Both the position numbers and the translations under genes were made by a program. The notes under the pieces were generated by a model that did no database searches, was not told the origin of the DNA, and saw only the letters and a list, made by a program, of their open reading frames with translations. Source: Lingula anatina (Eukaryota > Animalia > Brachiopoda). Taken from it: a DNA stretch of 64,000 nucleotides. The stretch is from assembly GCA_051362555.1 (NCBI GenBank), contig CM120640.1, forward strand, positions 57,948,788-58,012,787. Direction: 5' to 3'. Shown here piece after piece: positions 1 through 64,000 of the stretch. Position 1 is the first letter of the stretch, and every line of letters begins with the position of its first letter.

Positions 1-613
1 GATAAACAAAACAAGCATAACACACTACATGTGAATTGAATGAGATGCAAAACAAAACAAGCACAGTTGAAAGATTTTGTTTAAAATAGAAAAGCACTAA
101 GTAGTCCACAAAGATCAATTTCTAAACAAGAATTAGAGGATTCTTAATAAATGGTAAGTTTCTTTGGACTTGAATTAAAAAAAGGTTCATGTTTCCACAC
201 ATTTGTGGTTTGTTTTCTGCAGGAAGTAAAACCACATTCTGAGTTTCTTTATCAACTGATAAAGGTTGTCATGAAGAGAAAAAGATGTCAAACCCTAAAC
301 TTTGTAACTAGTTGGTGAAGCACTCAAAAAGTAAAAGTGAAGTTACGTATTAAGTGGTACTACACTGAATGCTGTCAATAATCATCAATGAGCTGCCAGA
401 GATTAATTTTTTAAAGAAAATCCATCATGTCTTTAATCAAATGGAGACAGAAATGATATTTACATAAATAACATAAGAGGTCAAAAAGAAATTATTCAAA
501 TAGGAATTATATGAAAAAATATGATTCATAAATGAAAACAAAATGGGGATGACAGCATTAAGTGTTAAATTAAAGGCAATGGAAAACACAATGATTCTGT
601 AAAATACTCTTAC

Positions 614-3600
614 CTGTTAAATCATTGGCTGCCATCTTCATCTGAGTGTTTTCTGTTTGTAAAGCTCTGTTTTTTTCCAGAAGTAACATCTCTAACGACT
701 TAGGTTTTGCCTGCTCACCACTGCTGGCAGCACTTTCCTCACCCATGTTGGAAAATTCAATTGATTTCAGTATTCTGGAAAAAAATAGATTTTAAACAAA
801 ACTAAGACCCCATTCCCAGAGATTAGATCGATCCAACTAGATCGACCTAACTCCCTGGAGTTTACTCTAAATAGCTGTCAGCCGAGCAGGCACGAAAGTT
901 AATTACCCCCTTACAGCTTGTAGTAGGCGGAACAGACATTTAAGCCGGAATATCTGACAGTAATCTAGTGAGACTCCCCATGGGGATAGATCGATCTAAA
1001 ATCTATGGGAATGTGCCTTAAAACTATGAATTTACTATCATTCCATGTTACACATACTTTTTCACCAGGCAAACATCCCCTATTATTGAATGAAGGCAGA
1101 GCTCCAATTTTTTCTCACTAGTTTTTACCCCAATAGGACATATGATTTATAAATACAATAAAGAAAGAAATGTTACAAGTTCATAAATCATACGTCTGTA
1201 ATTAATTTAATCATTTTTGCTACGTTTGTTTTCATTCTTATGAGTGAATCACTACTTCCTATAAAGAGTCAAATACTTCAATTCATCATAAAGGTATTTG
1301 CTTTAAATTTCATTTTACCCCAATTCTCTCTTGATCTCCTCATAATCCTCTTGAGATTTCATTTTCTCCTCCAAGGTTTTGAAGGCTCTGTTCTTTGCTG
1401 ACAATTCTTCTTCAAGCTTAGCAATCTGAAAATATGTTAATTACTTAATACTTGATCGTTTTCAACAGGTGAGAGAACACTTAATGATGCTTACTAAGTT
1501 GTGGCAAAAAAAAATTAATTAACATTCCAACTTCAATTTATCAAGATAGAAAAATTATCATTTTATATACCTGAGTACTGGTTGAATCTCTCAGTTTGGT
1601 CAAATTATTCTGCAGTCTCTGCACATCTTCCACCAACTGGGAAATCTGGAACCATAACACAACCAGGCTGATATTCAGTTTTTTGGACTAGGGTGGATCA
1701 AGAAAAGTATACTCCTCCCAACACCCTTCCTCCCACTTTTTCACATCTTGAAATACCCTTCAACTTGTAAATGAGTGACTATTTTAATCAAATTTATGAT
1801 GCCTTTTATATAAAATAATTGACACACAGTTATAAAGGTGATATTCTTTGCATATGTAAAAACAGAAAAAACCTTCTTACCTCCTTTTCCTTGGCTGCCA
1901 ATTCAACTTCCAAGCTGGATCTCTTCAATATGTCAATGGCTTGCTCCATGTCAGGTGCCTGCTGCATCTGCTCTGCATGCTGGAGATTTTGGGTGGCAGA
2001 GTCCAACTGCTTTTTAAGCTTCTCTGTCATACGCTCAGCAGCTGCTGCTCTCTGGTGGCAGAATAGAAAACTGAATGGTAACTTATGGCAGATAAATAGG
2101 AAAAAATTTTTTAAATTGTGAAAACACTCAAAACATCATCTTCATAAATAAAATTTATCTCAAAAGCAATGGATTTATTTGTTACTAAACTTGGGTCATT
2201 TGAATTTCAAGCAACCTTTGAAAAGTACATAATATTCAGATCTCACAAACCTCATTAGCTCTTTCTAGATCTGCCATGACCATTTCCGTTTCATCAGATC
2301 TGTAATAAAAAAATGCTAAGTGTCAATTCTAAAGTAAAAAACGTGTCTTGAATCTGATCATTCACAAAATCCTTATCAAAAGGGAAAGACATCTCTTGAC
2401 ATACTAGTGCAAAATTTGTCTTCACAGGCTGAAGAACTTTGTCACCAGGAGTATAAACAAGTCCTTGTTGTGAGTTAGAATTCCAAGTCATTGACAAAAA
2501 AGATCAATACTGAAATCTGATCGATCACTCGTTCATTAAGAAGCGACAGTTACTAAGAGAAGAAGCCTGTAGAGATTCTAAAGAAGCATTTCATGATGCA
2601 CAAAATCTAACAATCCTTCTAGTATCTCACCATTGGTTTTGACAGGGAACTATCCATTAGAACATGATCGATATTTCATAACTCAAGGTGGAGTCAAGCT
2701 GCTGTTGAGTCAATATAAAGCATATATATTGATCACTACAATTGTTGGGGATTCATCCAAAGCTGACAAGGAGATCAATAGAATGATGGCCGATGCATTA
2801 GTCTGATCACCATGAAACTGAATCCAAATTCACAACATGAAAGATAATCACTACCCAAATGACAAATGGTCATATATATCATACTGAGCTGTTATTTCTT
2901 TTTATTTTCCCCATCATTCCTTAGCTTTTTCTTTGTCATTCAATGCATCACTAGATGCATGAATAGCTTTCAGGAACATCCCTTAAAAATGATCATTAAT
3001 TCATCATATCCATACACAGAGATCAATAATGCTAACAGAGGTTCCGTAAAAACCACAGATTCATAAACAAGAGATGCAGACACCTTAGGAGAACACAATG
3101 GTATCAAATATGTCCACCCCTCCAGGCTATCTGGATTAAATGAACCTATAAATCACACCTGGTTTCACAAAGCTGCTGTTTTCTTCAACTGAATGAAAAT
3201 GGCTATTGAACTGAACCCATAACCAATGTTGCCAACTTATTAGTCAACATCACATAGACAGTGATGTTCAACAACCTTTTCAATAAAAAAGCTTCTTTTA
3301 AACTTTTAGAATTTAAAGATGTTAAAGCAATAATGCAATAGTTCATAGATCACCAGTTGCAGTTTTTAAGCAAAAACCTAGCAAGCAAAGTAGATGACAA
3401 GTGAAGTGTGAATGACAAGCACTACACTAATGATCAGGACCAACTGAGAACATGTCTCCATGTTACTAGCAGACACATATATGCAATGATGAATTATTCA
3501 GCACTTGTTTCACTCCACCTCAGCTTGTGCACTAAAAACAAATCACAACCAGATTGATCATTAAAAGGGTCCATTTCTAACAGTTCAGCTTCAAAGCAAA

Positions 3601-6600
3601 AGTTCTAAGAGACAAAAGAATCAAAGTTGATGGAGAAAACAGCCGGTTTCTAGTCAAGCGAGTATTTTTCCAAATCAATATTCTTTACATGGAATGATGT
3701 TCAGGTGTTTGCTTTCTTAGTGCCCAAAAGTCATCAAAATCATTAATTGTCCGAACTTAATAAACTTCTACTCCAAAGCAGAATGGATTTAATAATTCAT
3801 TCAATCTAAACTGAGGGCGTTCAATACAGAGCACAAAGAGGGACTCTAGCTTAAGCCTTGGCTTATTTGTTCTTTTCTCCCCATATTGGAAATCAATAGA
3901 CTCCGTTCAGGCTACCGGTCTTTGATTGATTTTCTTTATTCTTTTTCTGCAGCAGCTGAGATTGCTTGTCCCAAGATTATTGATTACATCGATACTGAAC
4001 CTTTGCTGGGTAAACACAACCAATAATGCTAGATACCCGGGCCCATAGACAACAAACAAGACAGGTGGGCAAAACAAACAATGCCCATGTTTTGTTACTG
4101 CATTATTGATTGACTATTTGACAATTAGTGCCTTTTCTGAAATGCTAAATCACAATCATCTGTTTGCTTTGTTCATGTTCAAACGATGTATGCATTAGTG
4201 CAATCGGTGATTGGAACATAAGCAGCTTGTGTTCTGTACTCTGCATGTTGAATATAGAGAAATGATACAGTTTTCTTCTTTGACCTAAGATTGTAGATTT
4301 CTCCCTGGCGTGAAGTATCACTACAAGAGGTGTTATTTCTCAAGAGTGATCAAAATACTTATGTGTTGGGCTAACATTTCTCTATTAAAATCATTTTTCA
4401 AGTGATGCTTTCTGAGAAGTTAAGAGTGATCAAAACCAGATAAGATACTGATCAAGTTAAGTTGAACTTATGAGATTACTGAATTAGTAGCAGGCTGGGA
4501 AATCCCAGAGAAAAAATGACCCTATTGGTACAGCCAGCTACTAGTATTTTAGAAATCAAATCCAATTAAAAGTCAAACAAAGAACAATAGGGCAATGCTT
4601 TCATGGATTACTAAATTTTTTTTCAAAACCAGAAAATAATGGCATACCACCAAGCCACACAAGTTGCACAATCAAAAGATACATCCAGTGCATAATATGA
4701 TACCAAAGTGAGCTGCAGAGACATTTCGAACTCTACATTTAGGATGTAAATCAGGAATAAAAAAAAATCAATAGTTAACAAGTTTAATATGAATTTAAAA
4801 ATATTTGTATAAAAAAAAACTAAAGAAAATGTAAAAATCTATATAGGTATGCATATCCCTTCATACTTACTTGGCTGTAGTAGTTTCGTCGTACTTGGAC
4901 TTGAGATCAAACAATTCTGACTGGCTGTTGTCCAGAGCTAAAAAATATTATTCATCAAAATATCATCAGATTTAAGTGCATATTTTCAACTGTTCATGCG
5001 ATACCATACATTAATCACAAAATTTAAATTTCACTTAATGCGTTTACTCCACAACCTCTTCAAACTAGAAAAAAAAAATCTATTATAAAAACTTATCAAG
5101 AACATAACTTCAAACTCTTTTCTCCAATCCAAAATAATCTTATGTCATATGAAACAACTCGTCAAAGTTGCCAGATATGCCAGCACACTTATCTCATAAT
5201 CTTACCACTTTGTAAGGTGGATACTTTATGTTCAGCTTCTCCAAGTTTTCTGGCTACATCCATCTGGGTTTCTTGGAGCTGGCGCTCCTTCTCTGCAAAC
5301 AAACGCTGAAGTTCACGTTCTTTCTCCTTTGCTCTAGCCTGTGCTGTACTTTCAACTTTCTCTTCGTGTTCTTTTAACTTTTCTTTCAGCTGCTTGATGG
5401 TAACCTCTGAAAATTTTCAATTTAAAAAATATTAGGATGCATGTCGGTGACATGTACATCAGCAAAGTTTTTTACACAGGTCATTCACACCAAACAAAAC
5501 CATGGTTATTATTTTGAGTCACACTTTGCAAAAATAATAAATTAAAATAGAAAATAAATTACAATAAAACAATTTTGCTAAAATGAACAAGTTTAAGTCT
5601 TTGGTGAAAAATTTAAATACAAACATGAAAGGGAGTTGAGTTTCATGCAGTAAAAATTTCACACTAACCCTGATTTTTTACTTCTGCAAACTCATGGTTG
5701 TACTCATCCAAAGTTTCCCTGAGCTGCTTGTTTTCTATCTCTAGATCCTGGGCCTTATGTGCCCTCTTCTGCAGTAACAGGGCATGCTCAAGTACTTGCA
5801 CTGGATCTAATTTAAGACAAAACATTACAAAATCATTACATTTGCCACAAATATTAAAATGGCAAACACCAAAAGAAATTTGATTAGATGAACAATTCAA
5901 GGAGATAAAGACAGCATGAATTTAAATCACATGAGACAGTAATATCTAAGTTACTTCCCATTTCACATCTTTAGAGTAGGTTATTTTAAAAAGAGACAAA
6001 AAAAAAATTCTAAGTGACCAAATGACAGTAATCAACATCATACAACTGCTTGTCATGCTAACCTGCACAAACGAAAAATTATCATAATTCAACATCTCTG
6101 GATGAAAAAAAAGTGCAGCAATCATCTTTCACCCTACTTTCAAAATTGTGAAAACCAGTACTTGAACACCTTTCACTGTTGTATTCCAAGCAAACAATAA
6201 GTAACTGTGAGTAAGCTAATATTTGACAACAGTTCTGCCCAATTTAGTGTATCTTTAAAACAAAGATATTTGGCTGATGAAAATCATAATTCACTATAGT
6301 AAAACATAAAAGGGTTTGTTTTTGACATCTTTCATCTAAAGAGTTATGGAGTTTTGTTTAAAAATGAACAAGGCATCTTTCTCCTCCATAACGTGAGAAT
6401 TTGGGTGTTTTAAGGTTACAGTGAATAAAAAATTGTATCCCAGCTATGTTTACCTCGAGGGGAAACCTCAAAATCGAACCCAAACCAGTCGTTAAATATT
6501 CTCATAAATCATATTTTTGTCACTATGACTGCTAGGCAAACAAAGGGATTTCAACAGGTCAAAGGTATATGGTTAGTGAAGAAAGGGGGGAAAGCACATA

Positions 6601-9600
6601 AAAAATCCTTTAACTTTTTTAGAATTCATTTGAGGATGCCTCTTCTTTACAGGGCCCATAATAAGTAAATATTAAGCTTTCAATCACCTTCATAAATCAC
6701 TGATTTTCTTCAATTTGTCTTCAAGTTAACAAGATGTAATGTCTATTGTAACAAATTTAGAGAAAAGAATTATACCAACACATCCTACAGACTCGACATC
6801 AGAAGTATCAATCATTAGATTAGCAAAGAATGGATTTTTGCAAATTGCTCAACTCCATTAATTGATTCTCTGGTTCTTTTTTCAGCAGAAAATCAATCAG
6901 AATCATTCCCCTGATGACAGGTCCCTTTGTTCAGAACTCTTTTCCATTGTATGGTTGGCATAAACTAAGATAAACGGGGACATGTTTCTTTACAGCTTTA
7001 AAAAATTGTTACAATACTTATTGATTTGATTTGAAATTCTGCACAGATGTTCGATACACCGTTTGATTTTACATGTTTATCTAACATCAGTCATTGATTA
7101 TCTATTCAATCACATTTGCTGCATGAAAAGAGAACAAAATTGTTGAAAATAACTTTATTTGATAAAATTGATTATTGGCCTGTATTGGTGACCAAACTAT
7201 TATTAGTGATTCAAAAATAAAGCAAATGCCCTGAATCAACAAAAACTAATGATTGATTCTATTTCTGTAAGTTTTATGTATGTAGTAAGATCAATAGGTA
7301 TTGAATATCAATAATTCTGGATCAATACTGCAGTAAATATTATATCAAGTATTCATTATCAAATAATTGGCCACAAATAAAAATTGTCTGCTCCTTTTTT
7401 CAAAAACTTGTATCAAAAAAAAAAAAAAAAAGTAAAATAAATTATTTAATAGGATTGCTCAACTATTTTCTATTATAGGTAATATAAAACTTTCATATAA
7501 GTTGTGCCTAAGGTACCTGGGATATCTATTAGTTTCTTGTAGACTGACAAGAAGGCTGCCTCTGCTGCTTTACTTCTCTTGGACAAGGCATCTATTTCTC
7601 CTTGGAAGCTTTTCAGGAGTGGGGCAACAACTTTGCGAATATCCTTCAAACGTTAAGAGAAAAATATCCTTAGTATACTAGAGAATAATTCATGTTAAAA
7701 CATATCAAACTTGTTTTAAATGAAAAATGATAAAATCAAAACATTAAATAAAAATGAAAAATAAAATTTAATCTGGAGAGGATATTTTGATACTGTCACT
7801 ATGATTAAACACAAGTGTAACAGTTTTACTCTACAGAGACAGGAAAAGCTGGGATATAAATGTTCAAGTCAATTTCCTTTCAATCCCTTGGTGTGAGCAG
7901 TAATCCCATCCAAAAATCTTTTGTTCATCACATTCAAGTACCACTGCCGTATATCATGTGATTGTCATGCTTCCACATTTGAGGTGAACTAAAATTTATG
8001 ACATCCTCTCCAGATACTAGTTGGTTCATCAACATGCAGTTCTTGTGCGATTAAAAATCAGTAAGTAGTATTCACCCAACATCTGACTTAAATCAAAATT
8101 CAAATAGGGACCTTTTTTATGAAGTATAAATGGCATCATGTATGTAGAACACACCACAGGGATGCTTAACTTAAACACGGTTCAATATTCAACTTAAAAA
8201 AACTTTTTAATCACATGGGTGAAGATAACTTTCCACTATAAAACACTAAAATTGTAATGATATCTTAATGTTTTTAAGACGACTATCCCTGAATAAAATC
8301 TATCGCAAAGGACATTAAGGCACACGAAAAAGAACATTAGATCACTAAATTTCCCCAAAAAGCCCATTTGCCAGGGTGTCCCAGTCACCCAGGTGCGACA
8401 AATTCATCACCTGAACGACTTTGATGGAAAAGCATGTCTGAGTCATGCCAAATATTGACCTCATTTTATATTCCAATGAAAACCAAGAATCATTTAATAT
8501 GTAGCAGTTATCATCTATACGTTTCCTTCTTTAACAGTGTCTTCACTAAATTACCCAACATACGTTTACTTCTCATCCCCTCTACTTACTCTGATATCAT
8601 GATCAGATATGTAGTCTTGGCATTTTTGTATTTCACAAACTGGGAAAAAACTTTTCAAAATGATCGAAAATGAATACCTCTGGTGTGTTCTTCTTGAAAT
8701 CTCGACTTTGTTCCACTAGTCTTTTTCTTGATGCGTCACTTTCATCTTGTCGGCTGGCCAAGTCTGTGGCTGAGGTATCTAAATCTTTCTGAAAATAAGA
8801 AAAAAGAAATCAGAAATTCTAGTATCATATCACAGCCCAAAAAAGACCAACATCATACAATTAAGAACATAAGCATTCAATGAGGAACAGATGAAAAATT
8901 TTAAAAAATTCAATAGCTGATTATTAATTAATTTAAATCACACACACTCCTTAATGTATGATTTTGTAAAGCTTTGTCTCTTCTTCTAGACCAATATCTT
9001 TCTACATATTTTTACCTTTCTACATATTTTACCTGAAAATTTACCAATAAATCTATATTTTCCACTTTTTGACAAGCCACTGGTCAGGAGAGTGTTTCCC
9101 AAATGACCATCACTGATCATACTGACCAGAGTTACATCAAACCACTCAAGGTTTGCTAGTCAGCTAGATCTGATAAGTCACACATCAATGCACCAGACAC
9201 ACAGGTGGCGTTTTTCTTTACAAAAATAAATCACCTTTATTTAGCATAATGGCTTCGAGTTATGAGAGACTCACATAATTGAACCTGTAATGATCTAGGG
9301 GCATTCTGTATCACAGTCATCTCGCCTACTTTGTAATTGACTTGGAACTCTGCTTTTAACAAGTCCCCCAAAAATTTCTGATGTAGTCAGTGATAATAGT
9401 TGATTGACTGGTGTATAGCATGCCAATTATCCAAGCAGGGAAAGCTTCATATCACACAAAGGTTACTTTAAGTCTCGTATCTGCTATGTATACCTCTCTT
9501 CTTTACAATAGAATATTATTAATGAATGCCAAAGAGTGCTCTTGAGCAGAGATCAATCAATACAATCCAGGCTAAGCTGTCTCTTATCTCTTTTTATCAG

Positions 9601-10356
9601 AAGGGAAATCAATACAATAGCTTTTTGGCAGATTCAACAGCATGATGATCAGTTCTATGAATTTACATACACAACATAGAATTGGTAGCTTGATACCAAG
9701 TTCTGATAACATACCACTTACAGAGGTGTGTGTTAGTTCTAAACCCACAGTTATCTTAGCAATTGATTGTAAATTCATTCTAGCATAGATTTTGATCTGT
9801 TACATTAATGATACACCCCAAAGGTGAGTCAGATAATATGCAGATGATGTATCTTTCCACAGTGCCAATTTGCATTTTTCTTCATGATTAAGTGAACCTC
9901 AAATCAAGACAATGATAATGTCACACCAGGAAATACCTGTGTTTTGATTTTGTTGTTGTAGTGATAATTTAAAATTCAATGCATGAATGTTACCAGTGAG
10001 AGTGATAAATCGATACTATCCCTATGCCTAGTACAGGCTGGTGCATCATTATGCACTTTCAAAAACACTTTAATGTGCAGAAGAAAAAGAGTTTATTTCA
10101 CTACAACATGCTGATTTATTGGGGCATAACATCTTTAGGAAAAACCCTGCATGACAGGCTGTTTTTATATTCTCACTCACTTTAAGCCCATAGGCATCTC
10201 AGCATTTTACATAAAGTGAAGTCTAAATGTTTCTAATTTCTTAATGTTCTCTAATCAAATTCACTCTTTCCTTCTCTTTTAAAATAAATTGTAATTATGC
10301 CTTTTTTAAAACTTACTTCTATCAAAAATCAATTTCTTTTTTCATTCCATACTAGT

Positions 10357-10412
<56 letters not shown>

Positions 10413-13400
10413 CTTTCAAATGGGAGTGTAAAATAATAAAATCTTGTGGTTATATGGTCAAAAACCCAAATTTTCAAGTTAAAGAGGTTCACTTTACAAA
10501 GGCCATAGAAAAGACAAAATTCAATGTGGAAGAACATCAAACAATTATCTGGGTTGAAAAGACCTATCATTTAGCTCAGACTTATCACAGTCATCATTAG
10601 TCCATGCATGGCTCAGTTATTATGTCCAAAACTGGTTCTCCTATCTGATAGAAAGTCAATGGTCATTAGATAGTTAAGTAACAGGGCCACACTATCATTA
10701 TTTGACTGATACATATTTTATTTCAATTGCTCATTAAGTATGGTGATACATACATTACTTTCTATCAGTGATTACTCTTAAGAAATCTCTTTTGAGTAGC
10801 TGCTGTGTTCTGTTTCACTAAATGATTGTGATGAAGATAGTACATGATCAACATATAGGCTGTCTTTGTACTACACAGATCCATGTAACTGAGATGGTTC
10901 TATATAGAACTAGTGTTCCTCTTGATCATGGAGAAAGATGGGTAGAGGCTTCAGTGAAATTGATAAACATTCCAAATTCTACACACCCCATTGTTCCTCA
11001 TATTACTGGTGGAGTCTACCTTTAAGCCAAACACTTATCTGAAGCCTTTGATCTTCTATGTTGTAAAGGAAACGGGAGGGCTTTGATTGTTGGCAGGATG
11101 TTTAAGACACATTTAATTTCTAATAATTATGCCAAGTTACAGAGAGAAAGTCACATGTGATTAGGTTCTAAAAGTAAAGGTGAACAAGTGACTGAACATG
11201 AAAAAGTATTAACAGAGATGATGTTAAACCATCCACTGTCTAGTCTGAGATAACTTCATAGTGTCAGTTATACACAACAGGCTAGTCAACTTCTTTCACA
11301 GATGAAATAAATTTTGAACAAATAAAAAAAAAATTTAACATTTTCACTTTCTTATATCAAAAGAAAATGCTTGGGGCATGGTTGAAAATTAAATGCAAAG
11401 TATGGATTGGTCCATTCAAAATTATCACAATTGATAAATTTCTTATTTTCAATCAATGCATATCATTTTCCACTGACATTTTCTGCTGACAATTTTTTTT
11501 TTCTTTCTCCAAGTATTGAAAGATTTACATTGGTTTCAGCAAATCTCAAAGATGCCAATAACAGACTGAAACACCATCTATTTGAATATAAAAATCAATG
11601 ACATTAATCAATAATGTACAGAGATAGCATCCTCTTTTTCTGTGCAAAACAAAGCACCAAGATTGATCAGGGAGGATGCTCCTTCTTGCATAGCTACATA
11701 AAATCTTGAATTAGTGTAATTGCAGAAAGAACCCTTTCAATCATAAAACAGATGAAAATCAATGAGTTTTAGTCAGCAAATGGCTTATGCTTTCTATTTC
11801 CATAATTAAAGCTCCTATCATTGATCAATAATTGATTTGAATGTTATTAATATTGCCATCATTTTCCAAAGCTTCAACAACTCTGTCACACTAGGATGCA
11901 TGCATGCAGGCAGATCAAGCTGCTTTCTATTGAATATTGATCCTCGGAGCAACTACAGAGCAAAACTTTCTCAGGTTTTCCACCCAAGTTGCTGACAGGC
12001 TTCAATATCTAGTATGACATGAGCGTGCCTGGTTTTGGTTTTGCAGTAGAAATTTGGGTCAGAGTAAGCTTTGATAATAAATAACTTTTGGAAGACAATC
12101 AAGAGCTCATGTCCTATTACAGACTCAGTCAGAGCTGGCATCAATATAACTCGATAGTGCTCAACTAAATAACTGAATCTAATTGGAATTTCCTCCAGCA
12201 TGCTACACTACACAAATGTCTAAAGGGCGATATCTCACTCTGACAGAGTGCCAGGGTTGGTGCCAGATAGTTCAACCCTATGTGGTGAATCATTCTTTTG
12301 ATCTTACTCAATGTGTTCCTACAGATGAAAAAATCATGTCTTCGAAGGAGAAGACTGAGAAGTTTTTATCTTCCAAAATATCCATCTACAGATTTATGAT
12401 GACAATAATCTGTATCTACCAAGCATCATTTCTCTTGGCATTTGTTTTATGACTTTATTCATTGGCCTTTTGACATCAATCGACAGGACTGGTTTTATCA
12501 GTAATGTCACTGGTGCATGGATCTTTACCTTTCACCAGACTTAATTTATGGTGTTTTCATCCCTATCGAGTGAAAACATCACGGCAATCAGGACTATCTC
12601 AGCGTAACGCTCAGGTGAGCAAGCAGGGAAAGTGGTGACCCGGGTTCACATGATTGCGCACAAACAAACGGGGATGACAGGACCAGGAGATAAATCAACC
12701 AAGCCTCCAAGTCATCCTGATCAATAGCATATTTTTAGAGTTGCACGCCAAGCTCCAGGCTATAATTTTTGAAAGGGACTGAAGATTGATGCACCCACCA
12801 TTGAATAGTGAAAACAATTTAGGCCCTATCTGGAATTTGGTGATAGTCACGAAGAAAACGAGTTTGTCTAGGTTCAGTGTCGGGTGATCAACCAACCGTA
12901 CTGATGATTCTTTCTGTGCCTCACTCATTTTTGTCAAAAGGAATACACATTTAACCCCATTTTCATTTTTTAACTGCTGGCCCCGAACTGATAACAATCC
13001 ATAACATTTCATCAACAACTGTAGGCACCAGACACCAATCATTCCTAGTTATCTCCGGAATCTCCCTGCCTGAAGTATGCAGTTAATGACTTGCTACATG
13101 TATAGAATTCAAACACAACCAATATCGCCATCAACCTATCAATTTTCAATAAATGTTGACTAGTTTCACAGGACAATGGTTAATCATAAGTGGGTCAGGA
13201 CAGGCTGGTACAAGTTACAGTTACGACTTTACAGCCACAAGGAAATTGATAGGGGTGTTGAATGTATTGGTAAAAAGGAAAATACATATGACATGATCTA
13301 AGTGATATGGTAATAAGAGACATGAATGTATATTTCAGGTTTAGCTGACAAATTATGTGGGAGTTTTTCCTTACCACAATGTCCGGAATAAAACTTGTTT

Positions 13401-16371
13401 AATAAGTTGTGTTTCTATTTCAGTGAAGGGTTTTTATTAGCATAATCTTTTGCAAATCAAATAAATCCATTAAATACAAGCCAATCCTTCTAATGAAAAA
13501 AGACACATAATAAACAAAGCTATTTTATCACTTCATGTCAACACTTTCAACAAGTCTGTTATCAAATGAAAGTTTTTAACCAAATCACCTGTAACTGGAG
13601 TTTAACTTAAATCACTTCATTTCAAGGGTAATACAACTCCTGATCCATATCTTAGGTAACTAATATTTACAGGAACAAGGTTCTTGTGTTGATACTTCCT
13701 TTTCTGAATAGGTTATCCATCAGCCAAAAACTCCCCAAATTATTACCAAATGTTATCTTAATACATCATCAAAGAGCAATTTGGAGAGAAGTATGGTCCT
13801 AAATGGAGACTCTGCCAGACAGAATAATGACAGCTTCGCACTGATAAGCAATGATATATGCATAAAAGTGGAAACAGCCAATTGTTCTGCAGCTGCAATG
13901 GGTTGAAAGGCAGACTGACTGACAAGTTTCCATGAAGTTGCAACAGAGTTTAATGAAAATCAATAGTCACCAAATGTGTGTCATCTTTCTGGATCAATAC
14001 TACAGGATTCAATACTAAAGAGAAGTCAATTACAATTGAGTGGGGGCCCCAAAACCAACCAAGCTGCAGCAGCTGGTTTGGGTTAATCAGACAGAATTGT
14101 AATAAGAGACCAAAACTCATTTTATTTCCCAGGGCTTTCAATGATTGATCACCCCACTGATCGTATAGCCTTTGTTGATCAGCAGGAAAATCAATATCTA
14201 GCAATGTGCATTTGTTACAGATGACAGGTGGAAAGATGATCAGTAGCATTAGTCAGACTTGTTAGAAAGATGTGCGCTGTGTGCGAGCCCGTATGCAATA
14301 TAGATATATTGATTAAATTTGGGTTTACCTACGTGATCACTCTTTGTTCAATAAACCCCATCTGAAAGTCGATCATCAGCTGCAGTTAAGTTGTATGATT
14401 GTTAACCAGAACAAGAATCAATACCTATTAAATAAGATTTGATGTGCTAACAGATGGGAAGACAATCAAATCTATGTATTTCCTCATTCTAATCCTTTTT
14501 CCAACTCACGAAGTATCAATGTAAGTGTATTGATTATAAAGCAATTCAATTTGCCTGAGTTTTCTATTCAATATATGTTTGTGCTGATTTTCCCACATTG
14601 CATGGTGTGTGCTTCCAAGCCCGCCTTTCCCTCCAGGCAGTATCTACCATTATCATCATAGCTATGGGAACCAATCCATTTCTACCTCAATAAATCAATC
14701 AACATGCTGGGTTGGAGCCAGGTTGGCAATTTCCATGATGAAAGGCATTGATTTTCTTTGTGATCCCAATAGTTTCGACAGTGAATGGTATCTAATTGCA
14801 CTTGCACCATATCTTCAGGGATTTGAAATTTGTAGAGGATCAAATTCAATAGTGGCTATATTGGCACCAATCAATAGGCTTATCAGAGTCCGTGTTCCCC
14901 TTCCCCTGGTTACTTCCTCTGTGTGTTTGTGCATTTAGGACCTGTTCAAACTCATCAATCAATACAATGCTATTACCAGCTGTATCATCCTCTCCTAGGC
15001 CTGAATCAAGAACCTACCTCTAGCACTAAAAGTAATGGGGATCAATACATTTAACCAATAAAAACCATCACAAAATTCAGTTGCTTTATCTTCATTTAGT
15101 CCTCTGGTTCATTGCTTTCATGCTCGATGGTAATTTCAAAGACAAAATAATCAATATAGCATTATCACTGAAACACAATATTGACTAACATTGTAATGTG
15201 CAGTCCATTATCAAATTGCTCACTGCTAAAACTTCAAGAGTAGAGAATAACAAGCATTAATGTTGTTTTTGTTTCCTACCTTTATTTTTGTTTTAATGAA
15301 AAGATGCAGGTCTACATGTCATGGAAACTGTTTTTTTTTTTTTTTTAATTTTTTTCATTTCAAAATATCAGTGACAACTCATCTTTATTTTAGTAAATAT
15401 ATATCACAACATCTAGGGGTAGTTTAGGGTAAAAATGTTATCTAAGTCATTTTTTTAAATTCTTCACTTTACCAATGAAACAACTTGATTCAACTTGATA
15501 TTTTATTTAACATTTTCAGAAAACTCAAGAAATTTACACAAAATCAACATAATTTAAACATGTACTAATGTAAGTCATATTTGAATAAAATGCAGTACAT
15601 CATTGCAGTAATAAAGTATAATGATATTCAGAAAGTGACAATGTACACTTAAATAAAAAAATCCTGCTTAAAATACATTGTTACCAAAAGCCATACCCTC
15701 TATACCCTCTCGCAAAGAAACTTAGAAGGAAGAAAAACTATGAAAGTTCTATAAACAAATTCCCCACGTTAAATCGTAAACAAGACGTTCGCTTGATACC
15801 AGTCAGTAAGGGCCCATTAGTCTAGGCTAAGATACACCGCCGTTAAGTAATATCTTGGAACCGGTATTCCAGCCACATCATCAATATGTGACAATCATTC
15901 GGTCTACACACTGTAACAAATGACTGCTGTGAAGGGTCGGCTCGAATTTCGCTGCTACGTTGTCCATTCATTCTCAAACTTCGCCGCTGTTCGAATTTGC
16001 CACCAAAAACTTTTCAAACTTGTGCAAACAAAACTTTGCAGAAGTCCTTCAAATGTGATGGAGTTGTTTCAAAGAAAACAATTTACACAATAACTATCTG
16101 CATATTACAGGTTTTCGTTAGTTGGAGTGCCAGCGTAGCACTCGGCCATATTGATTATTCCCTGATACTTTATCAATCTGATCGGAACAGTTTTAAAACA
16201 AAGACAACGAAGCCTTAAAAGTATGATCGACGTAACTTCTACGAAAAAACAAACTCTTGCACTTTTTGTATACATCTCTGATGGTTTAAATTCAATCTTA
16301 CTCACCTGAAGTGTCTGTAAATCAAACTCTTTCCAATACTGACACATCGACTGCACATTTAATGCAGCCAT
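614..16371 (-). CDS. CUX1: Cut-like homeobox 1 / protein CASP, shared N-terminal coiled-coil exons; the gene continues beyond the left edge
   Basis: Coding exons (minus strand): 16306-16371, 8678-8788, 7517-7643, 5669-5806, 5206-5406, 4871-4937, 2251-2299, 1881-2051, 1571-1645, 1319-1425, 614-774. All introns are GT-AG and phase-compatible. The spliced protein reads [101 protein letters not shown]...[25 protein letters not shown]...[27 protein letters not shown], closely matching the CASP/CUX1 N-terminus. CUT repeats and homeodomain are not in the window. Confidence 0.93.
803..1020. mobile_element. Small palindromic MITE in a CUX1/CASP intron
   Basis: Left end TAAGACCCCATTCCCAGAGATTAGATCGATC resembles the reverse complement of the right end, TAAGGCACATTCCCATAGATTTTAGATCGATC. 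The inner arms (...CTGTCAG / CTGACAG...) are also inverted. Flanks are TAA/TTAA-like. Confidence 0.7.
10359..10412. repeat. (AAT)18 microsatellite
   Basis: Read directly from the sequence. Confidence 0.95.
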
Positions 16372-16636
16372 CTTGGTGAACGGGCATCAGAGCTAATCGA
16401 TTGGTCACGTGACAAAATACGATCGAAAATAGCCTCCAAATCTTGTGTTTACCTCCAGCTTTTCCTCTAAACTCGCCTGTTGGTGTGTTGAGAAGCTCTT
16501 AGGACGACCCGAATGCAGTTAAACAGTTGAGGCGTGTAATTATGCATTTGAATGAGAGTTTACCCGTGCATTAATTTGATCAATGCGATATAGTTTAGCG
16601 GGAGTTTCAAGAGTAACACTTGTTGATGAAACCAAT
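16372..16636. promoter_or_regulatory. Bidirectional promoter shared by CUX1/CASP and NUP88
   Basis: Only 265 bp separate the divergent ATGs, and the region retains CpG. It contains the palindromic E-box GTCACGTGAC (16404-16413), an inverted CCAAT (ATTGG 16400-16404) and ATCGAT (16396-16401). Confidence 0.8.
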
Positions 16637-19600
16637 ATGGCGGCCTCCAGTAACATTGAGGACTGGCGAAATTTATTGAAAAAACATCCGTTATTTGAGT
16701 TGATAGCTTCCAAAAATACGGAGTCCAGGAATGACAATGATTCAAAAGACATACTGACAGTGAAGGATGGCGAAATTTTTATATGGAATGCAGAAGACAG
16801 CAACATTCTCACGACGAATTTGAAAAACCTTGCTCTTAACAACGACAGAACATCTGCGTATCAGGTATTTATTACTGATTGGCTAGTTTTAGTCGTTTTC
16901 TCGGTCGCTACAATTTTATTTGTTATTATTTGTTATAATATTGATTTTTAATGGGAAAATGATATCAGTGGCGGCTTTAGTAGACTTGTCCAACCTGAGT
17001 TTAGAATATGACGTGAGAAGGTAAATTACCTTTATTAATGTTAACTGTCTCACCAGAATATAATGTTATCGGTTTGAAAGAAATTGTTGATTTACCGCAT
17101 GCAACATTCTCTGGCAGTTTTTGCCATTAGCATGATGTTTTCACAGAGGCTGGTAGTGTACTGTCGACTCAAGCCTTAGTTTTCCAGAATTTCTATTTAA
17201 AGTATCTCTTGTCAAGTAGTCTTACCTTAGCTTTATCATAGCAGCAGCAGCTGTATCTTACCTGATATTTATTAATGACAGACGCATCCTTCTATATTAG
17301 GTTATGTATGGGAAGTTCTACCGTGCATAGGGATTTTCATAGGCAAGACTTTTAGAATGTAATACCTTATCTGAAGAAAGAAGAAAATGTTAAGGTTGAT
17401 GTATAAGATTTGTAAAGGTATCTGCCAAATATTTATTGTGGTAATTTCATAAGCTGATGCTCTTTCACAAGTGCAATTGATATAATACATTTCAGGCATT
17501 GCTTTGCACCAATCCACCCGTTTTTGATGTACAAAGGATTGAATTCAGCTTGACTGGCCACCACTTGGCTTTGATAGGAGAAAGAGGAGTAACAGTAGTG
17601 CAAATGCCAAGGAGATGGGGAAAGCATGCAGATTTTGAAGGGGGGAAGGAGAAAGTCAATTCACGGTAAGCATGTTAAAATAAGGTTGTATAAGAATTTC
17701 ATATCATGGCAGTATGATATCCTGGTTAAATAATTGTTTATTACTTTTAAAATCCATTATTCAAACTTGATTTCACTTTTAGGACTGTCAACATTGGTGA
17801 ACGATTTTTTGCAAGCAGTGGAAATATCAAGCTATTACAGGCAGCCTGGCACCCAGGAAGTGAAACAGACACACATCTTGTACTTTTAACATCTGATGAT
17901 TGCCTTAGGTACTTTTCTCTTTAGTTCTTTGAAAGACTAGATGTGGTTCAAAAAGAATGAGAACAGATTTTGAGCAGAACTTAACTCCTCCAGTGGGATT
18001 TCCCAAGGAGATACTTTATGTAAACAGAATTAATCAAATATTAGATATCTTTTTACTTGTGATACTGTGTTATTAGTCAGAAATCCTACATCATTGTTTA
18101 AATATCTCAGTTGACTACAAAATTGAAAGTTTTTTTGTAGTTAATGATTTTAATGTTATCTAAAGTATTTTTCATTGTGCATTTTTCTTACAGGATATTC
18201 AATATTGCAGAACCTTATGAGGCAGAACAAACTTTTGCATTATCTGATTACTATGATCATTCACTTGCGGGTGGCAAAGCATCAATAATGGCAGCACTTG
18301 GAGAGTTGGCTGTGGCTTTTGATTTTGGACCAGCTGTTGAACTGAAGTCTAAAGGAACAAAAGAACAGAAAGAAATAGCTTGGCCTGTTTATCTCCTTCG
18401 TGGAAATGGAGAAGTGTATGCTGTTTTAACTAGTGCAGGTTCAAAAAGGTATTATGGTGATACATGAACAGTTGTTTTATTGTCTGTGTTTAAGTACTTT
18501 GCAGCCTCAAACAACTTATTGTTTCACATATGAGTAGAATAAATCAGTAGCACAAAGGCTTTCAAAATTTTGCATCTAGACTACTTAAGCAGTTTACTGT
18601 TTTGGTGTTGTTTTAGGTTGAAATCTAAGGTAGTGGGTCCTTTGACCATGCATCCTCCTGCTGAGGACAACTATGGTACAGATGCCTGCTCTCTCTTGTG
18701 CATCCACTCCACTCCACCAGTACTAGTTATAGCTACAAGTGATGGTAATTTGTACCACTGTGTGGTTCTCAATAAGGGCGAGGATGATGATTCTTTAGTA
18801 AGTTCATTTACAGACATATTGTGGGCAATTTTATTAAACTAGTGTGACACCAATTATTAGCAGAATTGTGAATCAAGTTTTTTTTATATCTGTTAAAATG
18901 TGAATAAAACATGGAAAGGCTCACTTTTTTTCTGGTGTAGGCAGTTTTGAGAGAAACTAATAGACATTGCTCAATTAACCTTGCTGAAACATACTAATGC
19001 CTGCAATGAGAGATAATCAGATCACATGTCATCTAATACAATAAAACAATTTATTATTGATATTTGTAGTCTGAGGTATCTTGGACTGGGACTGAAGCCA
19101 GCACACAATATGATACACTGTCAGAAACATCACTGTATGTGTATGAGAGAGTGGAACTGGAGCTGTCACTAACTACTGTTGCTGTGGAAACTGATGAGCT
19201 GATTGAAGATGATTTTACTTGCCCAATAAGGCTGCACACAGGTGAGTTGTTGAAAAAATCCTTGTGGTGGCAAAGGTTTGGGAAAAAAACATCAAAGATC
19301 ACATTTAAAAAACAGTATAGTAAATTGAGTACCTTTATTCCTGACCATTTTTAATGTATTGCTTTGATGTGAATGTCTGTGTATTTCATGTGCTTTTGAG
19401 ATGAAAAGTTTTGATATGAATTTCAGATCCAAGTACAAAAGACAGATATCATTGTTTGCACAGTGCAGGGGTACATGCAGTGGTGTTACCTTGGTTAAAC
19501 AGACTAGAAGATTTTACAGAAAGTAAGTATCAGTCAGTCAAACTATTGAAATGTATCATCTTGCAAAGGGGATAAATTTAGGCATTTCATAGGGGAATTT

Positions 19601-22600
19601 GATTAACTTTGAATTAAATTTCCATTAACATTAGTTTTATTGTTCTCTAAAACCAACATGGTTTTATTCTTACATGATCCAAAGTTGCAATGAGAGTTTC
19701 TTCGAGTTACATCTAAAAACTTAGAAATAAACTATTATTGTAACTTTTAGTGCTTGACGTAACTGATGAAATTCTTTGCTGGATTGCATGTGATTCAGTC
19801 TTCAATTGCTGTATTAAACGTGTTCATCATATAAAATTGCAACTTATAATATAAAGGTACTTGCAGTTTATTTATTAATCTATTTTCCCATCATTTTTCA
19901 TACAGGTAGTTCAGAATCTTTACTTGAAGTTGGTCAGCAAGAAGCAGTAGTTGAACACATCATCTGCACAAAACCTTTGCCCTCAAGGTAATTACATATT
20001 ATTTGACAATGTTTATCATTTTAAATAGTATATAGAAAATCAGTTCTTGATGAGATATTTTAAAAGTTGTTTCCAGTGCATGTGCTATATCTAGGTTAAT
20101 GCTGTCATTGTTAAATTTGACTAAGTGATAAAATTAACTTATGCTAAAGGAAACCAGTTAAAGACTTGAAAAAAGTTATGTACAATTCATTATGAGTTTA
20201 AAATTTTATGTTATGCTCTTCATTCTTGGTTTTACTTAACTTATTGAACCGAACTGTGTGATTTACTACTGATATTTATTTTTGAATAACATGCTAGATT
20301 TTAGACTCCCCAAGTGTATTTTTTTTTTTTTTTCGATAAATTTCAAGAATACATGTTTCAGTCCTGCCTGTCCAGTCATGGGGTTAGATATAGTGGACAA
20401 CCATTTATTGGGAACAACACTGATAATACTTACAGCAGCAATGGAGTGCTTAACTGTACCTTTGGTGTAGGTTTCTTTATGTGTATTTTCTGGTATCTTA
20501 AACAGTTTAACATAAGATTTTAAATATAAAGTGTTCATTTACATGTAATGCAGACACTGATTCTTTCTGGTGACAGACTACTGGAAACAGTTCATTTCCC
20601 TAAACCCTTATTTTTTACATGACGGCATCTCAGGAAGATGGTAGATATATTGGTTTACAAAAGTAACTTTACTCTTTTTTTTATTTTTTATTTCAGTACC
20701 AGCTACAGAAGTTCACCACCACCTTTATTGTCTTCATTAGCCAGTGAAAAAATTCCATCCCCTTTAAGAAGATTGCAGAGAGAGCCATTTGATCAGTACA
20801 TTAGAAAGATATTACGCAGGGAATCATCAAATCCCTTGCTCAGGTAAAGAGTCAAATTGTAATTTAAATAGGGCACTGGAATGTTTATGAGTTAATGGCC
20901 TGGGTATATATATATAGAGAGAGAGGGAGACATTAGTTGTGTACTATGAATGATTAGTCAGCAGCAGGATTCTACATGTCATCACCATGCCATAAGTGTT
21001 GCACTCTTCCTTGGAACAATTTCACCACCTTTATGGGCTTCAAAGACTGGTTGTTGTCCTTGGTTCAGAAGCAGTTGAGACATTTTGGTTTTGTGGCTCA
21101 TGCAATGTACTACTGACAGTATTTTTTTAACTGAACACATACTAACCTGAGATATTTTGTTTAATTTCAGAAGTGCTGGTAGAACAGATCTGACACAACA
21201 ACAGTGTTTCCAACTACTGAGCAGGGCGACACAGGTGTTCAGAGAGGAATACATTCAAAAGCAGGACTTAGCCAGAGAGGAAATTGAGAAACGGTACTGT
21301 GTTCAAAATGTCATTATATATTTATTTGACACATCATTAAAGGGATAATAACTCTTCATATGAGTTCTATATTTCACAATAAAAACATTGTGAACAACTC
21401 ATAAAAGTATAATATTTTCTGTTGTACCACAAAATCGGCAGTTACAGCTATTATTCTGATATTAGAGCTTGTCTTTAGACCACGTGACCTCCATTGATGG
21501 CTATGCTCTGTTATAATCTCTTAAGAGATTTTAACAAAAAACCAAACTTTTTAGAAAAAAACCAGGGACTAACTTTGAATGTAAAAATGGATTCATTAAA
21601 CATTGGTAAGTATGGGAAAATTGTTGTGTACTCCAGGAAAATTCATTTTTTGGCCAAAACGAAGAGTTATTATACCTTTAAACTGTATATTTTACTTTCT
21701 TGAAATTTTAAACTTTACATAAACTTACCAATTTTAGACATTTATGTGTATCACATGCAGTTTTGATAATCCGTCCCATTATTTAATGTTATCTTTTTCT
21801 TAACCTAAATAATCACATATTTTGATAACAAATATGTCCCATCATAATATGTTTTTTTTTTAATTTTCCGTTTGTTTAAAAAATTGATAACCATGCAGAC
21901 ATTAAGAATATTTATTTATAATGTAGCAAAAGAACAAAGTGCAAGATTTCATGTCAATATTAACAAAAAAAAAAAATCAAACAGCGTGCCTCTGTGAACA
22001 AATATAACTACTTATATTTGCTTTTTATTTATCCTTTTAGAGCACATGTACTTAAAGATCAGAAACAGCATCAGCAGAAGGACCTAGATCACTGCAGAAT
22101 GTTACAAACTCAGCTGACAGAGAATGCCAGAGAATCTGCTGAAAGATACGAAGATTGTGTGGAAAAACAAAGTGAAATACTCTCTAGGTACAGAAAGAAA
22201 AAAATTGTTGACATCAGTTAAAAAGCTCGATTTTCAATTTTTATGTGAGATGTATCAAAAACATGATAGGATCCAGTGCATGCTAGCTTTTTCATTTTCA
22301 AGCCTCTGTACGTGCAGGTTGGACTCTTGACATTTATAAGCAAGTTTGATTTAAGTTAACTGTGCCAATCGCTAACACTCATTCACTCATTTGGATTTCA
22401 TGATTCCATAGAATTGCATGTGATGTAGTTATAAAACATCTACCATGTGAGATTGTTGTGGCCAACTTCAGTGAATTTAAGGAATTTGAAATGGCAAAAC
22501 AAATTCAGGTTGACTCTGAAACTTGGGCAAGTTGGGAATTGATCCACAGAATTATAGTGTTATATTTCTTAAAAAGATGTCAGGTTGAAGATGAAGCAGA

Positions 22601-23531
22601 GAGAAGTGTAATAAGTAATTTTAATGATTTAAGTTTTCAACTGAGACTTTTGCAGATACAAAATATCATAAACTCAAACCTTGTTCAGTAGAAGACTGTC
22701 ATGTGTATTTATGTATATTAACACAATTTTAAAACTGCAATTATATAAAAGTTTTGTTAATTTCAGAATACAAAATATTTTACGAAAATTAGAGGAAAGA
22801 TCTCCAGTTTTGTCCGATGCTGAGAAAAATATGCAGAAGGAACTTAAAGCCATGTCAGAAAAAATTACTTATTTTAAGAAATCTTTAGATTTGGTGAGTA
22901 TATTTTTAGTTTTAAACTATATGATTGGCACACATTTGCTGGTTTGGGGGTTGAAACATGAACATTCTCTTTTTAATATGGAGATTGCTTTATTATGAGA
23001 ATTTCTCAATTACAAAACTTTTTATTTATATTTGAAATGGGTTTACTTTTCTATATTGAAGGTTAAGGTTAAAATGAATTATCAAAAGCAGCAGAAGTCA
23101 CGACAGACAAGAACTGCCAGACCAATGATTAGTGGCTCACAAACAAAGCAATTGAAAAGCGTTCTTAAAGATCAGTATGTATTTTTCCAACTTATCAATT
23201 AGACAACTTTTTTTTTTCCTATGAGAAAAGGTTTTACTTAAAGATTGTAAATGCAATTCAAAAGTTTGCACTGCAAATTGTTTACTGGAGATGTTATAGA
23301 ACATTTTAAAATCATGTGTATGATTTATTATTATTTTGTAACTATATGATAAACACTTTCTTATATTTTCATATTTGTGTTTTAAGTAATTAGTACATGT
23401 TATTAAGATAAGAAAAGATTATATTTGTTTCTTATTTATTCAACAATCCTATTTTGGTACATTTCAGAGGTGACCAGATAACACAGCTTGTCAAAGAAGT
23501 TGGAGAGCTAAAAACCAAACTTGATATTTAA
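16637..23531 (+). CDS. NUP88: Nuclear pore complex protein Nup88, complete, 15 coding exons, about 711 aa
   Basis: Exons 16637-16864, 17496-17665, 17783-17908, 18194-18448, 18617-18797, 19070-19241, 19427-19522, 19906-19987, 20362-20466, 20697-20843, 21171-21293, 22041-22187, 22767-22893, 23062-23174, 23468-23531 (TAA). Total 2136 nt in frame. Nup88-typical motifs: [83 protein letters not shown], plus a C-terminal coiled coil. Confidence 0.93.
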
Positions 23532-24145
23532 AAAAACAATTTAGAAATATTTCTTTGCTGAAATGGCAGCAAATGTAAACTTAATTTCCAAGGAAATGAT
23601 TGAAAGCCAAAAGAATATATAAGTTTGCCATAGATGTTGCCACTGGCTTTTAACTGACACGTGCGAGACAAAGAGAGTTATATGCCAAAAGTTTAATGTA
23701 CAAACTCACTGTTGCATCAGTGCTCATTTGCACAACTGTTTATAAACTAACCTAGCCTTTACAGTATGTACAATTTGTTTCCTCTGATATGGGTTTTTGA
23801 AAAGTATGGTCCATATTCTCTATAGAAAAAATGTGAATGCTACAACATATGGTTTGGGGAAACAAGTCTGAAGAGTTATGGTTCCCAAGACTGCCCCACT
23901 CCAAGGGAGTTTTGTGCTCATATGATGATGTAAGTTCTTCATCAAGTAAGATATGAAATCAAATGCATAAAAATATCCCAAAAAATCATTGTTGATACCT
24001 ATATGATACCTTTAAAAGTAACTTAATGGTTGAGGTTATTACTATCAGTTGAATATGGAGCCTAGTGAAGTTGATATATCGTTTTTCAGCAAATGTATAT
24101 GTCAAAAATGTAAACATTGATGAGAAATTTGCAATGTATTTTCAT

Positions 24146-24151
24146 AATAAA
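24146..24151 (+). terminator. Probable polyadenylation signal of NUP88
   Basis: AATAAA about 600 nt after the NUP88 stop, followed by GT/T-rich sequence and lying before the septin promoter. Confidence 0.5.
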
Positions 24152-24629
24152 AGTTTTAAATTACATATGTGCATTGTATGTGGTTTAATTTAGGCTTTAT
24201 TTCTGAAATTGTAAGAAAGTGACCAAGCTGATTCTCTACAAATATGTTACCTATTTTCGTGTTAAAAACTAAAAAAAAAAAAAAACGAGAAAGTGCATTA
24301 AACACTACGTCCCTTTCAAGAAACATACAAAAATTAGCTCATAGATAATTTAACAAATGGTTTTGGTAAGTAAAGAAAAATATTTTAGTTTCAAGAAAAT
24401 TATGATTTTTGTTTTATATGTTTGTGTGTGTTTAACTCACATTGTATGCCTTAATAATTTTGAAGCACTGATGTTGTAATCAAAGATGCAATTGTAATTC
24501 CTTTTGTATTTTGATTTCTGATGAAAGAAAGTTTCAAAAGAAAATTAATAAAAGTTAAAATCTTATTAGATAAATATCTTTGGGTTCAATTTTTAGATAT
24601 GAATATTAATTTAGTATTCAGAAGATCAT

Positions 24630-24740
24630 AAATGTAGCCTGGCCAGTGGCCGATGCTAAAAGCGGAACAACGGGTTGACAGTATAGTCGGTACCTAGCTT
24701 TCTCCCTTTTAACACTTTCAATTTCAAGATGGCGGCAGGT
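24630..24740 (+). promoter_or_regulatory. Promoter and 5' end of the SEPT2-like gene with a YY1/TISU-type motif at the start codon
   Basis: Local CpG/GC increase, and CAAGATGGCGGC at 24725-24736 spanning the ATG. Confidence 0.6.
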
Positions 24741-27700
24741 CTGAAGCTTTGAAAATCCGTTGTTCAAATTAATCGTAATTTTACAATCAAATTCTATTTA
24801 GTTTATGCAAAGATTTTTCTAATTTACTAATATATTTATTTTTTCTTTTTCCGCACCATTCTCTACCTTCCAGACGCTAGGCAGGTAAGTGATCATTATG
24901 TTTACATTAGACACCAGGGAGTGTCCGCCAGCCGGGGGCCAAAAACAATTTCCTGTTCAGCTGCTTTTGATTTGTTCAGTCCATACGTGTCCAAAAAGAT
25001 TCCACATTTAATCTGTCCTTTAATATGCATACATTGAGACAAAAACGGAGGTTAACTTCCGGGTTGTTATTCATCCATCGGCTAATCACGTCAGAATCGG
25101 TTTCGGTTATTAACAATGTGTCAATGTGTCATTGCCTGATGTGGCAGCTAGTTGGGGTCTGCCTAAAAAAGAATTACTTCAAGCAGAAAAAATAATATTT
25201 AAATTCAGGGGCAACTAGGGCTTAAACTTCGCAGCACACATGAACAGTAGTAGATCTACCACACCTGGGTCTTTTGTTTTTTGACAACTGGTCATTCGTC
25301 ATCGAAGTGCTTGTTCAAGACTACAAATTGATATCTACTAGTACTACCAGTGGTTTCATTTGTAACGTTCCCAAAATTCATGGTTTTCTGTCTGTGCTTA
25401 CATACTCTGGTTAGCCTCTGAGTCTCTAACGAGAACAATGGCTGTTTCTCACCCCTGACAATATCCTGCATGGCCATGGGAAACTAATGTGAAAGTTTTT
25501 AAAACTCTGTATGAGGCTAGTTTGGATAGACATTTTTATTAAGTGTTGTCAGAAACTTAACATTCAGGATGATGAAGTAACATCACTCCCAACCCTAGGT
25601 CTTCAACTGAAGAATAAACTGTGATGTTTGCTACTTAAATTTACATTGATATAATAAGTTTTGAAGTTATTGAAGATGATCCATCTGAGATGTTTTCAGA
25701 CATCAAATCTGTAATATTTCTGTATAATACTCTGCCAATTGTGTAGATATAGATTAAGCTCGTGATTATCTAGGCTAAATATTGCTTTATGGTATGATGC
25801 AAGTTGCAGGACTCGAGTTTTTTTTTTTTTTTTCACTACCTGCCAATAAAAGCATGGAGATATAGGTCGTGAGATTATTGAAAATAAAGTATTACATCTG
25901 ATGAATGATCTGTTCAAACTTGAGCCTGAGCAGAAATACACTATGTACCATGATTTTGTTGGCTAATGATCCTCCTAGGATGGTCAAGATGGGCATTGGC
26001 ACAAAAATGGTTATCCTCATATAAATGCAAATTAATGCCGACTGTAAACCAAATTTATTAAGATAAGTATAGACATTGGCTCAGATATTATTATCTATCC
26101 ATTAATTATATCTAGAAAAGCAAACATTTATTTTGGATTTCTTTAATGTCTGCTGTTGGCCATCTTGACTCTTACTAAGAAAATAGCTGTAAGTTTTATC
26201 CAAAAAGTCTAATGTTATTCTAATTTGGCTAAGGATATTATAAAATGTTGTACTTTTTTTTTTTTTGCCAAATATAGCATAGGATTAGTTCTAATTTTTG
26301 ATTGGGGGAAATAACCCTGCTATTTGGCTTACAGTAAAGATTCTTCATCCAAGAGTAAATATAGTGATGAGTGGTGTTATATAACTCAACAATGTTGACA
26401 TCTGGCATACTTTCATGTCCAGAATTAATCATACATTTGTGTTGCATGGAGAGTAGTTTCATATAATTAGTGTCTCAGTCAGACTATAGTCACTGTGTAC
26501 TAGTACTGAGATGACTGAGAGTAGAAACTCAAATTATGTTTCAATAATTTATTTGCCACAGTGATTTTGGTGGCTCATAACTTCCTTGTATATGTTGGAG
26601 ATGAGGATATATATATATATATAGAAATATAAGTTTGCATTCCTGTTTCAAAGTGAACAATTACTGGGATGCATAACCTTAACAATATAAAGAAACTTAA
26701 AAGGAAGGAAAATATATAGTTATTGTTCCAATGGCTAGTTATTAACTTAGTTAATGTTGTTTATGAGGGGTTTAATTCTTAGAAAATTCAAAGTTCCCAC
26801 TGTGAAAGTGATGTTTTTGTGGTTTCAGTTTGTTAACCCAGAGCAGCCAGGCTATGTGGGATTTGCCAACCTCCCCAATCAAGTTCACAGAAAGTCTGTG
26901 AAGAAGGGTTTTGAGTTTACACTCATGGTAGTAGGTGAGTAGCCAGGTTATTATGTTATTGAATTTTGGTGCACTTGTATTTGTAAAAATATATTTAAAA
27001 GTAGAACTTCTCTGAATTTTATTTACAAGCAAGTATTCATTACCTGTAGTCTACTATGTAACTACTTGATGTGGATTCACACTTGTATTGGTTTTTTAAA
27101 AGTGGTATTGATTTATTAAAAGTGTGCATAAGAACTATGTTGCACAATTTGACTCGTGTACCAATTGTATTTTAACACAAAGAAATAAGCCAGCAAAAAT
27201 ACAGACATTTATTAAATAAAATTTTGTGTTTGGGAGGCAGGTGTGTACTATTACCTTAACCCTCCTTTGGCAAAAGATGACCTATCACTGTAACATGATC
27301 TGGGTGCAGTTAGCAAGCTCTTACAATTATTGAGAAGGCCTCAACCCTATGAAATCATTAACTATTGTTGTCCAAGATCCAGAAAAAAGGGGACAAAAGC
27401 TGATGATTGCTATTTCTTGTGATGCGGTTACACAATAAACCAATCTTGTTGTCAGTTGGGGACAGCATTTACTGTTGACATATACTGTGCTCGTTACAAT
27501 GAATGGGTTCTTTTGTTGTTTCATGTAATGTAGTTTGTTGTTAGAATGGATTTATTTAAAAAGAGCAATATTATCTGCAAACATACCAGTAGATTTTGAT
27601 AGAAGATGAAGTGAGAAGATATAGATGCAAGTAGCAACAGTATTTATTCGCATTCTTAAAGCAGCCCTTTCATACTTAAGATAGAGATCTTGGTCATATC

Positions 27701-29236
27701 CTATAAATAGTAGCCTTTTTATTAGAGGATTGTGTGTAAAAGGTGTTATATCATACTTGTTATGGTAAGCGATGTATGACCATCACATAACTTAGGTCTC
27801 CCATTTACATGTGGAATCAGTTGTGCATTGAATTATTCACAGAACACAGATTCTTCTACGATTTCTCATTGTATTAAAAAATTAGATTATTTACCCTCTG
27901 CTTTAAGCAGTTAGGGCCACCGAGAATTACTTTGAAAAACTCAACTGGAGCCTTTCACAATTATTCTTAATGTTTTTACAGTAATAATCAAAAGAAAAAA
28001 AGTTAACTCATGTTTTGAATTTTATGGGGGGGGGGGGGTGGAGCATTATGTCAACTTGACTGTGAAGATGTTAAAATTTCAAATTGATCTCCAATTTACT
28101 TTAATGCAAATGTCATTGTTTACACCAGACTTCATTTATTGCAATTAGAACGTAAAAAAAACTTCTACAAAGGCTTGCACTAAATTTTTATATATAAATA
28201 TCTTTGGATATGGATTAAGGTACTAGGGTGATTTTTTTTCCTCTCGCTCATCTTGTTCACTGTTTGTTTTAGAAAAAATGTTAGCAAATGCATGCTTCTA
28301 TAAGGACTTGAAGGAAAATTTCTAAACCTCAAAGCAGATTTGAGTCATTAATAGACACATTTTTTTCTGTTTAGTCATGTCTTGTCATTTATCAGATGGG
28401 TGGCATGAAGCATTTTAAATCAATAAATCATAATCATTTAATGATTATAATTAGGTCAATTAGTATAAATCTTTCTACTTGCTAAGTTGAAGTGATTGAT
28501 GATGATTTTAATGCAACGAGATGTTAAATGGAAAACAAATTGGATTAATTGCATTTGATTCAGTTAATTATACTTCATAGTATCTTTTGTAGGAATGTTC
28601 ACAAGGAAAATCTATATATTTTAATCAAACGTGTACTTATCTTACAGGGATATCCCAATCAGTTGAATAAGTAATAAAAACTTTGCTCAGTGCGAAAAAA
28701 CATGAAATGTTTAAAAGTTGTTAGGGATTTTAGCCATAAAAAGAATATTTTCTATGACTACATTTATTCCTGTGGCCTGTTTGTCCCCTTCCTTTGTCTT
28801 AATAAGCATCCGAGTTTAACATCAGACAAAAATTATGTTAATGTTATCAGTCTAACCACATGTGATATTGACGGGTGACCTGGAAGTGGCAGGCTTTGTT
28901 TGGCATTCCTCACTGTTTTATATCAGTCTCAGACATATGGGGACAGTTAATTGGCTGTGTACTGTATGGGTCTGATATTACAAGACAAACTTGTTTTTTT
29001 CCCCTCAGACTTGAGAAATAAACATATCATTGTGGGAAAAAGGTCAATTATCTGAGATTTGTATATTTGTCGACATTAAATTTGGTTATTAAGAGAACTT
29101 TTTTGCTTAGATTTTTTTCTTTATTATTTATTTTCTGTGGTACATATCAGTTGTAGAAGAAAAACAAAGGTGTTTACATATAACCTTGTTTGACCTTCAG
29201 ATGGATGCTTTTTAACTTTATTCACTCTTTTTCTTT

Positions 29237-29282
<46 letters not shown>

Positions 29283-32200
29283 ATTTTTGGGTCCAACCGA
29301 GCCTCTTCTTTGATCTTAGGAGACTTTGTCAACTTAGATTCTGTAAATGATTGCTAAGAAATATGGCCATCTTGTCATGAAAACCGAGGCTTTGTTGGAA
29401 CAGTAGTGCTATATGTCAAAATAATATTGGTTGGTCATGACGTATGCATATGATATAGTATTTTCACATAGACCTGCATCTTGTTTATTTTTATGGATAG
29501 TAAGTACATTTCAAAGAAATGTATATGAGATCATGTGAGAAATAGTACCTGGATTATATGATCTTGGAAGGTGGTCCAAATGACTTTTGACATGGTATCT
29601 GAAATACTTGATTGCTATCTGATCCTAATGCTGTGTGTGGTTTGTGTTAGAATCTCACCAGCAGTAATATTGACACCACACTGTACAGGATGTCTAGACT
29701 GCTTTTTCCAGTCCCTGTTTTCTGTCTGTCTATTATGGATTTTACTAGTAATAGAAACAGTCCTTCACAACTTAAACTTTTCATATATATTTTAAATATA
29801 AGCATAAAATTTAAATTGCTTAACATTTTAGCAAAGGGTGTCATTACAGTGAAAAAAAAAAATACAGTTGGTATCAATTCGAATTAGAGTAACAGAATTA
29901 TCCAAAAAATATGAACTTTATACTGATGAAGTTAGAATTTGATTTGCCTTCCAGTTGCAGAGGTCAAGCCAAAATTAAAAATAAGGATGCATAATATTGA
30001 TACTTTTTGTTTGATTGTTATTTATTTATTTATTTTATTTTATTTATTTATTTTTTTTATTTATTTTATTTTATTTATTTATTTATTTATTTTTTTGTTT
30101 GTTTGTTTGTTTACAGGAGAATCTGGTCTAGGTAAATCAACCCTTGTAAACAGCCTATTCCTGACAGACCTTTACCCAGAGAGACATGTACCTGGGGCTG
30201 CAGGTGAGTATTATACATATATGAAACTAGTTAGTCTAGACATTTGTCAGGGTAGCTCAATTTTCCTTATTAAACTGTCAACAAATAAATAAATAAATGG
30301 GCCATCACCAAAATATAACTGGTTCTAAGTTACCCCATTTCTGACCTATCCTGAAAATTTTATCAAAATTCATCGTTAACTTTTCAAGTTGGGCTATTAA
30401 CTATCAAACCAACAGTGGCAAAAAACTCAACCTCCTTGGTGGAGGTAATAATTGTCAGGCAATGTTGATAGATTTATTTCTGTCTTGATAGCAAATAATA
30501 TGATGGTCAATATTTGTTCTCGGGTTAATAATCATTTTAAACATTAAAATGTGTCAAATTTGACTGTGTATCTTTTTCATAAGAAGTAAATGAAATACAT
30601 ATTTTCATGTGCAGTTATATAACAAATACAAATGTTACACTTTGAGTTGATAATAAAGTTGCAACCAATGCACAGAATTGCTTCTTTTCATGAAAATGCA
30701 CTATTGATTTCTTTTCCTCAGAGAAAATCAAGCAGACTGTGAAAATTGATGCTTCCACAGTAGAGATAGAGGAGCGGGGTGTGAAGCTCAGACTGACTGT
30801 AGTGGACACACCAGGGTTTGGGGATGCTCTGAACTGTGAAGATTGGTAAGATATTTCCCTAGTGTCAACTTCACCATATGTTAGAAACTCATTTGGGATG
30901 CCTTTAAGGTATCCTATCGGGTTTTTTTTTTTTTTTCACCAAGTCAAATTTTCAATGGAAAAAAGTGAATTTCTACAACTGAAAAATCATTGCATGGCCC
31001 ATCTCTGCATTTGGATTTGATGTTTATACCATTTTGATTAATTAATCTAGTTCTATATGCCTTCCTGTGTCTAAAGGAAACATCAAAATACTTTTATTGA
31101 AGGGGTTTTATTTTCAAGATCTGAATTGGGAAAGATAAGTAACTTTATAGGATATGTAGTCATAAAAAATATGATTTTGGGATATTTTCAGATTTATATA
31201 GTATACCTTAAAATGTTTTAGTTATGATGTAAAAATCTGTGTTTGTCACCTTTTTCTCGAAATTTTAAACCAGCTTAGAAAAAGTGTGTGACATAAAATC
31301 TAAATCAAAGGTAAATTCTATTTTGTGAATACATCTATAATTCTTTAAGATAAATCCTTGGACATATTCTATGTATATATATATATATCATTCAAATGCA
31401 TTCCACAACTATTTTATATAACCTATTTTATTTCCAGTTATAAACAAGTCATAGCATATATAGATTCACAGTTCGAAAGATACCTCCAAGATGAAATGGG
31501 ACTCAATAGGAGAAATATTGTGGACAACAGAGTTCATAGTTGTTTTTACTTCATTAACCCTGCAGGACATGGGTAAGATTTTGTGAGCACTTGTATTTAG
31601 ATTTGCTTTATCATTTTATCATTTTGCATTATTTTATACATAATGCATCAGTTTTAGCCTATTTTTGGCAAATAGTGGAAAAATTAAGTTCTGACCATTT
31701 CACATATTTCAAATGTATTGCTTGTAAGTAAATACTCAGTGGTATGTGTTATTTATTACATCTGGGGAATTACCAATGATACCATCTGACAGCTCTTTGC
31801 AAAATTCTTTCTGGTATTTTAAAAGATAAAGAATGAATGAAGAACAGAAATGGTGATAGTGTAAAAAGTAAAATTGGACCCATTGCATATAAATATAATT
31901 CACTTTTCATGTTCAGATTAAAACCTCTGGACATTGTGTTCATGAAAGCTATCCACCACAAGGTGAACATCGTGCCAGTCATTGCTAAGGCAGACACCCT
32001 AACAAGGGAGGAGGTGTTCAAACTCAAGTCCAAGGTAGAAATTGCCGACAACAGAATAATCCAAATATAAGTGAAGGGCTTAACTGTAGTTAAGATACTG
32101 AGAGGATAAATTCACTTGCATATATTTATTTGAAATATATCTCTTTTGTTACTTTCATACAATATATTACATATTTTGAAAAAATTATACACATTTCTAA

Positions 32201-35200
32201 GATACTAAATTCAGAAGTTTATTGTGGAAAGAGAGTAATTTGTATTAAAGTGCTTTTGTTAAAGTATGGAACAAAATAAACCCATGAACAAGTGCTTTTT
32301 TATTGATGCCAGATAATGGAAGAGATAGCAAAACATGGGATCAAAATATACCCACTTCCTGATTGTGATGATGATGAAGATGAAGAATACAAGGAACAGT
32401 GCAGACAGCTGAAGGTGATTTTCTCCTGAGTTTCATGGCTAGTTATACCTAAATCATTTTAATTTTGTTTTGAATCTTTTCTCTCTTGATAATGCCTTCA
32501 TCATGTAGTTTACATTTTTCTCTTGATTTTCTCTATTTTCAACTTAATTTGTTACTGTGTGAAACCTTCAGAAACAATTTGATCTTGAATCTGTATGTGC
32601 CATTCATTATATTTTTCTCTTTGCACATCAGGCAGCGGTACCTTTTGCTGTAGTAGGGTCCAACTCCATAATTGAGGTGAAAGGTCGCAAAGTCAGAGGT
32701 CGCATGTATCCATGGGGAGTGGTGGAAGTGGAAAATCCTGAACACTGTGATTTTATCAAGCTAAGGACCATGCTCATGTGAGTAGTGAAAAAATGAACGC
32801 AAAATGGTAATTTTCAAAAGTTGATTACAAATGGATTCAGGTGTTTCTGGTGTAAATGTTTGGGTTAGGTAATTGTCATAAGATGTGTATTTGAATTTAG
32901 ATGTTTGGTTATGTTAACAGTAATACTTCATACTACTGGTTGTTTCTCAACAGTTATTTTCCTGTTAAGCCCCGAAAAAGATGTAAGGTGTAAAATTTTT
33001 GTCTTTTCAAGTGCTCATATGCAAGATCTTCAAGAGGTCACACAAGAAATCCATTACGAAAACTTCAGATCTGAGAAACTGGCAACATCCAAGAGGACTA
33101 GGTGGGTGGTGTTTGTGGTACTGGTTTAAGTGGAAGATCTTAAATGTAACATATTTAAATGCATATAGCTTAAAAAATTGAAATAACAGTTATATTTTGT
33201 TAAGCAAAACTTGGTTATTCTCTTATTAATTTTTTTAAGAGTAAGTTAAATGGGATTAGTTTGTGTTTGATTTATTTTTATGCTGTGATGATTACAATAT
33301 TTATTTAAAAACATGAGTGTTACATGAGTTTTAAAATAGCTTTTTAATTGTCTAAAATAAACAGATTTCTTTTCAGCACATAAATTAAGTCAAACTGCAA
33401 AAATTGCCGTTGATTTTTAAGTGTTTTATGTTGCGGTGCAACTCTTTCCCTCATATTGAGTGATTTTTAAATCAACCCAAAATGGTTTAACACATGTAGC
33501 ATTCATACACCTTAATAATAACAGTAAAATTTAAGTGTTGTGCTTAATGCAGATTAAGTATACAGTTTGGCCTGTACCTGCTATTTAATCAAATAGTGTT
33601 GTGGTTATTTGAAGTGGTGTTAGTGGATTAGACAAAATCAATTTTGAAGTGCTTATTGTTATCATATATATCTGTTCAGTTATTTCTGTGGTGCATGAGT
33701 TGTTTGGGGTGATTCATAGATACCAAAAATAATCAAGAACATACCAAATGCATCAAAAAATTAAACTGCTTGTTTTAGTTTGACATTGTATATCAGAGAA
33801 TATTAATACCACAGCAGGTAAGAGTAATGAATCCTTTTGTGATATACAGTCCCTTTTCAATATTTCTGACTGGTAATTTCTGAGTGGTGCATGATGGGAA
33901 GTGTGTTGCTTTGTATTGTGAAGGATGTTGCAAAATGTGTAAATATATATTATATTTTACATTTGGACAAAAGTAGCATTGTTGACATGTATAATATGGT
34001 GCAATGCTGCATCAGTGCAGTGGCCGTATATTGTGCTGAATATGTTAATGGTTCTGGACGCTATTTTGTTCAATATGCTGTTATGCCTAAAAACTTTTGA
34101 TATATATGCAGATGCAAATTTGGTCTCTTGGTATTAATGATGCTTGTGTTTACAAAATGAAAACTGAAGATTGTTTTGCTTATCAGTCATTGATTGGAGT
34201 TGACTTCTGAATTACGCAAGTTTTTATCCAAAGCATGTCAGTGCATCAGAGGACTGCAAAGGCTAAAATGCCTGTGTATATGTGGCACTGATCTCTACAG
34301 GGCTATATTTGTATGTTTATGCGCTGTATTTATATTGCGTCTAAGCTCTTCCTTATCCTCTTGTTTTAAGCTATTTTGTTTGCTTTTTGATTGAAAACAA
34401 GTATTTGTCTTTTTTTAAGTCTAAGCTTGAGTCATATAGCTTGAAAGTGGCATGTTTGCTATATAAAAGTACAGAATCTGTTATTGTTTACATAAGCTAA
34501 TGATTTGTTCCACCTTTTTTCTTTTTCTTTATGCGACCCAATTTCACCTTAATTGGTAAGGACCAATGTAGTGTTTTCCCTTTAGAATTAAATTTACATG
34601 TTTCTCTATATGTGATAGACAACATCTTTTTTTACATTTCAAATATACAAAGTTCTGTTATGTTCTTTCTGTGAATTATTTAACAATTAGAATAACATTC
34701 TTTTATAAAAAGGGTGAATGTTGGTTCCTGTGTCTGGATGTAAAAAATAAGCTGTATGTCAGTATCACTATATTTAGTTTTCTAACATATTTAATGGTGT
34801 GATTTTTCAACTTGGTCAATTTTTAACATATGAGTAGTATATTTTGTGACCCTGAATATGTGTGTAACTGAATTTGTACTGAATATTTAAGTTCCACTTC
34901 ATAATAATAAGTTTTTACTTATCCAATAATTCCCTAACAATACCTGGAGTGGCTCTTGGGATGATAGGCTTCCCTTGTGCAAATTGAGTGGTTAATTTAA
35001 TTCATCACTGATTCATTTATGTACTTCTTACCCCTGGTTGCATGAAGAGGTGCTGGTTGTTTTGGGGTGTATATGAAATATAGTTTCAATCAGTTTATTT
35101 CTTTAAAAAAAAAAGAATTTTGGGAGGGCAAATAACTTGAAATGTTACAAGATATTCAGCTTATGAAAAAATACCTAAAGGAAACATTGTTTTTCCCTTT

Positions 35201-36549
35201 CCTCATTCATCCCCCTCCCATCCTCCTTCATATTTTCAGCTTTTTAATTATTTCCAAAAACAAAACTTTTCCTGAACTATGTATGCATTTTCTTTTTAAA
35301 TGGATTGCTTGTGATGCTTATTATTGTCCTGTATGTTCTGAATTATTTGAAAAAGTATAAAGTGTGAACTTTAGTGTAAAACCCACTGCTTTACCCCCCC
35401 CCCCCTTTCCTCCTGTGACTGTTGGGGTTCATACATTTCCTGCCAAAGTCAATCACATACCTGAAAATGTACAAAACTAAATCAATAAATTTTCATTTTT
35501 TGTAATGCATTAGGTAATTTTGATTAACTACTTTTCCATTAGATGCACTGGTTTGCAGTCATATTTGAGAAAAAGTATAACATTAAACTTACAAACAAGC
35601 AGATCTGAGTGCAAAAGTTCTTATAGTTTTTGTCTAACCACATGTTACAGTATTTACTAGTGTTAGAACTTACCTGTAAAACCAACAGTTTTCATGGTTT
35701 GTTGGAAAACCAGTTGCAAAGAACAAGAGCTGATGATTTCTGTTTTACCTAATTCAATTTTTAAAACCTTAGACACCACTTTAAAGTTAAGACTTATTAT
35801 TTTTTACTTTCTTTTTAACCTGAGTGTGTATAAAATGCTGACGGTCATGTAACTATTTCCAGTAAAACCTCCTCCCGCACCAGCAGAGCTGAGGGTGGTG
35901 GTGGTGGTGGAGACAAGGAGGACAAGTTGACAGAGAAGGAAAGACTGCTGCTGGAGAAGGAAATGGAGGTATATGTTATTTTGTTATTTTGTTATTTGGA
36001 TTCTAGGTCTGAAGTTTAGGTTAAACATTGAGTTTTTTCTTGTTATGCCTAGTATTTCCAACTTTTCAGCAGAATGCAAGACTTACAGCTCAGTTGCTTT
36101 TTTGAATCCAAAAAACTATTTCAAAACAAAAATTTCAGCAATTTCAAACTACATTAGTTCTTCAACATTTAAATCAGGTGAAAAGCCCTTGGCATTCTTG
36201 ACATTTTTACCTTGCAAATAATTGCAACATTCTTTTGTAGATATGCAATTAGGCTATTTCAAAAACAAAGTAAGATTTGAGACAATGCTTATTCTATCTC
36301 TTAAGCCATATAAAGCATCATTAGGTATCTGTATAAGGATATTATTATTTCTTTTACCTCTGCACCTAAGATATGCCTATAACTTTTCCTTTCTGGAGTA
36401 TTCAATAAAATTCAGAGCACTGCTATTTCTAGTTGCGTCACATGCAAGAGATGATTGCCAAAATGCAGGCAGAAATGGCAGGGGGTAAGGGAGCTGCTCC
36501 TTCACAAAATGGAAGACCAGCGCCTGGTGTCAAGTCACACAATGTCTAG
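24729..36549 (+). CDS. SEPTIN2: Septin-2-like GTPase (SEPT2 group; Drosophila Sep1-like), complete, about 383 aa
   Basis: Exons 24729-24738, 24874-24884, 26829-26934, 30117-30203, 30722-30845, 31438-31572, 31917-32034, 32313-32414, 32632-32777, 33012-33101, 35863-35968, 36433-36549 (TAG). Total 1152 nt in frame. Protein [65 protein letters not shown], with G3 DTPGFGD, G4 AKAD, septin unique element [20 protein letters not shown] and C-terminal [12 protein letters not shown]. The first two tiny exons are less certain than the rest. Confidence 0.9.
30018..30112. repeat. Imperfect (TTTA)n/(TTTG)n tract immediately upstream of a septin splice acceptor
   Basis: Read directly from the sequence. 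Confidence 0.85.
30330..30450 (+). mobile_element. Degenerate 3' end of a Helitron/HINE-like interspersed repeat
   Basis: Terminal hairpin ACCTCC-TTGGT-GGAGGT (30430-30446), preceded by ctgaaaattttatcaaaattcatc...aaaccaac, an arrangement I recall from aquatic-animal interspersed repeats. The family assignment is tentative. Confidence 0.4.
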
Positions 36550-39066
36550 AGATAACCGGGTAAGCTAGGGTATCAAATTATAATATTTTAAACTTTTAAG
36601 TTGTATAACTACAGTCAACTTTGATGTAGAGTTTGATATAAGATCTGTAGATGATAAGTTATTTTACAAACTTAACCTGGGTCCCAATTTGCTTATGTTC
36701 AATAAGTTATATTGCATACATGAACATGTACTCAATGTATGTTATATCCAAATTTAAATGTACAGATGTATATATATGTCAAATTTAAAATATACTCGTG
36801 GAATTATGGTGATGAAATTAAAAGAAAACTACTATAGTATGTATATCATTTTTTGTTTAGCTTTGATGCATATTTGTCAATCATTTCATTTTTCAGAGAT
36901 CAAGAAGAGGACACTGTACAATCATTTTAGTTTATTTGTCTTCTGGCTAAAAAATTGTTCAGAACAAATGTTTAACTCTAAACTAGCAGATTTTTACAAT
37001 ACTCAATAGAAAATTCTGCCTTCACAAGTGTACAACTTATTTAATCTGCAAAGCTGAATATGTTGCATAAAAGCTTGTAGGTGCCAGAACCAATCTCTTT
37101 TTGCATATTAAACTTATGTGAACCATGATTTGAGAAAGACACTCATATTACACATTATGCCATAGTGACTTTTACTTTGTACAGGTAAGCTTGCAGACCA
37201 GCCTTACTTTGAATTGGGTCTCACTGTGTGAATCTGAATATTTATAGGAAGCCAACTTGAAATGAAGTCTCTTTGGTTGAATATAATACTTTCATTAATG
37301 GAAGTTCCTTGTTTAAGGCTTATTTATGTTTTCCCTAGAAATGTCACATTAAGCATGCATTCCGTAAATCAGACTTGATCTGTACATGTAGATGCTGTCA
37401 AACTGAATACTGTCAAGTTTTGTAGCTAAGATAAAACACAAAACTGGAATTGGTCATAAAGACTCCAACAGTATTATTAGTTGTATACATTATTGTAGAA
37501 TTTCAGGGGTTTGAATTTCAGTAGCTTTTAGTTCTAGTCATATGTTTGCAGAAGTGTTTTACAATTGTTAGCTTAAAGTAAATAGATTACAGTAGGAATG
37601 CTTTAAACTTATTTCACAAAATGAGCAAATGCTTGAAGATAATGGCACCTTAACAATGCCTGTGAGAAAAAATTAATTTACAGTCTATATTTTGCAAAAA
37701 ATTGATTTTGTTATTAATCACTATGATTGCCATTCATACAGCTGAAGTTTTGAGCATGTAAAAGGGTGCTCATCTAGAAAGATGATTAAAGATATGTGAT
37801 TGGTTTTTTTAAAGAACTAATTTTTAGTGACACTACTAAAATGGTTAATTTTGAGAGACAGCTTATTTCGGGATGGGAAATGATTAAAAAAAAGGAAAGA
37901 AAAGTTCTATGAAGATGGAACCGTAAGGCCTCCCAGCATATCCTGGATTTGATACAACATATTTGAAAGCTGATATTGATAGCAAACTGAAGACTATAGA
38001 GGATGGATCTATCAAAGCCATGCAGTTTTGCACATCAGAACACCATGGGAAGCACAGGGGGCAAACATGCTTGTGATAGCTGATGATAGTAGATGAGGCA
38101 CTCAGAACAGCTGGCAGAAAACACTGTTGTAATAGGAAAACCTAACAATGAAGTCAACAGTGTGTACAGTGTGTAACATAATTTAGTTATTCCTTATGTG
38201 TTTAATCAGCAGAAGAGTAGAGAGTGTGTTTTGTGTGTATTGTGTGATACATAATCGTTAATAATGGGGAGACAGATGCTGATGTTTTGTCAAATGAAAT
38301 GTTGCATGTCAGGATATTACTACTTTCAGTGGTTATCCCAGTGACTAGAAGATGTACTGATTTTATGATTAGTGGACCATAGAGATTGAAAAAGACATGG
38401 GCAAGGGTATCTTATTTGATGTTCTAGTGATGAAACAATGTTTTAGGGGTCCATTCATGATGCGCATGAGATTCTTGTTCTTCTTTTGTTAGAAAGAAAA
38501 GAAACATTGCATTCATTACTGAAGTTTGCACATGAATTTATGTGAGAACATGACACCAAATATTTCCCTTTTGTATGAAATTGCCTATGTCAGTTTGTAA
38601 TTATTTCCTTTATTATAGGGTAATATTCTGTTGTCTAAGAAAGAATGGCAAAGGTGAAGAATAATGTACTACTTACAACACTTAAGAACAAAATAACTTG
38701 GTCACAACAAGAAAGTGTATCCTTTTGCAGGAAAAAGATTCCTTTCATCTCTGTAACATAATCGATTTTAGTAAGAGCACTAATGCAGTGCTAGGGTTCT
38801 AGGCATTTATGTTTATTTCCAAAATCCCTGGACAATTATTTTGCAGTGTTTAGGGTATGGACTGGGCTTCCCTAATAATGGCACAGAAAAAATGTTGACA
38901 ATGAAAGTAATTATCGAAGCTGGTGCTTTTTTGCAAACTGATATACGTAAATACCTTTATATAGGGCTTGTGAAAATATGTATGGCCTTTTACAGTTCCA
39001 GTTATTCCAACACTCAACAGCCAAGGTTGTATTATACACTATTATACAGTAGATAGAGGTTTGTCC

Positions 39067-39072
39067 AATAAA
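39067..39072 (+). terminator. Probable polyadenylation signal of the SEPT2-like gene (long 3' UTR)
   Basis: AATAAA followed by a strongly T-rich downstream tract (ttgttttctttttcttcc). Confidence 0.5.
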
Positions 39073-40694
39073 AATTTGAAATTATTGTTTTCTTTTTCTT
39101 CCATTATTGTTTTCTTTTTCTTCCGTTGATAATGCCTCAATCGTCAAAACTGCATTTTACAAAATAATTATTCAGGAATAGATATTATTGCACAAACAGG
39201 TGATTATCAAGAATGCGTGCTGAAAAATGGATAAAGATTTTTTTCTTCAGTTCATATTTGGATAACATTTCTTCAGGTCTTTATCATTAAATTAAATATA
39301 CTTGGTAATTGATATTTTAACCCTATTCTTATTTTCATATATTGATTTTGTCTCACCTGGCACTGACTAATCAACGTAAATGGGTTTTTTATTCACGCAA
39401 GGAAATTGTAAAGAGAACAATGGAGGGTTTTTCTCATTGATCTAAACAGATTGGATCTGAAAGCCAAACTGGAAGAAAGAAAAGGTAAATTGATATAAAT
39501 CTATTTAGAATTTATTCAACATTTGGGTATGCTCCTCAGAAGTACCTTTCATTGGATTTTCTTGTTGAATTGGTAATAGATTAACAACATGGTTTTGAAA
39601 TATGAATAAAATCTGACTCATTATAGTTTGTGATCAATATTACAGTGGATGGTATAAAACAATATTAATTGGTTTCATGAACTATGGCTTGTAGACTAGA
39701 ATTTGATGAAGCTGCCCTGAACAAGAGAAACACTGATTTTGCTATTCTCAGTAGAGAAACTTGCACTTGTGATAACTGCCATTGTGGACTACTGGCTCTT
39801 TAAAAGGTGAGTGGTGGTGCTGCCTTTTTTTTCTAAGCAAAACTTAAGTGTTTTCATTCATGTCCAACATCTGTTCTTGGCTACCATGATACTTATTTCA
39901 AAAGCCTTGTAATAGGGCCACTTAACTGTCAGTTTCTACAGCTATATGGTTATTTTACTGTTTACAATACCACAGTAACATTTTTTTTCTTTTTTGCTTT
40001 TGCCAAAAATCAAATATGTAGATGGAATCTGTATTATGTTATATAAACTGAGGTGATAGATAATTTGGACAAGCAGTAATTTCATGAGCACATGTATGTG
40101 GATGATCTACCCATACAGCAATACCTAGCTGCAGTAAAATGTGGTATAAACATTTCAGCAAAAGCAGTAGATCTACTAGAGGGCAAGGGATGTATTGATT
40201 GATTCTGAACAAAGCCTAGGGCAGAGCTAGCAGACGCTAAGCCAATTACTGAGACAGACAACGCAGAGCACAGAATACTGCAATTCAAGGGTTTATTCGA
40301 TTTTGCCTAATCCTTGCATATTGGAAGCTCACAGTTATATGGAGAATAATTCTAAATGGATTTTTTTTCATAGTGGTTCCCATGGTTACTAATTACTGAA
40401 GGAGCCAAAACATAACCAAGGTAACAGTATGGATAGACTTTTATGTCTGTGTGTGAATATTTCTAAGGTGAATAAAAAATGTTAACTTGTTTCTTGTGGG
40501 TCAACGACTAGTTGCTATTTTGTAAAGGAGTATATGCCTGTTTATTGGCTCTGTGTGTGCATGTATGTGTGTAAGAGAGAGTGAGAGAGAGACATAGATA
40601 GAACCCAATTCTTAAAGATGTAATATTGTGTCAATGTTTTATCTTTTTTATTTCAGTGTACTTCGCAGACAAAAATAACAATTTTCAGCTTTGA

Positions 40695-42642
40695 ATGAGT
40701 GACAGCAGAATGAGTTCCTTTATTTCATCCATGTCACCAACTCTTAGACATGGTAAGTTTTATCCAACTTTCATTGCATCTGCATTTAACTCTATTCACT
40801 TTATATTAAACTATATCATGTCCCATGTAACATATTTATAGCCATTTTAACAGTTGGCTTAAGGCTAAGATGTTATTAATTAACAGCTTGCCTAGTCTCA
40901 AGCCTGTATGTCCAACAGATGTCACTGATATTTTCCTCAGCCCAGTATAGTCAATATAATATGGCCTTGCACCTGGTACCAAGTGTAGTTAACAAAATGC
41001 CAGTCACCTATACCATGACTTGCTTAATTCTTTATGGAATGCACTTGTCTGCAAGTTAAAGTTTTGTATAAGAAAGTCTTCAACACATATAAATTTTATA
41101 TCATTGTCACAGAAAATAGAATTCAACAAAAGGAAACTCAAACTTAATATTTTGGTGCATCACAGTAGTCTGACTTACTGGTCTGACATTATTTTAATGT
41201 GGTTTGAAGTGTTATAAATGCTTACATTTGGCAAAATAGCTTTTTTCCAGCTTCTTTTTTTTATCAAATACTTATCTTGATGTAAGTGCAATAAAAATGA
41301 AAACTTTTTGAGTAAAAAGTCCACTTTTTGCTGTTTTATTCACTTTCTTAAAGTCCACCCACCCACCCACTCACCCACCCATCGTCTACTGGGGATGGAG
41401 TTAATTACAAGTCCTGTGGTAAGCCCTTCCTACTGAGCATGTGTCACCCCATAAAGAGAAGATTAGATCAGAAGTCAAATTGAACTTAGGAAACTATTTT
41501 TTGAATGACAGAAGTCTTCACCTATGCAAAAAAAAAATATAATATATTATATATGTCCATAAGAATTAATATTTGGAGATGAGAACGTATTAGCACACGC
41601 AAGTTGCTGGAAATGGTCAGTACTATGGCCATATGTTGAAAAATAGAACTGCAGTTAAAAATAAAAAAGAGTATACTGGCCTCCTTTGCCTGTAGGTTAC
41701 AGATTTGTTTGTCAAGATTGCTAGGAATACACAGTTTGCAGTGGTGGCACCAAAGAATGCTGGACACCAACTGCTTTCTGCAAGGAAAGGCAGGCATTTT
41801 TTTTTAATCACAAAATACCTTTTGATATTTTAAATGTTTATCAGGCACTATTAAAGTTACATATGAAGTGAGCATGGATTCCCTAAAGACCACTTCCACT
41901 AGTTTCTCATAGGACTCAAACAAAGTTGACATCCCAAGGGATACACTAAATTAATCACTTGATCAGCCATAAAAAAGCTTTAAAACTGCAGCTTCTTCAA
42001 ATTTCTGGTTGTAATTTGACATACTTATCCATCCCTCCATTTGTTAAAGGCCAACAAATGTAATATAGTAATGTTTGTCACATTACTGCATGTTGTGCAC
42101 ATAATATAGCACAATTATTCAAATGAGTTGCCGAAAACCACCAAGGGTTAGATATAGCACAGAAAGAAAAGCAGAAAATATCTGTAAAAATATCAACTGA
42201 AATGATGCCTTTTGATGTTTTTTAAGTTATGCTCTTTGAAACTGTATGGTGGCATTTGGTCAGGTTTTGTGGCCAAAATTTGACTTCGAATGCATAGTTT
42301 GTTTCTCCTTATTATCAGAATTGACTGAGGTAGCCAAATGGGGTTATTAGCCATATAATATGCAATCTCATTTTACACTTGTTTGTTATCATCCATGGAT
42401 AATCCAATTATAAGTATCAAGAAAACTTTCATGAAGGCATCTAAAGATCAAGTTGAACTTATTGGTTCATTACAGCAGCAGTCTTATTCTATGGCAGTCG
42501 TAATCCAAGTCTGTCAACTGAATTTTGATATGATAATTATTTTTTTCCAGGAAACAGGCATCTTAGTGACAAAGATTCCGATTCAAGTTCTGGAATGTCT
42601 CCCAAAATGTGTCCCTACAAAGCTGGATCAATAATTCCTCAT
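40695..42642 (+). CDS. Candidate long N-terminal exon pair of the second septin (40695-40752 and 42551-42642)
   Basis: The ATG at 40695 is directly preceded by an in-frame TGA. Donor CATG|GTAAGT is phase 1; acceptor ttttttccag| precedes 42551; donor CAT|GTAAGT is phase 0 and matches the phase-0 exon at 52378. Encodes Ser-rich [50 protein letters not shown]. Confidence 0.6.
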
Positions 42643-42920
42643 GTAAGTGAAAGGTTTATATTTCTTTCTGTGCATGTATTTTGTCTATCCTTTGCTTATT
42701 TTATTAGTAGATGTTTGGTTGTGGCAGCTCTACATTTTATACCTATGTTTACAGAAAATGCAGTTTGGTATTTGGACAACTTGCTGTCAATTTTTTTTTA
42801 TTATTTGCCAAGGTCTGTGAAAATAAATTAATGACTTCAAGTGAAATTTTTTCAGTAAGAAATTAATTAGAAAGAGAAGTTTTCAATATTAGAATAATAC
42901 TAAATTCTTTTTGTGTATTT

Positions 42921-42955
<35 letters not shown>

Positions 42956-45900
42956 TGTATTTATTTTTGACAAAACCCAATCAGTAACAGATGATAAAGA
43001 GAAAGTAAATTATTGCAGCCAGTTTCTGACTCTAGGGAACTTCCTTTTGTCTGGGGGGAGAAACATTCTAGTAGAACTATCTATCAGACCAATGATTGGT
43101 TATATTTATCAGATATTCCATCTATTTGGTTTTGAGGTCTGTCAAAGTGTTGTGATTGATAGGGAGAATATTGTACAATTACCCTAGGGAAATGCCGAAC
43201 CCAATCTTTTTTGTCCTTTCGTCATATGTATTTCTAGCTAATGAAGTTAAAAGGTATGAGTAATTCATATTACCAAACTGTTCTTTGTCAATATTCAACT
43301 TAGTGATGATGACTTCATTATTTTTTTTTAATTAAGTGATATATGTAGAATGAACTATATATATATATATATATATATATCACTCTTATGTTGAAGGAAA
43401 TAAACTATATTAACAAGTATAGGTTTTGCATAGGTCACTTGAAATGAATGTGATTTTCTAGTCAATTCATGGTTTACATGCCAACCATTTTTTTTTCATA
43501 ATTTTTTTATTTTAATTTCTCCTTTTACGAAATAAAACCATATTTTAAACAACAAACAAGAATATGTTTTAAGTGCTTTCTTTACTTCATGAAAAAACCC
43601 ACACACAGACTCTTTGTTTTTTTTATAATTAAAGAAAGTTAACCTCACATGGTGTCACTGGGTACAAAGGAAATTATTTTGGCTTTCCGGAATGTTTATT
43701 ATACAATTCCTCAGATTCCCAGGGTTTGTTTATATTTCATCCCCATAGATTTAGTAGTGTAAACAGAGAAGTTCACCTGAATGTGTATCCTGAATTCATT
43801 GCCCATCTTCTTTTTAATGAAATCCATTTTTTTTTACATTGAGGCAAATTCTTTATTATATGTTCCACACATATTTCTGAAAATAACATTTTTGAAGTAA
43901 AGTAGGTAAATTTCAATATTTGTAGAGTCTTTACTGATATTACTGACCTGTCCTTGTAAGGTTATGAGGAAATTGCATTGTTTTGAAATAAATTGAACCT
44001 TTTGTATAATATCAGGGAAATCTATGTAAAAGCTAAGACTGTCAATGAGCTTTTTATCATCCAATGGACACGCATCACGATGGAAACCTCCTAAAACAGT
44101 GGTCATAAAGTTGTGTACCCCTAGTTGCACAAATGTTGCATAAGCAGTTTAAGGTTCGTTAGAGCCCTCAAACAGCAATGTTTACCCCAGATTTTGTATG
44201 TTGTGTCAACCCCCCTATCAGATGTCCCATTACCACTTGCTGTATACATTGGTGTGTTGTGTCAGGTAATCAAGGGGGGGGGGGGGGGGAAGACGTCTTA
44301 GTTTTCACTGAGTGGATTAAGAATTTGGGGTTTTCTATACAAACATACCAGTTACAGGGGAGTTCTCAAGGAGTTTTTATTTTGACAGCTGAGCCATTTG
44401 ATTAATCAGAATAAATCACTATTTAAAACTTTCTGATTAATGCAGAATATCACATATGAATTGTCCGCAAAATTAATGACAATTAATTAAAAATAGCTAG
44501 TCTGGCAATACTTCAAAATAAGAAGATTGCCATTTCGTTTTTAAAAAACATTTTGAGTAGGCCCCCTTAAAGCTTGGTAACCCCAGTACAAGCAGTCCAT
44601 TGTGGTAAGATATCAGTGGTATTGACAAGAAGAAAGACCAGTTTTGTTGTAGTTTTTCTACTGGAAATGAAAAATGCACATAAAGCAGGAAACCTAAGGA
44701 CATACCTTGCTTTTCCTGTTGTGAATGGTGACCATAATATAAGTGTGTCATCTGTTTGACCAACTTACAGTCATCAGATAATCTAGTAGGACTGGTCAAC
44801 TAACCAGATAAAGTGGTACAATAATTATAAGGATTTTATATATTCTTGGAAACTGTATTGAAAATTTAGTTACTTTGCCAGCCAGAGCACCTGTTTTGTT
44901 TTTTTAAGAAAAAGAGAGACAGTGAAGACTACACATTTTACAGTGTTCCCACTGATTTAAAATGCAGGCCATACTGCATTAACGATGAACTGGAGGTAGA
45001 ATCGTATAACACCCTAGTGAACAGATAATTGCACATAACTCGCACTGAGGCTAAAAGGAAGAGAAATATTACCTTAGCACCATGAACAAACCAAAGGTAA
45101 GATTTTTTTATGTTGACATTAGCGCTATTGTTAGATAAGGTTGTGAAGCATGTCCCATTTGTCAGATGGTCTATAGCTGATAGGAAACGTGCATGATGCT
45201 GCAGGTGAAATTCAGTGCCATGTGCTCAAGTTATTGCTGACAACATCACAGTATCACCATGTATTGAATATGCAAGGGAAGAAGGTACGTATCGACTTTG
45301 GGATTAATGGGTTATAAGTCATGTGATAAGTCTGGATGATAATTGAGAGAATATCTGGACAGAAACTGTACAGTTGCATGTCACTCTTAAACCTTAACTG
45401 TTTATCTTTGAACTGTGTTTCAATTTTCAGTTTATTTGACTAACTTAATCATAGGAATGTGCAGTATGTAAAATTGTTTGTATATTTTAACATAATGTCA
45501 TAATATTGAATATGAATCAATATAGATAAGTTTAGAAATACCAACTGCCTGAAAATGTCATAGTATCATGCAATTATAGCATAAATGATCTGGCAGGAAT
45601 AAGGTGTGAACAAGACTGAACACACTAAGTTGAGGCAATATAAGGCTCGATTCCATGACTTGAAAATAAAACAGACAGCCAGTTTAATTTGGCATGAGTG
45701 ATGATTTGAATCTAAGCTAATTTAACCTCAGTTAATTTAAACAGTCCCTTCTCCTCCTGGTCTTTCTGTCTTTGTTATTTTTAGAGGTTAAAATGATCCT
45801 TGAACAACCAATGTTTACCCTAGCCATCTGGTAGTTAATTATTAGAGCATCAGTGTTGATCCAAGAGTTCTCTCCAGGCAAATTCCTCCAGCTCGGATAG

Positions 45901-47547
45901 GGTTATGTCCAACAGATTGAAGCCTATCATGTTTTTATTAATGAGCTGAGGGTCTAAATTATTTTAAAATCATGGAAATATTTAGTTTGAAAGATAAATA
46001 TGCAGTGAAGTATACCTGGGACATGTTTTTATAATGATTTTAAAATGAATAGTTGCTAATTTAAGTGATTACAGCAAAAAGCAAACTCAAACCTGATAAA
46101 TTAAAATAGAGTATTACTTAGAGTTCCCATGCCACCAGTTCAATATTTCCCCTATTTCAGGATACCCTGTATCATGATAAAGTTATGGTGGCTATTAGTT
46201 TGTAGCTGGCACCTTTGTTGATGTACATGTAGGCCACAAATGTACAGGTGTAAGACATTGCTAACCTGAATTTTTGTGGCAATCAAATAGATGCTCTATC
46301 GTTGTGCATCCTTGCACACAGCACAATTTTTCATGGTCTGCTTAGAAAATCAACAATTAAACGAAAAAATCAGTTTACCCTCACTGTTAATGTATATCAC
46401 CAAAAGGATAAACTTTTCCATTCAAAGTGAATGAACACTGGCTGAGATTTTCTTAATATATTTATAAGAATCTTCAAATTGAAAGATGCACCTCAAATAA
46501 GTAGGGTAGAATGACATTCAAATATTAGAAATTAACTAAGCAGCTACCTTAATTGGGACATGATGGGAAGAATTCCATGCTTGTTCTTTCAATCTTATCT
46601 TTTATTGGTTTTGGGTTATGACTTTTGTTACAAAGTCCTTCACCAGTGTTCTTTATTTTTTGCACACTGCTGTTAACGTCATGATATCAGCTGGCTTTGT
46701 ACAAAATATCCTTAACTGAATTCACAGTACATATAATAGTACAATTTTTTAGCCATCTTATTGAGTTATGTCTTACAACATATGGTAATTACTCAATCTT
46801 CTCAATGGGCAAAATTATCAAACTTTCAGATAAATAATTTTATAATCACAAAATTAGCATTTGTGGTGCTTTTACTACATAAAATAGGACTGTAGAGTAG
46901 CATTCTTATTAATTCTGTTGCTACCACTCATGAAAAGATGGAGTAATTACCGATATCTTTGTGAACTAAATCAAACAAAATAACTGAAAAAGCTAGTGAA
47001 ATATATTTCATTAGCTTTGTCCAAACATAATTGTGTTTAACTGTTGGCAAAAGTTTCTCTGAATTGCTTGAACCTATGTAGTATAGTTCAACCCTCTGCA
47101 CATTGTCAGAAAATGATACAAACAAAAATGTGTTAATCCAATACAGTATTAGAATGTGATACAGGCTGCTCTGTCCTGCCAGAAGAATGTGTTAGGTGTT
47201 CTAAGCAATTGCTTCCAGGCCCATGTTTGCTTGAAGTTGTGTTAGTTGATATTTTTACCGACTCTCCAGGCTGGGGTGTTGTTGTACCAGTAGATCGCTT
47301 ATACATTTGTTTTAAGTAGCAGATAATGGTTAATACCCACAATATGCGAAATCTTAAAATGACTTGTAAATAGGTGGTTTGTCAAAGCGGATCCTTGTTT
47401 TATTACTTCATGTCAATTTACTTTAGATACATAATTTATTATTTAATTAGAAATAAACCATTTTGTTCACTGAGTGATTGATTTTATCCCGTTTCTTCCA
47501 TTTATGCTTAAACCAATTAAGAGCACCATATCAACATTTTGTTAGCA

Positions 47548-47622
<75 letters not shown>

Positions 47623-48012
47623 TTTTCTACTCTGAAGAACAATTTGTCAGCCAAGTTACATCATGAAAAATTGCCTATTTATTGTCAAACACTTCTTGTT
47701 TTTATGATAGACTGCCATTAGCTAAGAATGGTTCATGGTCAATATCTATAATTTAGTCTTGTTAAAGGCTATGAGAATGAGGTGTCAAAGAACCATTAGT
47801 GTATCATTTCCTTAGTAATCACTGCCTGTTTACTCTAAAGAAAGATAATCATCTCCAGAAATACACATTTTAAACTACTTTGGCTATGGGAAATATCAAT
47901 AGCTTTTGATAGATAGAGCAAAAAAAAAAAAGAAAATGTTTTGATCCATAGATTGATGAGTCTGTATGAATGGTAGCAATAATATCTCACTATGCTGATT
48001 CTCGCTCTTACC

Positions 48013-48089
<77 letters not shown>

Positions 48090-50520
48090 ATGGTATAAAT
48101 CAAGATGTTATGGCATGATATCACCTGAAAAATATGATGCTCAGGGGCAAGGAACCTTAAAATTAGATACATCATCTACCCATTTAGCACCAAGCCCTTT
48201 TATTAGGTCACCCTACTTTAGACATCAGGACCTTGTCAAGTCCATCTTTGACTTCAGATGTCAAGAGATACATCAACTTTTCCAAATTACACGTTTCAGA
48301 TGGAAATTAGATTGCTTATGCTGTCACAATCACTTTGGTGTGAAAGAGTGGTTTTCCCAGATTTATTAGGGAAACCTTACAGGAATACAGAAATTGTAGC
48401 TCCATCATCAAGGGGAATCTTTGACTACATTTTTTGCTTGGGAAGCTACTTTAGTATATTCTTAGGATCACTCAGTGTCTTTCTGTTTATACAGAAATTC
48501 TGACCTGGTGTTTTATCAATTGTCCATTTATCTCAAATATATTCAGATTTTGTGCAGTGGGTTCAACCCTGTATCTTTTGTTTGTGAAACTCTAAACTAT
48601 ACTTTACCTTCGTTGCCATTATGGTAGTGTGTAGTATAGGGACAGCAAGGATTACACACTCTATGCTCCAGTGGACAGTGATAATATCAAGTATGGAGAA
48701 CTACTGTCATCTCAAATACCTGACCAATATGGGAGGGGTGCACAGGGGTTCCATCTCCTGGAGACTTCAATAAATTTAGCTTGTTTTAATATTGTATGTG
48801 TTATCTTTGGTTTGTTTATGTTTCTGTAGCATCCAGTATAAGATAGTCTACTTAGTTTACACTGCATATCCTCATATATACAAAGTCTCCATATCAGTAG
48901 TTAGATCTGTGAGATATGTCTTAGCCCTCATCCAGTACCAGGACATACTGGCTGAGGGCACCTGTTGTCCATGTGAGAGCCCCTATGACTTCTACATGTT
49001 AGACAGGAACTGGGACATAACACGGTAGTCCCAAATCTAGAGGAGCATCAGTTGCCTCCAGCAAAGAGGTGTAAACTAAGTGATTGAGATATATATTTAA
49101 CTGGTTTAGAGACAAGGCATCATCGTGCTGTAACTTGTACTATGTCTAATGGGTAGTTTTTATACAAAGAAAACTTTCACAAGAGAAGAGAAGTTTTGGA
49201 TGTACTTTCTTGAGACCCATTAATTATAATGAGCAGAAGTAATTTGCAGAGAACCTCTGTGCGCCAATCTAAAAGGAAGTATAGGAAGAGGGTATATCAG
49301 GTAGGCTTTTCCCTTAAATATCTGAAATGCTCATTATTACTTATAGAATTTAAAGGCAACAATACGTTCACACTAACAGCAGCATGCACAGTGGCAAGCA
49401 ATGTTATGGTTGATAGTACTCAATGTTAGAATTGGTGCTACATGTACATTAGTGCTGTGATGCAAATGTTTTATGACAAATTTGCGACTATGGCATCTAC
49501 TGCACAGATCTTTTGTTCTTAAAGCTATTCTGTTTCACAATGTGAATTTTATTTTACTTAATGGGTCTTTGTGAATTCATGACGCTTTCCTCAAGATAAA
49601 AGGCACATCGTCTTTGGGTAGATTCAATGTGGGAGCACAGGCTTTTAGAAATACAATATTGTTTATCTACCCCCCCCCCCCTCCTCCCTTCCCTTTAAAG
49701 GAAAAATGGACCTTATTAATAATTTCTTGGATTAACCAAAACTATCAAATGTTAATTGTCTTAAAGAAAATGGTTGTTTTTTAGTATATTGGTGAATATT
49801 TCTGTATGATAGAGGCTAAATGATTTTCCAGAAGATAATTATATCTCTTGCACACTTTCTATATTAATCTATTGAGATGGAAATTATCTGCTAGCACTTA
49901 ATTGTAATACATTCAACAGTGATTCAGCAACAAAAAGAAGAAGATGATAGGGCCAATGTGATAATAAAGAGATGTAAAGAGGATAAGCTCTCAGTCAGTG
50001 AACCAATATAATATACATAATGATCGTGCATGTCATAATCACTTTTGGATACTGATCTAAATTGCATCATCAAGTTCATTATTCTAAGCAAAACAGGACT
50101 AGTTCCCAAAGTTAAGTATCTTGACAGTCATTTATGTTAAAAGATTTGGATGTACACTCTGCACACACATTGTATGATCTTCATTTTATGTTGCCCTCAG
50201 AAATGTGATGTCTTAATTTTAGGTGTTTCAACCAAATATGTAAGTTTGCATATCTTGGAAATGCATGTCCTGTCACTTGTGCACATGAAAGGTTATTTGG
50301 TACTATTTCTATTGAAAGTCCATTGTTATTATGGCTCCTTTCCAGAAATCAGTATGTTTCCGTTCTGACCACTGGCAATGTGCTACATTGTGTTAATGGA
50401 AATCTATATGTTTTCCAGTTTTGCTCCAAGTATATTATTGCTCATATGTACCCATAACATATTACTCCAAATATAGAGCTACATATGGTTATAGCATCCA
50501 AAGTCACCCCAATTACCTTT

Positions 50521-50577
<57 letters not shown>

Positions 50578-53500
50578 ACTTATTTTACTCACCTTAGGAA
50601 AAAAATCTGTATCTTGTCAAGCATGTCATATCTGGCAGACATTTCCCATTTTCATGTATTTTTCTCTAAGTTACTGTTGTAACCAAGGACCCATTTAATA
50701 TTATCAGTGTTGGGTTGCAATATCATGTTCTTGACTACAAGTTGAACTTCATTTATCTCATCATTGTCTCCTTTTTAGATCCTGTAAAATATCTAGTGTT
50801 AGATAATATAAGGTTTTGTTGAAGGTGTATTATAATTGCTAATCTCTTCACTTACAGTTATGTTATCTTGATAATGCAAGCTAAAATGCTAGAATATATT
50901 TTTTATGCAAAAATGCTGGAGTTATTGCAATTATTTAAGGTTGTGTTCAGGGAAAAAATCAGATGTATAACCACACAATAAGGTAAGATGAAAATGGATT
51001 ATACTTCCAACTGATTTCTCGCTAATTTGATACATTCAAATGAAGATCCAAAATCTACTGAAAAGTCTTCAACGTGTTGGATGCATTGGTATAAGAATAA
51101 TTTACGATAAAAAAATATTGTCAGAATTTAACCTAAGCTATTCAGGAAATAGTTCTGAAGGATGCCAACATCAAAGGGGAAAATATCCATGGAGAGAATA
51201 TTACATACAAAAATACTTTATCAATAAAGCAATAATGTTGTCTGTGGGGGAGTAGAGATTTCATGTGTGCTCTTTATTTCATATACTTAAGATCAAAGAA
51301 GCAGAAATATGCTTTTTAGACAGCTGTTCCACTTGAATATATTAAAGGTTTTACAGTAACCAACCTTCTAACTTCCTTCATAAACTCTGTAACTTTTATC
51401 TTGACACAGCACTCTAGATGATCTAATTTTTTATACAGGCTTGTCATTAAAGTTACAGTCATTTTATCTTCTGAAGTTCTACAAGTGTAATAGCTTTGAA
51501 TATGAAAAAAAAAATGAACATGGTATCCAAGCATCCCTCAAAATCCCCGAAGAAAAAGTGGGCTTATATTGGCAGGAGATACTCCATTTTTATTGATTTT
51601 GACCCCATTTTTTTAAGTTCTTCACCAACAGTTATATGCAAAATTGAAGTGAAATTTACTTTAATTCCTCTCCAGAGGAACATTGAACTCCAACACATTT
51701 TCCACACTCTTTGGTATTTTTTCATGTCACCGGAATTATTTGCCACATCTGGCCAAGAAAAGACTCATTTTCACTTTTGATTTTTCATAGAAAAAAAACT
51801 GAATGAGATATTTAAATGCTGATCAATTTTACAAACTCACTTTCTGCAACATAAATGATTTGTCAGCTTTACAATTACAAATACTGGCAACAGTTATGAT
51901 TGGCATTTATATGGCAATATTATTTAATGCCTTGTTTGACAATATACCTCTTATAAATGAACAACCTGTTATAAATTTTGTTATGTAAAAGAAGACATGC
52001 ACCATATGGTGCATAGATAGTCTGCAGTGTACAAAAATCTTTTGGGAAATGTGAATCTTCAGCTTGCTTATTTACATGGCAAACAGAAATCTTGCTTCTT
52101 TGAAATATATTGTTAAGAAGTGCAATATAGAAATGAAAAGAACAAAATTATGTTGGGTTGAAGTCTGAGGTTTGTGATACCTAGACACATGAATAGTGGA
52201 GTGAAATGAGGCTAAAATTCAGGCACACTGTGGACTTCTGGAGAAGGCAGGTACTGGTATTCACACTGTAAAAAATAACATTTGGTGTTTCCAATCATGA
52301 TTTGATATCAAGCTTATTTGAAGTTGTTTTTAAATAGATAATATGCAGCATTAAAATAATTTGATTTATCCTTTCAGACTGAGGATGAATATGTTGGCTT
52401 TGCCTCTTTACCAGAGCAAGTCCACAGGAAAGCTGTTAAAAAAGGATTTAACTTCACACTTATGGTTGTGGGTAAGTGAAGATCAAATAAGATTTTCCAC
52501 AGCATCTTTTAAAATCATTTAAGTTTTCTCTTTCTTTAAGTATCTAAAGGCAATGTAAATTTCTTTTCACAGTTCTTTTTTTCTTTTCATTCTTTTTACC
52601 TTTTATGTAGAAATTGAATATCATGATAAAAGTCTTAAAAATATAAAAGTTAATATCCTAAACACTCATGAATATCTTCTCAAACTTGTCTATTTCTGAC
52701 CACAAACCTTTTTCTATCTTAAATAGGTTTGCACATTTTTTATAAGACACAAGTTCACAAGGAGATCTACCACAGGAAATTGGTTCTTGACCAGCTTCTT
52801 GCTGTGATCAATATGGCTTGGAAACTGCACAAGTGTTGACTATTATCAGAGTCATTTATCTACCTATTATGTAGTTTTTATTTGTTCTAGTTTTGAATAG
52901 CTCAGTTTTTCATAACTTGGATGCTTCAAATAAAAGGATTAACTTGTTACATGCCTGACCAATGTACAAGTTGAATAGTAGGGGTATATATGTGCAGATT
53001 AACATTGTTAATCTGATTTAAACACATCATACAATGCCCGCTGCCTAGTAAGTTGCACAGACCCGGCAGCGCCATCTGCGGCAGGGCCCCCTGCATTTAG
53101 TTGTGCGTGCATGTTCGACCGTTAGATTCAATTTCGGCATCTTAACAGTGCAGTGCCGCACGCTTTTCACTTATGGCTTTATTAATATACGTGTTGTGTT
53201 TTTGTTTTTTGATTTCAATATACATAAGTACATGTATTAGACTAATAGAAAGTGATCATGTTGACTTGAGTGTTGAATCTGTTCTTTCTTATTCTAATAA
53301 TACCTAGGGGTACTCCCATAGTTGATGCTACTCAAAATGAAACCGTGAGGGCAACAACCATTTTGGCCAGGGTCATTGTCTTAATAGACAGGGTTATGAT
53401 GTAAAAAGAGCTTCATAATTGCCTTTTTAGAAGGAATAATTGTACCACCAGCGTAGGCGCTGGCGGTACACATGGTTTTAGTCCCGACCCGCATGTTCCG

Positions 53501-56500
53501 CCGGCTCCGCCGGCTCCTCTGGCTCCGCCGCCAAGTCACCGTTACCGCTTCTCCTCCTAGACGGTAAGGGCCCCCGTACCCATCTCATGGATTTAGGTCA
53601 CCTATAATCTCAACTCGTTCCACGTAAAATTTGGGCTTTGTCGGTATTGGGGTCTGGGTGTGGCACTCATTGCAATGCACCCTTGTCCAAAAATGGCAAA
53701 ATTAAATGCTAATTATCTACCCTATGGAAGGAATTATGGGAAAAATTTCTACAGACAGCTTTCCAAAAGTCATATGTGTAGATTTCAAATATGCCCTTGG
53801 ATTTGACCTTTGACCTTTACTTCAAGGTCAAATGGGCCAAAATTTTCAAAAAAATGATATTTTTTCCGAAAAAAAAATTTTTTGCCCTGTTATTCAGACA
53901 CCACACCGACTTAACCAATAATATTATTGGAAAGTGTTACCCTTCAGGTCATCTTTCATCTCCATGAATTTGGGGTCAATCGGTGCATTTTCATGGGAGT
54001 AGCGGCCATAAGATACCGAAACTGAAAACTGTCTCTAATTCGGGAACCGTTAATGCTAGAGACCCATTCTTTTTTGCATTTTGTAGAGCATGTAAAGCCC
54101 AACACTGGACGTGGTCTCGGTTTTTTTGTATTCCATACAGTTTTCAAGTTACGCTGTATTAAAAAGTACATATTGGTGGTAAAAGCAAAATGTGCAGTAC
54201 GGTAATGGATAATAAATTTTGAACTCTGGAAAAATAAAACGTAAGGCTTGGCAAAGCAGACAACTGGTGTTCAAAAATGACATTATTTCATCAAATTTGA
54301 ACTTCTGAAACTTCAGAGCACCTCCTATTTCAAGAATTTTGACCAAAATGACATTTTCTTTATTTTAATTAATTTTTTCTGTACGAAATTTAAGGCACAT
54401 TATGGTAACTCCAAAATTATAACGTTTAGTCCCTTGTATCTCCAAAACTGGCAGAGATGGGTCCATAGATACTATTGAAGGTTGAATAGGAAGTCATATA
54501 CTGGCAATCTTACTGTGACCTTGAAATTGACCTTTGACCTACTTTTCACCATGAACTGAACTTTGCAAATTTTGCTTCCCTTTTATCTCCAAAACTGGCA
54601 GAGATAGGTCCATAGTTACTATTGAACTTGAATAGGAAGTCATATACTGGCAATCTAAATGTGATCTTAAAATTGACCTTTGACCTACTTTTCACCATGA
54701 ACTGAACTTTGCAAATTTTGCTTCCCTTTTATCTCCAAAACTGGCAGAGATCGGTCCATAGTTACTATTGAACTTGAATAGAAAGTCATATACTGGCAAT
54801 GTAAATGTGACCTTGAAATTGACCTTTGACCTACTTTTCACCATGAACTGAATTTTGCAAATTTTGCTTCCCTTTTATCTCCAAAACTGGCAGAGATAAG
54901 TCCATAGTTACTATTGAACTTGAATAGGAAGTCATATACTGGCAATCTAAATGTGACCTTAAAATTGACCTTTGACCTACTTTACACCATGAACTGAATT
55001 TTGCAAATTTTGCTTTCCTTTTATCTCTAAAACTGGCTGAGATAGGACCATAGTTACTATTGAAGTTGAATAGGAAGTCATATACTGGCAATCTTACTGT
55101 GACCTTGAAATTGACCTTTGACCTACTTTTCACCATGAACTGAACTTTGCAAATTTTGCTTTCCTTTTATCTCCAAAACTGGCAGAGATAGGTCCATAGT
55201 TACTATTGAACTTGAATAGGAAGTCATATTCTGGCAATATAAATGTGACGTTAAAATTGACCTTTGACCTACTTTTCACCATAAACTGAACTTTGCAAAT
55301 TTTGCTTCCCTTTTATCTCCAAAACTGGCAGAGATAGGTCCATACTTACTATTGAACTTGAATAGGAAGTCATATACTGGCAATCTAAATGTGACGTTAA
55401 AATTGACCTTTGACCTACTTTTCACCATAAACTGAACTTTGCAAATTTTGCTTCCCTTTTATCTCCAAAACTGGCAGAGATAGGTCCATACTTACTATTA
55501 AACTTGAATAGAAAGTCATATACTGGCAATCTTAATGTGACCTTGAAATTGACCTTTGACCTACTTTTCACCATGAACTGAATTTTGCTAATTTTGCTTC
55601 CCTTTTATCTCCAAAACTGGCAGAGATAGGTCCATACTTACTATTGAACTTGAATAGGAAGTCATATACTGGCAATTTACTGTGACCTTGAAATTGACCC
55701 TTGACCTACCTTACGAAGAACTTAAATTTGATTGTACCATATATATTTTTTGCAATAGTTTAAAGATTCTTGTTGATTGCATTTTTACAGCTTGTCAAGC
55801 ACAAAACTGGTGGCTGTGTCCCTTATTTTGTGTATGTGGGGGTCTATACGAATGCGCTTGCTCCAGCTGGTGGTACAATATTCGGAGGCGGTATCGCCTC
55901 TCTGATCCTCTAGTTTGGAAACATAGTCATGGGCATGTCATAGATATCAGCAATGTTGCAAGCACAAATGTGAGGGCTTGATAGATTGAGGAAGGAGGAG
56001 TGCACCCAAATTATCTAATTTAATGTTCAGATCTATGTCTATACAAGAATTAAAGCTCAAGAAGATTAAAATGAAATTATAATTGGACTGTCAAAATTTT
56101 ATTTCTTCTTTAAACCTATATGTTTAGTTTTGTGGAAAGATGTTTTATCTAGTTGTTTTCAGTCAGTTAAAATTGTTAGAGGGAACAGCTTAATAATTCA
56201 ACAAGGACACATTTTACTTGCTACTGGTCATTTTTCTATATTAAAAATAGGAAGTGTGTTATGCTTTATAGTATGTAAGATATGAAAAACAAGGTGTGCG
56301 GGAAGTGGTATGGTTGAAACCTTACAGTTAAGATATGTTTTACTGTTCACAATAGATTTATCTGGAGTGGACAGGTTTCACAACTCAAATCACCCCTGCA
56401 ACCATGTTATGATAGTTGATGTGCTGTTCATCAGTGATTCATATTAATCTCAAGAACATGGGTTTGTACAATGGGATTATTATCAAATCTTATACCGTTT

Positions 56501-57760
56501 TTACAATGCTAGCTGTTTTTATCAAAATGTTAAAATATTTCTTGTAGGCCTTTCAAATTAGTGCCTATTTCTTAAATCCAGCTACTTAAACCAACAAAGT
56601 GAAATTATGCCACCAAATGCATACAGAAACTGGAGTTGTCAGCAATTTGTGTGATGATTTAGCAATCTCTTCCCTTAACATTTGTGGATCCAGCCCCCCC
56701 CCCCCCCCCCCCCCCCCCCCCCCACTTCCATTATACAACTAACTTAAAGAAAACTTTGTATTATGTTGACCACTTGTGCATATTCAGACAACTTCAAAGA
56801 AAATATTGGTTACAAGATGTTTGTGATTACTAAATACTAAAAGATTTCAATTTTTGCCTTAAACTACAAAAACTGTTGAACCTATTGCTGAACTGTTAAA
56901 ATAACATTAGGAAAAGTAATACTTTTTGACTGTTATGAAAATAATATCATGATATGATTTTGCCAAAAATGGTTTAGACTGGCAAATTTATAGCTGCCTA
57001 TCAAACACACACAGTTTTGAATCACATGCAACTTGCAAATACGAGTTTTTCACAGGAAAATGTCATGCTGGGCACCGTTAAACTCTATAATAGTTTCTAA
57101 TTCATGGCAATAAAGATATTTGAACAATTATATATGTCATTACAGAGGAAGGTACAAGTACTTGCAAGGTTTTTTGCTAATGATAGTGCTACCATTCTTT
57201 AACAGGGCATTGTCTATTACCATTTTATATTTGAATGTATATATTTGGAACAATTGTTTATAGAATTATTCATTCATGTCCTTCTTTAGCCCACAGTTAA
57301 CTTGGACACACACTATATAGAGTTCAGCTGTCTTTTTGACTGGTGTTTTCCAGCCTGTTCACATTTCCTTAGAACACTATCATGGTTATACAAGTTTCCT
57401 TTGGGTAATGTTCACATAAAGCACAGGATGCCAACATGTCCAAGGAATTTCCTTTGACCCTTTATCATAAATTCAGTAAGGCTTTTGTATGGCTAATAAT
57501 ATGGTCGGGGAATTTCAGTTTATGAGATCCTACAGCATGGCAAAGGCAAATGGATGCTTGGAGGCTAGTGGATCATTCTGTATCACATTTTCTGCCCACC
57601 AGGACAATTACTCCATTATTGTCATTTATTGCCATATCTAGTTACATGTATTGTTTTGTCTGATCCAGATGAGATTACAATTTGCGTCAGGTCATGTTTC
57701 AATCCTGACTTAATTCAGTTCTCTACTTATAAGCATTATGTTTCAATACGTACTTTAAAA

Positions 57761-57801
<41 letters not shown>

Positions 57802-60374
57802 TAGAGTATTTGAATAAAATATTAATCTCTTTGATTTTAACATTTAAGTTCACTTTCAGTTGCTCCAAAACTAATGCAATAGGGGTAGCTCACATGTCAC
57901 ATTGATCACACTCCTCTCTATCACTCATTGCCCTATATTGTATATGTAGCTGGGTATTTGTGTTTTACTTAAATTTTTATCAGTATTGTGTTTCTTTTCT
58001 TGCAGGAGAATCTGGTTTAGGGAAGTCCACACTGATCAACAGTTTGTTTCTCACAGATATCTACAAGGATAGACAGATACCATCAGTTGAAGGTTAGTTA
58101 CAACTATTTACTTTTATGAAGATACAACATAATGAATAAACTCTAGGCATAGTACAATTATTATTTACAAATCCATAGCACTTTTTCAAACCCTTTCATC
58201 TTAAGGTACTCTAGATCTGTTAAGCATAGGTTTTAACATGGAACCAACTGGAATTTCAGAATTTCCTATTATTTTAAGCTAAGATCTAATAAACGTTTAT
58301 TAGATCTTAGTTTTAAGTCATTACTCTGGGTTTGTTACTATTAATAATTTTCTTGCAATATTTTTATTATTATTTTTTGTTTATTTATTTTGACATTTTA
58401 TCTTACTACTTTGATATCCTCTATATAAGAGGTATTTTATGATAGATACATTTCTCAAGCCAGAGGTAGAAAACCTGCTCCTTAATCCATTCTTACAACA
58501 ATAGCCATGTGATACAATATACAGCACAAAGGAAATGCTGTCATGGGAGCATTTCAACTATGAAACTTGCATTCAAACTAGAAAATACTTCCCACTTTTG
58601 TGTGTTTACTATGAGCGCATTCTCAACGAATTAAGCCAGGCTTTACAAAGCCGGTGACCTAAAAATGGCGGACGTACATGAAAGAAAAACCGCCTAATCT
58701 TTTAATAGTCTCTCCGCCTCTCACACGCCTCCCCACACGTCGTCCCTGCGGGGTACAGTAATTAAATCTCGGCTCCGAACATTAATATTTCCGTGAATAT
58801 CTCTGGTGATATTATCTCCGTAGATAGTCGATTCATTGCTGCTCTACGGGCCAAATTATTCCTTTTTCGTCTCTGTTTTCAAAGATAATAGAACAGAAGA
58901 GCTTTTTTCCTTCGATCGCCTTCAGCCGCCATGCTTTCTTCACCACGAGTTTAACTGATGAGCATGCGCACTTAATATTTCTCAGGTAGCTTCCGCATGG
59001 CGAACGGAGCCGAGATTTAATTACTGTACCCCGCAGGGACGACGTGTGGGGAGGCGGAGAGACTATTAAAAGATTAGGCGGTTTTTCTTTCATGTACGTC
59101 CGCCATTTTTAGGTCACCGGCTTTGTAAAGCCTGGCTTAATTCGTTGAGAATGCGCTCTATGTCATTTATCTTCACCGTGTGGCATTCACCGTGTGACAT
59201 AGAAAAAAACATGGCATCTTCCATCTTTCCATGTCTGCTAAGAAATTGTTTTAAAAATAAAGACAAAATGTACTAATTTCAAAAACGTATACATATTTTC
59301 AGATAGAATGACAAAAACAGTTGAAATAGAAAAGCGCCAAATAGATATAGAAGAAAGAGGGGTGAGGCTTAGGTTGACTGTGGTAGACACACCAGGCTAT
59401 AGTGATGCTCTCAATACACAGGACTGGTAAGTGAGTGCAGGGAAGCAAGGACAAAGGAAATTGTGTGTCTCTGAAAGAAAATTAAATAAATTGGAAAGTC
59501 AAGCAAGTAGATGAAGTTCCTTTAGAAACTGGACAGTCAATACACTGTAGGGAGCTGAATAAAGATGCATTCTTAGGATGCCTATTAGTGAAATACATGT
59601 ATAAGTCAAGTGTCATGTAACATGGAGTTATGTAGATATTAAGCAGGAGATGAATTTTGTGAATGACAGCTTAGATAGTTTCACACAAATTTAATCAAAT
59701 ATATTATGTACTGTTCTAGGGTAATCAGTTGATTCAAATTAGATTTGCATTTTATTGAATGGGTGTTGTTGGATAGAATGATTGGAATTATTATTCAGAA
59801 TGATTAATGAAAAGAAACTGACAAGTAACCTCACTGCCAGAAAAAAGACACACTGTCATCCTTCTCTTTGATGATCTGAAGGCACAAATGGTTTTACTTA
59901 TACTGGAATTAACCAAAACTTTACCTGAACCATAAGTGTGTGGAATAAGAATTATCAATGAATTCTATGTAAAGCCATCTGTTAATGTATTATGATTTTA
60001 CTTTTTACCAGTCTATTGCTGGTGTATGTTTAGCTCCTTAGCTTCATTCTGTATTCATTAATATATTTCATCATTGATTCTGCTTGTTTTAGTTCTATTA
60101 CTTTTTTCATATCTAGCTGCAAAGCAGTGGAAAACTTTGTAGACGAACAGTTTGCACAGTATTTTAAGGATGAAAGTGGAGTTAATAGAAGAAATATTCA
60201 AGACAGTCGAGTCCACTGCTGTCTATACTTTATATCTCCCTGTGGCCATGGGTAAGTGGGATTTTTTTTCTTAACACATTCAGTATTTTTGCTTCCATGC
60301 ATTATTTTAGAAAATTTGACCTTTTTTATTAATTAAACAAAAGAAATATCTTCATATGTCAGATATATTCTTTT

Positions 60375-60454
<80 letters not shown>

Positions 60455-61392
60455 AATTTGTATGGAAATGGAATGGAATAAGTAAACATCAAAGGCAATC
60501 TCAGGAATGGTAATTGTAACATGCTGTAAATTGGCAAGTTGGTATTCTGGAACTTTTAGGCTAAAACAAGTGGATGTAGAGTTCATGAAACAACTTCATG
60601 AAAAGGTGAACATAGTTCCCATCATTGCCAAAGCTGACACACTGACTGCTGCTGAAGTATACAAGTTAAAAAACAGAGTAAGTGAAATGTAGAAATATTT
60701 TATTGTTAAATATTGTTAAATTGTCAAATGCTAACAGTGGGGAAAGAGCCTATTCCAACCATTATAATTGCACATTCAGTTTCTGGCCAGCACATTTAGG
60801 TTAGCTGAACTTTGGTTACCACTGAGTCATATGCCTAAAACTCTACACGAAGTTTGACTCTTCTGTGTCACTTGAGTATATAACATTGGATCTAGTGTCC
60901 ACTAGTGTGATCATTGTGTAAGACCTTACTAGCAAATATGGCCACATTCAAGTTTTTTTTCTATTTTTGTTAATGATTATTTGTGCTTTGAAGTTCCTCC
61001 ACTTCATCTTTTTTAAACTCACTGAGATAGATTGCCACTGTTGACTTTTTAGCTCTAGAGATTTGACATAGAAATTTTATATAGACTTGTTCCTATCTAA
61101 AGAACATCGATAAATTGTCTGCAATTCAGAGTTAATAAGCATTGATATTTGCACCTTCAGTAAGTGAAGATTCCCATTTACAGATTATACAGATTCCAGT
61201 CAGAGCTCAGTTAGCTGCATGAATATATGCAGAGTTTCCAACAGTTTTATTTATTTATTTATTTTTTTTTTTTTTTTTGCATATCTCAAAAAAGTACAGA
61301 TCTCAAAAAATAAAAAAATACAAAATTGCTTAAAAACTATATAAAAATCACTCTCACTCATCTTCTTTCACAAACAGACACTCAGTCATTTG

Positions 61393-61478
<86 letters not shown>

Positions 61479-63031
61479 TGTAACATTTACAATATGTGTC
61501 AACAACGATATGTTGATAACCTAATAGTAAAATACTTGATAACACTTCATAAATAATACAAAGCTTTCCAACAGTTTTGATTCTGAGGTTATTGAGGACC
61601 CCCCCTTCCCCCCAACACACACACACACAAACACACACACACAAACACACACACACACATGAAGAAACCAAGATCACTGCTAAATAATCACTCTTCAAAA
61701 ATGGTGGAATTTTTTTTTCATGTCAAGAACTGACAAAGGAAGCCACATATTTAGAAAAATATATGTAACACTATTAAACACTATAATGAATCTAAGAAAT
61801 GGCAATAAGTTTTACATTTTTACATAAGCTCTTTCTCATATCTCCCATTTTAAAAATTTGAAGCACTGACAACATATCATGTGCCAAGTACAGTTGCAAA
61901 TAACAGTGCAATGCCATATTGTGTTGCAAAATGATGGTCAACGAAACCTATTAACTTAATAATTTAACTCAACTCTTTCTGTTGTTAGTGAGCTGCATTA
62001 CAGCACAGTGCATCCTTTAAAGATATATAGACTGCCCTGTTCTATTCAAAATCTTACCTAAATACCAACCCATGTAAATTTGGCTACAAATGTAACAAAA
62101 ATGTTTCCCTAAATTCAAGCTTATGGCAAGTTAAGTGTTTTGGCTGAAACAGTAAAATTTCCTACAAAATCTTGATAGTATGGTGATCCAATTATGCCAG
62201 ATATACTGCTTGCACAGGTTTCTCCAAACCTAATATTTTCATTTATTTTGAGCATGTGTTTCCGTGAGTAATTTCAAATGTTTCTACTGTTTGTGTAATT
62301 AACTTTTATGGTTTTACTGTGATGCTGAGTCAGGCTGTGATGTAAACTTTGCAGTCAGTACCAACCAGGTACTGCTTATTTGAAACAGAATCCAGTATTT
62401 GAAAGTATACACATTTATATTTATAAAATGAGTTTTTTCCCTTCACTTTTTGTTCAAATTCAGTTGCAACATTTTGTCAGTGATGATTCAAACTGAATGA
62501 ATCCCGATAAATGAAATGCCTTTGTGGTGCTTGCTTTTTCTGTTATGTTTTTCCCTTTTAAAAAAAATGTTGATTTATTCATTCACTTCATAAGTTCCTT
62601 CTTCTTATTATTATTTCTTTTTTTAGTTTTGTACTGCATGGAACAGTTATAGATTGACCTTACCAGTTGATGAATACATCCATCAATTTTTTTAAATGAG
62701 CACACAATGAAACACCTTTTGGTGAAATAACTGACCAGAATACTTATAGGGTCCATTTTATCTAACACCAAAACCACCACAAATCCCCACATGCACACAC
62801 CTACATTGATGTATTCTATGCAATTATTGTCTCTTGAAATGTCAGTCTAGCAAGCATTTTCTGATCTTCCCTTTTAAAGGTTCAAATGTTTTCAGCCAAA
62901 ACACATTTTTGTGTCTTCTCTTATGACAGGTACTTCAAGAGATAGATGAACATGGCATCAAAATTTATGAGTTTCCGGACTGTGACAGTGATGAAGATGA
63001 AGACTTCAAACAACAAGACAAGGAACTCAAG
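40695..63031 (+). CDS. Second SEPT2-group septin, SEPT4/SEPT5-like (Drosophila Sep4-like), 3' partial
   Basis: Core exons 52378-52471, 58006-58092, 59303-59426, 60117-60251, 60560-60677, 62930-63031 give [54 protein letters not shown]...DTPGYSD...[30 protein letters not shown]...AKAD...[20 protein letters not shown] (SEPT4/5-type signatures). The upstream exons 40695-40752 and 42551-42642 are inferred from splice signals and phase only. The remaining exons lie beyond the right edge. Confidence 0.85.
45082..45096 (+). CDS. Candidate short alternative first coding exon of the second septin (MNKPK)
   Basis: Good start context gcaccATG, followed by a strong phase-0 donor AAG|GTAAGA compatible with exon 52378. 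Confidence 0.55.
47549..47625. repeat. (TA)n microsatellite followed by poly-T
   Basis: Read directly from the sequence. Confidence 0.95.
48014..48087. repeat. Compound (AT)n(AG)n microsatellite
   Basis: Read directly from the sequence. Confidence 0.95.
49229..49300 (+). CDS. Candidate polybasic alternative first coding exon of the second septin ([24 protein letters not shown])
   Basis: 24 open codons from the ATG, ending at a phase-0 donor CAG|GTAGGC compatible with exon 52378. Confidence 0.35.
50523..50574. repeat. (AT)n microsatellite
   Basis: Read directly from the sequence. Confidence 0.95.
53439..55915 (+). mobile_element. Non-autonomous Helentron/HINE (DINE-1- or pearl/CvA-like) element with an internal tandem array, in an intron of the second septin
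   Basis: 5' subterminal IR ATTGTACCACCAGC (53439-53452) also folds back locally (TGTACCACCAGCG-TAGG-CGCTGGCGGTACA). It is followed by short (CCGGCT)-like repeats and a central 146-bp array. The 3' subterminal IR GCTGGTGGTACAAT (55866-55879) is the exact reverse complement. A 3' stem-loop GAGGCG-GTAT-CGCCTC (55885-55900) precedes the end CTAGTTT. Confidence 0.8.
54437..55710. repeat. Tandem array of about 8.7 highly similar 146-bp monomers
   Basis: The anchor TATCTCCAAAACTGGCAGAGA (one copy varies) recurs at 54437, 54584, 54730, 54876, 55022, 55168, 55314, 55460 and 55606, giving a 146-147 bp period. Confidence 0.95.
56694..56723. repeat. Poly-C tract of about 30 nt (G-quadruplex-capable on the minus strand)
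   Basis: Read directly from the sequence. Confidence 0.9.
58279..58310. repeat. Perfect 32-bp palindrome
   Basis: CTAAGATCTAATAAAC|GTTTATTAGATCTTAG is self-complementary with no spacer. Confidence 0.9.
58613..59158. mobile_element. MITE / non-autonomous DNA transposon with about 154-bp terminal inverted repeats and a 3-bp TAT target-site duplication
   Basis: The left arm 58613-58777 (GAGCGCATTCTCAACGAATTAAGCCAGG...) is the reverse complement of the right arm 59005-59158, apart from an 11-nt internal duplication. TAT flanks both ends. It is CpG-rich against a CpG-poor intron. Confidence 0.9.
60379..60452. repeat. (GT)37 microsatellite
   Basis: Read directly from the sequence. Confidence 0.95.
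61395..61474. repeat. (AT)40 microsatellite
   Basis: Read directly from the sequence. Confidence 0.95.
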
Positions 63032-63250
63032 GTATGTTAACCAAGATAAAAGGGAGATGAAATCTTACTTTTTTCCAATTAAACACTTTTACAGAGTTAT
63101 CCTGTCCTCAAACAATGACCCTACACCTGTGCTCTAGATTTATTTTTTTCAGTGAGAAACAAAAGCTTTCTATTTATTACAGACTATACTTTGCATCATA
63201 CTATATTTAATTCTTTAAATTCTTTTTTTCACCAGTGTGATATTTGGTTG

Positions 63251-63292
<42 letters not shown>
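63251..63292. repeat. (ATT)n microsatellite
   Basis: Read directly from the sequence. Confidence 0.95.
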
Positions 63293-64000
63293 TTACATAT
63301 ATTCTCTGGCTACATACTAGCTTGGATCCATTGTTTGGTGCAATTAAGATTGGAATTCAGATTTTTACACAGATTAATAAGTTTGTTGCTGTAAACTCCA
63401 CCAAACTGTTCAAGCGTTGATTCAGAAACTAAAGTTTCATTCTTTGGACTCTGAATTCAGAATGCAGCTCTATGAAAACCTCTCCCTAACTGACTGTCCA
63501 TGCATAGTTGTATGGAGCTGGCATTGTGATAACTTATCTGTGCCAGTATGTTCTAAAGGTCATTTAATTTAGATGACCAGACTTTACTCTCTTTAAGTAG
63601 AATTGTTTGTCTGAAATCAAAGCATTTAGTTGGGGAAAAATGCATGACGAAGCACCATTTTTTTATTCACTTGGTACAACATAAGTAAAGGTGTACATAA
63701 ACACCTGGAAATTGAATTATTATGGTTCAGTAGCTGTCAATGGGCAGCTTCTACATAAAAGGAAAATATTGCAGGTTTCCATTACTTGTCAGCCAGAATA
63801 TAACTTTTTCCAGAGAAAATGATTAATTTCCAGGGCAGCATTAGCTGTTTTGTTAGGGGATTTTTTGAGGTGATTAGTGGTGTAAAGTCACATCAGTTGC
63901 AATAAAATTAAAAAGCCAACAAGCTGTCTATGAGATTGATCATGCTTATTGCATACAGCAGCAACAATTTTCTAACAATGTATTGGGGGTGTTAACTACA

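Follow-up and report, generated by a model that had tools for sequence, protein, structure and literature searches.

The window analyzed here, a stretch of 64,000 nt of Lingula anatina DNA, contains at its left end the 5′ part of a fused CASP/CUX locus. One exon was a 100% match to both L. anatina CASP (P0001) and homeobox cut-like 1 (P0002 and P0003), and the three proteins were mapped to the same 5′ exons of a minus-strand gene that runs leftward from 16371 and off the end of the window, which covers P0001, P0002, and P0003 only to residue about 430–440. On this strand, the coding part of exon 1 lies at 16306..16371 (22 codons), intron 1 at 8789..16305 (7517 bp, with the splice joint 8788/16306), and exon 2, the first exon common to both 5′ starts of the gene, at 8677..8788, as placed by protein mapping and RNA joints. 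Further coiled-coil exons shared by CASP and Cux were located within 594..7642 by protein mapping, and the CUT and homeobox exons fall outside the window, to its left. The initial annotation had surmised that the gene makes a homeodomain isoform in addition to Golgi CASP, and such isoforms are indeed annotated: P0002 and P0003 carry a homeodomain preceded by two to three CUT domains (three in P0003, for which the closest solved structure was Cux-2).

NUP88 (Pfam Nup88) is head-to-head with exon 1 of cux/CASP, approximately 265 bp away. The head-to-head promoter of the two genes, at 16372–16636, is short and CpG-rich (observed/expected 1.05) and holds one ATCGAT, one ATCAAT, and one CACGTG box. 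Two septin genes (Pfam Septin) were found on the plus strand at 26750–36500 and 57900–63100, and a 146-bp unit repeated 8.8 times in tandem at 54430–55709 was masked from the background counts. At 18446–19068, a low-depth X10 contig skips one NUP88 exon.

An alternative 5′ exon was located inside intron 1, on the minus strand (9033..9106, reaching at least 9106), and is spliced to exon 2 from a donor at 9033. In the raw RNA reads of X16, the joint between exon 1 and exon 2 was present in 69 reads, and the joint between donor 9033 and exon 2 was present in 5 reads at 5 starts, together with 8 loose ends. The latter joint was not seen in X19, where just 4 reads joined exon 1 to exon 2, and was carried by contigs of X8 and X10, which come from another study; these are spliced, RNA-like contigs, the depth of which cannot rank parts of the gene. 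The joint listings (3 and 14 entries) contain none that leads from exon 1 into the internal exon, which is more in keeping with a first exon than with a cassette. Vertebrate CUX1 has alternative first exons (1A and 1B), the second of which lies in intron 1 and is spliced to the shared exon 2. That vertebrate exon is coding, whereas the Lingula exon with donor 9033 has no in-frame ATG.

An 18-bp tandem duplication at 8998–9034 provides two possible donors, 9016 and 9033, and the choice between them changes the reading frame. The database models P0002 and P0003 begin in the internal exon but use donor 9016, which was shown by none of the reads or contigs examined, so that the N-terminus given in the database for the Lingula Cux isoforms depends on a donor unseen in these reads. 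With donor 9033, none of the 10 ATGs in 9033–9620 is in frame into exon 2, and the next in-frame methionine is residue 196. The internal transcript would thus encode an N-terminally shortened Cux from which most of the coiled coil at that end is missing. Joining of the internal exon to the homeobox exons is predicted by the models P0002 and P0003, which use donor 9016.

The region 13959..15155 of intron 1 contained 15 sites (11 ATCAAT and 4 ATTGAT), or 12.5/kb. Chance expectation was 1.3–1.9 copies under Markov models of orders 0–3 trained on the remaining window, and ATCAAT/ATTGAT ranked first of 2080 hexamers under all four orders. With an order-1 model trained on the region itself, 2.5 copies were expected and the word ranked second. 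ATCAAT was also the top hexamer of the 2080 across the whole of cux/CASP intron 1. In order-3 simulations, none of 200 simulated 64-kb windows reached 15 sites per 1.2 kb (maximum, 10) or 42 sites per 7.5 kb (maximum, 23). Site density in the region was higher than the average of the three large introns of the gene (P = 0.001, uncorrected for the cluster having been picked). Neither a tandem repeat nor an Rfam family was found in this region, its repeat pairs were only short (13–31 nt) and chance-like, and its two longest open frames had no Pfam match (0 of 2). A tandem repeat, a structured RNA, and a hidden open reading frame were accordingly rejected as readings of the region, in which RNA read cover was almost absent. 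Judged against the window, the region has the make-up of a homotypic binding-site cluster, with many above-chance copies of one site in non-repetitive DNA. The initial annotation was accurate for all 15 positions, for their location in intron 1 of the Cut gene, for the excess over base composition (against the within-window background), for the frequent extension to ATCAATA (10 of 15 sites), and for the otherwise non-repetitive sequence.

Four more clusters were observed in the gene. Two of them are in intron 1, at 11430..11941 (10 sites, 19.5/kb) and at 9552..9767 (4 sites, just upstream of the internal 5′ exon on the transcribed strand), and the others are in intron 3, at 6807..7326 (10 sites, 19.2/kb), and in intron 6, at 3892..4110 (4 sites). 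The region 13959–15155 had been described as the largest cluster, which held for the number of sites but not for density, because the clusters at 6807–7326 and 11430–11941 are denser (approximately 19/kb). The suggestion that arrays are distributed along the gene was borne out by these five clusters, two of which (introns 3 and 6) lie downstream of the internal 5′ exon and three (intron 1) upstream of it. Intron 1 had 41 ATCAAT/ATTGAT sites, intron 3 (5807–7516) had 10, and intron 6 (2299–4869, 2.6 kb) had 11 ATCAAT and 3 ATCGAT in all. Together, the three introns had 62 sites in 11.8 kb (4.3–5.9/kb), compared with approximately 22 expected from their own dinucleotide content, and the remaining window had 50 sites compared with 72 expected in the same way. 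These 50 sites correspond to 1.06/kb over 47 kb in which GC and CpG content are similar to those of the introns. The NUP88 gene had 8 sites in 6.7 kb (1.2/kb), close to the value of approximately 1 per kb previously estimated by eye, and the seven smaller cux/CASP introns (2.7 kb in total) had no ATCAAT. Within the 64-kb window, the arrays were confined to the cux gene.

Sequence variation was scored where it was available. None of 32 variants in 3001–16305 (from the 40 listed of 435) fell within ATCRAT sites, which represent 2.7% of the bases, and fewer than one was expected. Likewise, none of 26 intronic differences in X12, from related organism B (among the 40 listed of 77), fell in these sites, with fewer than one expected. 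X12 covered no part of the cluster, and X11, from the same organism, gave only three short, non-colinear matches. In the intron pieces available for comparison, divergence from a second Lingula species was about 10–14%.

Among the 18 one-letter neighbors of ATCAAT, ATCGAT was the most co-enriched in the cux introns (4 vs. 1.1), followed by ATCACT at 2.1-times, and the consensus is therefore ATCRAT, of the CUT class. ATCRAT is the CUX1 ChIP motif (PMC5499738, PMC3770232) and ATCAAT is bound by HNF6/Onecut (PMC1976457). The three large introns had 62 ATCAAT and 4 ATCGAT, and the scarcity of the latter is in line with CpG depletion in these introns (observed/expected 0.23–0.29). A purine at position −1 was found at 48 of the 62 sites in the introns and at 24 of the 50 in the background (P = 0.002), and RATCAATA was found at 29 of 62 vs. 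12 of 50 (P = 0.02). The intron sites were present in either orientation (38:24, P = 0.10). This flank preference (purine before, A after) matches the worm CUT consensus AATCGATA (10.1101/2021.12.10.472091). The co-enrichment and the flanks agree with the motif class originally proposed. Onecut and Cux as readers cannot be separated by sequence alone, and a search for literature on methylation effects on ATCGAT binding yielded nothing usable.

In a scan of metagenome contigs, 118 relatives were confirmed, and the best 80 were kept, which resulted in 73 loci in 49 groups. After 11 groups with less than 2 kb of non-coding DNA were left out, 38 were compared with dinucleotide shuffles, with overlapping copies collapsed. 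ATCRAT reached z ≥ 3 in 5 of the 38 outside cux loci: L058 (39 vs. 10.5 expected), L070 (37 vs. 13.3), L065 (29 vs. 10.8), L050 (28 vs. 13.0), and L017 (34 vs. 19.8). The remaining 33 were below this threshold, including a rotifer-like 20-kb cux locus (z = 1.9) and L063, an 11-kb intronic locus; many of the 33 were short contigs of one clitellate-like group. In 19 pooled clitellate-like contigs, ATCAAT occurred 54 times vs. 66 expected and ATCGAT occurred 17 times vs. 9 expected. ATCGAT alone was in excess in L049, L054, and L067, the last with seven copies in approximately 110 bp upstream of exon 2 (positions 1–120). Also upstream of exon 2, L050 had 11 copies of ATTGAT at 900–1110, some as ATTG runs.

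L058, L065, and L070 were three divergent members of one clade in a quick tree, with a long stem and an open position among spiralians, so the five positive loci represent at most three independent outside lineages. In this clade, ATCGAT was the top one-letter neighbor (15 vs. 4), and the flanks leaned to A on both sides. L058 and L065 have their CUT exons on the same contig, and their shared-exon introns had 57 sites in 12.6 kb vs. 11 sites in 5.4 kb of flanks (P = 0.007). Under self-trained order-3 models, the enrichment in L065 and L050 weakened to P of approximately 0.05. No intron DNA of the outside cux loci was found to align to the window, which indicates that motif content is kept without alignment in the cux loci showing enrichment. 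The recurrence of the motif in related cux introns, to which the initial annotation had looked, was thus seen as enrichment at 5 of 38 loci, and the other 33 did not show it at z ≥ 3. L003 has an intronless CASP open frame (9998–11965) that groups with tunicate CASP, and its flanks had no ATCRAT excess.

A similar organization is described for the C. elegans locus cone-1/ceh-44. According to Leyva-Diaz et al. (PMC11789633), CUT sites in introns 2–3 of this locus are bound by CEH-48 and CEH-38 and drive neuronal reporters, their deletion lowers ceh-44, and the ceh-44 transcript starts internally. Those authors surmise autoregulation, propose that the fusion is locked by CUT sites in its introns, and call for this to be tested beyond the worm. 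On the features given there, both loci are fused CASP/CUX loci with CUT-class sites in introns between shared 5′ exons and with an upstream promoter that a housekeeping neighbor would share, and the putative internal start of the Lingula locus would, like that of the worm, have its first usable ATG several exons downstream. The Lingula locus differs in its 62 sites, which form five clusters across 11.8 kb and are nearly all ATCAAT where the worm ChIP consensus is AATCGATA, and in a putative internal start with its own 5′ exon inside intron 1; its neighbor is the head-to-head NUP88, whereas the worm neighbor is an operon partner. On the features compared, the Lingula arrays, seen here through sequence and transcripts, provisionally resemble a maintenance element of the cone-1/ceh-44 type.

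Other systems were compared as well. Intron 1 of ric-4 has 9 CUT sites in 431 bp, similar to the Lingula clusters of 19/kb, but the ric-4 target is an effector gene and the Lingula target is a CUT gene (10.1101/2021.12.10.472091). The reported intron-1 autoregulatory cluster of YY1 places a transcription factor gene under its own binding sites, as proposed here, for an unrelated factor (PMC2743690). Positive Cut autoregulation has been modeled in Drosophila neurons (10.64898/2026.06.19.733455). In human cells, less than 4% of open-chromatin ATCRAT sites carry a CUX1 peak (PMC5499738). No published report of the Lingula arrays was found in a literature search that covered few subscription papers.

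The arrays are real and non-random, and from their motif content they are best read as CUT-class feedback arrays. Strict autoregulation had been proposed initially, and feedback by the CUT class is the safer wording because the proteins bound in the worm, CEH-48 and CEH-38, are of the ONECUT type. We consider it probable, with moderate confidence, that the ATCRAT arrays are enhancers bound by Onecut and Cux that would maintain the homeobox transcript, probably in neurons, via the second 5′ exon. Counting against this reading are the 33 outside loci without enrichment, the weaker P values of L065 and L050 under self-trained models, the small share of human ATCRAT sites with a CUX1 peak, the use of donor 9016 in P0002 and P0003, and the lack of the donor-9033 joint in X19. 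The housekeeping promoter shared with NUP88 would result in broad CASP expression, and CUT-class proteins (Onecut and Cux) would occupy the arrays in the introns and activate the internal start. The internal homeobox transcript would then be sustained, likely in neurons, and Cux would subsequently join a feedback loop.

The arrays bear on the question of what keeps a homeobox factor and a Golgi tether in a common locus in different animals. More tentatively, the ATCRAT arrays might be an ancient design, extending from nematodes to spiralians, brachiopods included, without alignable sequence, that drives a non-coding first exon and a short Cux and locks the golgin and the homeobox gene together; arrays inside CASP introns would hold both in one locus. 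The Lingula locus and the five others add sequence evidence from outside nematodes to the locked-fusion proposal (PMC11789633), and the worth of the finding lies in cross-phylum evidence on why the CASP–CUX fusion persists. Counting ATCRAT in the shared-exon introns is a cheap test that runs on any annotated genome.

Maintenance by Onecut and Cux was weighed against four other readings. Cux itself could act as a repressor, with many weak sites sensing Cux dose and damping its own transcription in a negative feedback, which we judge rather unlikely. The motif evidence is shared with the maintenance reading, and many dispersed sites would fit graded sensing, but SELEX data give a spacing of 12 for CUX dimers, and a start-to-start spacing of 12 was found in none of 70 gaps. 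CUX1 is a dose-sensitive ‘analog’ regulator that acts through multiple sites (PMC5499738), and some of its targets are repressed and others activated (PMC3770232); the worm locus, as the single ortholog put to the test, is nevertheless a case of positive maintenance with ONECUT-type proteins bound. The 62-to-4 predominance of the HNF6/Onecut site ATCAAT also argues against Cux as the reader, although CpG depletion explains this ratio equally well.

Maintenance by CUT-class proteins also has to be compared with the possibility, in our view very unlikely, that large introns of neural or developmental genes are generally enriched in these genomes, or that the pattern is a neutral compositional quirk, with no special role at the cux locus. 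Downstream of the first septin gene, and thus outside the cux gene, five ATTGAT/ATCAAT sites cluster at 39308–39638. Slippage of (ATTG)n accounts for some copies, namely 3 overlapping site pairs in the cux introns and a run of 4 in L050, and the pan-neuronal genes of C. elegans frequently contain CUT sites (10.1101/2021.12.10.472091). However, the neighboring 47 kb of the same GC and CpG content showed no comparable density, the counts stayed high after overlaps were collapsed, and the same ATCAAT word was the top word in the cux introns of unrelated animals.

It is highly improbable that the match to the CUT class is coincidental and that the sites are instead read by PBX/Hox or by some other factor recognizing an ATCA core. 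Readers of the PBX/Exd–Hox type, with MEIS sites nearby, had been offered as an alternative in the initial annotation, and TGATTGAT was indeed 4.5-times over expectation in the three large introns. The PBX-type ATCAATCA, however, was found at 8 of the 62 sites in the introns and at 4 of the 50 in the background (P = 0.54), and TGACAG (MEIS) was at 1.35-times expectation in the three large introns vs. 1.49-times in the remaining window. A PBX/MEIS (TALE) element was rejected on these grounds, and the ATCGAT co-enrichment and the A/G..A flanks fit the CUT class instead. Outside ATCRAT sites, TGATCA occurred 15 times in 11.8 kb of the large introns (1.27/kb) vs. 7 times in 46 kb elsewhere (0.15/kb), which would suit another factor. 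This excess (approximately 8-fold) indicates that a second or looser motif is present in the cux introns, perhaps weak CUT sites or the sites of a partner factor.

Finally, it is extremely unlikely that the motif acts on the pre-mRNA (as AUUGAU) as a splicing signal for the choice between CASP and Cux: sense ATTGAT was in excess in 13959–15155 (11:4), the three introns (38:24), L058 (20:12), and L065 (17:7), and the worm locus is also splicing-controlled (PMC11789633), but the bias was not significant in the cluster (P = 0.12) or in the three introns (P = 0.10), was absent in L070 (16:16) and L050 (12:14), and involves a motif whose palindromic form ATCGAT is co-enriched in arrays located far 5′ of the isoform branch.

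An excess of GATCGA in the cux gene was dropped as evidence because it comes partly from an inverted-repeat element near 810–1010. This element, of approximately 200 bp, has GATCGATC-rich inverted ends, lies in the last shared intron, and looks like a MITE.
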